Part shown: piece by piece, positions 1 to 64,000 of the stretch | Numbering within the stretch: position 1 is the first letter of the stretch | Layout of the letters: every line of letters begins with the position of its first letter | From: a candidate division FCPU426 bacterium | Lineage (GTDB): Bacteria; Oederibacteriota; Muellerivitia; Muellerivitales; Muellerivitaceae | Assembly (NCBI GenBank): GCA_963771075.1 | Contig: CAVYSE010000017.1 | Coordinates: 1 to 64,000, forward strand | DNA length: 64,000 nt | Reading direction: 5' to 3' | Notes under the pieces: model-generated | What the model was told of the DNA's origin: nothing | Seen by the model: the letters and a program-made list of their open reading frames with translations, nothing else | Database searches by the model: none | Position numbers and translations under genes: made by a program

Positions 1-2861
1 GTTCGGGTCAATGTGATGGTCGGCGTCAAGGTGTGAGTACGGGTTGATGTCGCCGTAAGCGTTGTTGTGTCCGTATGGGTTGAGGTCGGCGTCAATGTCA
101 CCGACCAAGTTGGTGTCAAGGTTTTGGTAAAAGAGGTTGTCGGCGATAAAGTCCATGTTGGAGTAAGGGTAATCGTGGGTGTTGGCGTAATCGTCTTCGA
201 CCATGTGAAGGTCGATGTTTGGGTCGCTGTACCAGTGCTCGTTGGCGATAGGGTCATCGTGAGGCTCAAGGTGATTGTTGGGCTCAATGTCCAAGTCCCG
301 GTGAAAGTGGGCGTGAGGGTAACCGTTGAGGTGTGAGTATTCGTCATCGTCGCCGTATTAGTTTTCGTCGATGTCACCGTCGGTGAAAGGGTAATAGTCG
401 GACTCAAGGTGACCGTAGGCGTCTGGGTGAAACTGGCCGTTATTGACGGTGTAAAGGTAACCGTAGGCGTCGGTGTTTTCGTCACCGTGCTTGAGACCGT
501 CGGACTGTAAGTCATCGTTGGCGTATTCGTCACCGTAGCCGTGGGCACCGTACAGGTTGGTATGGGCCGGCAAGAAGGCGGCACCCCGCCCGAGGCCGTT
601 ACCAGGTTGCCTTGGTAATAAACCGCGTAATATAGGCTGTTCACGTAATTAGTATTGCTTCCCAACCCACAAGGGCTGTACCAAACCGAGGTATTGGAAA
701 AATTCCCATAATTCGCCAAATGGATGGCCGTTTGGATGTTGCTCCATGACGACCCAGCCGCTAGTTGACCCCCATCGGAATTGGAAAGCGTCATTTCCCA
801 ATTGGCCAGGTTCGTTCCATCCGGCCCGCAGGCCGGGGAAAAGTTCGCGCCGGTGATGGCCACCCCGGCCACTCCCGTATTGGTCGGCCCGTAATACCCC
901 CCATAATTCACCGCCCCCACGACAGGTTGGCCCGTCGTGTCGTAGACCCAGAACTTGACCGAGATTTGGGCTAAGTTAAGGGCTGTTGTCCCGTTGTTGA
1001 ACAATTCAAAATTCTCTTGGGATTGATTGTTACCGCAGGTCGTGTATTCCCTCAACTGCAGATTGACCGAGCTGGTACCACACCCTGATAAGGGGGTTGG
1101 GGTAAACAACGGGGTTGAAGTGGAAGTAGTCGTATGCGTCAAGGTGACCGTAGAAGTCCACCTCAGGGTGGGGGAAAGAGTCAATGTACGGGTATAGGTG
1201 GGAGTGGCCGTGACCGTTCTGGTGAGCGTTCGGGTCGGGGTATAGGATGAAGTATGGGTTTGAGTGATCGTGTGAGTCTGGGTATGGGTAAAGGTCAAGG
1301 TCACGGTAGGGGTTCGGGTAAAGGTCCGGGTAGCCGTGATGGTACGCGAAACCGACGGAGTCGTCGTTGCCGTCGGGGTGTGGGTTTGGGTGGGGGTTGA
1401 AGTTAACGTATGGGTTTGGGTATGGGTATAGGTTAAGGTTACGGTCGGGGTATTGGTAATGGTGCGGGTCGCCGTAATCGTGTGTGTGACAGTGGGTGTC
1501 ATCGTAGTCGTCGGTGTACGGGTTTGAGAAGGGGTAGGGGTGACCGTGCGGGTTGAAGTCCAGGTGCGGGTAAAAGTGGTTGTATAGGTTGGGGTAGGTG
1601 TGGCAGTCGATGTAAAAGTATGGGTATTTGTCGCGGTAAAGGAAGAGGTGGCAGTAACGGTGGCCGTGGGTGTTGGCGTAGAGGTGAAAGTAAAGGTATC
1701 CGTCACCGTGGCCGTCCAGCTTGGGGTGGGCGTGACCGTAAAGGTATTTGTGTCCGTGTTGGTGGATGTGGGCGTTACCGTGAAAGTTTCAGTCAGGGTG
1801 GCCGTAAACGTGTTGCTGGCGGTAAAAGTAGGAGTGACTGTGTAGGTGGGCGTAACCGTCATGGTGCTGGTTGTCGTGAAAGACGAAGTAGGAGTTGGGG
1901 TGCTGGTGTATGTGTGAGTCAATGTTTCGGTGGGTGTTTCTGTGGCAGTATTAGTCACGGTTGGCGTGAAAGTGTCCGTTATGGTAAAGGTTGAAGTATC
2001 GGTATCCGTAAAAGTCGGAGTCACCGTGATGGTAGGGCTGTCGGTCGGGGAATAGGTTGGAGTCAACGTGTAAGTTGGCGAAGGAGTTAGTGTTGGCGTC
2101 GGAGTGAAAGTTGCCGTGGAGCTGGATGTGGGAGTGAATGTAGCGGTCGCCGAGGGGGTCATCGTTACGGTCGGGGTGTTCGTCGGTGTTTGGGTTTTCG
2201 TCGGGGTGGGAGAGAGGGTCGGAGTGAAGGCAGAGCAAATGATGGAAAAATCCAGGCCTGTGTACATAAGTTCAGTGTCTACCACGACCACGGCAAGGGT
2301 ATTTGGACCGCTGGTATTCAAGCAAGTGGAAGGAATAGGCAAGTTGCCGGTATACGGTTTCGAGAAATCGCTTTCGCTGACGGGTAGGGAACATTCGTTC
2401 ACCAATATAGTGACCACGTTGTCGTCCGCTGAAGCCTCGATTTCATAGCTCGCAGCCGTTGAAGCGGCTTGGAAAGTTCCCGTGTAGGTATAGTACGTAG
2501 TTACGGCGCCATCATCCATTCCGGTGATTGTGATGCCGATCCATGTGGTTCCCGGAATAGGATTGGGCCAGACATCCGTGGGATAATAGGAAGGAGGAAT
2601 GTTGACCGCCGGACTAGTTACCGGGGTTTGGGTGGCATTCACGTAGGACACGGTCATGGGAATCTGCCCGCTGTCGACAGGAAAACCAACGCAAGGGGAG
2701 GTTTGGGCCCATGTGGGAAAATTGAACCCCAATAGGGTCACAAACGTAAACAACATGAACGTACAAATGCGAGCAGACGGGGATTGAATTGGAAATGAAT
2801 CTTTAAATTGAGAGGTTGGAACAAACCTAGGGAAAACGAATAATATAATGCTTTTTACCAT
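1..2861 (-). CDS. Secreted Thr/Pro-linker protein with CBM3-like domain (runs off the left edge, 3' partial)
   Basis: Not in the ORF track because it has no stop in the window. Manual translation from ATG 2861 gives a signal-like N-terminus (..FTFVTLLGFNFPTWAQ), a globular domain (~2230-2700), a long TxTxTP linker, then an in-frame domain at ~580-1060 (FELFNNGTTALNLAQISVKFW...NIQTAIHLANYGNF...YAVYYQGNLV) resembling CBM3, then more linker. The linker itself was not read codon by codon. Confidence 0.85.
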   Translation of the reverse strand, partial: MVKSIILFVFPRFVPTSQFKDSFPIQSPSARICTFMLFTFVTLLGFNFPTWAQTSPCVGFPVDSGQIPMTVSYVNATQTPVTSPAVNIPPSYYPTDVWPNPIPGTTWIGITITGMDDGAVTTYYTYTGTFQAASTAASYEIEASADDNVVTILVNECSLPVSESDFSKPYTGNLPIPSTCLNTSGPNTLAVVVVDTELMYTGLDFSIICSAFTPTLSPTPTKTQTPTNTPTVTMTPSATATFTPTSSSTATFTPTPTLTPSPTYTLTPTYSPTDSPTITVTPTFTDTDTSTFTITDTFTPTVTNTATETPTETLTHTYTSTPTPTSSFTTTSTMTVTPTYTVTPTFTASNTFTATLTETFTVTPTSTNTDTNTFTVTPTPSWTATVTDTFTFTSTPTPTATVTATSSFTATNTHTFTSTATPTPTYTTTFTRTWTSTRTVTPTPSQTRTPTTTMTPTVTHTITATRTITNTPTVTLTYTHTQTHTLTSTPTQTHTPTATTTPSVSRTITATRTFTRTPTVTLTFTHTQTHTITQTHTSSYTPTRTLTRTVTATPTYTRTLTLSPTLRWTSTVTLTHTTTSTSTPLFTPTPLSGCGTSSVNLQLREYTTCGNNQSQENFELFNNGTTALNLAQISVKFWVYDTTGQPVVGAVNYGGYYGPTNTGVAGVAITGANFSPACGPDGTNLANWEMTLSNSDGGQLAAGSSWSNIQTAIHLANYGNFSNTSVWYSPCGLGSNTNYVNSLYYAVYYQGNLVTASGGVPPSCRPIPTCTVPTATVTNTPTMTYSPTVSSTVTKTPTPTVTFTPSITASFTQTPTVTLSPTITLSPTVTSTKTNTATMTNTHTSTVTLTPTFTGTWTLSPTITLSLTMTLSPTSTGTATQTSTFTWSKTITPTPTITLTPTWTLSPTTSFTKTLTPTWSVTLTPTSTHTDTTTLTATSTRTHTLTPTITLTR

Positions 2862-3068
2862 GATCGGCCGCCGATAAACAAACTTAAATAAGTAGTAAGT
2901 ATTAGGACTTTAACCCTTCCAACCACAAAGCTCAAATAAATTTGGAATTAAGACGGTAAAATTTCGCAAAAGACAAAAATACAACATTTTTTCATCAACG
3001 AGGCAAATGACCTAGAAATGACGTTAAACCACTTCCTCAAAAAAATCATAAATTCCAGTAACGAAGGT

Positions 3069-3467
3069 TCACAAGTAGGAATTTGGCCGTGTTGGTGTTA
3101 CCAGATGAGGATAAGTCGCTTTAAGTGCCGTTCGTAGGGCTCGATCAGGTAAAGGATAGACCCCGCTAGCGCACTTGTCCCCATTGTAATTCGTCCCATC
3201 CCAGGAATAGGCCTTCGAATAGAAAGTATCCTGCGCCGGCATCTTGGGTGTCGCCGTCGCCGAGATCGTCGATGTCACCATCCCAGTGGCCGTGATTGTA
3301 AAGGTCGTGGTCGCCGTCCGGGTCACTGTCGGGCTTGCGGTGGGGGTCGGGGTTTGGATCAATGTTTAAAACCGTCTCCAACTGGACCCGATTGGTTTTG
3401 GCGGTTTTCTCCAATTGGCCCACCAAGGCTACCAAATCTCTATGGAACTGGGCTTAATTTCAGCCAT
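3069..3467 (-). pseudogene. Degraded remnant of a Thr/Pro-linker FlgD-like protein
   Basis: AGGAGG + ATG at 3467 stops after 12 codons. Downstream frames hold a TPTPT linker and a WDGTNYNGDKCASGVY FlgD-Ig-like motif, out of frame with each other. Confidence 0.5.
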
Positions 3468-3517
3468 AACCGCCTCCTAAATAGATTATGAATGGGTAAT
3501 CGGTGAGTTTTGAAGTT

Positions 3518-4375
3518 GTCAATGAACCGCTATCGTCCCTTATCCCCCAGCATTTCCTTGACTAAGTCCATAACTTTTTCAGGTGTTATTTTAGTGAGAC
3601 ATTCCTGATGGGTATGGCTTCCCTCTTTGGCTTGAGGGGGAAAGGGACATTGATTGAGATCACAGGGGCCGCAATCCAAAAAATGTTGAAGGTACCGATG
3701 CCGGAAATCACCCGGTTTGACCCAACCTATTCCCCAATGGGGACCACAGAGGGTGAGGCTTGGTATCCCCACCGCTTGGGCCAAATGCTGGGGGGTCCCA
3801 TCATTTCCGATCAAAAGATCCAATCGTTCAATAAAAGCCGCGGCTTGCAAAAGATTTGTTTCGGGCATTACACGCACCACCGATTCTAACCCAGAAGCAA
3901 TTTCACGGATCAAATCCCTGTCTTGAGGACCTCCGATTAAAACAGGTCGGGCTCCCAATTCATCGTTTAAAACCCCAACCAACCGACGCCAATTGGAAAC
4001 AGGCCACCTCTTGGATGGCCAAGTTCCGGTGGGGTTCAAACCGATGCGGGGTCCTTTTTCGCTCCACTGGGTTTTCGTGAACAATTCCTCCGCCCATTGC
4101 TTTTCCCCGTCAAAAAAGAGTTCGGTTTGGTTACCCTCATCCGGAACACCGAGGGCCCGGATTAAATCCAGGTTCACTTCAACTTGATACTTTCGAACCG
4201 TATTTTTAGGGATGGGATGGGTAAAGGCCCATTGGCGAAATCGAAACGCGTAACCCGCCCTCAAAGGGGCGCCTGTGGCCAGGGTCAACCAGGCGGAACG
4301 GGGTTCCGCCGCCAAGTCCAACACCCAATCAAAATGGGTCTGGCGCAATTTCCAAAGAAAGGACAAGGTATCCCC
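3518..4375. repeat. 858-bp direct repeat, copy A (copy B 11712-12569)
   Basis: Offset 8194 bp; about 7 substitutions seen by eye. Confidence 0.95.
3530..4375 (-). pseudogene. 5'-truncated duplicate of the GT9 gene at 11724-12779
   Basis: Near-identical to 11724-12569 but lacks the first ~70 codons (RILLIRLKGIGD motif). Confidence 0.85.
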
Positions 4376-4709
4376 TCGCGTCCACCCAAAGGTAGCTTCC
4401 AAGCATGGGAACGGAACATTGGGTGATCGTTTGGGGATTTGAAACAGTCGAAGTGTTATTGACTTGAATTACTAACTGTGAAGAGTTGTAGCCATTCGGG
4501 CAGTAATTTAAGACAACCGTAATGGGTTCCGTGGGACTCGTAAGGGTGGGATTGAGAATGGTCAGGACGGGGTTAGCCCCGTTTTGAGTTTGAGCCCAAC
4601 CTTTCATTGGGTAAATTAAAACTATCAACAAGCCCACAATGAATGGCCCGGTGATAGAATTTAAACATTTTTTTAGGAATTCAGATCGCATAACCATTCC
4701 AAACTTCAC
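4329..4709 (-). pseudogene. Truncated N-terminal module of a secreted protein, fused out of frame to the GT9 duplicate
   Basis: Signal peptide (..IYPMKGWAQ) then a segment ending TQCSVPMLGSYLWVDARG, homologous to the N-terminus of the 1500-aa protein. The sequence switches into GT9 DNA at ~4375. Confidence 0.6.
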
Positions 4710-4750
4710 TTGCTAGATGAACCAAACTTAACTAGGTTAATTAATACATT

Positions 4751-6119
4751 GGCTCTTCTGCAAAAGTTGTGGGTAGTTTAGAGGCATTTTAGAAGTCTTC
4801 CAAGGTGCAAGTTAGCACCTTCAGTCGCAGATATTCCTGGTCCCGCAGACCGTAAGCCCGCCGCTGAATGACACGAATTTTGTTATTCAGCCCTTCCACG
4901 AACCCCAGGGATACCTTGTTCTCTGGTTTGCAGTGCGCCACGATTCCTTCCCAATGCCTTTCCACTGTCCGAGCAAACTTCTCATACGATCCCAATTCTT
5001 GCCCTTTCAAAGATGACTTCCAGTTGTCTAAAAATTTTTGAGCACACGCCGGATACTGATAATCCCAAAGCTGCCCAAACGATTCCTTCAGGACATAGGC
5101 TGTGTTCAAGCGTTTGTTGGCCATTAGCAACGCCTTCAACCTTTTTCGACCCTTTAGGTCTAGGTTCTGCTGGTGGGACAGCAGGATGTATCGGTTTCCC
5201 TTGATGTACTCCCGTTCTTCTTCTGGAAGGTTCTTGTATTCGGAACGCCGCACCTCATCCATGGCCTCTCCCAACTTTCGCATCACATGGAACTTGTCGT
5301 AGAGAATGGCCGCCTGAGGTGCATTCTTGACGGTGGAATTTTCAAATGCTTCCCACATGTCCATTACGGCCAGCCGAACCTTTTCAGCCTTTTTTTGCCC
5401 CAATTCCTCCCAAAACAGGTCCAGGCTTTCTTCCGTGCGGTCTTTTCCGCCAAACCAAATCGGTCGCTTACGCTCAAGATCGCTCACTACGATCCGATAG
5501 TTATGCCCCTTCCGAATCGAGATTTCATCTATTCCTATCACTCTGGGTGCCGGATTGCCCACCCGTCTCAATTTCTCCCGCATGTAGTCCATTTCCATGG
5601 TCTTGGCGGTTCGCCAATCCAAATGAAGCTCGTTGGCCACTTCCCGGATCGTAGTGTTCTGACACCTTTTCCCGACATAGTAGGCAAACCGTTTCGTGTA
5701 AAAAGAGTTGTTCCCGATCCAGGAAAGGCTTTCTGCCTTCACGGCTCCGCAGTCCTTACAATCAACCCTGCGGACTTCCACTTCCAGATAGACCCGCAGA
5801 TCCCCGCAGGGCTTGTCTCGGACCAGTCTTGTTTTTCGGTCGTAGAATGTGCGAGAAACTTTTCCACAGGCTCCACAAACTGTTTTTTTCCCCTGCGTTG
5901 GAGCCGAATGATCCGTGCGTACGGATCACCAAACAACCCCTTGAGCATGATTCGGGGAATGAAACCGGGGAACCGATAGGCGTCATACAGACATTTGAAA
6001 TTTTTCATGCCCAAAGCATGACAAGTTTTTTGAGACCTTCAAGACTATAAAAACATTATGCCAATTGGTGTTTTGGTCTTTTAACCCGGATTTTTACCCA
6101 CAAGTTTTGTAGAAGACCC
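4751..6119 (-). mobile_element. ISL3-family insertion sequence (1369 bp)
   Basis: Terminal IRs GGCTCTTCTGCAAAAGTTGTGGGTA (4751-4775) and revcomp GGGTCTTCTACAAAACTTGTGGGTA (6095-6119), 22/25 match. 8-bp target duplication AATACATT at 4743-4750 and 6120-6127. Confidence 0.95.
4789..6008 (-). CDS. ISL3-family transposase, split by a -1 frameshift at an A7 run (~5883-5889)
   Basis: GIDE, MDMW, DKFH and EGLNNKI..I.RRAYG motifs. A -1 shift joins MKNFK...RRGKK to TVCGACG...RRVDCKDCG, restoring the zinc finger. Confidence 0.9.
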
Positions 6120-6342
6120 AATACATTAACTACAATTTTTATACCTTTTTCCTCGTTAAAACAGGAAATTATTGAGGTAAATGAGCCTAGGTTTAACGAA
6201 AAAGCGATTTTTAATTTTCGTTATTTGAATCAGGAAGTCATCAAATCGTTCAAAAACTATCAAAACATCAGCAATATCTGCCAAAGACAAGATTCAAGGA
6301 AGATTCGCAAAAGAAACTTTTTAAGTTAATACGTCTTTTACT

Positions 6343-9300
6343 TTAACGCACCACGACGATCTTGAGATTCTGGTGTCCGATGATTCCGCCCTGGTTGTTG
6401 TAAGCATCCACCACCGCGAAATACATCCCACTCGCCACCCCTGAGGCGTCCCAATCGGTCTGATTCGCTCCCGCGGCACCTGTCGCACTTCGCTTCACCA
6501 ACTCGCCTGCTGCGTCATACACCCGGTATACCAGCGTCAGGCTTTGGGCTGAGTCCGAGATGAACTGGACGCTATACCCAGTCGTTGGGTTCATGAGGTT
6601 CGGCCTCGCCGTGATGTTCCCCATTCCCGCGTTCGCCGTATCCGACATCACCATCACGTGGGCCGTCAAGATCGTCTCCCCACCCTGTCCATCCTGGGCC
6701 GTCACTTCGATGTAATACTGGCCCGACGCCACCACACTTCCATTATCGCCCGTCCCATCCCACACGACCGTCGTTCCGTTATTGAGCGTCACGGTCAATT
6801 GGTTCGGGATGTTCCCCGTGGCTGTCCCGCTGGTGGGTTCAAAACTCGTCGCCGACAACTGCAATTGGGTGGTATTGGTCGTACCCGGATTGCTCGAGTA
6901 GACGTAGAGATTCTTCACCACTTCCCCCGCCTCGTTGTAGATCTTTACCGCCACTTTGTAAACCGAACGATTCACGATGATGGGCTGGGTCACGCTCGTG
7001 TCCGTTCCCATGTTCCCAACACTATCGATCTTTACATAATATTCACCATTCAGCACCGGGTTCCCCGAAGCGTCCAACCCGTTCCAGGTGTCAATAGGAA
7101 TTCCCAGGTATTTGATCGTCGTCGAACTCCCTGGTCCGCTGACCGCCGTGATGGCTCCGGAACTTAGGGTAAAGCTATTGATCGCCTGCGAATACTGGCT
7201 CACCGGAAGGGACACCACCAACTCTCCAGCGGAATTATAGAGTCCGACCTTCACCGTGTACTGGCCCGTCGTTAGGGTGTTCGCACAAGCGGTTATGGGA
7301 GCCGCCGCCCCTGTGTAATTGGCCACCGCGCAGTTTTGGATCGTGATGCCTCCCGCGATCAGGTTATTGACGGTCGCCTGGTAGGTCATCTGGTAAACCC
7401 CCAGTGCCAGCGGCGAGGGCATCTGCCAGCTCATGATCGAGGTGGCTTGGTTGTAAGAGGCGTTGGTTCCCGCCGGTACCGTCCCAAAGGACACGAAGGT
7501 CAAGTTGGCCGGTAATTGATCCGTCACCACCATATTCAAGGGACTGTTCCCTCCCACATTCAATACCAGGGTATACAGAAGTGTGGTTCCCGGGCTGGTC
7601 ACCGAAGAGGAGACCTGCTTGGTCAGGGTAGTCACTGCGGGAGGTGTTGCCGTGGCGGTTACCGTATCCGTGGCGGACATGGTGGGCGTTGAACTGGAGG
7701 TCCAGGTGCTGGTCAAGGTCGGCGTGGAGGTTTGAGTGTGGGTACTGGTCGCGGTGGGTGAATTAGTGGGCGTTGCCGTATTGGTGGGGGTATGGGTCGC
7801 CGTGTGGGTGTAGGTTTCAGTAAAGCTGTTCGTCGAGGTCGGGGTGTTCGTGGCGGTAAAGGAATTCGTCGGTGTCATGGAAGGGGTTACCGTCAAGCTA
7901 TCCGTCGGTGTCAGGGTGGGGGTGGGGGTATTGGTTTGGGTCATGGTCTCCGTAACCGTCGGGGTGTTGGTCTGGGTAAGCGTGTTGGTTTGGGTATAGG
8001 TATTCGTCGGTGTCCGGGTGGGGGTCACAGTCATGCTTTCAGTGGGAGTCACCGTCTCGGTCGGCGTGTTCGTTTCCGTAAAGGTATTGGTTTCGGTAGG
8101 AGTCGATGTTTGGGTGTTGGTAATCGTTACAGTCGGTGTATAGGAGACTGTATTCGTTAAGGTTGGGGTCATGGTTGGGGTGACGGTGACCGAAATTGTC
8201 GGGGTGTTCGTGGTCGTCAAGGTATTGGTCGGTGTCCTTGTTGGCGTTACCGTTAGGGTATTGGTGGGAGTCATTGTGTTCGTCGCCGTGGGCGTGACCG
8301 TGGGGGTCTTGGTGTTGGTTGTCGTCGGCGTGATGGTATAGGTGTTTGTCACGGTCGGCGTCAGGGGGAATGTGTTGGTCCATGTCGGAGTCACGGTCGG
8401 AGTCACCGTGGGCGTGACGGTCGGGGTTTTGGTGTTCGTCATGGTATTGGTGGGCGTGACGCTTGGTGTCGGGGTATAGGTATGGGTCGATGTAACCGTA
8501 TAGGTTAAGGTGTTGGTCACCGTAACCGTTGGGGTGTTCGTGTTGGTCTTGGTGGGAGTAACCGTGGGAGTAAAAGTCGGCGTGAGGGTAAAGGTACTAG
8601 TTGGAGTCACCGTGATGGTATTGGTGGGGGTAGGGGTGAAAGTATGGGTGTAAGTGGGCGTGAGAGTGGGCGTAAATGTCGGGGTGCGGGTTGGAGTGAC
8701 CGTGGGCGTGTTGGTTTGCGTGGGGGTGGGGGTAAAGGTATTGGTGGCGCAAAGCTCGATAGCCGTCACGGCGTTGGACGTAACCGCTTGGTCGCCGTTG
8801 GCGGTGATGGCCGCTTGGTTGACATAGGTTACGGAACTTTGGGCTCCACAAGCCACCGTTCCCCACCAGGTCACAGCGCCCTGAAGATTATAATTCGTTT
8901 CGTCAAATCCCCATTTCAAGGGATTGCCATTAGTGAAAGTGGGTGCTCCGTTTGTAGCGGTGGTATTAGTGCCATTTTGCCCCACATAGGTAAAATCGGT
9001 TCCTCCGTTGGGGAGAGAATCCGTGATGGTGGCGTTCACCACCGGGTCCCCCTGCTCGAACTTCAGGTTGGCGTACCAATCCGGTGATGCGGTTGCCGTT
9101 GATTCCCAGCCCTGCTGCCAGGTATCGGCACATAGGTTCGGCCATTGGGCGGGAGTCGTCCAAGTAAAGGTGTCGACTAAACTCGGATTTCCCCTTTGCC
9201 ATACGATTTCCTGGAACGAGATGGCGCCCCCGGCACTCACCGTTACGATGACCCGAACGGTGTACCAAACACCCGCTTGAATGGTAACGGCTCCATTCAC

Positions 9301-10845
9301 CCCGCCATAGGTAGTTAACCCGGCGCCGCCCGCCGGGCAGGAACCGGGACATTCGTTATCCTGCATTTGGATATAACCGTAAGGATTATTATCGAGGGAT
9401 ATGCCAGCCAAGTAGGTATAGGTCACCGCACCTTGCACACTGGAGCCCACCACCAGATCCGCGTCCGCGCCGTAGCTCACGCCCTGGGCGCTAGTGGGAA
9501 TCTGCATGTCGCCTTCCACCACATAAGTGTTCCCTGGACAAAAGTTCGCCCCACCACTGCGCAAATACATGGGGTAGTCACCCCCGCTTGTGCTATAAGC
9601 GGAAGTGGCGACCAAATAACGGTTTCCCTGGGAATCGGTTTCGATTACAAATCCGCCAGTTCCAGTGCCATCCCCTGTACCGCCAACACTTTTAAAATTT
9701 TGATAGGTAGTCCCGTCATAACCTATCCCGCCGTTGGCATTGCCATCCGCTGGACCGTTATCGTAAGAATCGTACCATTGCAGACTAAAACCGTTGATGC
9801 TGTAAGCCAGGGTGTAGGTGATAGCTTGACCACTGACGAGGTTACTACTCGACTGGGATTTGATAAGCGAGAATCCACCCCCGCCCACGGTGGAATTCGC
9901 CACATTAGAGGTTGCGGAGGGGCCTGATCCTAAATTAAGTTTCGCCGTGTTGCTGATGGTTCCAGAAGCAGCCGTCACCCGGGCCAAAAACCAAACTTGT
10001 CCCTTTTCTTCCACACCGCTTCCCGGAATATTCCAGGTGAGGGTTGAACCCGGGAGGGTTCCCGTTTCACTGGTGGTGACCGGATTCACCGGGCCCATCT
10101 GAACCACCGTCACTCCCACCGGAACCGTATCCGTCACCGTATTTCCCGCGGGGCTGTTTACGAAATCATAACTGACCGTAAAAAGAACCAGGTCGTTCGT
10201 GGCCGCGCTCCCTCCCTCGGCGACTTTGTCAACACTTACAATAGTCGCGGGCGGAACCGGAATGCTGATTGGAATGTGAACTTCCATTCCGTTTTGGAAA
10301 TTCTGGCCGCAAGCCACGTAATTGGTGCCAACTCCTATATCCAGGTTATAGCTCCCCCCATAGGCCGCTACAGTGGGTACGGATAAATTCCAAGTTTGAA
10401 CGAAGGTGATTGGTGCCACGGTGCTGACGGCGTCAGACGCGACTGGCCCAACGCCTAATTCATAAGAGGGTCCTCCCCAACCCATTGCGGAGCCATTGGT
10501 ACCGGCGTCTCCAACGTTGACACCCTTATTATCCACCAGAAAAACCTGTCCCGCAGCAGGACATCCGACGATAGTGGTCCCATCGCTGCTGAATGCCACC
10601 AGCCAGGAAGTTGGTCCTTGATAGGTGGCATCATTGACATAGGTGACGGAAAGGGAAAAGGCAACGCCGGGCTCTGGATTAGGTGGGCTGATACCATCTC
10701 CAATGATCGTTATATTTTGACCTAGGACATGATTGGCAGAAATGAATAAAGCCAGGGCAATAAAAAGAACAAATGGAACCTGACGCGATTTCCATTTTGT
10801 TAAGGAACCCGGTTTTTGTACTAGGAGGTGGGTAAAAAAGGTCAT
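6343..10845 (-). CDS. 1500-aa secreted surface protein: DUF11-like Ig repeats, lectin-like insert, Thr/Pro linker, three FlgD-Ig-like C-terminal domains
   Basis: Signal-like N-terminus, (V/I)TDxLP DUF11-type motifs, long TxTP linker, WNG/WDG..G..V..G.Y motifs, C-terminal ..[14 protein letters not shown]. Confidence 0.85.
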
Positions 10846-11147
10846 CTAACGTCCACTAAAAACTCTTGGCCGGCTTCCGGACAATTCCCAAGAGTAGTTC
10901 CATCCGTGCTCAAAGCCACCCACCAAACGGTTTGATCTCCCCAAAGACAGGAGTTATAAGTAACCGACAAGGAGAAAGCCTGATTGGGTTGTGGATTAGT
11001 TGGAGAAATGGAATATCCGAGAATATTGACATCGACTTGGGCTTGGGCATAACCCGTTATCAAAGACAGTCCAATAACCATCCCGATAACACCGATAAAT
11101 TTAAAAAGAACTTTTTTCATCCCAAACCTCTTAACCTCTTCAACCAT
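10842..11147 (-). CDS. Small secreted protein, paralogous to the N-terminal module of the 1500-aa protein
   Basis: Signal peptide (..GYAQAQ); [31 protein letters not shown] vs [35 protein letters not shown] overlap with the next gene. Confidence 0.7.
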
Positions 11148-11536
11148 TCCATTACTTTAGACAGGTTCAAACACTTTAATTCTAAAAATTCTCACTTCCG
11201 GATCAAAACTCCGAGCAAACTTTCATCTAAAAACTATGCAATTTGTTTGCCATTACAAAGTTTTAAAACTTTTCAAAAAAGGGCTTTTTTAAAGGTTTTT
11301 TACCCAATTCAAATAGATTCTAGATACCAAACGTCAGTTTTTGGGATTTAAGTAGGGAAAACGATAAATATTTTACTATTAAAACCCAATGATTTTACGT
11401 TTTCATGGACTTTCATGAAAAAATTTACACATTGTTTCCGAAAGATGGGGAAATGGGGTGGTGACTGTAAATAGGTTGACCGGTTGGGGCTTATCCTCTC
11501 CCAAGTAAGCCAAACGAGGAAGAATTTTGCGTCAAT

Positions 11537-11714
11537 GACTCAACTTTGGCATATTTTGGGGTCGTTCTAATTTTCCCCCTCTGAAAGAGGGGGACTAAGG
11601 GGGAGTTAGTATTTTTAAACCCCATCGACAACGTCTAATACCCCCCTTTCCCCCTTTTTTAAAGGGGGAATAGTTATAGCCAACCTGCTATTAGGAATTT
11701 GCCAAAGTAGAGTC
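11537..11714. mobile_element. MITE-like element (178 bp)
   Basis: Terminal IR GACTCAACTTTGGCATATT / AATTTGCCAAAGTAGAGTC (17/19), flanking AAT duplication, internal CCCCCT...AGGGGG hairpins. Confidence 0.7.
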
Positions 11715-12569
11715 AATGAACTGTTATCGTCCCTTATCCCCCAGCATTTCCTTGACTAAGTCCATAACTTTTTCAGGTGTTATTTTAGTGAGACATTCCT
11801 GATGGGTATGGCTTCCCTCTTTGGCTTGAGGGGGAAAGGGACATTGATTGAGATCACAGGGGCCGCAATCCAAAAAATGTTGAAGGTACCGATGCCGGAA
11901 ATCACCCGGTTTGACCCAACCTATTCCCCAATGGGGACCACAGAGGGTGAGGCTTGGTATCCCCACTGCTTGGGCCAAATGCTGGGGGGTCCCATCATTT
12001 CCGATCAAAAGATCCAATCGTTCAATAAAAGCCGCGGCTTGCAAAAGATTTGTTTCGGGCATTACACGCACCACCGATTCTAACCCAGAAGCAATTTCAC
12101 GGATCAAATCCCTGTCTTGAGGACCTCCGATTAAAACAGGTCGGGCTCCCAATTCATCGTTTAAAACCCCAACCAACCGACGCCAATAGGAACCAGGCCA
12201 CCTCTTGGATGGCCAAGTTCCGGTTGGGTTCAAACCGATGCGGGGTCCTTTTTCGCTCCACTGGGCTTTCGTGAACAATTCCTCCGCCCATTGCTTTTCC
12301 CCGTCAAAAAAGAGTTCGGTTTGGTTACCCTCATCCGGAACACCGAGGGCCCGGATTAAATCCAGGTTCACTTCAACTTGATACTTTCGAACCGTATTTT
12401 TAGGGATGGGATGGGTAAAGGCCCATTGGCGAAATCGAAACGCGTAACCCGCCCTCAAAGGGGCGCCTGTGGCCAGGGTCAACCAGGCGGAACGGGGTTC
12501 CGCCGCCAAGTCCAACACCCAATCAAAATGGGTCTGGCGCAATTTCCAAAGAAAGGACAAGGTATCCCC
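11712..12569. repeat. 858-bp direct repeat, copy B
   Basis: Matches 3518-4375. Confidence 0.95.
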
Positions 12570-12779
12570 CGGGGAACCGGATTTCGGGGGTAGAACCCAA
12601 ACTTTTTTCAAGCGGGGATTATTTCGAAGCAGGGGAGCGCAAAAATCCCGTGTCAAAAAATGCAGTTCTGTTTCCGGAAAATGTTTTTGGAGAGCCCTCA
12701 TCAGCGGGGTGGAAAGCAGCACATCCCCAATGCCCTTGAGACGAATCAGAAGAATCCGGGCAGGCGGGGATAAGGCCAT
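11724..12779 (-). CDS. Glycosyltransferase family 9 (heptosyltransferase-like)
   Basis: ILLIRLKGIGDVLL, KRWP, GNDGTPQHLA, C-terminal CxPC motif. Confidence 0.9.
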   Translation of the reverse strand: MALSPPARILLIRLKGIGDVLLSTPLMRALQKHFPETELHFLTRDFCAPLLRNNPRLKKVWVLPPKSGSPGDTLSFLWKLRQTHFDWVLDLAAEPRSAWLTLATGAPLRAGYAFRFRQWAFTHPIPKNTVRKYQVEVNLDLIRALGVPDEGNQTELFFDGEKQWAEELFTKAQWSEKGPRIGLNPTGTWPSKRWPGSYWRRLVGVLNDELGARPVLIGGPQDRDLIREIASGLESVVRVMPETNLLQAAAFIERLDLLIGNDGTPQHLAQAVGIPSLTLCGPHWGIGWVKPGDFRHRYLQHFLDCGPCDLNQCPFPPQAKEGSHTHQECLTKITPEKVMDLVKEMLGDKGR

Positions 12780-12780
12780 C

Positions 12781-13698
12781 TTATTTAACGAGGGTCAACC
12801 ACTCGAACCGGTCCGGCGTCTCGCCGTGGAGAATGTCGAAAAAGGCTTTTTGCACCCGCTCGGTGACAGGGCCCCTTTTCCCCTCTCCAATGGGGATATT
12901 ATCAATCTTGGCGACCGGCACGATCTCGGCGGCTGTCCCACTTAAGAAGACTTCGTCAGCGATGTATAGGCTTTCCCGGGGCAAAACCTGTTGACGGATT
13001 TCTATGCCCAATTCCCGGGCCAGGACAAAAAGAGAATGGCGGGTAATCCCCGCCAGGATGGATGAGTTGGAAGGCGGAGTAAAGATGACTCCGTTCTTCA
13101 CGATAAAAACATTCTCACCCGAACCTTCCGAAACATAACCGTAATGGTCCAACGCGATGCCCTCGTCAAAACCATCCTGAGATGCTTCCATTTTAATGAG
13201 TTGGGAATTGAGGTAATTTCCTCCCGCCTTGGCGAGTGTGGGAAAGGTGTTCGGGGCCGGTCGGTGCCAGGAGGAAATCCTAACGGATATGCCCTTGGTC
13301 AACGATTCCTCCCCCAAATAAGCCCCCCAGGCCCAGGCCGCGATCACCGAATGCAATGGGTTGTTCAAGGGGTATACCCCCACCGATCCATAACCCCTGA
13401 AAACAACGGGACGGATGTAACATTCCTTTAGTTTGTTTTCTTTGACCACCTTAAGGATCGCCTGGTTGAACTGTTTCTTGGTATAGGGTATTTCCATTCG
13501 ATAAATCTTGGCCGAGTCGTAAAGTCGGTCCACATGGGCCTCCAGGCGGAAAACGGAAGGCCCCTGGGGAGCGTTATAACAACGGATCCCCTCAAAAACG
13601 CTGGAGCCGTAATGGACCACGTGGGACATGACATGGATGTTGGCCTTTTTCCAATCGACCATTTTTCCGTCAAACCAGATCTTTCCTTTTCCGAACAA
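12781..13698 (-). CDS. ilvE: Branched-chain amino acid aminotransferase
   Basis: HYGSSVFEGIR, KAGGNY, EGSGEN, ILAGITR, GTAAE motifs. Confidence 0.95.
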   Translation of the reverse strand: MFGKGKIWFDGKMVDWKKANIHVMSHVVHYGSSVFEGIRCYNAPQGPSVFRLEAHVDRLYDSAKIYRMEIPYTKKQFNQAILKVVKENKLKECYIRPVVFRGYGSVGVYPLNNPLHSVIAAWAWGAYLGEESLTKGISVRISSWHRPAPNTFPTLAKAGGNYLNSQLIKMEASQDGFDEGIALDHYGYVSEGSGENVFIVKNGVIFTPPSNSSILAGITRHSLFVLARELGIEIRQQVLPRESLYIADEVFLSGTAAEIVPVAKIDNIPIGEGKRGPVTERVQKAFFDILHGETPDRFEWLTLVK

Positions 13699-13826
13699 GG
13701 GGGACTCCTCATCAAGGGGTTAAAAAGTGGCGTCATTATAAGGAGAAAGCCCATGGAGTAAAAGAAAACCGGCAAAACCTTGGGGGTTGGGGAACGCCCA
13801 AAAGAAGGCTCCGCAACTTCGGAAAA

Positions 13827-14864
13827 CTAGCCCCCCCACCTTTCTTTGACCATCTCCAAGGCCGTCTGGGCCACTTCTTTCACTCCCAAATCCTTCATAC
13901 AGGCCATGAGGGGGCATTGTTCCAAGCCACAATGGGAACAGGAAACCTCATGGTAGGCGGTCCGATGGGGGGCCTCATAGGGGAACCAGATATCGGGTTC
14001 CCCGGGCCCGAATATTCCCAGGGTGGGAGTACCCACAGCCGGCCCAATGTGCATGGGCCCCGAATCATTCGCGATCAACAGGTCTGCTCCAGAGATAAAG
14101 GCAACCAATCCCCGGAGCGATGGCTGGTTGATGAAAAGCCAGTTCTTACCCATCCGATCCTCGAAACCACGAGCCAAATCCTTCTCCTTAGGGCCAAAGA
14201 CAAAAACAGGCCGCAAACCATCCCTTTCCAGTAAGTGCGCCAGCTCGATGAATTTATCCAAGGGCCAAAGTTTCGCGGGCCAACTGCCCCCCGGCGAGAA
14301 AACCGCCGCCCTTTCATTCGGTCCAATTCGGGCTCTTTCCCAAACTTTTCGGACCTGATCTTTTTCTTCTTCGGATACGAAAAGTTCCGTTTGGTAGGTT
14401 CCCGTAAAGGAAACCCCTAACATCCGGACCTGGTCCATATAAGCTTCGGTCACCTTTCTTCGGCCGGACGGACCGGGTTGGGAGGAGGGAACCGCGATTC
14501 GATTGTAAGCCCAGGACCTTCCCCTTCCCTCGAACCCCACCCGGATTTCCGCGCCGCTGAAATAAGTCATCCTGGCCGTGCGGGGATTGCCAAACAGGTC
14601 CAGGACCGCGTCGAAACGCTGTCGGCGAATTTCCCGCCCCAGCCGCCAAAGGGAGATGGGATTGTTCTTTTTCGCCGGGTCCAAGGGCACTATCCCGGCG
14701 ATTCCCGTATGGTGATTGAAAACATCCGCGTAGGGACTTTCCGTCAGGAACCATACTTCCACCTTCGGATCGGCCGAACGCAAAACGCTTGGGAGGCCCG
14801 AGGCGAGGATCACATCCCCCAAAAAACGCGGGCGTAGAAGGAGGATTTTTCTTGGATATCCCAT
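13827..14864 (-). CDS. Glycosyltransferase family 9
   Basis: LRPRFLGDV, AKLWP, NDSGPMH, GIFGP. Confidence 0.9.
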   Translation of the reverse strand: MGYPRKILLLRPRFLGDVILASGLPSVLRSADPKVEVWFLTESPYADVFNHHTGIAGIVPLDPAKKNNPISLWRLGREIRRQRFDAVLDLFGNPRTARMTYFSGAEIRVGFEGRGRSWAYNRIAVPSSQPGPSGRRKVTEAYMDQVRMLGVSFTGTYQTELFVSEEEKDQVRKVWERARIGPNERAAVFSPGGSWPAKLWPLDKFIELAHLLERDGLRPVFVFGPKEKDLARGFEDRMGKNWLFINQPSLRGLVAFISGADLLIANDSGPMHIGPAVGTPTLGIFGPGEPDIWFPYEAPHRTAYHEVSCSHCGLEQCPLMACMKDLGVKEVAQTALEMVKERWGG

Positions 14865-15914
14865 TCAAAAAACCACGGTTCGTTTTAATAATTGTTTTAA
14901 AGCCTGGAGAACCGCGTCCGGTTCCAAGGTCCTCAGGCATTCGTGCTTTTTCTCCACGCAAATGGAAAGGCCGCAGGGCCGGCAGGAAACTTTTCTCAAG
15001 ACGATCGGATGACGGTTTTCCCCGTAAGGATGCCATCGGCTGGCCGACTCGGGCCCCCAAACCGTCAGGGTGGGCGTGCCCACAGCGGCGGCCAGGTGCC
15101 GCGGGCCAGAATCAACGCTCACCAATGCCAGGGCTTTCTGGTAAAGCCCCATGAGAGGCGTCACCTGGCTTCCACCGTAAACAGGAAATTCCTTACCCAG
15201 GGTTTTAAAAATCCGGCTCAAGCCGGGTTTTTCCAGCGGAGCGCAGGTGGCGAAAACCTTGATTCCGTTCTTGGAAAGATCGCCGATCAAGGCCGCCCAT
15301 TTCTCGGGATACCATTCCTTGCTCTCGCAACTGGCAAAGGGGTTGATCGCTACCACCGGATCCTGCACCTCGAAGCGGTTGGCTTTCCAGAACGTCTCGG
15401 CGAAAACCTTGGCTTCCAACGGCACGGGGAAAAAACCATCCGACCGGTCATGGGACTGGGGTACAACGCCAACAAGCTCCAAAACCCTCCGGTCCAATTC
15501 GACGGCGGAAACTTTCAATTCGTCTTCGGCCTTCGCGGCCCATTGATAAAAACGGCGGATCGAGGGCAGGCCCAAACCCACCATGAATCCCGGCTTGGCC
15601 CTGGCGATCAACTGGGCGCTTCGATGGGCCGCCGAAAGGTCGATGGCTAGGTCAAACCTTCTTTTTTTCATGGCCGAAACTAACCGGTGGTTTTTCAGGG
15701 CACGCGTAAAAAAATTTTGCCTGTCGATGAAACCCCGGTGGTAGGTCAAGATTTCGTTCACCCATCCCGAATGGCGGTATAACTCATGCGCCGGGGGCTG
15801 GAGGAGGGCCGTGATCCACGCCTTGGGAAAGGCCTGCCGGACGGCCTCAAAACAGGCCCCTGCCAGTATGCTGTCTCCCAGCGGCCTTAATTTCGCCACG
15901 AGTATCCTTTTCAT
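14865..15914 (-). CDS. Glycosyltransferase family 9
   Basis: KLRPLGDS, DSGPRHLAAA, CRPC. Confidence 0.9.
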   Translation of the reverse strand: MKRILVAKLRPLGDSILAGACFEAVRQAFPKAWITALLQPPAHELYRHSGWVNEILTYHRGFIDRQNFFTRALKNHRLVSAMKKRRFDLAIDLSAAHRSAQLIARAKPGFMVGLGLPSIRRFYQWAAKAEDELKVSAVELDRRVLELVGVVPQSHDRSDGFFPVPLEAKVFAETFWKANRFEVQDPVVAINPFASCESKEWYPEKWAALIGDLSKNGIKVFATCAPLEKPGLSRIFKTLGKEFPVYGGSQVTPLMGLYQKALALVSVDSGPRHLAAAVGTPTLTVWGPESASRWHPYGENRHPIVLRKVSCRPCGLSICVEKKHECLRTLEPDAVLQALKQLLKRTVVF

Positions 15915-17005
15915 CGCCCCAATCCTTTCGGAACCCCCAACCCAGTCACCTTTTCCTTCGCCGAAAGCCTTTTTTGGATTTCAGCGTAAACCTCACCCAC
16001 TGTGATTTCCCTTAAACAAGGGTATCCGATAGGACAGGTTTTCTGGAAGCAGGGACTGCACTCCAAACTTTTGTAAATGACGGAATGACCCTTTCCGAAA
16101 GGACTGGTCCAGAGGGGTGAGGTGGAGCCAAAGATCGCCACCACCGGGGTCCGGTTCGCCGCCGCCAAGTGCATGGGGCCCGAATCGTTGGTAACGAGCA
16201 GCCTGGAACGGGAAAGTAAGGCGGATAGAACCGGCACTTCGGTTTCACCCGCCAGAATTAAAACGCGCTTCCCTTCCACCTTACCCAGACCTTCCCGAAT
16301 GGGTTCAAAAGAAGCCTTTTCCTCCCTTGTGCCTAGCACGACCAGGGTTTCCTTTCGCCGGGCCAGCAAAAGTCTCAGGAGCGCCTTCCAATTTTCCAGA
16401 GGCCATCGTTTAGCGGGACCATAGGTCGCACCCGGGCCGAGGGCGATGATTCCCTTGGCCCCTGTTTTACCCAGTAGACGGACCGCCTCTTTTTCCGCGG
16501 AAGTATCCTTGCCAGACTCCAATAAGAAGTATTGAGCGGAGGATTTCCGTTGAAAGGCCCGATGAACGAGATCCAAGTAATCCCAAACCAGGTGGATTTT
16601 CCTGTCCATTTCATGGTCGAGGGCTTGGGTTAAAAACCAATCTCGGCCCTCGGCACTCCAACCCAACCTGACTGGGATTTGGGCCGCAAAAAGCAAAAAC
16701 GCTGAGGAAAGGGAGGATGGAAAGGTCAGCGCCGCGTCAAACCCTTCCGCCCGAAGGGCAGCGGCCTGTTTCCAAATATCCCGAAACCCACCCGTGGGAG
16801 AGACCAGGACCCTGTCCATCCCGGGAATGCCGGACCAAAACTTTTCCAGGCGGGAATGGGCGAGAAGGGTGATCCTGGACTTGGGAAAGAGATTACGGAT
16901 TTCCCGCACTGCGGGGGTTGCCATCACTGAATCCCCCAGCCAGTTGGGGACACGAATTAAAAGGTTGGTATAGCCGGGCTGGGAGATTGAAGATTCGATT
17001 CGCAC
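15911..17005 (-). CDS. waaF: LPS heptosyltransferase II
   Basis: RVPNWLGDSVM, PGATYGPAKRWP, NDSGPMHLAAA, FGSTSP. Confidence 0.85.
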   Translation of the reverse strand: MRIESSISQPGYTNLLIRVPNWLGDSVMATPAVREIRNLFPKSRITLLAHSRLEKFWSGIPGMDRVLVSPTGGFRDIWKQAAALRAEGFDAALTFPSSLSSAFLLFAAQIPVRLGWSAEGRDWFLTQALDHEMDRKIHLVWDYLDLVHRAFQRKSSAQYFLLESGKDTSAEKEAVRLLGKTGAKGIIALGPGATYGPAKRWPLENWKALLRLLLARRKETLVVLGTREEKASFEPIREGLGKVEGKRVLILAGETEVPVLSALLSRSRLLVTNDSGPMHLAAANRTPVVAIFGSTSPLWTSPFGKGHSVIYKSLECSPCFQKTCPIGYPCLREITVGEVYAEIQKRLSAKEKVTGLGVPKGLGR

Positions 17006-17102
17006 CCCACGTATTTTAGATATTCTTGGGGGCTTTCGTAAGCCCCTTCATTAGAAAGGGAACCCGGTATGCGGCACCTTAAATCCTCTTACACAGGGAC
17101 CA

Positions 17103-18032
17103 TCAGGAGGGATCGGCCGACGGGAAAACATCATAAGGCTGGTATTGGTTTGAGGTTTTAAGGTTTTTCGTTTTAATGGGAACCCAAGCCCCCAGGTCCG
17201 ACCAAAGGTCGGCTAAATTGCCCTTAATATCCGAAATCACGCCCTGAGGTTTGAGCGAACAATCGCCAATTAACTCCTCCAAGGTTTCATCCCCTCGAAG
17301 GAAAATCGGCTCCTCGGCTAGGTCAAGGGATGAGTAATAATCGTCAAATTTGAACCGTCCCCCGGTGATCCCGTTGGATGAGATCCACGCGTTGGGGATT
17401 CCCAAGGAATCCGCTACGATCAAACCGTGGAGCGTGGAGGATATGACATACTCGCATTGGTCGATAAGCCCGACCACTTTTTGGGGATAGTCCATGATGT
17501 CAATCAGAAGGGTCCGGCCGTCCAAACCCGACATCAATTGGGCATAGACCGGTTTATGATGGTCGATGTAATGGGGTACGACGCCTAACCGGTATTTTTT
17601 TCTTTTTCTTTCAGGGAAAACCAAGGAAGTCAATAAACCCGGGTCGCCCAAGGCCACTTCATCTCCCCGGCCCAAGCGGGCCCTCGTCAATTTGCCCCTA
17701 ACCGCCAGGATATGGGCCTTGGGGAAAAAACGTTGGGGGCCCGCCCCAATAAAACCAGAACCCATGATAACGCCGTCGTAGTCCAGGGGTAATTGTTCCA
17801 GGATACTTCCCGCCGCGGCCAGCCTGGCCTCTTGGGGAGAGGATGGAATCGGGAAATAACCGTAATGCCTGACCAGATGGGGGGTCACTAGGTCGCCCAA
17901 GTTGAAATTACCCCGCCACCAATAGGCGGGAATGGATCTTCCCCGCAGAGAGCCTTCAAGTCGCCAAAGAAAGTAATGAAAACTTTGAATTCTTTTACGA
18001 AAGGAAGTAAATATCTTTTTAGGGTTACCCAT
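17103..18032 (-). CDS. Polysaccharide pyruvyltransferase family (ExoV-like)
   Basis: NLGD, AVRGKLT, GDPGLL, VPHY, SSTLHGLIVADSLGIP, FKFDDYY. Confidence 0.85.
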   Translation of the reverse strand: MGNPKKIFTSFRKRIQSFHYFLWRLEGSLRGRSIPAYWWRGNFNLGDLVTPHLVRHYGYFPIPSSPQEARLAAAGSILEQLPLDYDGVIMGSGFIGAGPQRFFPKAHILAVRGKLTRARLGRGDEVALGDPGLLTSLVFPERKRKKYRLGVVPHYIDHHKPVYAQLMSGLDGRTLLIDIMDYPQKVVGLIDQCEYVISSTLHGLIVADSLGIPNAWISSNGITGGRFKFDDYYSSLDLAEEPIFLRGDETLEELIGDCSLKPQGVISDIKGNLADLWSDLGAWVPIKTKNLKTSNQYQPYDVFPSADPS

Positions 18033-18211
18033 GAGGAATTCGTTTCAAAAAAAGTTTTTACCTTTAACCATTTAAAACCGCAAAATTCGACGTAAGTTAA
18101 ATTTACGCGGAATTCACTTTAAATAATAACACTTATTTAGACGTGCATCATTTCCAATTGTTATGAATTTCCTTAAAAAAGATTTTTTAATCAACGGCTG
18201 AAATGTTTTTA

Positions 18212-19369
18212 TTAGTTGGAAAGAACATATTTATATATTTTTTCTAATTTCCGGCTTAGTTGATAGGAGGGAAATCGTTCAACGGCTTGTTCCCGAACTT
18301 CTTTTCGCAAGTGTGATTGCGGTTTTTCTTTCCATTTCAACAACAATTCCGCCAATTCCCTCGCTGAACCGGACGAAAATATTCTTCTACCATCACCGAT
18401 TACTTCGGGTATCGCCCCACAATCCGAACCCAGAGCCGGAAGCCCACAGGCCATGGCTTCCGCCAAAACATAACCAAACTGTTCCTGTTGCCTTTTTTCT
18501 TTCCGGCTCGGGAGAACAAGGATATTGGACGATCGGTAATAGCGGGGCATCTGATCGTAGGGTACAAAACCAGCTAAATGGACTTCACTTGAAAGCCCTT
18601 TCTCAACAATCCACTTTCCCACCCCCTCCTCATCCCTTCCTACAAGCAGGTAATGAAACCGACTATCCCGGTTTTTCAGGCTTAAAGCCGCCTCTAAAAG
18701 GTCAAAGACTCCCTTGCTACGGGACAACCTTCCGACATAAAGAACCACGTAGCTCCCTTTCGGGATTCCCAGGTTTTCCAGAAGTTCCAGGTCCGGTTTA
18801 CCCGGAGAAAAGTGGTGTACATCGACGGCTCCGGAAAGCCGGATAATCTTGTCATCAGGGACAGCCTCCTTCAAAAGGGCTTGGCGGGACAACTCCGACA
18901 TGGCCAAGAATAGGTCTGCCTCTTGCCGAACGGTCGCTTTAATGTGTCTTTCCATGAATTTTTCTTCGTTGTGATGGGGGATATTTTCCCATTGGCTGAC
19001 AATCAACTTCCCTCCGTATTTCCTTTTGGCAAGGGCCGCCTCATAACTAAAACAGAAAAACTGGTCCATGACATGGTAAAGATCAAACCCCTTTAACCGG
19101 TCCAACAAGCCGCAGAAACTGTGGGTATTTCCTGTGGTTGCGTCCCGGAGGGCCTGCCATTTTCGTTTTTCCCGTTCAAAAAGGGTGTGGCCCTGGATGG
19201 GACACCATAGCTTTTCTTGGTGGATTTGGATGGACGAGGTATCCATATAGGTCTGGTGGGGGACAAAAGCCACTATATCCATTTTTTCCCGTAAGGGTTC
19301 ATAGGACTGCATTTCATAGGAGTTGAGGAGGGGTCCGCGAAGAAGCGCGATCCGGGGTTTGCGCTTCAT
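18212..19369 (-). CDS. Glycosyltransferase family 4
   Basis: YVGRL..KG and EQFGYVLAEAMACG; start moved to MKRKPR, which gives an ATGA overlap. Confidence 0.9.
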   Translation of the reverse strand: MKRKPRIALLRGPLLNSYEMQSYEPLREKMDIVAFVPHQTYMDTSSIQIHQEKLWCPIQGHTLFEREKRKWQALRDATTGNTHSFCGLLDRLKGFDLYHVMDQFFCFSYEAALAKRKYGGKLIVSQWENIPHHNEEKFMERHIKATVRQEADLFLAMSELSRQALLKEAVPDDKIIRLSGAVDVHHFSPGKPDLELLENLGIPKGSYVVLYVGRLSRSKGVFDLLEAALSLKNRDSRFHYLLVGRDEEGVGKWIVEKGLSSEVHLAGFVPYDQMPRYYRSSNILVLPSRKEKRQQEQFGYVLAEAMACGLPALGSDCGAIPEVIGDGRRIFSSGSARELAELLLKWKEKPQSHLRKEVREQAVERFPSYQLSRKLEKIYKYVLSN

Positions 19370-20442
19370 CGGCTCCTCCGCAACGACCGCTTCACCGCGC
19401 CTTCGGCCAAATCCACCGTCAAATCTTCCATGCACTTGAAATGCCCCCGGGGGCAGGAAGACTTTCCGTGTATGTCGCAGGGTCGGCAATCCAGTCCCGC
19501 CACCTCCACCACCGAATGAGGGCCCCAAGGCTCAAAGCCAAGAGCCGGGGTCGTGGAGCCATAAAGCACCACCACCCGGCATCCCCGGCCGGAGGCCAGG
19601 TGGGTCAGCCCCGAATCGTTGCCGATAAAAAGCTCGCATCGCGAAAGTAAAGCCATGCTTTGTTCGAGGGAGAAATGTTCAGGAACGCACAATCCCCTTT
19701 CCAGGGTGGTTCCCCTCATCCGGGCCTGGATTCGGTGGATCAAGGATATCTCATCCGGGCTTCCAAACCAGAAAAGCTGGCAACGGTAATCCTCCACCAA
19801 ACGGGACCCCAATTCGGCATAACGCTCCCAACCCCAGCGTTTGGTGGCCCATTTGGCCCCCGGTCCCAGACCCACCACGATTTGGGTCGAGGAAATTTTT
19901 CGTCGCTCCATATACTCCCGTAAAAAGGATTGGCTCTTTTTGGGGGCGTAAATCTCGAAGTCCACCCTCGAGGAAGGCTTTACGCCAAGGGGTTCAAGGA
20001 TTTTCAAATATTTAAGGATGGTGTGAAGGCTCTCTGCCCCGCCTACCTTGCGCACCAGAAAACGCCGTTGGAGGGCCTGCTTGTCGTACACCAATATTTT
20101 AGCTTTTCGAAGGAACAGGGATGCCAAATGGGAACGGAGGGAATCGTGAATATCAAGGACCAAAGTGGGCTGAAGTTCCCGCAATCGGGACAAATGGCGG
20201 ACAAAAGCCCCGAATCCCTTTTCCTCCAGTGGAATCACCCCACTTAACCCCGGATGGGCCGCCACAACGGGTACATAGGCCTTTTTAGTAGCGAAGTAAA
20301 TTTCCGACTGGGGCCAAACCTGCCAAATACGGTCCAAAAGCGGATTGGCCAAGGCCACGTCCCCCAGGGAGGAATATCGGAGGATAAGGATTTTTTTATG
20401 TATTTCCTCCGCGGCAAGGGAAGGCGAGTTTTTGGGGTTCAT
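19366..20442 (-). CDS. Glycosyltransferase family 9
   Basis: ILRYSSLGDV, PGAKWATKRW, NDSGLTHLA, CRPC. Confidence 0.9.
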   Translation of the reverse strand: MNPKNSPSLAAEEIHKKILILRYSSLGDVALANPLLDRIWQVWPQSEIYFATKKAYVPVVAAHPGLSGVIPLEEKGFGAFVRHLSRLRELQPTLVLDIHDSLRSHLASLFLRKAKILVYDKQALQRRFLVRKVGGAESLHTILKYLKILEPLGVKPSSRVDFEIYAPKKSQSFLREYMERRKISSTQIVVGLGPGAKWATKRWGWERYAELGSRLVEDYRCQLFWFGSPDEISLIHRIQARMRGTTLERGLCVPEHFSLEQSMALLSRCELFIGNDSGLTHLASGRGCRVVVLYGSTTPALGFEPWGPHSVVEVAGLDCRPCDIHGKSSCPRGHFKCMEDLTVDLAEGAVKRSLRRSR

Positions 20443-21578
20443 TCGGACTCAACCCGGGTTTTAGGCGGCGAGCAGGCCAGGGAGATATTCTTTAAGACCA
20501 AGTCCCAATGGTTCTTGCCGCCGGTCACCCGCCAATGAATGTCGAGGACAAGAATGGGAATCTCCGGTTTGAAATTTTTCGGCAGTTTGACCGCATCCTT
20601 CTGCGTCGTGACCAAACATCCCAGTCCCCTCATCTTGGCGTCCCTCAGGATCTCGTCCAATTTCTCCCGGGTATAGGGATAGTGGTCCCGCAGGGTATAG
20701 GCGTGGCGTACCAGGACTTTGAACTCAGCCAAGGTGCGAATAAAGGAAAGGGGATTGGCCACCCCCGAAAAGGCCCCGACCGACAGGCGATCCAGGGTTC
20801 CGGGCCGGACCTCCTTGCCTGTTTCCAAATTCCGCAAATGCGACGGATGATAGCCGGATTCCACCAGGAACGCCCTTGGGTTGTGATGGCGCAATACCGT
20901 TTTGATATCCTCCGGGCTGCGAGCCTGATTGGCCTTGTTCAGGACCAGCACATCGGCCTCCGCCAGGGCTCCGAGGGGCTCCCTCAAAAGCCCCGCCGGC
21001 AAAACCCATCCGGTCGAAAAAGGATTGAGACCATCAACGATAAGAATGTCAAGGTCCCTGTGTAATTGGAAACGGCGTTGAAACCCGTCATCCAGGATGA
21101 TCAGGTCGGGGCGAAAGGATCGAAGAACCTCCTGTCCCACCCGATAACGGTCCGCGCCCACCACCACCGCGGCCCGGGGGCAGTTTTGGGCGATCAGGAC
21201 CGGTTCGTCCCCTCCCTCCTCAGGAGAGGCTAACAGCTTTTCCCCATCCGAAACCCAGACGAGTGATTTTCCACCGGCTTTACGCCGATATCCCCGGCTG
21301 AGGACCGCCACCCTTTTGCCTTCCGCGCAAAAATGCCGGGCTAAGGCGATCACGACCGGCGTCTTACCCGTCCCACCGGTGGACAAATTCCCGACACTGA
21401 TGACCGGGCAGCCCAAACGTTTGCGGGAGATAAATCCAGAGCGAAAAGCGGTTTTTCGAACCCACCAACCGGCCAGGTAGGCGAACGAAAACATTTTGAG
21501 CATGTTGACAAAAGCCCTCTGCGTCCAATGGCGGGGCTTTTCATGAAGAAATTTAATGTAAAGGGTTTCCAGGTCCAT
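20439..21578 (-). CDS. lpxK: Tetraacyldisaccharide 4'-kinase
   Basis: [34 protein letters not shown]. Confidence 0.95.
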
Positions 21579-21589
21579 GGGTATCCGGT

Positions 21590-22858
21590 TCAGGCCCGGG
21601 AATTCAAAGGCCAGTGATCCACGACTCGTTTCACGGTTCGAAGGGTCGCGCCCCTTAAAGAGCTCACCGCTTCAAACGCTTTCTCCCCCATTCGACGGGA
21701 GATTTCACCCTGGGTCCATTCGGAAAATACCCGCACCAGGTCCTCCGCCTTTTCCAACCGCGCCCCGCCGCCGGATTGAAGGAGAGCGTCCGCCGCCTCC
21801 CGAACATTCTGGAGATGGGGGCCAAAGGCCACCGGCACCCGGCTGAGCGCGGGCTCCATGACATTATGGCCGCCGACCGGTACGAGGGTACCTCCCACAA
21901 AAGCGCCGCGGGATGAAGCGTAGGACAAAGATAACTCTCCCATCGTGTCCAGCACAACCACCCGATGGGGCGGATTCGGGCTTTTCAATTCGGATCGAAG
22001 AACGTTTTCCACGCCCCAATGCCGGAGTTTTTCGCCGAAAACCGCCGCGTTTCGCAGGTGGCGGGGGCAGATGACTATGCGGATTTGGGGCGACAAGGCC
22101 AAAATTTTCGGAACCTGGGGTAAAAGCTGATCCTCCTCGCCGTCCCTCAGGCTTCCAAGGGTAAAGAGGATGTGTTCCGGTTCCAAGGCCAAGGCCTTCC
22201 GAAATTGTTCGATCCCTTCTTCGGGTGGCGGGTTCAAGTCGTATTTCATCTGGCCCGCGACCACCACTCGACCCGGAGAAACGCCCAAAGCGGCGAGCCT
22301 CTCCTGATCCAACTGGGTTTGAACCAACAATTCATTAAAACAATTCAACACCTTCCCAAAGATGCCTTTGAACCGGAAATAGGAAGGAAAACTTTTGTCG
22401 GATATTCGGCCATTGACCAGAAGAAGGGGGACCTCGTTTTCAGCGGTTCGAAGCAGCCAATTGGGCCAAAATTCGGTTTCCGCCACCAGAACCATCACGG
22501 GCCGAATGACCCGGAAGGCTCTTTTCAACGGGCCGCCCGAATCCAAAGGGGCGAGAAAGACGGCGTCCGCGATTCCCTTATCCAGCGCGACTTTCTTCCC
22601 GCTTCGGGATGTGGTGGTCAACACAATTTGAGCGTCCGGCTTCGCCTTGCGGAAAGCCAGGCAAAAGGGTGTGATGGCGTTCACCTCGCCCGCAGAGGCC
22701 GCGTGAAGCCAGACGTTGTAACCCACCGATAGTTTTTGAATTTCAATGGAAGTATATATCCCGAGACGTTCTTTAAGGGAGGACGCTCCCGGAAAGAGCG
22801 CGGCTAATCGAGCCAAACCCGACACAAAGAACATGAACAGTCGGTAGAGATAAATCAT
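21590..22858 (-). CDS. waaA: Kdo transferase
   Basis: WLHAASAGE, ETEFWPN, NGRIS, DTMGEL, GGHN.MEP. Confidence 0.95.
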   Translation of the reverse strand: MIYLYRLFMFFVSGLARLAALFPGASSLKERLGIYTSIEIQKLSVGYNVWLHAASAGEVNAITPFCLAFRKAKPDAQIVLTTTSRSGKKVALDKGIADAVFLAPLDSGGPLKRAFRVIRPVMVLVAETEFWPNWLLRTAENEVPLLLVNGRISDKSFPSYFRFKGIFGKVLNCFNELLVQTQLDQERLAALGVSPGRVVVAGQMKYDLNPPPEEGIEQFRKALALEPEHILFTLGSLRDGEEDQLLPQVPKILALSPQIRIVICPRHLRNAAVFGEKLRHWGVENVLRSELKSPNPPHRVVVLDTMGELSLSYASSRGAFVGGTLVPVGGHNVMEPALSRVPVAFGPHLQNVREAADALLQSGGGARLEKAEDLVRVFSEWTQGEISRRMGEKAFEAVSSLRGATLRTVKRVVDHWPLNSRA

Positions 22859-23529
22859 GGACGTCCGATTTTGAAATAATTTTCAGCGGTCTCCGTTACC
22901 CGAACCAGCTCTTCTTGTACCTTTTGTTGATATGCCTCATCCCTGCCACCTTGGGAGGGTATTAAAATCGGTTCACCATAAACAAAAACCCCCCGCGAAA
23001 AGGGTTTTGGAATGATAAATTGATCCCAGCTTTTCAACCGCCAGGGGTGTTCCGCCGCGAAACCGAAAGGAACCACGGAACACCCTGTCAGGCGAGCGAT
23101 CTGAACAGTTCCCATTTTCATTTGGCGGCGGGGCCCCCGCGGCCCGTCCGGGGTAATCGCGCAGCTCTTTCCTTGCTCCAGATATTGAACCATCTCTCGG
23201 GTTGCTTCTTTTCCTCCCCGCGTGCTTGAGCCGCGTACCGCTGTATAACCCAAAAAACTCCCAACAGCCGTGATCAGTTCCCCATCCCGGCTGGAGGAAA
23301 TCATGACATGCACGTCCCGGTGCCGGTGCCACCAAACGCCGGGGAGGATCGTCTCATGCCAAAGGGGCCATAGTATTTTTCCCTTCGGCCGGGCTCGGGG
23401 ACCTAATTCACTCCTCCCCATTTCTTGAATCCGCCAAGACCAGCCGAAAAGATGGATCAGCGGAATCACGATCAGCAGGATCAGCCGATCAGCGAGGGAG
23501 AGACTATATTCCTTGGGCGAACCGGTCAA
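22855..23529 (-). CDS. DUF374 lysophospholipid acyltransferase-family protein
   Basis: WH, SSSRDGE, RGSSTRGG, TPDGPRGP, SWDQF.IPKPF; context between lpxB and waaA. Confidence 0.85.
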   Translation of the reverse strand: MTGSPKEYSLSLADRLILLIVIPLIHLFGWSWRIQEMGRSELGPRARPKGKILWPLWHETILPGVWWHRHRDVHVMISSSRDGELITAVGSFLGYTAVRGSSTRGGKEATREMVQYLEQGKSCAITPDGPRGPRRQMKMGTVQIARLTGCSVVPFGFAAEHPWRLKSWDQFIIPKPFSRGVFVYGEPILIPSQGGRDEAYQQKVQEELVRVTETAENYFKIGRP

Positions 23530-24701
23530 CGAATCCCCCCCAGCATCTTCAATAATTCTGCGGCCACGCCCTTTGAAGCGGAAGGAGGAGCACTGATTGC
23601 TTTTTTTATCCTCTCAAAGCCCCGGATCTGCGCCTTACGCTTTTTCGGATTCTCTAAAAGCGGAAGGGTTTCGCCTAGCAACGCGGATGGCACCGCCTTC
23701 TCCTGTAAAAGTTCAGGCACCACCCGTTCATCCGCCAATAGATTCACGAGAGAAACGTATTTGATCTTGACTAACTGCTTCGCGAGAAATCCCGTCAAGG
23801 CGGCCACTTTATAAACCACCACCATCGGCGTACCCAAAAGCGCCGTCTCCAAGGTGCTGGTTCCCGACTTGACCCAGGCTATATCGCATATTTTTCTCAA
23901 ATCGTAGGCAGGCGCTTCCGCGAAGAACACGGAATCATCCGGGCCCAATCCAGCATAATCCTCAAACTCAAGGCCGACAGGTTTGGGAACGATAAAAGCA
24001 GCGTCCGGATAAACTTTGCGCAAAAGGCGCGAAGTTTCCAGGCAGAGGGGCCAGATTTTATCAATTTCCGACTTACGGCTCCCGGGCAATAAAGCGATCA
24101 GGGGAAAATGGGCGGGGGAGATGCCGTGTTTTTTTAACACTTCCGAACGGGACCGGGCTTTCAAATCCATCTGTTCCAACAAGGGATGACCGACGTAAAC
24201 CGCGTCGATCCCCTTTTCCTTAAAATATGCTTTTTCAAAAGGCAGGATGACCAAGAGCTTATCGATGGTTCGTTGGATTTGGGCGTTCCGGCTTTCGTGC
24301 CAAGCCCAAACTTGGGGCGCCACATACTGGCAAACGGGAATTCCCATCGCCTTGGCCCTTTTCGCCAATCGCAGGTTGAATCCCGGATAATCCACGAGAA
24401 AGAGCAGGTCGGGTTTTTCTTCCCGAAGCCATTTTTCACAATCCCTCATTCTTCTCAGGGCAAGGGGCAAATGCCTTAGGACTTCCGCGAAACCCATTAG
24501 GGCGTGGCGGGTGAGGTCTTCCCTTACCTCCATGCCCGCTTTCGCCATCAAGGGACCGCCCAAGCCGAATATTTGGAGCCCCCGATTCTTCTTTAGTAGG
24601 GCTTCAATCACCTTAGCGGCATGCATGTCCCCGGATACTTCCCCAGCCACCATCATGATTTTGCGAGGGGGACGGGTTTTAGAAACTTTGAGCGGGGACA
24701 A
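23526..24701 (-). CDS. lpxB: Lipid-A-disaccharide synthase
   Basis: AGEVSGD, VDYPGFN, PQVWAW, VGHP, LPGSR, SGTSTLE. Confidence 0.95.
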   Translation of the reverse strand: MSPLKVSKTRPPRKIMMVAGEVSGDMHAAKVIEALLKKNRGLQIFGLGGPLMAKAGMEVREDLTRHALMGFAEVLRHLPLALRRMRDCEKWLREEKPDLLFLVDYPGFNLRLAKRAKAMGIPVCQYVAPQVWAWHESRNAQIQRTIDKLLVILPFEKAYFKEKGIDAVYVGHPLLEQMDLKARSRSEVLKKHGISPAHFPLIALLPGSRKSEIDKIWPLCLETSRLLRKVYPDAAFIVPKPVGLEFEDYAGLGPDDSVFFAEAPAYDLRKICDIAWVKSGTSTLETALLGTPMVVVYKVAALTGFLAKQLVKIKYVSLVNLLADERVVPELLQEKAVPSALLGETLPLLENPKKRKAQIRGFERIKKAISAPPSASKGVAAELLKMLGGIR

Positions 24702-24811
24702 TATGAATCTCCATGGAAAATTTCATTAATCAGAAGATTGAAGTTGGCTATTTACCGTCAGATTTTAAAGGTTGTTCCTGCGAACTGTCGACTGCCGACT
24801 GTCAGCTGTCT

Positions 24812-26101
24812 TTAGTAGGCGGGGGCTTCAGGCACGATGGTAAACCGGAAATCGAAATAACCCAACAGGGAGAAACCCTCATCCCACCTCATATAAGCCA
24901 GGTTAAAGGCGAATAGGCCATCGACTTGGGTGTTGAGAAGGACAGGGTTGTCATACATGGGAAAGGGCTTCCAAATTTCAAACTTCCAGTTGGTTCCGAG
25001 GAACCGGGTGTTCCAACCGGTATAAAACATATCCGGGGGGGCGGCCGTTACGTTCGCGGTACTCAGTTCATTGGCGAAATTGCCGGACAGTTGCGCGAAC
25101 AGATCCCCGTAATTCAATGTCGGCGCGAAACCTTGGAGGCCGATGCTGTTAATTTCGTTTTGGAACCCATGCACAATGCCAAAATGCACCGCGTTGTTGG
25201 TCGTTAGGGGAACACTCAAGACCGTATAGACCCCGCCCATGGAATTGCCCGTCAACTGGAAGTTCTGGCTGGCGGACCCGGTTTCCCCGGGATTTCCGCC
25301 CGAAAGGAGCAGGGTCATCAACAAGCCCGACGCAATGGCCGGCCGGTCTCCACTCGCCTCCAACCAACCGTACTTGAGATCATTGGTCAAAAGCCAAAGC
25401 CTCAGTGGAGAGAGGTAATCCGTCGACCCCGTATCTTTGTCTCCTTCCGCGATCGATCCGATGTAATAGGAAAAACTAATGTCCCAATTCAACCCGTCCC
25501 AATGGTCCCATCCATTGGAGAAAGCCGTTGGCATGAGGGCTAGGGCACCCCGGGAAATGACGGGAGTGAAGGTCCAAGTCGGCGTGTAGGTGTCGGTTGG
25601 AAAAATCGTTCCGGTGGGTGTGAAGGTCGGTGTCGCGGAGGAGGAGGGATTGGGAGTGGCCGTGGGTGATCCCTCCCAGCCCAGGGGGGTGTTGGTCGCG
25701 GTCGGAGGAACCCATCCCAAAGGCGTATCGGTTGCCGTCGGAGTGTCGGGCGCGACATATCCCCAGGGTGTATCGGTGGGAGTAAAGGTAGCGGTTGGAT
25801 TTAAATAACTTTGGTCCCAGGCGGGCGCTTGGGTCGGGGCGGCGAACAAATCAGGTGTATAGGTCCAGGTTTGAGTCGGGGTCCCCGTTTGCGTCGGGGA
25901 ATTTGTCTGGGTAGGCGTCGGGGTCCCAGTGGCACTCTGAGTCGATGTGGACGTGGCCGTACCGGTCGGGCTGGGGGATGGGCTCATCGACTGGGCCTGC
26001 GCCCAGCCGACGGCATAAACGCCCAACAGGGCTCCTAACCCAAAGGTTTTAACGCAATAGGTAAACTTTGACTTTCTTTCGCCCAAATTGTTGTGCCTCA
26101 T
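24812..26101 (-). CDS. Secreted protein with Thr/Pro linker and a possible outer-membrane beta-barrel C-terminus (start uncertain)
   Basis: AVGWAQAQ cleavage-like site, TPT linker, aromatic-rich alternating C-terminal segments. Confidence 0.65.
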   Translation of the reverse strand: MRHNNLGERKSKFTYCVKTFGLGALLGVYAVGWAQAQSMSPSPSPTGTATSTSTQSATGTPTPTQTNSPTQTGTPTQTWTYTPDLFAAPTQAPAWDQSYLNPTATFTPTDTPWGYVAPDTPTATDTPLGWVPPTATNTPLGWEGSPTATPNPSSSATPTFTPTGTIFPTDTYTPTWTFTPVISRGALALMPTAFSNGWDHWDGLNWDISFSYYIGSIAEGDKDTGSTDYLSPLRLWLLTNDLKYGWLEASGDRPAIASGLLMTLLLSGGNPGETGSASQNFQLTGNSMGGVYTVLSVPLTTNNAVHFGIVHGFQNEINSIGLQGFAPTLNYGDLFAQLSGNFANELSTANVTAAPPDMFYTGWNTRFLGTNWKFEIWKPFPMYDNPVLLNTQVDGLFAFNLAYMRWDEGFSLLGYFDFRFTIVPEAPAY

Positions 26102-26876
26102 CGTAAGTGTCGTAGCAAAGGTCGATGCGGTCCCCCTTGATGGCGGAACCCGTGTCACCCGCAAGGGCGAAACCGTACCCCTCAATATAGAGGGGCGTCT
26201 TCAGTTTAATTTTCTTTGGATCCACGGCCGCGATGCCGTAACCCGCCTTCAAACCCGATGCCGTGCTTCCCGTCGAGTAGGGCCAGTTGTTTTCCGGCCC
26301 CGGATAATAAGCCGTCGCCTCCAGGGTCAAAGTCTTGGCCACCCGCATTTTCCGGCTTAAGGGGTACATTTTCGTTTTTTGCGCGGTTCCTTCCAGCACT
26401 TTCGCATTTTTGACCGGTTTTAAGACCGTGGTGTTCAAAACCTTCTCGAAGGCTTCCTCGCCGTTTAGAAGATATTCTTCCGTTTGAAGTTTGACCCGCC
26501 CATCTTTGCCCGGTTGCACCAAAATAATTTCACCCACATTCAGGCTGTCTGTGTATTCAGTCTGAGTCTGGGAGGCCGTGTCTTTATCGAATTCTTTGAC
26601 CCTGCGCTCCAGGATGCCCAGGTCGATCTCCGTCCCGGATGTCACCGGCGCGTCAACCGGCGGAACCACCACATCCTGGGGTTTAAGGATGATTTTTTGT
26701 TCCCGAATGGCTTCGCCCACCGTCTTAGCCCTGGAAAGCACCTCCCAGCTTTTACCCCCGTTGTACAAGGTGATTTTTACCGGCAAGGGGCGGTGAAACC
26801 AAAGAAAAACCCCCAAAAGGGCTGATAGTGCCACCACCCCTGCGATAATGACGCCCGGAAGGGCCGAAGGTTTCAC
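26049..26876 (-). CDS. 3D-domain/G5/ubiquitin-like cell-wall protein (YabE-like)
   Basis: N-terminal TM, TVGEAI...QDVVVP, ATAY, IAAVDP, DTGSAIKGDRIDL; start placed at GTG 26876. Confidence 0.85.
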   Translation of the reverse strand: MKPSALPGVIIAGVVALSALLGVFLWFHRPLPVKITLYNGGKSWEVLSRAKTVGEAIREQKIILKPQDVVVPPVDAPVTSGTEIDLGILERRVKEFDKDTASQTQTEYTDSLNVGEIILVQPGKDGRVKLQTEEYLLNGEEAFEKVLNTTVLKPVKNAKVLEGTAQKTKMYPLSRKMRVAKTLTLEATAYYPGPENNWPYSTGSTASGLKAGYGIAAVDPKKIKLKTPLYIEGYGFALAGDTGSAIKGDRIDLCYDTYDEAQQFGRKKVKVYLLR

Positions 26877-26893
26877 CGCTGCCGCCTTGCCGC

Positions 26894-27457
26894 CTAGCTT
26901 TCGATAAAATTCCGGAGCAGTATCCGCCCCGATTCGGTCAGGATGGATTCCGGGTGGAACTGCACCCCCTCGACCGGCAGGGTCTTGTGACGGACCCCCA
27001 TTATTTCCCCATCCTCGCTTTGCGCCGTCACAACCAGGCAATCGGGAAGGGTTTCCTTTTTGATCGCCAGTGAATGGTAGCGTGTGGCTTTAAATGGGTT
27101 GGGCATTCCCACGAAAACTCCCTTGCCATCATGTGAAATCTCGCTGGTTTTTCCATGCATGAGTTTTTTCGCCCGGACAATATCCCCGCCATAGGCGTAA
27201 CCGATGCTTTGGTGGCCCAGGCAAACACCCAGGATTGGGATCTTCCCACCCAGTTTCTTGATGATGTCCACTGAAATACCGGCCTCCTTCGGGGAACAGG
27301 GACCAGGGGAGATCATGAGATGGTCCGGTTTCATTTTAAGGATCTCCGCGATGGTCAGCTCATCATTTCGGGCCACTTTTATTTCCACGCCCATCTCGCC
27401 CAGGTATTGCACCAGGTTGTAGGTAAAGGAGTCATAGTTATCGATGACGAGGATCAT
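26894..27457 (-). CDS. trpG: Anthranilate synthase component II (glutamine amidotransferase)
   Basis: [32 protein letters not shown]; adjacent to trpE. Confidence 0.9.
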
Positions 27458-29079
27458 TTGCGGCCTCCTTTTCGAACGCGTTTTTCTTTTGCGTTCGACC
27501 CTGAGCGGGTTTTGTGAGCATGCGGTGAGTGAGCTAAGCGAATCGAACCCGTCGAATGGGTTTCCGCCTGGTTGACCGCCATCAAGACGGCCCGGGCCTT
27601 GTTACAGGATTCCATGTATTCCGTTTCTGGCACCGAATCCGCCACTAAACCGGCTCCGGCTTGGACATAGGCTTTCGCTTTATCTTTTTTGCTTGGCGTC
27701 ATGACCACGGACCGGATGGTGATGGCCGAATCCATGTTTCCGTCAAAGCCGAAAGCCACGACCGCCCCGCCATAAATACCCCGGTGGGCCGGTTCCAATT
27801 CCTCGATGATCTCCATCGCCCGGATCTTGGGTGCGCCTGACAGGGTTCCCGCGGGGAAACAGGATTGAAAGGCGTCGTAGGAGGTTCGGTCGCGCCTCAG
27901 CTTGCCCGTCACATCGGAAACGATATGCATGATGTGGGAATAGCGCTCGACCCTTTTGAAATGGTTCACCTGAACCGTCCCGTAATCGCAGACCCGTCCC
28001 AGGTCATTGCGGGCCAGGTCCACCAACATCACATGTTCCGCTAATTCCTTCTCATCCGCGAGAAGGCTTTCTTCCATCTGTTGGTCCGCTTCGGGTGTTT
28101 TACCCCGGGGCCTGCTGCCAGCGATGGGCCGGGTTTCTACGATCCCGTTTTGAACCTTGATCATCATTTCGGGCGAGGACCCCACCAGGCTCATTCCGTC
28201 CATTTTCAGGAGGAACATGTAGGGGGAGGGATTCAACCGCCGAAGGAGCCGGTAAACCGTGACCGGATCGGCCGTCGTTTCTTTCTCGAACCGCTGGGAA
28301 CCTACCACCTGGATGATATCGCCCGCTTGAATGTATTTTTTTGATTTTTCAACCATTCCCTTGAAGCTTTTGGGACTCATATTGGGCTGAAACCCAAAAA
28401 GATCATTCGGACCGGGTTTGACGGTGGGTGGTACGGGAATTTCGGACACCCCTTGAAGGGGTTGTTCCAATTTCTTTTCCAGTTCCAGGAGTTTTTGGAC
28501 CGCATATTCGTACCGGGGCTTCAAATCCCTGATTTTATCCAGGTTCACGTTAACGATCAGTCGAAGGGTTCGTTTCAAGTGGTCGAACAAGGCCAATTGA
28601 TCGGTCACCATCAAATAGAGGTCCGGCACCTTCAATGGATCGGGTTTGGAATTGGGTAATTTCTCAAAATACCTTACCGCGTCATATCCCACATAGCCCA
28701 CCAGACCGCCCAAAAAACCCGCCCCTTCCAGGGGGGCTTGACGAATCGATGCCGCAAATGTTTTTACATTCTCAAGGGGGTTGGAAGTGCTCCGGGAGTC
28801 TGTTTTATCTCCCATACGCCGGATCAGGTTACCATCTTTTGCCTGAAACACCCCCGAGGGTGAGAAGCCGACAATGGAAAAGCGGGCCACTTGTTCGTTT
28901 TTTTCAACGCTCTCCAGCAGGAATCCATTCTGACCTTGAGCCAATTTCAGATAAACCGAAAGGGGTGTTTCCAGGTCAGAATGAAGGGAAAGAGCCACTG
29001 GAATGCGATTATAAAGGCCGGCTAATTTTCGGAATTCCTCAAAGGAAGGTACGACGTGGGAGGGATTGGGCTTTTTCAT
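27454..29079 (-). CDS. trpE: Anthranilate synthase component I
   Basis: [36 protein letters not shown]. Confidence 0.95.
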
Positions 29080-29087
29080 GGATGAAT

Positions 29088-29195
29088 CTCCTTTAGTTTG
29101 AATTTTTAATCAAAGGGTAAACAGCGTCTACCGGCTGGGCGTTTAGGAACGCCAACGGTGGCTGCGCCAATGATTCAAATTCAAAACTAAAGAAG
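29088..29195 (-). promoter_or_regulatory. Putative translational attenuator stem sequestering the trpE Shine-Dalgarno
   Basis: CUUCUUUAGUUUUGAAUUUGAAUCA (29195-29171) pairs with UGAUUAAAAAUUCAAACUAAAGGAG (29112-29088), which contains the AAGGAG SD. Confidence 0.7.
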
Positions 29196-29202
29196 CTTTC
29201 AT
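29143..29202 (-). CDS. Putative trp leader peptide MKASLVLNLNHWRSHRWRS
   Basis: 19-codon ORF whose ATG overlaps the hisI stop (ATGA), with two Trp codons, directly upstream of trpE. Confidence 0.7.
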   Translation of the reverse strand: MKASLVLNLNHWRSHRWRS

Positions 29203-29585
29203 TTGTGGCCGTAAACTTTCTCGGGATCGAAAACCTGAATTCCGACTTCCTTCCAGGTGTCCCCTTCCCTTTCGTTGAAGAAGCAGGAACGCTTGCCCGT
29301 GTGGCAGGCGGCGCCCCCGATTTGCTCTATTTTTACCAGAATGGCGTCTTTATCGCAATCGGTGTATAAAGCCTTCACTTTTTGCACATTTCCGGATTCT
29401 TCGCCCTTTTTCCAAAGCTTTTTGCGGCTTCGGCTCCAATAGGTCATGTTGCCGGATTGGGCCGTATGTTCCAAGGAGTCGCGGTTGGCAAATGCGAACA
29501 TCAGGATCTCACCCGTCTGCGCATCCTGCGCAATAACGGGAATGAGCCCATCTTCTTGAAACTTCAAGCTGTCGATCCAACTCAT
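29199..29585 (-). CDS. hisI: Phosphoribosyl-AMP cyclohydrolase
   Basis: WSRSR..LW.KGEESG, DCDKD, ACHTG..SCF. Confidence 0.95.
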   Translation of the reverse strand: MSWIDSLKFQEDGLIPVIAQDAQTGEILMFAFANRDSLEHTAQSGNMTYWSRSRKKLWKKGEESGNVQKVKALYTDCDKDAILVKIEQIGGAACHTGKRSCFFNEREGDTWKEVGIQVFDPEKVYGHK

Positions 29586-29655
29586 GGAGCACCCCTTAAG
29601 AAGAAGAAATGAGGCGTTAAATTAAGCTTTCCGGGTTTAAATTGCCAGACTTTTT

Positions 29656-30234
29656 TCAGGACTTTCGGGGCCACGAACCCAAATCAGGCCATGAATTGGC
29701 CGTGATTCTGTCGACCAAGGCTTCAGGCTCGGCTTCGAGTATCAACTGATCGATCAGGCCTTCTTGAACAAACCCAACCATGCTGGTCTTTCTCATGAAG
29801 GAGAAAAGGCCATCGTAAAAACCATTTACGTTCAGAAACCCGATCGGCTTGGCCTGAAGCCCCAACTGGTTCCAGGTAATCATCTCCATTACTTCTTCCA
29901 GTGTTCCGAAACCGCCGGGGAGAGCTATAAAAGCGTCGGACAAGGACGCCATCTTGGATTTTCGTTCATGCATGTCTTTCACGACATAGAGCTCGGTTAG
30001 TTTGGGGTGGGCGACTTCCCCCTTGTCATGGAGCGATTGAGGCAGAACTCCCAAAGCCCTTCCGCCTGTTGATAAAACCGCATCCGCAACCCTTCCCATC
30101 AATCCCACTCGAGCGCCACCATATACGAGCGTTAGGTTCTTCCGGGCGAGAACCCCGCCCAGTTCCCCTGCTTTCCTGAGGAAAATCGGATCTTTTCCCG
30201 AACTGGAGCCGCAATAAACGCAGATTGATTTCAT
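29656..30234 (-). CDS. LOG-family protein (TIGR00730-like)
   Basis: CVYCGS, YGG..GLMG, MHERK, PGGFGTLEE; start at MKSICV. Confidence 0.9.
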   Translation of the reverse strand: MKSICVYCGSSSGKDPIFLRKAGELGGVLARKNLTLVYGGARVGLMGRVADAVLSTGGRALGVLPQSLHDKGEVAHPKLTELYVVKDMHERKSKMASLSDAFIALPGGFGTLEEVMEMITWNQLGLQAKPIGFLNVNGFYDGLFSFMRKTSMVGFVQEGLIDQLILEAEPEALVDRITANSWPDLGSWPRKS

Positions 30235-30689
30235 GGAATGGTTTTTTTCTTTGCGAACAATCTTTCTAGCAAGAGGACAATCCCGGCCGCGGCGGAACAC
30301 CCGATAAAGAACCATTCTCCTGCCGAGTTGAGGCCGCCCGGCGGCGTGAAAAGCCAGAAAGCCAAACTCCATGACAGGGGATTCAATAAAATCAACCCCA
30401 ACGAAAATCCGATGTAAGAACCGATCTTGCTGATGCCACCCGGCATTTGCTTTATTTGTTCATAAATCTTGTGGGCCGAATGAAAGTATATAAACCCAAG
30501 AATCAACCCCGAAATTCCAAAGACTCCCGTCCCAAAACCAGCGAACCAGAGCTTGAACTTATAAAACTCCCAATAGGCTTGCAGGCCCAGCCATACCAGG
30601 CCGACCAAGGCCAGGGCATATAACACAAGTTTGAATTTTGAAAAGGGGCTTTTTCGTTTTTCGCCGCTTAAAGCATTTTGATTTTCCAT
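30231..30689 (-). CDS. Hypothetical membrane protein
   Basis: About four hydrophobic segments; overlaps both neighbours in operon fashion. Confidence 0.7.
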   Translation of the reverse strand: MENQNALSGEKRKSPFSKFKLVLYALALVGLVWLGLQAYWEFYKFKLWFAGFGTGVFGISGLILGFIYFHSAHKIYEQIKQMPGGISKIGSYIGFSLGLILLNPLSWSLAFWLFTPPGGLNSAGEWFFIGCSAAAGIVLLLERLFAKKKTIP

Positions 30690-31249
30690 TCAACACTTCC
30701 CTGTTTTTTGAAGTCTTTCTCTAACATGGCGTAAAGGCGAGTATCACGCCAACGCCCCTTTTGAAAAAGGTTTTCCCTTTTAAGACCCTCAAACCGCAAC
30801 CCCGCCTTTTCTAACACTCGGACAGAGGCTTTGTTTCGATTGTCGCAGGTGGCCCACAAGCGGTGAAGTTTCAGCTTTTTAAAACCAAAATTCACAAGGG
30901 CTTTGACGGTTTCGGTGGCATAACCTTTGCCCCAATAATCATGGTTGAAACCATACCCCAAATCCCCTTCAGCGAGGGCGGGGTTTACCACCCTGATGCC
31001 GCAACCTCCTATGACCCGATTCTCGGATTTCACTACCACCGCCAACTCAAAAGCCCTCCTCGGATTGACAATCTTCTGTCTGCGGGCTTTGAGGATAAAA
31101 TCACGGGTTTGATACAGCGTATTGGGCCCCCAAAGCATGTATCGCACAACAATGGGATCCTTCGCATATTCGTAAGCAGAGGGAACATCGGCGATTTCCC
31201 AATCCCTGAGGATCAGTCGCTTGGTCTCAATGGGAATCAGGTTGGGCAT
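30668..31249 (-). CDS. GNAT acetyltransferase (RimJ/RimL-like)
   Basis: ETKRLILR, YWGKGYATE, N.AS.RVLEKAG..FEG. Confidence 0.9.
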   Translation of the reverse strand: MPNLIPIETKRLILRDWEIADVPSAYEYAKDPIVVRYMLWGPNTLYQTRDFILKARRQKIVNPRRAFELAVVVKSENRVIGGCGIRVVNPALAEGDLGYGFNHDYWGKGYATETVKALVNFGFKKLKLHRLWATCDNRNKASVRVLEKAGLRFEGLKRENLFQKGRWRDTRLYAMLEKDFKKQGSVEWKIKML

Positions 31250-31251
31250 AC

Positions 31252-31530
31252 CTAAAACTTGCCTGGTTCTTTTTCCACGATTTGGATCTCGAACCCGAGA
31301 GTCTGGGTGTTAATGGCGGCCTTGGCGAGAAAGGGATGGCCGTTCTTCCAGGTCTTGGCCAGTTCGGGCGACTGCCGCTTCAGCCCATCAATAAAGAAAT
31401 CGAGCTGTTTCTGGGCGAAAGCCTCGACCTTGTCCACCGTTTTTTCGGAAGCGGGTTGATTGGCGAAATAGCGGACCACATTCTGGCGGATCAACAGCTG
31501 GATCTGGGTGAACATGCTCTTGTCGGCCAT
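31252..31530 (-). CDS. Hypothetical 92-aa protein (paralog B)
   Basis: Fills the operon gap; homologous to 31534-31803. Confidence 0.75.
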   Translation of the reverse strand: MADKSMFTQIQLLIRQNVVRYFANQPASEKTVDKVEAFAQKQLDFFIDGLKRQSPELAKTWKNGHPFLAKAAINTQTLGFEIQIVEKEPGKF

Positions 31531-31533
31531 GGG

Positions 31534-31803
31534 TCACTCGTCGCAGGAGATTTCGACTTCGAAGACCTTGGCATCGCCCGTCATGCGCAGGTGGGCGTGG
31601 TAGGGATGGCCTTTCGCCCATTTCGTCCTCAATTCGGCCGATTCCCGCACGATCCCGTTGATGAAAAAATCGAGCTGGTTCTGCGCGAATGCCCGTACCT
31701 TATCGGGTGTTTTCTCGGTGGGCCGGAGCGGACCAAAAAACTTGTTAACGTTATCCTGGATCAACTTCCGCAATTGGGCGACCACGGGGGCGGGTAGGCT
31801 CAT
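31534..31803 (-). CDS. Hypothetical 89-aa protein (paralog A)
   Basis: Start MSLPAP overlaps the hisF stop (ATGA); homologous to 31252-31530. Confidence 0.75.
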
Positions 31804-32570
31804 GAGCGCACCGGGATATTTTTGTAGCGAAGATATTCCCGGGCTTCTTTCACCGTATATTCGCCGTAATGAAAAATGGACGCGGCCAAAACCGCGTCCG
31901 CCTTTCCGTAAAGGATTCCATCGGCCAGGTGATCGAGGTTCCCGACCCCGCCCGATGCGATAACCGGCACCTTGACGGCCTCGCTGACCGCCCGGGTCAA
32001 ATCCAAGTCGTAGCCGCTTTTCATACCGTCCTGGTCCATGCTGGTCAGGAGTATCTCCCCTGCGCCCAAACCTACGCCTTCCTTGGCCCATTGGACCGCG
32101 TCCTTGCCCGTGGCGATCCGCCCGCCATGGGTGTAAACCTCCCATCCCTTCGCGGGGTCTTGAGGATCCCTTCGTTTCGCATCGATGGCGAGAACAATGC
32201 ATTGGGCCCCGAATTTCTCGGCCCCCTCCTTCAAAACGATAGGATTTTCCACCGCGCGGGTGTTCAGCGAAACCTTGTCCGCGCCGGACTTCAGGAGTGT
32301 CCGGATATCGTCAGTGGTTCGAACACCCCCGCCCACCGTCAGTGGCATAAATACCGCCTCGGCGGTGCGGGTGACCACATCCAGGAGAATGTCGCGTTTT
32401 TCGAAGGAAGCGGTGATATCGAGAAAAACCAGCTCATCGGCCTGCTCGGCGTCGTATTGTTTGGCGATCTCCACCGGATCCCCGGCGTCACGCAAATTCT
32501 GGAATTTGACGCCCTTGACCACCCGGCCTTCCTTGACGTCCAGACAGGGGATGATTCTTTTCGCTAACAT
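31800..32570 (-). CDS. hisF: Imidazole glycerol phosphate synthase subunit
   Basis: [27 protein letters not shown]. Confidence 0.97.
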
Positions 32571-33347
32571 TTAATTCGATTTCTTTTTCTTGGTTTTCGC
32601 CTTGGGAGCTTTGGGAGCCGGGGGCTCGGTGGCGATCTTGATGGCCTGTTTCAAATCAATTTTGCCCGTGTAAAGCGCCTTTCCGATGATGACCGAGCTG
32701 ATGCCGTACTTTTCAAGCCTCTTGGCATGCTCAATGTCCCGGTAGCTGGAAATACCGCCCGAAACGATCACGGGTATCTGGACCGCGACGGATAGTTCCT
32801 TGGTACTTTTGAAATTGGGCCCCTCCAGCATTCCATCCCGCTGGATATCCGTGAAAATAATGGAGCCAACGCCCAAATCGGCCATTTCCTTGGCCAAATC
32901 GACCGCGTTGACCTTCGTGACCTGCTTCCAACCCTTGATGGCCACCATTCCCTTTTTGGCGTCGATCCCTGCGATAATGGCTTTTCCATATTCGGCTACG
33001 GCTTCCTTCACGAATTCTTTGTTTTGGACCGCTGAGGTTCCCAGGATCACCGAGGTCACCCCCAGGTTCATGACCTTCTCAATGGTCTTCAAATCGCGGA
33101 TGCCGCCCCCCACCTGCACTTTCATGTCGGTGGCCTTGATGATTTCCTTCACGTATTCCAGGTTGCTGAGTTTTCCGGAAAAGGCCCCATCCAAATCAAT
33201 GACATGCAGCCTTTTGGCGCCCTTAAGCTTCCAGAGCTTGGCGACGGAGACCGGCTCCTGGGAATATACCGTCTCGTCACGCAAATCGCCCTGAACAAGC
33301 CGGACGCAGCGCCCCTTCCTCAGATCGATCGCGGGAATCACGTACAT
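32571..33347 (-). CDS. hisA: ProFAR isomerase
   Basis: IPAIDL..G..VRL.QG, H..DLDGA, GGGIR, TDI.RDG. Confidence 0.97.
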   Translation of the reverse strand: MYVIPAIDLRKGRCVRLVQGDLRDETVYSQEPVSVAKLWKLKGAKRLHVIDLDGAFSGKLSNLEYVKEIIKATDMKVQVGGGIRDLKTIEKVMNLGVTSVILGTSAVQNKEFVKEAVAEYGKAIIAGIDAKKGMVAIKGWKQVTKVNAVDLAKEMADLGVGSIIFTDIQRDGMLEGPNFKSTKELSVAVQIPVIVSGGISSYRDIEHAKRLEKYGISSVIIGKALYTGKIDLKQAIKIATEPPAPKAPKAKTKKKKSN

Positions 33348-33350
33348 AAT

Positions 33351-33959
33351 TTAGCCCACCAATTCCTTGAAATTTTCATAGATGCGCAATCCCGCCTCTT
33401 GGCTCTTCTCGGGGTGGAACTGCGTTCCAAAGATGTTGTCCCGCCAAACCATGCAGGTGAAGTCAACGTCATATTGGCACTTGGCCGCGGTGATGGATTC
33501 ATCATCCGGAACCACGTAATAGGAATGAACGAAATAGAGGTAAGCGCCCTCTTTCAACCCCTTGAGGAGGGGGTTGCCCGGTTTCGTCGCGCGAATCTGG
33601 TTCCAACCCATATGGGGCACCTTCTGGCCCTGGTTGAATTTGACGACCCGGCCCGGGAAAACCCCTAAACCCTTGGACAAGCCAAACTCCTCGCTCTCCG
33701 CGAAGAGCATTTGAAGCCCGACGCATACGCCCAAGAACGGTTTGCCCGAGGCGATGAAATCCTCGATGGCTTTGGCGAGGTCGGATCGGTGCATGGCGTC
33801 CATGGAATCCTTGAAAGCGCCCACGCCGGGCAATACCACTCCGTCCGACCCGGCCACGTCTTTCCAGTCGGAAGTCACGCGGGTTTGGGCGCCCACTTTC
33901 TCGAGCGCCTTCGCCACGCTGTGAAGGTTTCCCACGCCGTAATCGACAACGGTGATCAT
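33351..33959 (-). CDS. hisH: IGP synthase glutaminase subunit
   Basis: DYGVGN, LPGVG, GVCVG.Q, PHMGWN, YFVHSY, QFHPEKS. Confidence 0.97.
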
Positions 33960-33974
33960 CCACCCGCTCCGCTT

Positions 33975-34569
33975 CTAAAGATTGCCCTTGGTCGAAGGAA
34001 CTCCCCTTACCTGTCCATCCCGGGCCACGGCCATCTTGAGGGCCCGCGCGAAACTCTTGAAGGCCGCCTCGACGATGTGGTGGCTGTTTCGCCCGTGAAT
34101 TTTTTCCAGGTGCAGGTTGAACTTGCCGTTGTCGACAACCGCCTTGAAGAAATCCTCCACCAGTTCGGTATCGAAGGTTCCAATGCGCTTCTTGACGTTC
34201 AGGTCGAGGACAAAATTCATGTAACTGCGGCCGCTGAGGTCCACCACGGTGCGCACCAAGGCCTCGTCCAGGGGCACGTAAAAATGTCCGATACCGACCG
34301 ATTCCCGCCTTGTCGCCCAGGGCCTTGTCCAGGGCTGCCCCTAAGCAGATGCCGATATCCTCCACCGTGTGGTGATCGTCGACGTGGGTGTCGCCCTTGG
34401 CGATGACTTTCAAGTCAAATCCGCTGTGTTTGCTGAAGGCTTCCAGCATGTGGGTCAAAAAAGGCACGGGAGTCTTCACCTGGTGGATTCCGGAGCCATC
34501 CAGGTTCAACGTGAGTTCGATGTCGGTTTCTTTGGTTTTGCGTTTGAGGGAAGCGGTTCGTTTGGGCAT
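33975..34569 (-). CDS. hisB: Imidazoleglycerol-phosphate dehydratase, interrupted by a 1-nt insertion near 34290
   Basis: [16 protein letters not shown], then PLDEAL and NSHH..EA.FK in the next frame. Removing the C in TAT-C-GGA restores [12 protein letters not shown]. Confidence 0.9.
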
Positions 34570-34594
34570 GGAAAGCTCCAGGGGCCTTCCCTTT

Positions 34595-35668
34595 TTACCG
34601 GCTCTTCAGGAGGCCTTTTAACTCCCGCAGCAGATGGTCGTTCTGGTCGGGGGTTCCCACCGTGACCCGGAAGCATTGTCTTAATCTCGGATGGGGGAAG
34701 TATCTTACCAAAATAAGTTTTCTTTTGAGATTTTTGTAAAGGGCTTCCGCGCGGACGCCCGGGGGGCAATGGGCAAGCAAGAAATTTGCCTGACTCAAGG
34801 GCACCATAAAACCCAGGTCACGCAATTCTTTAATCAGGCGGGTTCTCTCGTTCTTTAAAAGCTTAATTTTCGCTTTTTGCTCCAGAATTCCCTGGTAGCC
34901 CAATGCTTCCAGCGCGAGTCCCTGGGTGATTCGATTCACGTTATAGGAATCCTTGACCTTTAAAAGCTGGACGATGACTTCGGGATGGCCAAAAACATAT
35001 CCCATGCGGGCCCCGGCCAGGGAAAAGGATTTGGACATGGTGCGAAGTACCAAAACATTCGGGTGTTTCTTTGCCAGGGAAAGGCAATCGCTTTCCGCGA
35101 AATCCACATAGGCCTCGTCGATCAAGACCAGGCCTTTTGTTTTCGAGCAAAAGGCGGCCATGTTCATCGCGTCAAAACAATTCCCCACGGGCGGGTTGGG
35201 ATGGCCCCATAGGGTAAGCCGGGCTCGGGGCGAGAATTTTTCAAAGGGCAGTTGATATTTCCCGTCTAACGGGACCTCTTGGATCTTCGCCTCGCTGATC
35301 TCGGCTAAAACAGGGTATAGGCTGTAGGTCAAATCAGGGTATTGGACCAAGTCGCCCTTGCCCACACAGGCCCTAAATAAGATGGAAAGGATCTCGTCCG
35401 ATCCGTTCCCCACCAGAATGCCCTCGGCTGGCCACCGGTAATGTTTGGAAAGGGCTCGGCGAAGAGTATGGGCGGTGGGTTCCGGGTAAAGGCGCAATCG
35501 GAAATCGCCCAATTTTCCAACGGCCTTTTGAACGGCCTTGGCCGGGGCATAGGGATTTTCATTGGTATTAAGTTTGATGGTCCGCAGGTTGGCGGGCTGT
35601 TCGCCAGGTGTGTAACCTTCCATCTTGATGATCGCGGGACGGAACCAATTTTTGAGTTTCTTGTTCAT
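34595..35668 (-). CDS. hisC: Histidinol-phosphate aminotransferase
   Basis: [32 protein letters not shown]. Confidence 0.95.
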
Positions 35669-35741
35669 GGATATACCTTTTATCAGGAAGTTTTAGAGGT
35701 TGAATTCAGCAATCTTTAATAAAACCTCAAGCCAAAGACAA

Positions 35742-35846
35742 TTTTCACCGCCAAGTCGCAAAGTTCGCCAAGAAAGGCAAAAGAAAAGTTTCAAAATTTT
35801 TGTCTCTTACGTTGTTCTTGGCGTCCTTGGCGTCTTGGCGGTTAAA
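35742..35846. repeat. Intergenic palindromic REP/MITE-like element
   Basis: TTCACCGCCAAGTCGC...CTTGGCGTCTTGGCGGTTAA arms. Confidence 0.7.
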
Positions 35847-35876
35847 TGGTTTTTGTTAGACTTTTGGATCTAGAAG

Positions 35877-37229
35877 TCAATTAACTCTTGCTTTGAGACG
35901 CAAGAGGACGCTTCGGGCGTGCGCGCCCAGGCCTTCCTTTTCGGCAAAATCAGCCGTGGCTTGTCCATAAGCCTTTAAGCCCGCGGGATGCATTTCCAAA
36001 TGGTTAGTTCGCTTGAGAAAGTCATAGACGGAAAGCCCCGAGGCATAGCGTGCCGTACCGCCCGTGGGAAGCACGTGGTTAGGCCCGGCGGTGTAATCGC
36101 CAAAGGCCTCGGCGCTCAAAGCCCCTATGAAAAGGGCCCCGGCATGTCTTAATCCGCCCACCCAAGACCTGGTTTCCCTCACCAACAGTTCCAAGTGCTC
36201 AGGCGCGAAACGGTTGGCAAAATCCATCGCTTGGGCTTTGGAAGAAGCCACCAATATGGCTCCCCGGCTTTTAATGGAAGCGGAGGCGATGAGTTCGCGT
36301 TTTAAGAGTTTCACCTGGCGGTCCACCTCGCGAGAAACTTCTTGGGCATAACTTTCATTCAAGGAAACTAAAAGGGGCATGGCCATCTCGTCATGTTCGG
36401 CCTGGGCCAAAAGGTCAGCCGCGGCCCAGGAGGCGGGCGCGGAACCGTCGGCGATGATTAAAACCTCGCTAGGACCTGGAAACCCATCGATTCCTACCTG
36501 GCCGAAGACCTTGCGTTTGGCCAAGGCCACGAAGAGGTTGCTGGGGCCGGTAATCTTGTCAACCGCCGGAACGGTTTTCGTGCCATAAGCTAGGGCCGCG
36601 ATGGCTTGGGCACCGCCGATTTTGTAAATTTGATCGGCTCCTGAAAGGTAGGCCGCCGCCAATACTGCGGGGGGCACCTTCCCGTCCTTCTTAACGGGCG
36701 TGACAACGATGGTTTCCTTCACCCCGGCCACCTTGGCGGGAACCACATTCATGATGACCGAGGAAGGATAAGCGGCCAGGCCGCCCGGCACATAGAGCCC
36801 CACCCGGTCCAAGGGAATCCACCTTTGGCCCACCATGGCCTCTTTGCCGCCATAGAACCAATCCTTGGGTTTTTCCCTGAGGTGAAAGGCTTTGACGTTC
36901 TTGATGGCGATTCGCAGGGCTTTCATAAGGGAAGGGCTGATGGCATTCAAGGCCGCCTTGATTTCAGCGGGCGCGACCTTGAGGTTGCGGGAATTGGCTG
37001 AAAACCCGTCGAAAGAACGGCAATACTTGAAAAGGGCGGTATCCCCCTTCTTTTTCACGTCCTGGACGATACGCTCGACGGCCTGCTCGGGGGTTAAATC
37101 ACGGCCGAAAACTTTACGAGTCAGGGCCGAGCGGCTCCCCGCGCCCTTGAGTTCCACCAGGGCCTCTCGGCGCACAAGTTTCTCTATGCTTTTGTGATCG
37201 GTTTTTTTATTGAAGTGAAGTATTCGCAT
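35877..37229 (-). CDS. hisD: Histidinol dehydrogenase
   Basis: GLYVPGG, GGAQA, GPSE, LLAQAEH, APEHL, GPNHVLPT. Confidence 0.97.
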   Translation of the reverse strand: MRILHFNKKTDHKSIEKLVRREALVELKGAGSRSALTRKVFGRDLTPEQAVERIVQDVKKKGDTALFKYCRSFDGFSANSRNLKVAPAEIKAALNAISPSLMKALRIAIKNVKAFHLREKPKDWFYGGKEAMVGQRWIPLDRVGLYVPGGLAAYPSSVIMNVVPAKVAGVKETIVVTPVKKDGKVPPAVLAAAYLSGADQIYKIGGAQAIAALAYGTKTVPAVDKITGPSNLFVALAKRKVFGQVGIDGFPGPSEVLIIADGSAPASWAAADLLAQAEHDEMAMPLLVSLNESYAQEVSREVDRQVKLLKRELIASASIKSRGAILVASSKAQAMDFANRFAPEHLELLVRETRSWVGGLRHAGALFIGALSAEAFGDYTAGPNHVLPTGGTARYASGLSVYDFLKRTNHLEMHPAGLKAYGQATADFAEKEGLGAHARSVLLRLKARVN

Positions 37230-37277
37230 TTCAAGCCTTATTCAAAGTTCTTAAAAACAATTTCTTTTTTCGTCGTT

Positions 37278-37337
37278 CTTGGCGGCCTTGGCGCGATGCA
37301 AGCTTGCCCCCGTAGGGGGCGCATCGTGGCGGTGAAA
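37278..37337. repeat. Half copy of the same REP-like element with a nested hairpin
   Basis: CTTGGCGGCCTTGGCG-[CGATGC..GCCCCCGTAGGGGGC GCATCG]-TGGCGGTGAAA. Confidence 0.55.
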
Positions 37338-37350
37338 TATGGTTAAAGTC

Positions 37351-38610
37351 TCAATCCACCCGTTGGATATCGGCGCCAAGGGCCGATAACTTGGCTTCGA
37401 TTCTCTCATAACCCCTGTCCAAATGGTAAATGCGTTGGACCAGAGTTTCACCCTCTGCCATCAACCCAGCCAAAATGAGGGCCGCGCTGGCCCGAAGGTC
37501 CGAGGCCATGACGGGCGCGCCGGAAAGTTTCGGCACCCCCTTCACCACCGCGTATGAACGGTCAATGGTAATGTCCGCGCCCATGCGGTTCAGCTCAAAA
37601 ACGTGCATGAAACGGTTTTCCCATATTGTTTCGGTCACCAGGCTGACCCCATCCACCACCGCCAAAAGCGCCATGATCTGGGCCTGCATGTCCGTGGGAA
37701 AACCGGGATAGGGCAAAACCATGATGTTGGCGGGCCGGTATGTCCCATTTCCACTAACGCGAATTCCTTGGGCGGATTCCTCTACCTTTGCCCCAATGGC
37801 CCTCAATCTTTCCGTAACGGCTTCGAGATGCTTGGGTTCGGCCTTGGTCAACAGCACGTCGCCCCGGGTAATAGCCGCGGCGGTCATGAAGGTGCCTGCC
37901 TCCACCCGGTCTGGGATCACGGAATAGAAGACACCCTTCAGGGTTTTTCTACCCGGGATGACCAAACGGGAAGTTCCCCCTCCCTCAATCTGGGCGCCCA
38001 TCGCGTTCAAGAAACGAATGAGTTCTTCCACTTCAGGTTCAGAGGAAGCCCCCTCGATGACGGTAGTCCCTTCGGCAGCAGTGGCAGCCATTGTCACGTT
38101 GACGGTGGCGCCCACACTGGGACCGTGCGGCCCGGCAAGGTGGATAGTAGCTCCCTTCAGCTTGGAAGCCTTGGCGTGAACATAACCATGCTGGATGGTG
38201 ACCTTGGCGCCCAACTGTTCCACACCTTTCAGGTGAAGGTCGATGGGCCGTGCCCCGATGGCACATCCGCCGGGCAGGGAAACCTTGGCTTCTCCCAGCT
38301 TAGCCAGGCAGGCCCCGAGGGAATAAATGGAAGCCCGCATGGTCTTCACGAGTTCATAAGGCGCTTCGAACTGGTTGAACCCGGCGGGGTTGATCTGTAA
38401 CTGATGGTCTTTCATCTCCACATGGGCACCCAGGCGGCGCAACACCTCGGCCATGGTCTTGATGTCATTTAAGAGGGGTATGTTGGAAAGGGAGGAGGGG
38501 CTGTCGGCCAATAGGGCGGCCGTCATAACCGGCAGGGTGGCGTTCTTGGACCCGCTGATTTCGACCGTTCCCCGAAGGGGTTTTCCGCCGCGCACGAGGA
38601 TCTTTTGCAC
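37351..38610 (-). CDS. murA: UDP-N-acetylglucosamine 1-carboxyvinyltransferase
   Basis: SGSKNA, PGGCAIG.RP.D.H, PGFPTD, DLRA; start GTG 38610 with a GGAG RBS. Confidence 0.97.
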   Translation of the reverse strand: MQKILVRGGKPLRGTVEISGSKNATLPVMTAALLADSPSSLSNIPLLNDIKTMAEVLRRLGAHVEMKDHQLQINPAGFNQFEAPYELVKTMRASIYSLGACLAKLGEAKVSLPGGCAIGARPIDLHLKGVEQLGAKVTIQHGYVHAKASKLKGATIHLAGPHGPSVGATVNVTMAATAAEGTTVIEGASSEPEVEELIRFLNAMGAQIEGGGTSRLVIPGRKTLKGVFYSVIPDRVEAGTFMTAAAITRGDVLLTKAEPKHLEAVTERLRAIGAKVEESAQGIRVSGNGTYRPANIMVLPYPGFPTDMQAQIMALLAVVDGVSLVTETIWENRFMHVFELNRMGADITIDRSYAVVKGVPKLSGAPVMASDLRASAALILAGLMAEGETLVQRIYHLDRGYERIEAKLSALGADIQRVD

Positions 38611-38633
38611 GAAAAGCTCCCAAAAACAAAAAA

Positions 38634-38772
38634 TGAACCGCGAAGACGCGAAGGACACGAAGAAAAGCTTTAAATAAAAAAACCGTCCCCATGAGACGGC
38701 CTTTTTAAAAATCGGATTATTTTAAAACCAATCTTCGTCTTTGCCTTAAACTTCGCGTCTTCGCGGTGAAAA
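38634..38772. repeat. Intergenic palindromic REP/MITE-like element
   Basis: AACCGCGAAGACGCGAAG...CTTCGCGTCTTCGCGGTGAA arms. Confidence 0.7.
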
Positions 38773-38780
38773 AATAAAAA

Positions 38781-39171
38781 GAAGCAGGTCATAAGCCGAA
38801 TTCTGTCAATGTGATCATTTCTCTGGCGGGAACCGTTACCGGTCCCGTCCTATAGCGATCTTACCCGAAGGCCTCCCTTTCCAGTGAAGGAACGGGATAA
38901 GGCGGACCGCCTTGAAGCCTCCCTATTTGATCTTGCTCCGGATGGGGTTTGCCGTGCCGTCTGCATTGCTGAAGACGCGGTGGGCTCTTACCCCACCTTT
39001 TCACCCTTACCCCAAGAAGCCTTGCGGCCCCTTGCGGCGGTATATTCTCTGTGGCACTTTCCTTCACCTTTTGAGGGGTGACCGGGCGTTACCCGGCATC
39101 CTGTCCTTTGGAGTTCGGACTTTCCTCGGCGGCAGGGGAAACCCCAGCCGACGCGATCACAGACCTGCTTC
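38781..39171 (-). ncRNA. rnpB: RNase P RNA
   Basis: GAGGAAAGTCCG and GACAGAATTCGGCTTA universal motifs on the minus strand; terminal P1 stem GAAGCAGGTC/GACCTGCTTC. Confidence 0.97.
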
Positions 39172-39243
39172 CACGGGTCATGATAGGGGGAAAAGAGGGC
39201 AAAATCCAGCGGGAGTAACCTGCGATATCAGGCCCTGGTTGGC

Positions 39244-39651
39244 TCAGTTGCCCGCGAAATGCTTGTCGATGCCTTCATTGGAAAGCCGGTCGGCGTGCTT
39301 ATTTTCTTCCCGGGGCACATGGGTATAGCCATTGCACTTTATAAACTTCAGGTATTCCTTGGCCTTCTGATGAAGGGGAATGATGCCAGGATGCTTCACT
39401 TTGTAGATGCCCTTGAGTTGCCGGATCATCAGCTCGCTGTCGGCATAAATCTCGATGGGTTCCAGCTTTTTCTTCACGCAATAATCCAGCGCCGCCAGTA
39501 GAGCGGAGTATTCAGCCACATTATTGGTGGTTTCCCCAATGTACTCAGCGATCTCATGAACTACCTTGCCGTCTTTGAAGATAACAGCACCGATACCCGC
39601 CGGACCCGGGTTTCCCCGCGAAGCACCGTCACTGTAAATTTGGAATGACAT
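39244..39651 (-). CDS. rnhA: Ribonuclease HI family protein
   Basis: DGASRGNPG, TNNVAEY, DSEL, HVPREEN..AD. Confidence 0.9.
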   Translation of the reverse strand: MSFQIYSDGASRGNPGPAGIGAVIFKDGKVVHEIAEYIGETTNNVAEYSALLAALDYCVKKKLEPIEIYADSELMIRQLKGIYKVKHPGIIPLHQKAKEYLKFIKCNGYTHVPREENKHADRLSNEGIDKHFAGN

Positions 39652-39797
39652 TTTCACACCCGCCTTCTTGAACAAACAAGTTCTGGAATAACACCCATAA
39701 GGTTAAGACAAAAATCCAACAAAAAAGAGACTAAAGGTGATAAATTTTAGCCAGCACTATCTTCATCATATTGATTTTGTTATTTTCAAGGCACCCT

Positions 39798-41078
39798 ATG
39801 TCCTACACCACCGATTCAAACGAACTCGATCTCCAACTGATGCTTGAACGTGAATTGGTTGAAGTCCACTTTCAGCCCATTTTTTCCATTCGCGAGAAAA
39901 AAATTGTTGGTTTTGAGGCCCTTTCCAGGGGAATCCTTCCCGTTTCCGGCAAGTTGGTTCCTCCCCTTCCCCTGATGAAACTGGCCCGTGAGGTCGGATT
40001 GGCAATGGAGTTGGACAGGCTCTTTCGCAAAAAAATATTGGAGGCTTTCCGCGACTGCTGTCCCAATCCCCACGATCTTTTCCTGAGCCTCAATTTCGAG
40101 ACGTCGATCCTCAACAAGGAAGTGGGCACCCTGCAACTGATCCATCTTTGCCGGGAGCTTAACCTGGACCCTTCCACCATCATCATTGAAATCCTGGAAT
40201 CGAGGGTGAAAAATCAGGAGGACCTCCGGAAGTTTGTCCATATTCACCGGGAACACGGCTTCCTGATCGCCCTGGACGATGTGGGCAAAGGCCATTCCAA
40301 TTTCGATCGTATCGCCGCCATTCAGCCCGACCTGATCAAAATCGACCGAAGCCTGATTGAAAACTTCCAGGAGGATTACTTCCGCCAGGAAACTTTCAAA
40401 TCCCTCGTGCACTTGTCCCAAAAGATCGGGGCGCTCGTCCTGGCCGAGGGCGTGGAATCCGAGGAAGAGACCTTGAAATCCCTGGAACTGGGTGTCGACC
40501 TGCTCCAGGGCTATTTCTTTTCCAGGCCCCAGGAACCCAGCGTCGATTTCGTGGGTCTCATCACGAGCATATTGGACCCCGTGGCCGATAAATTCAAAAA
40601 AAGGATGGTTGAAAAATACAACATCCGGAAGCTCCAGCACGAGCGGTTCAGCCTCATGGTGGAAAACCTGGTGCACGATTTTTCCAAGATGTCCGAGGGA
40701 GAAATGGACGGAAAATTAGACCAGGCGCTGTCGAACAACCCCTTTGCCAAGGCGGTTTACGTGCTGGATCAAAAGGGCATTCAGTGTTCCCGCATCGCCT
40801 GCTCGGATGGGCCAAAACCGCGCAAGGGAATTTTCCGCCTCTCCGATAAGGGCACCGACTATTCCACCCGGGATTATTGTTATGGATTAATGGACCCGGG
40901 CTCCAAGCGGGAAACCTTCACGAGCGAGCCTTATATTTCTCCCGCGACCGGCCTCTTCTGCCTGACCATTTCCGCTAAGTTCAAGGACAAAAAGGGCACC
41001 CCCTTGATCCTGTGCGTGGACGTGGTGCCCACCTACCTGAAGAACATGAGCCGGATCATGACCCTCTTCGAGGGTTAA
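39798..41078 (+). CDS. EAL-domain c-di-GMP phosphodiesterase with C-terminal PDC/Cache-like domain (YkuI-like)
   Basis: FQPI, EALSR, DDVG.GHS, KIDRS, AEGVE, QGY; C-terminal EPYIS..TG..C.TIS. Confidence 0.9.
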   Translation: MSYTTDSNELDLQLMLERELVEVHFQPIFSIREKKIVGFEALSRGILPVSGKLVPPLPLMKLAREVGLAMELDRLFRKKILEAFRDCCPNPHDLFLSLNFETSILNKEVGTLQLIHLCRELNLDPSTIIIEILESRVKNQEDLRKFVHIHREHGFLIALDDVGKGHSNFDRIAAIQPDLIKIDRSLIENFQEDYFRQETFKSLVHLSQKIGALVLAEGVESEEETLKSLELGVDLLQGYFFSRPQEPSVDFVGLITSILDPVADKFKKRMVEKYNIRKLQHERFSLMVENLVHDFSKMSEGEMDGKLDQALSNNPFAKAVYVLDQKGIQCSRIACSDGPKPRKGIFRLSDKGTDYSTRDYCYGLMDPGSKRETFTSEPYISPATGLFCLTISAKFKDKKGTPLILCVDVVPTYLKNMSRIMTLFEG

Positions 41079-41096
41079 CCCCGCCAGCCTCTTCCC

Positions 41097-41906
41097 TCAA
41101 AATTTCAGGGCCCGCCGTATCACCAACGCCTCTCCCAGGATTTGCCGGAAGGTCTCGAACGTGATCTGGGTGGCAGAATCCGACTTTGCCTTGGGCGGGT
41201 CGGGATGCACTTCCAAAAAGAGCCCATCCACCCCGGCGGCCACGGCCGCCCGTACCAGAACGGGCACATGCTCCCGGGTTCCCCCGGAGGAAGTCCCCCT
41301 TGCGGCGGGCTGTTGCACGCTGTGGGTTCCGTCAAATATCACCGGACATCCGGTTTTTTGCATTTCGGGAATGCCCCGGTAATCCACCACGAGGTTGTGA
41401 TAACCGAAACTGCTACCCCTCTCGGTAAGCCATACCTGATCCGCCCCAAATGCGTTGAGTTTGTCTACCACGTTTTCCATCTCGCCTGGCGCCATAAACT
41501 GGCCCTTTTTCACGTTGATCACCCGCCGGGTCCTGGCGGCGGCCTGGAGCAGGCTGGTTTGCCGGGAAAGAAAGGCCGGGATCTGGAGGACATCCGCCAC
41601 CCTCGAGGCCGCTTTTACTTCGGCCGCCTCATGCACATCGGTCAGGATGGGAAGACCCAGCTTTTCTTTTATCGTCAGCAAATCGCCCAAACCCTTCCGC
41701 AATCCCGGGCCCCGAAATCCCCGCACGGAGGAGCGGTTCGCCTTGTCGTAAGAAGCCTTGAAGACCAGGGGCACGCCCATTTCCCCCGCGATGTCCTTCA
41801 GGGTCTTGGCGGTCTTGAGGAGGAATTCACGGCCCTCGATGACGCAAGGCCCCGCGATGACGAAAAAACGGCCGCTGATTCCCAGGTTCTTGACTTCGTC
41901 GTTCAT
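41097..41906 (-). CDS. kdsA: KDO 8-phosphate synthase
   Basis: AGPCVIE, KASYDKANRSS, IPAFL, KKGQF, D.THSVQ. Confidence 0.97.
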   Translation of the reverse strand: MNDEVKNLGISGRFFVIAGPCVIEGREFLLKTAKTLKDIAGEMGVPLVFKASYDKANRSSVRGFRGPGLRKGLGDLLTIKEKLGLPILTDVHEAAEVKAASRVADVLQIPAFLSRQTSLLQAAARTRRVINVKKGQFMAPGEMENVVDKLNAFGADQVWLTERGSSFGYHNLVVDYRGIPEMQKTGCPVIFDGTHSVQQPAARGTSSGGTREHVPVLVRAAVAAGVDGLFLEVHPDPPKAKSDSATQITFETFRQILGEALVIRRALKF

Positions 41907-41909
41907 GGT

Positions 41910-43666
<1,757 letters not shown>

Positions 43667-43670
<4 letters not shown>

Positions 43671-44876
43671 CGGTTTCTTTTTAAGTATTTCTCCACTTTT
43701 TTCACGTCCCCGGGCACATCCACCGCGATCGAGTTAAACCTTTGAACGGCGGCCCGGATCACAACCCCGTTTTCCATGGCCCGCAATTGTTCCAATTTTT
43801 CAGTTATTTCAAGCGGAGTCGGCTTGAGGGTGGCCATCAATTGCAGCCAGGCCGGCCGATAGCCGTAGAGGCCGATATGCTGGTAGGCTTGGGGCATTCC
43901 GCCTTCCCGTGGATAAGGAATGGGGGAGCGGGAAAAATAAAGGACATCGCCCTTTCGCCCCAGGACCGCCTTCACCACATTTCGGTTTTTCCAGGTCTTT
44001 TCGTCCGTAAGCGGGATCACTACCGTGGACATCAGGATTTTAGGGTCGCTTTGAAGCACTTCCACCACTGCGTCCACGGCCCCCGGGGGCATGACCGGCT
44101 CGTCTCCCTGGATGTTGACCACGATATCGGCCTTCACATTACGCACGGCATAGGCAATTCGATCGGTCCCTGATGGAAGGCGGGCGGGAGTCATCACCGC
44201 CTTGGCACCCGCTTTTTCACTCACCTCCGCGATTCTTTTGTCATCGGTCGCCACCCAGACCTCGGTCAGGCGTTTTGCTTTTTGGACCTGCCGGATCACC
44301 CGGACAATCATCGGCACCCCGGCGATCAATGCCAAAGGCTTGCCGGGAAATCGTTTCGCCCCGTACCGGGATGGTATAACGCCGATGGCCTTCAATTTCT
44401 TCCCATATCTTTCCACGACCATTTGGATGAGGTTCGTGGTAGAACGCCCCTCCACCACGGGGATGTTCATGACCTTGCCGCCCCAGGATTGCACCAGGTC
44501 CCCGCCGATAATCTTATCGACTGCCCAGTCGCCCCCTTTGACCAGCACGTTCGGGCGCAGAATCTTGATGACGTTATAAGGGTTCTCTTCCTCAAAAAAT
44601 GTCGTGTAATCAACGCATTGAAGCGCCAGCAGCATTTCGGCTCTTTCCGCCAAGGGGAAGAAGCGGCTTAAGAGGGCCCTTAATGCGCCGCACGGACTCG
44701 TCGCTGTTCAAGCCCACCACCAAAAGGTCGCCCTGGGAGCGGGCCGCCTGCAGGTAGGTGACATGTCCCAAATGGAGCAAATCAAAGACCCCATTCGTGA
44801 AGACGACTTTTTTGCCTTGTTTTTGGAGGTTCTGAAGGACCGGCGCTAACTGGGAGGCTTCTAAAAAATGTTCCAA
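43667..44876 (-). CDS. kdsB: Fusion of heptose-1-phosphate adenylyltransferase (RfaE domain II) and CMP-KDO synthetase, with a 1-nt frameshift at 44654-44657
   Basis: [21 protein letters not shown] in one frame; ERAEML..KGGDW..STT continues in frame into [25 protein letters not shown] and LEQLR. Confidence 0.85.
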
Positions 44877-44904
44877 TGCGTCTCAACTTTACTCGGGATG
44901 CATA

Positions 44905-44933
44905 ATTATAGGGAAAGCATCCACCGCTGGCAA
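44905..44933 (-). promoter_or_regulatory. Sigma70-like promoter for the kdsB-pyrG-kdsA operon
   Basis: TTGCCA-N17-TATAAT on the minus strand. Confidence 0.65.
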
Positions 44934-44952
44934 GACAAAGACCTGCGCTTGC

Positions 44953-47577
44953 TTAATGCACATTTTGGTAAAGTTTGAGATCCTCGGGACTCAAAAACTT
45001 AGACGCCTCAGGAACGTCGTACGAAGTTGCGTCCGGCTTGTCGGTGAACAAATCCATCATTGGAATGGCGAGGCCGTCCCCGCTGTTCATGGGTTTCAAT
45101 CCCAGGATCATCTCGATCGTTCGAAGCATGCTTTCCTGATCGTAGGGGTTGCTCACCAGCGCGCCCCGCTTCACGAAGGGGCCAGCGGCAAGAGCAACGG
45201 TTCGGGTTGAGTCCACGTGGTCCAACCCGTCCTGGGAATCATCCTCCACCACGAAGATCTGGCTTTCCTTCCAAACATCGCTTTTCGATATGGTTTCTAC
45301 CATGAGCCCCAGGGCCGCGTCGTTCTGGGCGATATATTGTTCCGGCGTGGGCGGCGGGGGCCATCCCATATGGTCATTGGGAAGCCAAAGGTATTCCAGG
45401 GACGGCACCTGATGGGTGTCTACCTGGCGTTTGAAATCTTCCTTCCAAAGGCGGTAACGCTCCAGGTCGGAAATGGTGAGGTCCCAGGCGGGGTAATTCA
45501 TCGAGTAATGAACCAGAAAATCGGCGAAGGCGTTTTTAAGCTTGTCATCCTTGGCCAAGGCGTCGGCCAGGCTGCTATCCGCCAAGTAGTAATCGGAGAA
45601 AAGGGATACGAACTGGGAATCTCCCAGAAGTTTCTTCGCATCCTCCAAGGTTAGGGCTTGCCGGTAGAAGGCCCCGAACTTTTGGGTAAAACGAAGACCC
45701 CGGTCCTTCTCATTGGCGAAGACCAGGGTGTGCTGGTAGTACTTTTTCACCAGGTCGGAATCGGCCCCGTAGGCATTCAGGAGAATGCGGTAAGGCTGGG
45801 TATAGAGATAATAGGGCTCCCCGTAGACCTTGTAATCCAGCCCCTTGTCCGAGCAGGAGTCCCAAAGATATTGCGGCGAGTAAACTGCCGGGATGGTGCC
45901 GTAGGGATAAAGATATTTCACGGGTTCCTTGCCGTCTTCCGGGTCTTTCCAGTTGAATCGGCCCGCATAGGCGATATTGCCGATCCATTCCAAGAAAGGG
46001 CTGGCATAACCCGAGGTCGTGTAACTGTGGCCCAGGGCGCTTATTTCCCCATCGCAGAAAAAATGATCCAGTGTCACGAATTCTTTAGATAGCTTGTGGG
46101 CGTTGGGGCTCTTGGCCTCGGGGAAGACGCACAATTGGGGGTCGCCCTCCCCCGGGGTCAGGTCGCCCAAAATCTGGTCGTAGGTGCGGTTCTCCCGGAT
46201 GATATAAAAGACATGCTGGATGGGCAGTTTAAAGCCCGCTTGGGGGCTCGCCAGGGGGGAACCCCCGGTGACTTGACCCGTCCATCGGTCCAAGTTGTCC
46301 GCCACGTCCGACAGGGGAAGGGTGGAGAGGGTACCGACCAAGAGGTTTAGAATATAGAAGGGGTCGCTGTTTTGGAGGCCCGGAACACCTTTCTCCCGCA
46401 CGGTCGGCCTCAAGGGGCGGATGCCCTTGGCGCTCAAGATATAAAGGTTTTTCTCGTCCAAATAAACTTTCGTGGGATACCAGCCGGCGGGGATCAGCCC
46501 CAGCATCTTCCCGTCTTCCTTGTTCAAAACCGCCACCGCGTTCCACCCGGCGAGCGAGACATAGAGCCGGTCCGAAGTGGCCGCCACCGAATTGGGACCC
46601 GCCCCGAACTTAAAACCCGCTTGCTTCAAGTCAAAGGTCCCCACCACCTGATCCGTTTGCGTATCGATCACCGAAAGATCGTCCGAGTTGGTGTTGACCA
46701 CGTAAAGCATTCCCTGGCTGAAGGCCAGGTTCGTGGGGCTTTTCCCCACCGGGATCGAAGCACCTTCCACAAGCTTGTCTTTCTTCAGAGTATAAACTTG
46801 AATCCGGTCTTCGCCCTCGATCGTGGCATAAAGTTTCCCTTTCCCCCATTGCAGGGCGTAAGGGTAATGGCCGGTTTTCACTTCATCTAAAATTTTTCCC
46901 GAGGCAGTGTCGAGCAGGGCGATTTCGCCCTTTTCCCAGGGCCCGGTTCCCTTTTGATTGACCATAAGATAGGTCAAGGCAAGCCGGTTCTTGCCCGTAA
47001 AAGCCAACCCTCCCGCGTAGCCATTCACCTCATAAAAGGGGTTGTCCTTGGGCGGCTCCAATTTCGAATTGAGGCGGTATACCTTGAAGTCATATCCCCC
47101 GCTGATGTAGAGGTTCCCGTCCGGGCCGGCCTGGGCCGAGGGAAAGAGCGAATGGAAGGGCAGGGTTTTTTCCAATGTGTTCGTCGAGGGGTCCACGATG
47201 GATACTTTGGAATCGGCCTGGGAGGGGTAAAACCCGTTGTTCAAAACCACCAGTTTGTGTGCGTAGGAAACCATTTCCGAGGGCATAGTCCCCAGTTCGA
47301 GAATCTGCCCTGCCGGAGCGATCTTCCAATTATTGGGAAGGGCCACCTCATGGGTTTCCTTCTTTTGCGATTCTTCCTGGGCCTTCTGGGCGTAAGTCAC
47401 CGCTTGGTCATAGGTGTTGCCCATGGCCGCCACCCATAGGTTGCGCTTTAATTCTTCATGCTCGGAAGGTTCATCCAACCCCGTGACCGGTTGGGATAAG
47501 GCCGTGGCTAGGAGGCCGAGATAAAAGATCATGCAGGTTTTTAGGGTGCGGCTAAGATTCATGGTTATCTCCGGCAA
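44953..47577 (-). CDS. Secreted YncE-like beta-propeller plus alkaline-phosphatase-like phosphoesterase
   Basis: YVVN..SD..SVID and GWYP repeats; IIRENRTYDQ..GD, LPNDH, EDD.Q.G.DHVD. Confidence 0.85.
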   Translation of the reverse strand: MPEITMNLSRTLKTCMIFYLGLLATALSQPVTGLDEPSEHEELKRNLWVAAMGNTYDQAVTYAQKAQEESQKKETHEVALPNNWKIAPAGQILELGTMPSEMVSYAHKLVVLNNGFYPSQADSKVSIVDPSTNTLEKTLPFHSLFPSAQAGPDGNLYISGGYDFKVYRLNSKLEPPKDNPFYEVNGYAGGLAFTGKNRLALTYLMVNQKGTGPWEKGEIALLDTASGKILDEVKTGHYPYALQWGKGKLYATIEGEDRIQVYTLKKDKLVEGASIPVGKSPTNLAFSQGMLYVVNTNSDDLSVIDTQTDQVVGTFDLKQAGFKFGAGPNSVAATSDRLYVSLAGWNAVAVLNKEDGKMLGLIPAGWYPTKVYLDEKNLYILSAKGIRPLRPTVREKGVPGLQNSDPFYILNLLVGTLSTLPLSDVADNLDRWTGQVTGGSPLASPQAGFKLPIQHVFYIIRENRTYDQILGDLTPGEGDPQLCVFPEAKSPNAHKLSKEFVTLDHFFCDGEISALGHSYTTSGYASPFLEWIGNIAYAGRFNWKDPEDGKEPVKYLYPYGTIPAVYSPQYLWDSCSDKGLDYKVYGEPYYLYTQPYRILLNAYGADSDLVKKYYQHTLVFANEKDRGLRFTQKFGAFYRQALTLEDAKKLLGDSQFVSLFSDYYLADSSLADALAKDDKLKNAFADFLVHYSMNYPAWDLTISDLERYRLWKEDFKRQVDTHQVPSLEYLWLPNDHMGWPPPPTPEQYIAQNDAALGLMVETISKSDVWKESQIFVVEDDSQDGLDHVDSTRTVALAAGPFVKRGALVSNPYDQESMLRTIEMILGLKPMNSGDGLAIPMMDLFTDKPDATSYDVPEASKFLSPEDLKLYQNVH

Positions 47578-47635
47578 TCATTGAATGCTAAAAAGATTCC
47601 GGGGAAAAGGGCAGGTTATGTTAAATGGGTGCAAA

Positions 47636-48772
47636 TTAAGCGGATACTAACGTTAATTTCACTATTTCAGGAGGGCACAAAGTCCTCACCTGTGGGGTTC
47701 CCCCAATGCCCCGGTTGATGAATACCACCGTTTTTCCATCCCTAAAAAACCCGCCTACGTAATTGCGCCCTTGGTTGGAAGGAACGATCACCGGGCCGAT
47801 GCCTGGGAAACACACTTGCCCCCCATGGCAATGCCCCGAAATTTGAAAATGCACCCCGACCTTCGCCGAAAGATAAAAATGGTCGGGGTTGTGGGCTACC
47901 ATGATCTTTGCGTCCCCACTTGCCGAAAAAAATGGTTTTTCGTTTTTCTCCCCCGTCCATAGGTCGTCCACACCCATCAAAGAAAGGGTCTTACCCTTCC
48001 GCCGGATGGTTTTCACCTCATTGCGCAAAACTTTGATCCCGGCCCGCTCCACTGATTTTTTGACAGCGGAACCCGCCGTCCAATGGTCGTGGTTTCCCAG
48101 CACCGCGTAAACACCCAGGGGCGCCTTGAATCCTTTCAACACCTTTTCCAAATGGGGTATTTCCCTTGCCCGGGAAATGAAATCACCCGTGAGTAGGAAA
48201 AGATCCGGCTTGAGTTTCCGCATTTCGGAAAAGACCAACCCCAAGTATTGCGCGTGGATATACCCGCCAAAATGGATATCCGAAACCTGGGCCAGGGAAA
48301 GGCCGGAGAAGGCCTGGGGCCAGCCCGGAATCTTGACCTCATACTCATTCACTTCCAGGTCCTGGATCTCGTTACCCATGCCTATTTTTTTCAGCCATGG
48401 GTAAGGCACGTTCCATCGGGCGGGGCGGTTCGGATACCGACGGGCAATGAGCTTCACTTCGGCGTTCTTGCGGACAAAGAACCGCCAAAAGACGTGGCGG
48501 CCTAAAACCGCTAACGAAATGAGGACTATGCCTAAGGCCATCACCTGTAAAGCTGGTGGAATTCGCGACCAGTTCATTAACGTAAAATCCCAATATCGGG
48601 ACAAACAAAAGAAAAGGCCTCCAAAAAAAACCACAAAAACGGCCGTCCATCCCACAATCCATTGTGTTTCTGGAAAACGATAACGGGGATGGAAGCTGAC
48701 GCGGTTCGTTAAATAAAGAAAAAGATTTATAAAGCAAAATAGGCAGAGCCAGAAAAAAGGTTGGAGGATCAT
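47636..48772 (-). CDS. Membrane-anchored metallophosphoesterase (YkuE/YaeI-like)
   Basis: SDIH, TGD, GNHD, HNPD, GHCHGGQ. Confidence 0.9.
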   Translation of the reverse strand: MILQPFFWLCLFCFINLFLYLTNRVSFHPRYRFPETQWIVGWTAVFVVFFGGLFFCLSRYWDFTLMNWSRIPPALQVMALGIVLISLAVLGRHVFWRFFVRKNAEVKLIARRYPNRPARWNVPYPWLKKIGMGNEIQDLEVNEYEVKIPGWPQAFSGLSLAQVSDIHFGGYIHAQYLGLVFSEMRKLKPDLFLLTGDFISRAREIPHLEKVLKGFKAPLGVYAVLGNHDHWTAGSAVKKSVERAGIKVLRNEVKTIRRKGKTLSLMGVDDLWTGEKNEKPFFSASGDAKIMVAHNPDHFYLSAKVGVHFQISGHCHGGQVCFPGIGPVIVPSNQGRNYVGGFFRDGKTVVFINRGIGGTPQVRTLCPPEIVKLTLVSA

Positions 48773-48836
48773 GGAAGGTTCTTATGTCTCATTTGCGCAA
48801 TATTACCTGCGATTATCAAAAGAATTTCAAGGCGGA

Positions 48837-49973
48837 TCACAAGGTTTGGGATGGTTTTAAATTGAAAAGGGTCCGGATTCGATTGTTAACCGGGACTTCA
48901 AAATAACGGTATGAAAAATAAGCGGCGGTCCAAACACCAGCCAAAAGCAACAGGAGCGCCCCCAATCCTCCCGTCCAAGCCAAAAGCGGCAATAGGACGA
49001 AAATTACGGCGGGATGTAACAAATAACAGCCGTAACTCAGCTTACCCGGCCAAGACAATAGGCTTCCCCATTTCGAATTGAGAAACGGCAAGTGTAAACC
49101 GCCTAGAATCGCCAAGGCGCATCCCATCGCGAGGAGAGTGGGGGTCAAGATGGTCTCAATCCCGTCGTCAAATGACGTTCCGAGATAAAGCTCCAGGCAA
49201 ATGACTAAACCGGAAAGAAAGAAGAGAAAGCTTATCCAAGGCCTGTTTTGAAGGCTTTTCTTGAGATGTTCCGAAGCAAAAAAGAGAATCCCACCCACCG
49301 CGATCTGGTCAAAAGCGCCGAAGGAAGCCCAATGCATCCAATCCGAACCCGCCTTAAAGCATAAGAAGGAAAAGCCGCGGAAGAATACGGCGATAAGAAT
49401 GATGCTTCCGAGAAAAAATAAAACACGCTTGCGATTGTTCAGGAATCTTAGGGTTACTGGGTAAAAAAAATAGAACTGTTCCTCAATCGCCAGTGACCAC
49501 AGGATACCCCAGTGCATCCCTATGCCGTGGGAATCCAGGGCTAAATACCAGTTAAAGCCGAAAGAAAACAAGGTGAGCCAAAAACCCCAGCCGTATCTCG
49601 CGGCAAATACCCCTGTGTGATAGGGGATCATCGACGCGCTCACGAATGGCTTTAAGCTTTCCATCAGAAGGCCCAAAAAAACAAAAGCCAATAATAAAGG
49701 AAAAATCCTGGCGGCCCTTTTGACATAAAAAGACTTGAGGTTGATGGTCGAAAAATCCTCAGAGGACTGAACCAGCAATTTCGTGATCAAAAAACCGGAA
49801 ACGACGAAGAAAAAGGTGACCCCATAGGCGCCATTCAGGAATGCCCCCAGGATGATTTGACGGATAACGGGCGGATAGGACCAGCTGGCGACCCAGCGGG
49901 GAAAAAAATGTCCCCCAATCACCAAGAAAATGCTGAGAAACCGGAAAAAATCAACCACTGGAATTCTTTTCAT
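48837..49973 (-). CDS. Acyltransferase family 3 (OafA-like O-acyltransferase)
   Basis: GV.FFFVVSGFLI, FY.KR..RI.P, WSLAIEEQFY, SY..YL.H. Confidence 0.9.
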   Translation of the reverse strand: MKRIPVVDFFRFLSIFLVIGGHFFPRWVASWSYPPVIRQIILGAFLNGAYGVTFFFVVSGFLITKLLVQSSEDFSTINLKSFYVKRAARIFPLLLAFVFLGLLMESLKPFVSASMIPYHTGVFAARYGWGFWLTLFSFGFNWYLALDSHGIGMHWGILWSLAIEEQFYFFYPVTLRFLNNRKRVLFFLGSIILIAVFFRGFSFLCFKAGSDWMHWASFGAFDQIAVGGILFFASEHLKKSLQNRPWISFLFFLSGLVICLELYLGTSFDDGIETILTPTLLAMGCALAILGGLHLPFLNSKWGSLLSWPGKLSYGCYLLHPAVIFVLLPLLAWTGGLGALLLLLAGVWTAAYFSYRYFEVPVNNRIRTLFNLKPSQTL

Positions 49974-50295
49974 CGGTGGCCGGCCTTAATTCTTATGAAC
50001 ATTTCTTTTTTAGGCCCGATCAATTAGGGATTTCCGTGTTCGAACATTTATCGCTAGGCTTGATCCATGGGGCATTATCACTAAGCCATTGATGGGGTAA
50101 AGAACAAATTAGGAAATAAGATTGCTAGAAAGGACCCGTTTGATTGGATACCCAAGGGCAATGGCCTGCACCAACGCCTAATTCAAGTTAATTTCACTTG
50201 CGCCGGCTTCAGCACGGTGGCCTTTCCCCTACGGGAAAACCCGGGAATTCAAAGATGCCAAATAGGGATATGGAATTTGCGTTATTTTTCCTTCA

Positions 50296-50320
50296 AGGCC
50301 CCTTTGGGAAAAGGGGCCCG
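50296..50320 (-). terminator. Possible terminator hairpin after cytochrome b
   Basis: GGCCCCTTT-GGGA-AAGGGGCC hairpin; the U-tract is weak. Confidence 0.4.
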
Positions 50321-50328
50321 AAAGGATG

Positions 50329-51963
50329 TTATTTGCCTTGTTGGTACAGGTAATTCGCTAGGTCCTGGATTTGGTTCGGCGTCAACTGATCGGTGAAGCC
50401 CTGCATGGCCGCGTCCTTGTTCAACAGAACTGGGTTCTTGATGTAGGACGCGATGTAGTCCGCGTCGCGGGCCTGGCCGATATGCGAGAGGTCGGGGCCG
50501 ATTTCCTCGCCGACTCCGTGGAACTTGTGGCAGGAGGCGCAGTTGTCCTCGAAAAGCCGGGGCGCCTGGGCCGTGAAGCTCGCCCCGCCCAAACTGCTCA
50601 TATAAGAAACCAGGGCCTCCACTTCGCCGTCCATGAGCTTGAAATTGGGCATCTTGGTGCCCGGGGTGACCTTCTTCGGGTCGCGGAAATGCGCCGCCAG
50701 CCATTCCCGGTCCCTGCGCATGCCCACGTTATCCAAGGCGGGGCCCACCGATCCCCCGTGCCCGTTCAGGATGTGGCAGTATTCGCAATTGAGGGACTGG
50801 AAAAGCCGTTTTCCCTCGGTGATGAGGGGGTCTTTCTTGACCTCCGGGTTGGTCAAGGGCGATTGCGCCCCCAGGATGGTGAAGACGGCCAAGCCCGCGA
50901 TGGTCAGGAGGCCCGCGAGGGTCCATAAGGGCCTTTGAAGCGGATGGCGCAAGGTATTGCGGTCCAAAAAGGGCAGGCCGAATAAAATCCCGAACACGAT
51001 CAAGGGAAGCAGCACGATGGCGAAGGCCTCCAGTGATCCCGGGAAATATTTCAAGAGCTGGAAAACCGCTAGGAAGTACCACTCCGGGCGGGGGTTATAG
51101 GTCGTATCGGTCGGGTTCGCCAGGTCTTCCAGTTCCGCGGGTTTGAAATAAGCCACGAAGGCAAGCACAAGGAAAACCAGCAGGATCGCCAGGATGTCCT
51201 TGAAAATAATGTAGGGGAAGAAGGACAACCCCTGGGCCTTCAGCTGTAGATACCTTTGCTTGAAACGCGATTTCCAGTCCGGGGCCAAGGCTTCCTCTGT
51301 GTTCAATTTTTCGGGCGGGGCCGAAATGCCATGCCAAATGACCAAAAACAGGTGCAAGGCGATGAGGGAAAGGGCGATGGCGGGAAAAACCAGCACATGG
51401 ATGGCGTAAAAACGGGTCAGGGTCACGGCCCCCAGGTCCTGGCTTCCCTTCATGATTTTGGCCAGGTAGGGCCCCAAAATGGGCACCTGTTCCACCATGT
51501 GGGAACCCACGGTCGTGGCCCAATAGGCTTTCTGGTCCCAGGGCAATAGGTAACCGGTAAAGCCAAAACCAATCACGAGGCAGAACAGGCCCACGCCCGT
51601 CAGCCAGGTCACTTCCCGGGGGTACTTGTAGGCCCCCATGAAGAATACCCGAAGCAGGTGCAGGGTCACCGCCACCACCATGCCCGTGGCCCCCCACTTG
51701 TGGATGGCCCGGATCCACTTGCCCATGGGGACGTCGCTGCTGAGAAATTGGACGGAATCGTAGGCATGGTCGGGCGAGGGGGAATAATGCATGGCCAGAA
51801 GGATGCCCGTCACGACCTGGACTGTGAAGAGGAAAAGGGTCACACTCCCGAGCGTGTACCACCAGTTCACGCCCTTGGGGATGTGGCGGTCGAGGATGAC
51901 TTCTTTCACCTTTTTCCAGCCCGTGCGCTCGTCCAGCCAATCGAGGATCTCTTTCATGGTCAA
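50329..51963 (-). CDS. Cytochrome b subunit of a Rieske/cytochrome b complex, fused to a di-heme cytochrome c
   Basis: H..GA, GYLLPWDQ, TRFY..H, PEWY; C-terminal CEYCH and CASCH. Confidence 0.92.
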   Translation of the reverse strand: MTMKEILDWLDERTGWKKVKEVILDRHIPKGVNWWYTLGSVTLFLFTVQVVTGILLAMHYSPSPDHAYDSVQFLSSDVPMGKWIRAIHKWGATGMVVAVTLHLLRVFFMGAYKYPREVTWLTGVGLFCLVIGFGFTGYLLPWDQKAYWATTVGSHMVEQVPILGPYLAKIMKGSQDLGAVTLTRFYAIHVLVFPAIALSLIALHLFLVIWHGISAPPEKLNTEEALAPDWKSRFKQRYLQLKAQGLSFFPYIIFKDILAILLVFLVLAFVAYFKPAELEDLANPTDTTYNPRPEWYFLAVFQLLKYFPGSLEAFAIVLLPLIVFGILFGLPFLDRNTLRHPLQRPLWTLAGLLTIAGLAVFTILGAQSPLTNPEVKKDPLITEGKRLFQSLNCEYCHILNGHGGSVGPALDNVGMRRDREWLAAHFRDPKKVTPGTKMPNFKLMDGEVEALVSYMSSLGGASFTAQAPRLFEDNCASCHKFHGVGEEIGPDLSHIGQARDADYIASYIKNPVLLNKDAAMQGFTDQLTPNQIQDLANYLYQQGK

Positions 51964-52460
51964 CCCTCCGTGGGCAGGATCGAGACGACTCCGCTTTCCA
52001 CCTTCACGGAGTAGTGGTCCAGGGGCCGGGGAGGGGGGCCGGAAACCACCTTGCCACTCTTGTCGTAAACGCCGTTATGGCAGGGGCAGAGAAAAAGCTT
52101 CTGGTCCGCGTCCCAGCGGTAGGGACAGCCCAAATGGGTGCAATGGGGGTCGAAGGCCGTGAGCTTCCCCTGTTCCTTCAGCATCCAAACGTTGCCGCGG
52201 CTCTCGGTGGTAGCCCACCCGTCCATGATGCGCTGGATGAATTCCTTCTTGACCGGCTGGCCCTCGGGCAGGTCCTTTTCGAGGCCGATCTCGATCCAAT
52301 TTTCCTTCTTCCCCAGCCAGGCCGGGGAAAGGAAATAAACCGCCCCGCTTCCCCCGAGGACAAAAGCGATCACGCCGCCGATAAAGGCGATGGCCGCTCC
52401 CAGGAATTTTCGCCGCTCGGAATTCTCGGGTTCATTGTTTTTTTTATCCAACGGGCACAT
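51960..52460 (-). CDS. Rieske iron-sulfur subunit
   Basis: Tat motif RRKFL; CTHLGC and CPCH. Confidence 0.92.
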   Translation of the reverse strand: MCPLDKKNNEPENSERRKFLGAAIAFIGGVIAFVLGGSGAVYFLSPAWLGKKENWIEIGLEKDLPEGQPVKKEFIQRIMDGWATTESRGNVWMLKEQGKLTAFDPHCTHLGCPYRWDADQKLFLCPCHNGVYDKSGKVVSGPPPRPLDHYSVKVESGVVSILPTEG

Positions 52461-52525
52461 TTAAATCTCCTTGAGGGATCTCGTATCAGCCGGAACTCCA
52501 CTGGGAAAAAAGGACGGCCCGGGCT

Positions 52526-52918
52526 TTACTTCGCGGTGACGCTTTCGTCCGGGTTCCCTTCCCCGATCAAGCTCTTCAAATAAAGGGCCACCTCGTGGAT
52601 TTGATCGTCTGTCAATTTGCCCCGGTAGTTCGGCATCCGGTGTTTGCCCGAATCGACCATCGTCTCGATCTGGAACACGGACATGCGGACGACTTCATCC
52701 CGGTGCAGGTTGATTTTATCCCGGGTCACATTCAAGAGCTTGAGCATCTTGGGGTTTCCCGTGGCGTCCTTGGCATGGCAACGGGCGCATTTACCCTCGA
52801 AGAGTTTCTTTCCGGTCACCAGCTCGTCCCCGAACACCGTTGAAAAAGACAGGACATAACAAAGCAGGGCGAGAATAACCGGTATTGTTGTGGCGAATCC
52901 CCTCTTTGGCCTATTCAT
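52526..52918 (-). CDS. Monoheme cytochrome c
   Basis: Signal peptide, CARCH, distal RMP; GAGGAGG RBS. Confidence 0.85.
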   Translation of the reverse strand: MNRPKRGFATTIPVILALLCYVLSFSTVFGDELVTGKKLFEGKCARCHAKDATGNPKMLKLLNVTRDKINLHRDEVVRMSVFQIETMVDSGKHRMPNYRGKLTDDQIHEVALYLKSLIGEGNPDESVTAK

Positions 52919-53030
52919 GCGAACCTCCTCATTCTGCGGTTGAAAGGCGGGCATTGCAGCCGAATCCGCCGGCGGTCCAATGCCCATTCCATCCATTAAC
53001 CGGCTCCTTCGCTTCCCAACATTCCCCAAT

Positions 53031-53061
53031 AAAAAAAGCCGGGGGAGAGCACCGGCTTTTT
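53031..53061. terminator. Intrinsic terminator
   Basis: A7-GCCGG...CCGGC-T5. Confidence 0.7.
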
Positions 53062-53104
53062 AAACTGCCTTGAGTGGGGGAAATGAGACCATGCCCCGCC
53101 AAAC

Positions 53105-53470
53105 TTATTTCGCCGTTTGAAGGCTTTTCACGTACTGGACCACCTGTTGGATCTGGTCCGGGGTCAGCTTCCCCTTGAATTTGGGCATCTTGCCCTTGCC
53201 CGTCGAGACGATAGTGGCCAGGTCTTCCGCCTTCGCGGTGACGGCTGCGCCGCTGGTCAAATCCACCCGGGAAGGATCCACCTTCATGACCTTGGCGATC
53301 TTGGCGTTTCCCTTGGCGTCCTTGCCGTGGCATTGGGCGCACTTGGACTCGAAAAGCTTCTGGTTGGCGGGCACTGCGGCGTCCGCCCCATAAGCGTAGG
53401 TGCAGGTAAAGAGCAGGGCCGAGAAGAATATCCCCAATAGTGCCGCGACTTCCCTTAAGTACTGTTTCAT
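53105..53470 (-). CDS. Monoheme cytochrome c
   Basis: Signal peptide, CAQCH, KMPKF. Confidence 0.9.
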   Translation of the reverse strand: MKQYLREVAALLGIFFSALLFTCTYAYGADAAVPANQKLFESKCAQCHGKDAKGNAKIAKVMKVDPSRVDLTSGAAVTAKAEDLATIVSTGKGKMPKFKGKLTPDQIQQVVQYVKSLQTAK

Positions 53471-53530
53471 TTTTTTCTCCCGCGTGGAATGATGAAAAAA
53501 CGACCGACTACCTGTCTGAAACACCCGCTA

Positions 53531-53559
53531 ACTTTAAACAACCTGTGCCCCGGGTTCAA
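53531..53559 (-). promoter_or_regulatory. Sigma70-like promoter
   Basis: TTGAAC-N17-TAAAGT. Confidence 0.45.
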
Positions 53560-53638
53560 ATCAATTTTCCTGGCGATAGGGTTTTCAGAGTTGTCCGACT
53601 TTCAAAGGATATTGTGGCTAAAAGGGGGGATTAGGACG

Positions 53639-53688
53639 TCCGGGAAAAAACCGGGTTTATGCCGGAGGAACTCCGTAAAAAACACGGA
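53639..53688. promoter_or_regulatory. Paired palindromic operator sites
   Basis: TCCGG-N7-CCGGG and TCCGT-N7-ACGGA, starts 33 bp apart; same arrangement at 60877-60926. Confidence 0.6.
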
Positions 53689-53719
53689 GATTTCATAGAA
53701 GGAAGGGGAAAATCCCCGT

Positions 53720-54067
53720 CTAATTCATTTTCCTTTTTGGGAGCTTCGCGGAGAAGAGGATCATGTTGAAGATGTGGACGATCCCCACCAACAGGCATTG
53801 CCACCCGAAATAACCGGCGGCCACCTTGATCATTTCATGCGCGTCCTTGAAGTCCTCCTGCCCATAAGCCATGCGGATGAAGATATAGCCGAAATTGATC
53901 AGGTAAAAACCGAGGTCCATCAAGGCCATTAGGGACTGGGACCCTTCCGATTTTTTTGGAAAGATGTAACTCAGGAAATAACTTCCATGCCGCTTCAAAA
54001 GCCTCGAAACAACGATGGTAAAAACGACTCCCAGCACCAGATAACAAAGGTCGAAGTAAATCACCAT
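53720..54067 (-). CDS. Hypothetical membrane protein
   Basis: Three hydrophobic segments, GFYLINFGY motif. Confidence 0.7.
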   Translation of the reverse strand: MVIYFDLCYLVLGVVFTIVVSRLLKRHGSYFLSYIFPKKSEGSQSLMALMDLGFYLINFGYIFIRMAYGQEDFKDAHEMIKVAAGYFGWQCLLVGIVHIFNMILFSAKLPKRKMN

Positions 54068-54109
54068 ATCGCCGCCTCCCCCTCTACCACCCCAGGAAAC
54101 CTTATCCAG

Positions 54110-54337
54110 CTAAGACCTTTTCTGGCGTCCCTGAAATACCTTGTGCCTCACCAGGTCCTTCCATACGTTCGCCAGGTAAAGCACCAGCCCGAGCAGCAAC
54201 AGGGGCTGGCCGATGAAAAGATAAATCAAAAGCGTGACGGGTGAATTATACAGCAGCACCGTCAAGGCCGCCGCGGACCCCAAAAAACAGAGGACGAGGG
54301 CGACTTTCAGCCAGGGACCCAGGTCGAAAAAGATCAT
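54110..54337 (-). CDS. Small two-TM membrane protein
   Basis: MIFFDLGP.. start overlaps the stop of the NapC-like gene (ATGA). Confidence 0.7.
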   Translation of the reverse strand: MIFFDLGPWLKVALVLCFLGSAAALTVLLYNSPVTLLIYLFIGQPLLLLGLVLYLANVWKDLVRHKVFQGRQKRS

Positions 54338-54936
54338 GGGGCCGCCTCCGTGTTCCCCGGCGTATGGGCCGGCCCGTGACAGTCCAAGCAGGAAGTCCCG
54401 CCGGTCCTCAGGTCTTCCATGATGGCCAGGTGGGTGGGGGCCTCCAGGAACTTCTTGGACTCCCCGTGGCAATGCAGGCAGTTGGAGGTGTTGTAGGGCT
54501 TGTAAAGCTGGATGGGTTCCTTGACTTCCTTGAAGATATTCGCGTAAACGTGCCGGAGCCCATTCATCTTGGCCTTCTCGTCCCCGAAGAGGGAGTAGTC
54601 CGTATGGCAGGTGAAACACTGGTCTTCCCGGATGTAGCGGTTCTTGTAATGCAGGGACGCCAGGCTTTCGCTTTGCGGGTCCTTCATGTCGCGCACCCGG
54701 CTTTCCATGACGTGGCAGGAGGTGCAAAATGCGACGGTTTTGGAGGTTTCAAAGCTGACCCCCGTTCCAAACAGCAGCACGACCAGGGGCGAAATACCCA
54801 AGACCGCCAAAAGAAACCCCTTCAGCCAGTCCAAATTGGGTAGCGGCAAGGGGAACAGTAATACGATGAAACAGAAAAGCATCATCAGGGCCGCCGCGCC
54901 CACGCCTACCCATGTGAAAAAAACGATTTCTGTCAT
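54334..54936 (-). CDS. NapC/NirT-family membrane-anchored tetraheme cytochrome c
   Basis: N-terminal TMs; FCTSCHVM, CFTCH, CLHCH, CLDCH. Confidence 0.88.
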   Translation of the reverse strand: MTEIVFFTWVGVGAAALMMLFCFIVLLFPLPLPNLDWLKGFLLAVLGISPLVVLLFGTGVSFETSKTVAFCTSCHVMESRVRDMKDPQSESLASLHYKNRYIREDQCFTCHTDYSLFGDEKAKMNGLRHVYANIFKEVKEPIQLYKPYNTSNCLHCHGESKKFLEAPTHLAIMEDLRTGGTSCLDCHGPAHTPGNTEAAP

Positions 54937-55052
54937 GTCGGAATCCTGGAACCTTTGGTGAATTTAAAATTTGTTCGAATTCCACCCCGCCCTCAAAAAG
55001 GATCCGAGGAGCGGAAAGGTCCTTTCCCTGATTTTCCCCTTGCCTCCCGCGC

Positions 55053-55331
55053 TTAAACGCGTGAACGGGTGGAACTGGCCCTTCGTTTGGGGGTTTTTTT
55101 TATCCCGGATAAATTGGGGGAAGTGGTGGCTTGGACATCCAGAAGCACCGGTATGACCCCCTGGGGTCCCTCCTGGGCCTGGACGGCGGGGGTTCCCTCC
55201 CCATTAGCGGCCTTCTTGAACTCGCGCATGGCCTCGCCCATGGCCTTTGCCAAATCAGGCAACTTCTGGGGGCCAAAAAGAAGCATGGCCACGATCACCA
55301 AAAGCAGTATTTCTCCGAAGCGTCCGCCCAT
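55053..55331 (-). CDS. tatA: Twin-arginine translocase TatA/E subunit
   Basis: EILLL...LLFGPQKLPDLAKAMGEAMREFKKA. Confidence 0.9.
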   Translation of the reverse strand: MGGRFGEILLLVIVAMLLFGPQKLPDLAKAMGEAMREFKKAANGEGTPAVQAQEGPQGVIPVLLDVQATTSPNLSGIKKTPKRRASSTRSRV

Positions 55332-55430
55332 GTCACACTCCTTCGTTTAATCCACGAGGGGGAGGAGTCACCCAACCCCTTGATTCAGTTGAATTCCAGA
55401 TTGATGGCCGGGGAAACCCCTCCGTCCATG

Positions 55431-55465
55431 AAAAAAAGCGGTTCGCAATGTCGCGAACCGCTTTT
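55431..55465. terminator. Intrinsic terminator closing the mtrA-mtrB-lipoprotein unit
   Basis: A7-GCGGTTCGC...GCGAACCGC-T4. Confidence 0.75.
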
Positions 55466-55483
55466 GAGTTCCATTTTCCCGGC

Positions 55484-57070
55484 TTAATACATCGTCAGGT
55501 TGTCGATGATGAAGTCCGACGTAGGAGTCTGGCCCGACGCACTGGCCTTGATCTCAACACCGATCGCCGTCACATCCGTCGAGTCGGCCGCCCAACTGAC
55601 TGCATCAGGCGCGAGTTTGAGCGTAGTCCACCCAGCATCAATTCCGGTGGGAAGGCTGGTGAAATTGGGATTAATGGCGCCACTGATGGAACCACCGCCG
55701 TAGACATTCCCATTCGCGTTCATATAGATGGCGCCTCCGATCCAACCAGGCCCAGGAACCGCATCAGACATCACCCAAACCACCATGCTCACCCCTGACG
55801 CGTTATATTGCTGGAAATTGATTGGGAATGGGCTACTGCCGCTCGTTTGCGCTTGTATGTCGTTACCCGCCGACGAGTTCATGGTCAAATCCAAACCATA
55901 ATTGTTGGAAGCCGTTGGAGCAGAAATGCCGGCATCTGATCCCTGAAGTGCCGTGTAGAGCTGGACCGCGACGGAATCCCCCGTCGCGGGAGAAGCCACA
56001 CTGAATCCATCCACCGTATTATCCTCAAGGGTCCAGGAATACTTGGGGATATAGGTCGCCGTCACGGTGGGAGTGACGGTCGGTGTAATCGTCGCCGTGG
56101 AAGTCACGGTCGGCGTATTTGTTTTCGTCGGCGTTAGGGTTTTAGTAATGGTGATTGTGGGCGTACTGGTAACCGTCGAGGTGTAACCATCGAGATTCGT
56201 GTTCGTAGGCGTCGCCGTATTGGTGGCGGTATTGGTGCTTGTAGGCGTATTGGTGACCGTAGGCGTATTGGTAACCGTCGGAGTGTTGGTGATGGTCGAG
56301 GTGTATCCACTGAGATTCGTGTTTGTAGGCGTTGGTGAGTTCGTGACAGTCGGGGTCATCGTGATTGTTTTTGTTGAAGTAGCCGTAGCGGTCGGCCCCA
56401 ACTGTGTGATGGTCACGGCATCTATATAGACCAAGCTCGTGTTAAAACTGGTGCCCTCAGGGCCGGTTCCAAAATTAAGGCTGACCTGCTGGACATCCGC
56501 CAGGTTGTTCGGCGGATTATTGTTGAGTGTCAGGGTATAGAGGACCCACCCGCCTGTAGCTGTCGCCGGGAAAGATTGCGACTGAATGACATTATTGCTT
56601 CCGCTTAAAAGCGCGAGCTCAATATAGGGAGTGGCGCCTAGACCCGACGAGAATACCTTGGAAATGGATACGGCCATGCTGAGGGTTCCCGCGTTGATGA
56701 GATTGATGCCGCCGGGAAAAGTGAAGGAATAATTGCCGAACTGACCCGGTCCTTTGAAGGCCAGGGATGCGCCAAAACAGGACGCGCTAGCGCTGTATCC
56801 GCCCGCCACGCTTACCGGACTCACGCTTAACGCGGCGGTTGCACCGTTGGCTGTGGATCCTTTACCCATCCAGGTGATGGGAGCCCCAAAATCAGCCCCG
56901 GCAACGTCGAAATTCCAGGCGATCGGCAGGCTTTGGACCGCCAGCGAGGCCGGCAATTGGGCCTGGGTGGGGCTGGCGCTGGTGGGGCTGTTGTACATTT
57001 TGCAGGCGGGCAGTATCAGCAAGGTTCCGGCGAGAAAAGCGAGAACCAAAGTCGAATTTTTGAATTTCAT
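55484..57070 (-). CDS. Lipoprotein with two carbohydrate-binding-like domains joined by a Thr/Pro linker
   Basis: Lipobox LPAC; domains ending VYIDAVTI and FIIDNLTMY; no CxxCH. Confidence 0.8.
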   Translation of the reverse strand: MKFKNSTLVLAFLAGTLLILPACKMYNSPTSASPTQAQLPASLAVQSLPIAWNFDVAGADFGAPITWMGKGSTANGATAALSVSPVSVAGGYSASASCFGASLAFKGPGQFGNYSFTFPGGINLINAGTLSMAVSISKVFSSGLGATPYIELALLSGSNNVIQSQSFPATATGGWVLYTLTLNNNPPNNLADVQQVSLNFGTGPEGTSFNTSLVYIDAVTITQLGPTATATSTKTITMTPTVTNSPTPTNTNLSGYTSTITNTPTVTNTPTVTNTPTSTNTATNTATPTNTNLDGYTSTVTSTPTITITKTLTPTKTNTPTVTSTATITPTVTPTVTATYIPKYSWTLEDNTVDGFSVASPATGDSVAVQLYTALQGSDAGISAPTASNNYGLDLTMNSSAGNDIQAQTSGSSPFPINFQQYNASGVSMVVWVMSDAVPGPGWIGGAIYMNANGNVYGGGSISGAINPNFTSLPTGIDAGWTTLKLAPDAVSWAADSTDVTAIGVEIKASASGQTPTSDFIIDNLTMY

Positions 57071-57212
57071 GAAACCCTCCCCGAAACTTGATTTTTTAGT
57101 TTACTAGCCCGAGTAAATCCGACCGGCTATTCGGCGTTCTTTAAACCTCATCCTTACTGAAACAGAGTGAACCGGCCTTTTCCCTTTTCAACGGGAAACA
57201 GCCGAACCTTGA

Positions 57213-59573
57213 TTACAATTTTGCCGTTAACGTCAGGCTGGCCATTTGAGCGGTATAGGGCGCGTCCCATCCTCCCAGAAACATATAATTTAAGGCGCCG
57301 GTAGCGGGTACTGATGAAATACTGCCTACACCGTCGGTTTGCCAATCGTTGACGTTATAAACCTCCAGGAGATAGCTTCCCCGCAGGCTCCAGGTCTCGC
57401 TGATGTGGTACGTAACCCCGAAATTGAAATCTTCCTTCCAATACATGGTATTGGGAAGACTTTGGGTGGGTTGATACACGGCCACCGTGACCGGAGCCCC
57501 GCCCTGTTGAATCACTTGGGAGACCGGAACTCCCGCCGCGGTCAAAGGAAATTGGTTGTTATATCCGCTGAAGATATAGTCACCGGTGTTGTTGGTAAGC
57601 GTCCAACGGGCGTCCAAGTCCACCTTCGAGTTCATCTGATAATTGCCCGCAAAGGAAAGATAGGTAGTGTTTTCCTGCTCATTGAGATACCAGACTTCAC
57701 CCGGGTTAAGCGGGTTTGATGGACTTATATTGCTCGGCCCGTTCGCTTGGTTGTAATTGTAGTTTTCCCAATTAACAGTCCCCGACAGGTTCAAATTGTC
57801 CAGAGGCTGCCAGACAGCCGAAAAGGTCGTGATGTCATGGTAATCGCTCAACAAGCCCAATTGAGTGTTCGAGTTGAGGATGGTCGCCGGAGCTCCGAGC
57901 GAGGTAGTGTAAACATCTCCAGTCAAAGCTTCCGAGCCAGGTTGATAATTATCCCCGCCGGTCGTCCAAGCCGCTGACAACCAAAGGTTTTTCGTGACAT
58001 CGAGCTTCACCTTGGTGGTGAACTCATTGACAACACGATCTGCGATATCATAACGCCGGAATGTGCTTGACAAGGCATCCCCATAGTCGAAAGGCGCATT
58101 GACAGTGCCCGCATTCGGTTGAATTTCCAGATCATTCGTCCAGTTCGACTGACTCGCCACCCGGTCGGAATAAGTGTAATCCCCGCTCACATCCAACCCG
58201 TGAAGAGGCTTCAGATCCAAACCACCCTTGGCGGTTTGCTCCGTGGTCGCCGAAATTTCCCGATCCTGATAATTTTCCCAATTGCAATCATAACCGGCAT
58301 TTAACTGAAGACCCCTCATCAGGGTATAGGTCGCCTTACCGCCCAGATCCTGATTGACCCAACCGAAGTTGTTATTGACCACATTACCGGTATTGACAGC
58401 CCAACTCGCGTCTTTGTCCACATAACCGGGGAAATCAAGGAGAGCGGTCATATCCGCCTGCTCGTAATCTTTATACCGTAAACTGACCACCAGATCCTTT
58501 GTGGGCCGGGAGGTCAAGACGTAATTCTGCGTCAAGATTTGGATACAACCATTCAAGGATTGATAAGCCAAACTGTTCGTGTTGGCAAGCGAGGTCGCCC
58601 CCGGCGGCATACCGGCCGCCGGCAAAGGATCCGCCGTATTCGCGGTATAGGGTAAAAAGGGCTGGTCTTGAGTCTCATAGCCCAGTGAAAAATCAGCGTT
58701 CGCGCGGGTTTCATTATTGATATCCAACAATCCGGAGATCTTGAACGTGTTGGCAAGATTGCTCGGCGCCAAGGAGGCTTGTTCGATACTCGAGGTGCCG
58801 GGTATGCTGTTAGCTTGAGCGGGATTTGACCAGATGATACTGGGAAGACTGTTTTCGTAATCCGAAATCTCGTAACTCGCCCTGAGCGCAAATCCTTTTC
58901 CGTCGTACTCCGCTTTGACATCGCTTTGCGTCGTGGTTTCGTTTAATTCCTGAGGAAGCTCCACCGCTGAGTAGAAAGCGATCGGCCGGCTTCCCGTGCG
59001 CCATTTCTGGTTGCCCCCGACCTCAATATCAAATTCCGGGCTGACTTGGTACTTGGCGGTACCCCCCAACACCGTGTCATGGAGGCCCATCGAAACAGGC
59101 TGGCCATTGGTGTTTTGGTAATTAAGCAAATTTTGGTATTCCTGCTGGCTGGACTGTCCCTGGTTTTCCAAAAGGAGCGATTGGGGAAGCAGGTAAAGAT
59201 TGGGCGAGGGATTGGACCAGATCGTCTCGCCGGTATTCGTGTAAAGATGCTGGTACTGCTGGAAGTTCACATCGACCGTCAGGTCATTCTGGTATTGCAT
59301 GTCCAGGCTGGCTTTCCGGTTGAACCCCCCACCGTCGCTAAAATCCAGGCCGAGGATCCCGTCTTCCCCCTCATAATCCAGCCTGCCGTTCATGACGGCT
59401 CCATCCGGCGAGGCCAGGTATTCGTTGAATTTCGCCTGGTCGGTGGGCTGCAGGTTCGCCTGGAACCCGGAGGTCACATCGCCCGACCATTGGTTGTCGG
59501 CAAAAACCGCCGTGGCGCAGGCCGTGAAGACCAACCCCGCCAGACATTTCCAGACCCGAAATTGATTCCCCAT
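57213..59573 (-). CDS. MtrB/PioB-family outer-membrane porin
   Basis: Signal peptide, AKFNEY, L.P.N.A, QDQPFLPYT.N, RRYDIADR, Y..ND(W); directly downstream of a decaheme cytochrome. Confidence 0.85.
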   Translation of the reverse strand: MGNQFRVWKCLAGLVFTACATAVFADNQWSGDVTSGFQANLQPTDQAKFNEYLASPDGAVMNGRLDYEGEDGILGLDFSDGGGFNRKASLDMQYQNDLTVDVNFQQYQHLYTNTGETIWSNPSPNLYLLPQSLLLENQGQSSQQEYQNLLNYQNTNGQPVSMGLHDTVLGGTAKYQVSPEFDIEVGGNQKWRTGSRPIAFYSAVELPQELNETTTQSDVKAEYDGKGFALRASYEISDYENSLPSIIWSNPAQANSIPGTSSIEQASLAPSNLANTFKISGLLDINNETRANADFSLGYETQDQPFLPYTANTADPLPAAGMPPGATSLANTNSLAYQSLNGCIQILTQNYVLTSRPTKDLVVSLRYKDYEQADMTALLDFPGYVDKDASWAVNTGNVVNNNFGWVNQDLGGKATYTLMRGLQLNAGYDCNWENYQDREISATTEQTAKGGLDLKPLHGLDVSGDYTYSDRVASQSNWTNDLEIQPNAGTVNAPFDYGDALSSTFRRYDIADRVVNEFTTKVKLDVTKNLWLSAAWTTGGDNYQPGSEALTGDVYTTSLGAPATILNSNTQLGLLSDYHDITTFSAVWQPLDNLNLSGTVNWENYNYNQANGPSNISPSNPLNPGEVWYLNEQENTTYLSFAGNYQMNSKVDLDARWTLTNNTGDYIFSGYNNQFPLTAAGVPVSQVIQQGGAPVTVAVYQPTQSLPNTMYWKEDFNFGVTYHISETWSLRGSYLLEVYNVNDWQTDGVGSISSVPATGALNYMFLGGWDAPYTAQMASLTLTAKL

Positions 59574-59599
59574 GTCGCTTCCTCCTTAAGTGATTACCG

Positions 59600-60673
59600 T
59601 TACCTCTGGAATACTTGACCGGCTTTTCCCGGGAAATTACTGCCGTGGATGTTGTAGTGACAGTTCACGCAGCTACCGCCAAGCATTTCTTTTTGGCCAG
59701 CGTTCAATTGTTGACAATCCATGGCCGGTTTGTCGCTATGGCAGCGCTGGCAGAGGAAAGGCGCTCTTTGCGACAGCATGTGGTCGTTGTTGGAACCGTG
59801 CGGGTTATGGCAGTTCAGGCAGCTTTCCTGGACCGGCGGATGCTCGAAGAGGAAGGGGCCCCTCTTATCCGCGTGGCACTTCAAGCAGGTTTCCCGGACG
59901 GAGTCCTCGTTCAGGTTCGTGTTGCCGGAGGTTCCATGCATGTCATGGCAGGAGACGCAGGACATCTCGTCCTCATTGAGGGGCATGTGGCCGTTCTGCG
60001 AGATCTGGGCTTTCTTCTCGATATGGCAGGTAAAGCACACGTCCATGATCTTGGCGGCCTTCAGGATGTGCTTGTTGGGGTTCTTGGGGTCCTTCTGGTG
60101 GACCATATGGCAGGAAACGCAGGTGACATTCTTCATGTCATGCGGGCTTCCCTCCCAATGGAATTGCGCCTGGGCCTTGTGGCAGGAAAGACAGATGGCG
60201 TTCGCATCGGGCGCGGGCATATCGGGGGGGAACTTGATCGTTTTGAACCTGGCATCGGCGGTGTTGTCGGCGAATTCCACGTGCAGGCTTCCGGGCCCGT
60301 GGCAGGTTTCGCAAGTCTTATCGGCGGGAACGTGGCTTTTGCTCGTGAAAAGCCTTCCCATCGCGGAATGCTGGAAGCTGTCCCCGTTATCCTGGTGGCA
60401 GGTGATGCAGGTATCGGTTCCCACGAACTTGGGGATGTTCTCCGTATCCTCCTGGGCCGCCACGGTTTGCCCTGCGGCGCTCGCCGGTTCGGAAACCTTG
60501 TCGGCGGCTCCCTCGGCATCCGGCGCGGAGGGGGTGGCCGCGGAAACGGCGCTGGGCGTCGGGGAAGAATCGGCCTTATCGGCCCATACTCCTTGAAGTG
60601 AGCAAAAGGCTAGGATCATTAAACTTCCGGCGAGTGCTTTCGCGATCCCCCGGTTGACCGTTGGCTTTTTCAT
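59600..60673 (-). CDS. MtrA/DmsE/MtoA-family decaheme cytochrome c
   Basis: Ten CxxCH motifs; KRGPFLFEHPPV..C..CH.PHGS, PFLCQRCH and C.NCH..IHGSN.P signature. Confidence 0.93.
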   Translation of the reverse strand: MKKPTVNRGIAKALAGSLMILAFCSLQGVWADKADSSPTPSAVSAATPSAPDAEGAADKVSEPASAAGQTVAAQEDTENIPKFVGTDTCITCHQDNGDSFQHSAMGRLFTSKSHVPADKTCETCHGPGSLHVEFADNTADARFKTIKFPPDMPAPDANAICLSCHKAQAQFHWEGSPHDMKNVTCVSCHMVHQKDPKNPNKHILKAAKIMDVCFTCHIEKKAQISQNGHMPLNEDEMSCVSCHDMHGTSGNTNLNEDSVRETCLKCHADKRGPFLFEHPPVQESCLNCHNPHGSNNDHMLSQRAPFLCQRCHSDKPAMDCQQLNAGQKEMLGGSCVNCHYNIHGSNFPGKAGQVFQR

Positions 60674-60876
60674 CTGTCTTCCCCCCTTATTGGTTTAAAA
60701 CCCATTTCCCGCTTCAAGTACGCCTTTGCGTTGTACCGGCCGGGAAAAGTATTTGAAGGTTCTCCGGCTCTTTTTCGTTTGCTCTCTCGTCTGAAACCCG
60801 GCAGGTCTGGCCCGGAAGTTTTTTTGGTTTACCCCTTTGTTACGGCTTATCTTGTCCTATCCTGACAAATGGTTCA

Positions 60877-60926
60877 TCCGCAGAAAAAACGGGTTCTTTC
60901 CCCGGCGCCTACGTAAAAAATACTGA
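60877..60926. promoter_or_regulatory. Paired palindromic operator sites upstream of the decaheme gene
   Basis: TCCGC-N7-ACGGG and TACGT-N7-ACTGA, starts 33 bp apart. Confidence 0.6.
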
Positions 60927-60981
60927 AAGGCTCTCCTTCCCGCCGCGGTTCACCAGCCCCGTTACTTTTCAACCTTCCCGA

Positions 60982-62184
60982 TTAGGAATGTTTCTTGGCC
61001 GCCGAAAGCCAGGGCGGCAGGAGACGGACCAAGGCCCAAAGGATGAAAATTGGCAAGACCATCAAAACCGCGCTCAAGAGCAGACCCTCACGGCCGATGA
61101 AATCGGGTTTATAGGTGGTAAACCCGGCCAGGCTCTTGGAAAAAAGCTGGCCCCCGATGACCACGTTCCAGCGGACCGCGAAGACACCGATGAGCACCAG
61201 GCAGGCGGAACCTACGTGGAATATCTTCCTGACGTTTTCGGGAAGCTTGAACAACTGGGTGCTGCCCAGGGCGGCGAGGGGCAAGAGCGTACCCAGGCAC
61301 AATTGGATGACGACCAGGGACAGGAAAAGCTTTCCGGCCACCAGCAAGACCAGGATGTCGATGGATTCCTCCGCCTCGTAAAGCCGGTGGAACCAATCCA
61401 GCGATTCCATCGCGAAGTCAAGGATCAGGGCGTAAAAGAGGAATTTCCCCATGGCGTCCAGGCAGGACATCTGGATCTGCACCTTCCGAATCAGGCAGGT
61501 CACGAAGTAAACCACCAGCATCAGGGCGATGCCGGAAACGACGGCGGAAAAGATGAAGATGACCGGCATCAGCACGGTTCCCCACCAGGGGTTGGCCTTG
61601 ATAGAGCCGAAAATGAAGCCCACATAGCCGTGCAGGAAAAAGGCCGAGGGAATGCCGATGACGGTGATGATCTTCCCCGCCTTGTCGTCCACCGCCAGGG
61701 CTTTTTCCGACGTGTCCTTCACGCCCAGGGTGAGAAGCCCGTAAAATTTCCCGACCCAGCCGGGTTTGGTTTGGGAAAACCTCACGATATCCGCCCGGTA
61801 GTCGTACCAAATCTCCAGGAGGAGCACCGCCATCAGGTACCAGGCATAAACGAACCCGAACATGGCCATGGGCGACGACCAGTGGGGGGTAATCAGGACT
61901 TCCAGGCACCGTTCCGGGTGACCCAGGTGAAACAAAAGAGGCAGCGGGGCGACGATCAGGAAGGAAAGGGCGGTCAACAGGGCTAGCCGGTAGATGGGCT
62001 TGATCTCGTGGACCTTAAACACGCGCTCCAGGGAAGCCAGGATGAAGGCGCCCGCCACCAGGCCCGTCAGGTAGGGGTAAATGACGATCAGGATGCTCCA
62101 CTGCAATTCCAATTCGTTGGGGTAAATATAGCCCTTCACCTGCTGGAGGGCCTCCACAATGGTGCGGATGAAATTGGGATCCAT
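60982..62184 (-). CDS. NrfD/PsrC-family quinone-interacting membrane subunit
   Basis: W..LI..YPY..GL.AG, HLGHP.R, SSPM, RWNVVIGGQ; many TMs. Confidence 0.9.
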   Translation of the reverse strand: MDPNFIRTIVEALQQVKGYIYPNELELQWSILIVIYPYLTGLVAGAFILASLERVFKVHEIKPIYRLALLTALSFLIVAPLPLLFHLGHPERCLEVLITPHWSSPMAMFGFVYAWYLMAVLLLEIWYDYRADIVRFSQTKPGWVGKFYGLLTLGVKDTSEKALAVDDKAGKIITVIGIPSAFFLHGYVGFIFGSIKANPWWGTVLMPVIFIFSAVVSGIALMLVVYFVTCLIRKVQIQMSCLDAMGKFLFYALILDFAMESLDWFHRLYEAEESIDILVLLVAGKLFLSLVVIQLCLGTLLPLAALGSTQLFKLPENVRKIFHVGSACLVLIGVFAVRWNVVIGGQLFSKSLAGFTTYKPDFIGREGLLLSAVLMVLPIFILWALVRLLPPWLSAAKKHS

Positions 62185-62969
62185 TATTTCACCGCCATGT
62201 CGAGGCCCACGTAGTAAACCTTCGGATGGGTGTTCAACTGGGGCTTCAAAACCTGGACCTTGTTATCCGTCAGGAAGGCGTGGATCGGGCTTTCCGGGTC
62301 CTTCAGGTCGCCGAATTTCCGCGCGCCCGTGGGGCAGACTTCCACGCAGGCCGGCTGCAGTCCGCGGGTGATGCGATGGTAACAGAGGGTGCATTTTTCG
62401 GCGGTCTGGGTCACCGGGCTGAAGAAACGACAGCCGTAGGGGCAGGCCTGGACGCAAAACCGGCAGCCGATGCAGTAGTTCGGGTCGACCAGGACGACGC
62501 CATCCGGGGAACGGAAGGTGGCGCCCGTCGGGCAAACCTGGGAGCAGGGCGAGTCCTCGCAGTGGTTGCACAATTTCGGGACGAAAAAGGATTTGTCGAC
62601 CCCTTGGATCTCGTCGGTCGGGGGAAACCCGTCGCTCCCCCCGTTGGGCGAGTCGATATAGACCGCCTGGCCGTTCCTCACCCCGTATCTTTCCACCCAT
62701 GTCCGGAAATAACAGGGCTCTTCGGGAACATTGTTTTCGGCCTTGCAGGAGGCCACGCAACGTCCGCATCCAATGCACTTTTCCACGTCGATGGAGATGC
62801 ACCATTTGTGGTCGGTGGGTTTATAGCCTTCCGGAAGCGCGGTGGCGCCCCGGGCCTTGCGCGGGGCCCAAAAGAACAGGCCCGATTGGATGGAGGCCAT
62901 GATCATCATGAACTTCACGGCGACCTTCATGAACTGCCTGCGCGAGAGGGTTTCGAGTGTGGGTTTCAT
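62184..62969 (-). CDS. Tat-exported 4Fe-4S dicluster protein (NrfC-like)
   Basis: SRRQF; CIGCGRC, CNHC..PC..VCP, CIGC..C..ACPY, KCTLC..PACV..CP. Confidence 0.92.
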   Translation of the reverse strand: MKPTLETLSRRQFMKVAVKFMMIMASIQSGLFFWAPRKARGATALPEGYKPTDHKWCISIDVEKCIGCGRCVASCKAENNVPEEPCYFRTWVERYGVRNGQAVYIDSPNGGSDGFPPTDEIQGVDKSFFVPKLCNHCEDSPCSQVCPTGATFRSPDGVVLVDPNYCIGCRFCVQACPYGCRFFSPVTQTAEKCTLCYHRITRGLQPACVEVCPTGARKFGDLKDPESPIHAFLTDNKVQVLKPQLNTHPKVYYVGLDMAVK

Positions 62970-63412
62970 CGTTTCTCCGGATGGTGGGGATCATGGCACT
63001 TGATGCAATCCTGCCCGGGATAATGGCTCGATAAAGCGACCTGGGGAAACAGCTTGGGCCGGGTCACGTTTTGGCCGTGGCACTTGAGGCACCATTCGTT
63101 CGTTCCGCTTTTGATGGGGGGGGAAATGGAGGGGTCTTCCACATGGGCTTCGGCGGGTCCATGGCAGGTCTCGCAGCTTTGGCTTCCGTGCTTGGAGGCG
63201 TTGAACTCCGCCACCCTTTGGTCATGGCAATCTATGCATACCTTCTTGCCCGCGAAGTGAATGGGCTTGGACGCCAATTCGCCCAGCGCGTCCCCCCGGT
63301 AATGGCCGTACTCATAAAAGGAAGCCGGCCTCACGTAGTTGCGGACCACCAGGAAAACGCCGATAAGCACCAGGAAAATCACGATGGGTTTCCAGACTTG
63401 CTGGGGAATCAT
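62966..63412 (-). CDS. Small membrane-anchored tetraheme cytochrome c
   Basis: N-terminal TM; CIDCH, CETCH, CLKCH, CIKCH. Confidence 0.9.
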   Translation of the reverse strand: MIPQQVWKPIVIFLVLIGVFLVVRNYVRPASFYEYGHYRGDALGELASKPIHFAGKKVCIDCHDQRVAEFNASKHGSQSCETCHGPAEAHVEDPSISPPIKSGTNEWCLKCHGQNVTRPKLFPQVALSSHYPGQDCIKCHDPHHPEKR

Positions 63413-63517
63413 GTTTTTTCTCCGCCAAGGAAGATGGGTGGTGCCGACGCGGGGGACGGACGTCCCCTTCCCCCGCGCGCGGCGGTCGATCTCCCCATGG
63501 GTGTTTTGAGCTTCTCT

Positions 63518-63886
63518 TTACTTCGCTGCCGGCGGCGCCTGCAGGGTGCGGAGGTATTGGACCACGTCGGCGATTTCCTGCGCCGTCAGCTTGCCGGTGT
63601 ACTTCGGCATTTTCTTCTTGCCGGCTGTGACGATCTTGATGGTGGCGTCATCGGTCAATTTAGCCGCCGTGGAGCTGGTCAGATCCAAGGCCGAGGCGTC
63701 CACTTTTAGCATCTTGGACATTTTGGCCACGCCCTTGCCGTCCTTGCCGTGGCACGAAGTGCACTTGGCGCCGTAATCTTTTTGTGCGGCCGTCATGTCC
63801 GCCCCTTGGGCGTAAGTGGAGGTGAAAAGCAGTACTGAAAAAAGAATGCTTAAGAAAGCCACGATTTCCCTGATATGCTGTTTCAT
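63518..63886 (-). CDS. Monoheme cytochrome c (paralog of 53105-53470)
   Basis: Signal peptide, CTSCH, KMPKY. Confidence 0.9.
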   Translation of the reverse strand: MKQHIREIVAFLSILFSVLLFTSTYAQGADMTAAQKDYGAKCTSCHGKDGKGVAKMSKMLKVDASALDLTSSTAAKLTDDATIKIVTAGKKKMPKYTGKLTAQEIADVVQYLRTLQAPPAAK

Positions 63887-64000
63887 GTTTTTCTCCTGTT
63901 AAAAATGATGAATAAACGCGGCCTAAAAGCGCTTGACTTGGGAACGTTCAAAGGCGTTTCGCGCTCTTTAGTTGAACGAATTCTACTTGCGGCTCAAAAG

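Follow-up and report, generated by a model that had tools for sequence, protein, structure and literature searches.

An MtrAB-type conduit at the locus where most relatives carry a Cyc2-like cytochrome-porin

Introduction

The Cyc2 family is known for iron oxidation. NapC proteins and modules of the tetraheme-FeS-NrfD kind are chiefly associated with quinol oxidation for outward transfer (CymA, NetBCD, Geobacter Cbc4). It is not settled if an mtrAB pair points to reduction or to oxidation of iron, nor what Cyc2 homologues do when they fall outside cluster 1. Wires of the MtrA family are described as reversible, and MtoA and MtrA are unseparated on the trees discussed in PMC10734462 and PMC8805035. 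Sideroxydans lithotrophicus is reported to employ Cyc2 plus MtoAB, the latter on magnetite (10.1101/2024.09.20.614158), and the His/Met hemes of PioA have been linked to its higher potential (PMC13741234).

Here we analyse a window of 64,000 nucleotides at the start of a contig (C17) from a candidate division FCPU426 bacterium. A first-pass annotation had described positions 50329-63886 as a self-contained electron transfer island with 23 heme-c motifs, an MtrAB-type conduit and three kinds of quinone-side module.

Results

All genes of the cluster lie on the minus strand, and their first-listed labels and order agree with the ORF count and family profile matches:

63518..63886, minus: monoheme class I (c6-like) cytochrome c with signal peptide; CxxCH and KMP Met
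62966..63412, minus: membrane-anchored tetraheme cytochrome c in CbcS/NetB-like position; four CxxCH, one N-terminal helix
62184..62969, minus: twin-arginine 4Fe-4S protein (NrfC/DsrO/TtrB-like); PF13247 E 3e-28
60982..62184, minus: NrfD/PsrC-family membrane protein, predicted quinone site; PF03916 E 6e-36
60910..60926, minus: candidate regulator site ahead of mtrA: TCAGTA-T5-TACGTA, an imperfect palindrome
59600..60673, minus: MtrA/MtoA/PioA-family decaheme; TIGR03508, 6r2q_A homology, ten CxxCH
57213..59573, minus: MtrB/PioB-family outer-membrane porin, 786 aa; PF11854, profile against 6r2q_B
55484..57070, minus: heme-free lipoprotein; two domains, Thr/Pro linker (56% T+P)
55425..55475, minus: terminator-like hairpin followed by a U run, 3' of the lipoprotein gene; z -6.6
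55053..55331, minus: TatA; TIGR01411 57.7 against a cut-off of 53.9
54334..54936, minus: CymA/ImoA-like tetraheme of the NapC/NirT family; CxxCHxM at heme 1 and a pair of N-terminal helices
54110..54337, minus: 75-aa two-helix membrane protein overlapping the NapC stop
53720..54067, minus: 115-aa three-helix membrane protein (helix prediction), no family
53672..53688, minus: second palindrome copy in the window, upstream of a monoheme gene
53105..53470, minus: monoheme class I cytochrome c
53025-53075: weaker terminator-like hairpin after that gene; z -2.3
52526..52918, minus: monoheme class I cytochrome c; family profile match
51960..52460, minus: twin-arginine Rieske protein; PF00355, CTHLGC and CPCHNGVYD
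50329..51963, minus: cytochrome b with PEWY and without the heme ci Cys, carrying a fused diheme class I cytochrome c
50270..50330, minus: hairpin closing the cluster; z -4.3
C17:64041-64057 and C17:71567-71583: palindrome copies outside the window, from the motif search

A recount of the ORFs of 50329-63886 again gave 23 CxxCH motifs (1+4+10+4+1+1+2), with one further monoheme besides. Only nine stop-to-stop ORFs in 4.39 Mb hold at least two CxxCH, five of them on C17 inside the cluster, so this clustering of hemes is not chance. The description as self-contained is not supported: the cluster encodes no terminal oxidase or reductase and continues past 63886 and out of the window to about C17:75120, making 28 hemes in ~25 kb. 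The added part carries a second copy of the whole tetraheme-FeS-NrfD module (C17:68536-71419), a sensor system and Ccs genes, and the monoheme at 63518..63886 is 75% identical to a fourth copy at C17:71051-71419. Given the hairpins within and at the end of the cluster and the 308-bp gap before mtrA, the genes probably form several transcription units rather than one. A sigma-70 and terminator scan of the cluster gave matches at chance level, and a search for FNR boxes returned no distinct site upstream of its genes.

The decaheme scored 258.7 bits against TIGR03508 (cut-off 192.2), passing a check suggested at first pass, and matched solved MtrA (6r2q_A, E 5.5e-54). The adjoining porin gene begins after a gap of 26 bp. 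Its 786-aa product scored 222.5 against PF11854 (cut-off 23, E 1.5e-65), and a profile of eight homologues matched S. baltica MtrB (6r2q_B, E 2.6e-57), whereas the single sequence found no match in the PDB; against TIGR03509 it stayed below cut-off (153.8 against 240.05), although the match spans residues 41-786 and the whole model. Judged by these profiles the protein is an MtrB-like porin, the identity whose failure would have undone the initial interpretation; a crude strand-periodicity score did not tell porins from controls. A scan of genome contigs with the decaheme returned four distant, uninformative loci. No second decaheme (MtrC) was found in the genome (96.7% complete), where PF22113 matches only MtrA and NapC. 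Together with the TIGR03508 and PF11854 matches, this bears out an MtrAB-type conduit without MtrC. The annotation had added that such loci typify Fe(II) oxidisers; MtrC is indeed absent, but its absence alone is weak evidence for direction, as discussed in PMC8805035 and PMC10734462. The lipoprotein 3' of mtrB may have a carbohydrate-binding-like N-domain (Atlas matches scored 0.90 or less), and its single-sequence fold was unusable (pLDDT 38). A short form lies 3' of mtrB in G014; a role of the lipoprotein as MtrC substitute is unsupported, as it follows mtrB in two of four family loci and has a paralogue on contig C16.

Closer inspection of the distal ligand columns found His in eight of ten, against ten in the MtrA type. 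Met105 replaces a distal His of MtrA and aligns with Met of R. palustris PioA-type proteins; the column is Met in 29 and His in 91 of 120 homologues. A single origin of this ligand was rejected (p-AU 1e-4), and by this test the PioA-like Met was gained independently of PioA. Position 105 is His, in like context, in the three other family mtrA genes (G014, G075, G013). The decaheme also lacks the last distal His: no His stands between heme motifs 9 and 10, as in two of 119 homologues. Here Lys315 aligns with a His of the closest relative, whereas Met318, a doubtful candidate for the heme-10 ligand, aligns with a conserved Tyr. For a link between Met ligand and gene context in 80 metagenome loci, the long loci are too few (27/80 reach 9 kb) and the ligand calls too crude. 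PioA heme 7, listed in a review as a third Met candidate, was not reproduced by our alignment.

Two of the quinone-side modules, NrfD and NapC, track the conduit in the phylum. The NrfD module occurs in 8/11 MtrA-bearing genomes against 1/88 others and the NapC of the cluster in 4/11 against none of 88, and G043 holds all three modules in a single run. These findings support the three kinds of module and, for NrfD and NapC, the co-conservation on which the first-pass annotation had staked its claim. An anchored multiheme c, a 4Fe-4S protein and NrfD with no Mo catalytic subunit make up a Cbc4/NetBCD-type architecture; the 4Fe-4S protein has a Fer4_11 match and scored 185.5 against DsrO, below the cut-off of 200. 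The NapC-like tetraheme reached 56.7 against PF03264 (cut-off 24.1), with no match in a single-sequence PDB search. The 75-aa membrane protein also lies 3' of NapC in G075 (59%), and a homologue of the 115-aa protein lies near the Rieske block in G013 (53%).

Rieske boxes, PEWY and a fused diheme c partner identify a Rieske/cytochrome b complex, and the box CPCHNGVY lacks the Ser of high-potential Rieskes, which we take to mark a menaquinol type. This block is not private to the MtrAB wire. Orthologues of the cytochrome b-diheme c occur in 18/31 family genomes: 13 have a Cyc2-like gene within 4 kb, in four the neighbour is mtrAB, within about 5-12 kb, with cyc2 missing from the spot, and one ends at a contig edge. 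A Cyc2-like gene lies somewhere in the genome in 18/18 family members with the block and 2/13 without it, counts in which kin are not independent. We rejected a housekeeping role for the block, which co-occurs with Cyc2; on contig C28 the heme A synthesis genes have a different Rieske/b next to them, together with an octaheme. The MtrAB pair sits where most relatives have a Cyc2-like cytochrome-porin. The cytochrome b-diheme c is a xenologue relative to congeners (AU p 7e-7), and the genes that follow the cluster, from metallophosphoesterase to CTP synthase, correspond to those flanking the cyc2 block of a congener (G003); by tree and flank, the block of this genome arrived laterally at the same flank. 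Cyc2 and mtrAB stand side by side in G053 and in 2/80 metagenome loci, so their exclusion is limited to the locus of this family.

The Cyc2-like proteins combine an N-terminal heme motif with a porin body and have no match in Pfam or NCBIfam. One type (G024 copy) folds as a porin barrel (pLDDT 82; OprP Z 21.2, rmsd 3.5, 315 aligned); the other (G021 copy) matches porin models, and the heme region is common to both (HH probability 97%). Both copies have a C-terminal porin and exceed 365 aa, as expected of Cyc2. The strict motif of Keffer et al. is AxPxFAR[QK][TY], CxxCH, PxL. It is present in the genome's own copy on contig C24 and in most stand-alone copies, whereas all 12 locus-linked proteins whose N-terminus is seen deviate by at least one residue (FSRQT or FARMY). 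Presumably their nearest likeness is to clusters 2 and 3, groups of uncertain function.

Copies of the palindrome stand before mtrA and before three monoheme genes or, counted by module, before mtrA, both NrfD modules and one monoheme gene, with only one weaker match elsewhere in the genome. The response regulator occurs in 2/31 family genomes (G000, G021). In G021 cyc2 is immediately preceded by the regulator and palindrome; in the present genome the palindrome and an ArrX-like sensor system stand at the head of mtrAB.

The genome encodes an aa3 oxidase with the CuA motif, bd oxidases and futalosine menaquinone genes, and a heme-copper oxidase family gene is present in 29/31 family genomes. 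No CO2-fixation markers were found in the genome (neither RbcS nor CdhC was detected), and in the citrate-lyase search the control matched nowhere. The RuBisCO match has KDDH, presumably marking it as RuBisCO-like, and the host looks heterotrophic. The sole molybdopterin-family match is a piece inside the complex I operon, and therefore no Arr/Aio/Ttr/Psr catalytic subunit is encoded.

Discussion

We give about an even chance to the reading that the MtrAB wire serves mainly for electron uptake, from extracellular reduced iron or humic matter, by an oxygen-respiring heterotroph. Occupying the usual spot of Cyc2, a family known for iron oxidation, the wire is likely to take up electrons and not to serve export alone, and a heterotroph is the likeliest user because an aa3 oxidase is present and CO2-fixation markers were not found. 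The earlier verdict that direction could not be determined from sequence was too pessimistic: gene context, the shared promoter motif and the PioA-like Met ligand lean towards uptake, without proving it. Against this stand the reversibility described for MtrA-family wires, His105 in the three other family mtrA genes, the outward role of NapC and NrfD elsewhere, the departure of the locus-linked Cyc2-like proteins from the strict motif, and the ArrX/AioX-like binding protein of the sensor system. Since the MtoA of an iron oxidiser is predicted to be all His/His, Met is not required for uptake.

Electrons from the donor would enter at the presumed surface heme 10, which lacks a distal His, and pass along the heme chain to the presumed heme 2 (His/Met, predicted high potential), then to one of the four soluble monoheme cytochromes and on to the CuA-type aa3 oxidase encoded elsewhere in the genome. 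Low-potential donors could feed menaquinone via NapC or the two tetraheme-FeS-NrfD modules, and the Rieske/cytochrome b-diheme c complex would exchange electrons between the cytochrome pool and menaquinone. As the host looks heterotrophic, such uptake would be an extra source of energy and would not power CO2 fixation.

Three different quinone-side modules, four monoheme shuttles and oxidases of both high and low affinity would also suit a two-way conduit of redox-fluctuating habitats, which we regard as rather unlikely. Menaquinol would then supply Fe(III) or humics through NapC or NrfD under anoxia, flow would turn inward to an oxidase with oxygen, and separate promoters would switch the modules. 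The several transcription units and their separate motif copies, the toggling of His and Met among close relatives and the potential-dependent switching of inner-membrane modules described for Geobacter (PMC13591261) agree with this; however, there is no MtrC for solid acceptors, and the presence of one motif before mtrA, a monoheme gene and the two NrfD modules would fit common control better than opposed control.

It seems unlikely to us that the cluster serves outward flow only, with anaerobic respiration on soluble acceptors of fairly high potential (chelated Fe(III), Mn, humics), from menaquinol through NapC, NrfD or Rieske/b and monoheme c to MtrAB. The NrfD module and NapC do track MtrA, not Cyc2, in the phylum, including in G034 and G053, which lack this cytochrome b; their architecture equals that of Cbc4 (10.1101/2025.04.14.648717) and NetBCD (PMC8805035), and MtrAB without MtrC is reported to reduce soluble Fe(III) (PMC7198977). 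A search of the genome for nitrate and other Mo reductases returned none, leaving the cell without other anaerobic sinks. Yet the pair sits at the Cyc2 locus under a Cyc2-type promoter motif, electrons would tend to flow inward if the periplasmic end holds a high-potential heme, and heme-copper oxidase genes are nearly ubiquitous in the family.

It is very unlikely that the cluster handles oxyanions (arsenic, selenium, sulfur species), for redox use or detoxification, in the manner of the selenite/tellurite Ext operon of Geobacter. The sensor's binding protein does have ArrX (E 5e-47) and AioX as its best PDB matches, the Fe-S protein is TtrB/ArrB-like, and the cytochrome b reaches 226 bits against ExtP, short of the cut-off of 290; but the catalytic subunits are missing, and in G021 kinase and regulator leave no space for a gene of the binding protein. 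That cytochrome genes piled up by chance, or that the conduit is decaying after losing two heme ligands, is scarcely credible, for despite several transcription units, a different gene order in G014 and G075 and longer branches of Met-bearing sequences, all frames are intact, dN/dS is 0.08-0.24, the parts are co-conserved under one motif, and the change from His to Met, which takes three base changes, recurs in P0003 and P0005.

Returning to uptake, we tentatively extend it to a broader picture, in which we place limited confidence: the family would comprise uncultured oxygen-respiring heterotrophs that harvest extracellular electrons through a monoheme-Rieske-cytochrome b socket, into which Cyc2 or MtrAB is repeatedly swapped by lateral exchange under one motif, MtrA having been re-tuned for uptake by recurrent, PioA-convergent His-to-Met change and an altered surface heme site. 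Sister species have both conduits at one locus with the same downstream chain, and one genome pair also shares sensor and promoter motif; a limited literature search found no earlier description. If uptake is correct, 20/31 genomes of this little-studied family could belong to heterotrophs that oxidise iron or humics, which autotroph-centred surveys would miss. Near-identical His/Met decaheme pairs (P0004 and P0003; G014 and the present genome) allow a direct test of one ligand setting potential and direction.

Comparison with known systems

Among described systems, MtoAB-ImoA(CymA)-MtoD/PmcA of Sideroxydans lithotrophicus ES-1 (PMC13390432; 10.1101/2024.09.20.614158) likewise joins a porin-decaheme pair without MtrC, a NapC-family tetraheme and monoheme shuttles in one cluster, in a genome that also holds Cyc2 and oxygen reductases. 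To what is described there our cluster adds two tetraheme-FeS-NrfD modules, the Rieske/cytochrome b-diheme c, Ccs and TatA, and its Met and missing-His ligand changes depart from an MtoA predicted to be all His/His. The Mto pathway of Gallionellaceae works in a lithoautotrophic host, in contrast to a menaquinone host in which no CO2-fixation markers were found. PioAB of Rhodopseudomonas palustris, as described in PMC13741234, shares Met at the first distal-ligand column and has no MtrC; our decaheme is shorter (357 against 544-550 aa), without the ~200-aa N-terminal extension, and keeps His at the second Met column, and unlike PioABC the cluster ORFs gave no HiPIP match and no phototrophy was seen. 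MtrCAB with CymA or NetBCD (Shewanella, Vibrio, Aeromonas; PMC8805035, PMC7198977) has homologous MtrA and MtrB (6R2Q A and B), similar kinds of quinol-side partner and lateral mobility, but here MtrC is absent, a heme-free lipoprotein follows mtrB, and eight of ten distal His remain. Rieske/b is not among the passenger genes of the MtrCAB survey, whose available text has 0 occurrences of 'Rieske' or 'bc1' (PMC8805035). Geobacter Cbc4 (CbcSTU) and Cbc3 (CbcVWX) (10.1101/2025.04.14.648717, PMC13591261) resemble our modules by architecture, with an anchored tetraheme, a 4Fe-4S protein and a membrane subunit in common, and the potential-dependent ImcH/CbcL/CbcBA branching described in PMC13591261 likewise uses parallel quinone-side modules; those studied here instead share a cluster with class I monohemes and an MtrAB conduit, and the genome is of aerobe type. 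Finally, the Cyc2 fused cytochrome-porin (10.1101/228056), as described there, shares its N-terminal heme motif and porin body with the relatives' locus counterpart and the C24 gene; it lies outside the window, and the locus-linked copies are off the strict motif.

Cluster content and host setting

Contig C17, whose first 64 kb make up the window, belongs to a 4.39-Mb genome (G000; 96.7% complete), and the cluster on the window's minus strand is real. All 23 heme-c motifs reported by the first-pass annotation were recovered as CxxCH in the ORFs of 50329-63886, and each of its gene labels was borne out by Pfam and NCBIfam. The decaheme cytochrome matched S. baltica MtrA (6r2q_A, E 5.5e-54); the 786-aa porin scored below the TIGR03509 cut-off, and a profile of eight porin homologues matched MtrB (6r2q_B, E 2.6e-57), upholding its MtrB-type assignment. 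The Rieske Ser, heme ci Cys and NapC CxxCHxM served as criteria for typing their proteins. No MtrC was found across the G000 genome. Past the window end the cluster continues with genes for a binding protein, a kinase and a NarL-type regulator, with another monoheme-tetraheme-FeS-NrfD module (65-78% identical) and with ccsA/resB. In all it spans roughly 25 kb with 28 hemes and, judging by its hairpins and gaps, appears to comprise several transcription units. Between cluster and conserved flank lies a low-GC (47.5%) acyltransferase_3 gene (48837-49973) without a match at the same place in congeners G001 and G003.

The respiratory genes of G000 include a pair of complex I operons, those of the futalosine menaquinone route, an aa3 oxidase that has the CuA motif and lacks a fused heme c, a qNOR-like protein, two matches to the bd family and two further Rieske/b operons. 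One of these (C28:76000-89300, L002), probably the main bc-type complex, encodes Rieske, cytochrome b6, a protein resembling subunit IV and an octaheme cytochrome of 933 aa, and lies next to heme A synthase-like genes; the other (C7:260017-264126) precedes a gene for a bd subunit I-like protein that carries CxxCH, and its counterpart in G024 adjoins the cyc2 block. Searches of the genome uncovered no Mo catalytic subunit and neither RbcS nor CdhC; its RuBisCO match looks RuBisCO-like, KDDH being presumed a sign of this. Beyond a block of close matches, the closest named homologue of CTP synthase is from Ca. Firestonebacteria (66%); the host is taken to belong to an uncultured candidate phylum, probably FCPU426.

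Cyc2 and mtrAB replace each other at one locus

A cytochrome b-diheme c orthologue (at least 62% identity, excluding five genomes whose sole matches are 36-38% paralogues) occurs in 18 of 31 family genomes. Thirteen of these encode, less than 4 kb away, a protein of 417-513 aa whose N-terminus bears a single CxxCH, G001 being counted from a C-terminal part alone at a contig end. In four (G000, G014, G013, G075) mtrA lies about 5-12 kb off in its place, the G075 distance being summed over two joined contigs and unrelated genes separating mtrA from the block in G013; in G011 the block stops at a contig edge. A Cyc2-like gene is present somewhere in 18/18 genomes with the block versus 2/13 without, although these relatives are not independent. 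Three genera each include one member with mtrAB at the locus and sisters with cyc2 there, and congener G003 places cyc2-Rieske-cytochrome b ahead of the same metallophosphoesterase-to-CTP synthase flank as G000. Beyond the family the two can adjoin (G053; metagenome loci L163, L185).

The cytochrome b tree (22 rows) groups G000 with G014/G024/G011 (support 100/99) and rejects placement with its congeners (p-AU 6.7e-7), whereas the CTP synthase tree (18 rows) unites the congeners (100/100). Because these trees conflict, the Rieske/cytochrome b block is judged on phylogeny to have been exchanged laterally, the donor side being unrooted. Stops in the G001 CTP synthase (C136:1338-2897) and a cytochrome b in two frames in G009 (C66:3-1645) may be assembly errors.

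The Cyc2-like proteins fall into two types sharing a heme region, one with a predicted porin fold (pLDDT 82; OprP Z 21.2) and the other matching porin models. Locus-linked copies are slightly off the published motif, and their likeness to Cyc2 clusters 2 and 3 is presumed; a stand-alone G000 copy (C24:109448-110848) carries the motif. It ends an operon of cupredoxin, NapH-like Fe-S membrane protein and cupredoxin-cytochrome c fusion (C24:105932-110848, L100), conserved in G014 (L097), G075 (L098) and G004 (L059), a candidate second uptake chain. Cupredoxins are reported in ES-1 solid-iron oxidation too. A secreted 362-aa G000 protein with one N-terminal CxxCH (C11:443126-444214) has a loosely Cyc2-like context and was not matched by the Cyc2-like profile.

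MtrA occurs in 11/99 phylum genomes, 3/30 other family members and 0/3 congeners. Cluster-type NrfD is found in 9/99 (eight with MtrA) and NapC in 4/99 (all with MtrA). The same parts recur in changed order in G014 and G075, two G075 contigs overlapping by 171 bp at 99% within ccsA, and in G043 a single run contains NapC, the NrfD module and Rieske/b. The top 80 of 425 confirmed metagenome loci show recurrent module pairs and in no case all three; just 27 of the 80 are as long as 9 kb. Other phylum families hold far larger islands around His-type mtrAB (G028, L013/L009/L016; G041, L038; G034, L056/L012), with proteins that carry 8-19 hemes each, several NrfD modules and, in G028, an ACIII-like operon; these may be an outward, anaerobic version.

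A shared promoter motif and a convergent ligand change

An imperfect palindrome, TCMGTA-5-TACGGA, lies upstream of mtrA and three monoheme genes, and a matrix built from these four gave one weaker match elsewhere in G000. The exact pattern has two sites in G000, one in G021 (upstream of cyc2), two in G007 (one upstream of Rieske) and one in G008; the remaining 27 family genomes lack it, and a reversed-pattern control gave no sites. The G021 cyc2 promoter aligns to G000 promoters past the palindrome bounds, and the regulator gene is limited to these two of 31 genomes. We infer that the regulator may bind the palindrome. The G014 and G075 mtrAB loci have neither.

Seven distal ligand columns are all-His in 120/120 decaheme homologues. 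Met occupies column 105 in 29/120, including 544-550-aa R. palustris proteins taken for PioA, and column 192 in 26/120; the G000 decaheme, P0003 and P0005 have Met at 105 alone, each nested among His-bearing sisters. With the ligand columns masked, a tree built from 32 of the 120 homologues rejected both a Met origin shared with the PioA clade (p 1e-4) and a single clade uniting the three proteins with Met at 105 alone (p 0.004). The His after motif 9, lacking in the G000 decaheme, is absent in 2/119 homologues (one 8-heme row left out). From a review's PioA statement and the spacing pattern we infer that the two changes fall at heme 2 (Met105) and heme 10 (the missing His). MtrA-family proteins P0117, L134, L165 and L182 show further swaps (Met after motif 9; by a crude call, Lys after motif 4), so non-His ligands appear commoner than the PioA case suggests.

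Direction of electron flow

Uptake is the likeliest reading, at roughly even odds: electrons would enter by the decaheme-porin wire and reach class I cytochromes, which would hand them on to the aa3 oxidase; those from low-potential donors would instead go into menaquinone via the NapC or NrfD modules. The Rieske/b complex would link the two pools. By analogy with ES-1, dissolved Fe(II) would fall to Cyc2, and solids or humics to the ten-heme wire. Weighing against uptake are the reversibility of MtrA-family wires, the His kept by the three other family copies and the best-known role of NapC/NrfD modules in outward transfer; electron uptake by the locus-linked Cyc2 types is itself a predicted function. 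Two-way use is unlikely, and outward respiration slightly more so. Oxyanion chemistry is brought to mind by the binding protein, closest to ArrX/AioX, and is very doubtful; no arsenic or other Mo oxidoreductase to accompany this sensor was found in G000. The binding protein, its HAMP/HisKA_3 kinase and the NarL-type regulator lie at L001:2278-5419. Decay of the conduit is scarcely credible, dN/dS against G014 or G075 being 0.08-0.24 (porin saturated).

Comparison with known systems

A titles-level search of mostly open literature, using the presumed phylum name, turned up neither a paper that describes conduits for iron redox in this lineage nor one on Cyc2/MtrAB exchange at one locus; supplementary tables may list the lineage's cyc2 or mtoA. 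Our comparisons draw on PMC7198977, PMC13741234, PMC10304953, PMC10654088, PMC8805035, PMC5566968, PMC10734462, PMC13591261, 10.1101/228056, 10.1101/2025.04.14.648717, PMC6295460, PMC13390432 and 10.1101/2024.09.20.614158. Within these, clusters with several inner-membrane partners are already known, as in R. ferrireducens (PMC6295460; PMC8805035), and the component parts here are familiar. To these the present cluster adds the swap with Cyc2 at one locus, the shared motif and the convergent change of ligand, all of which make the direction of electron flow testable.
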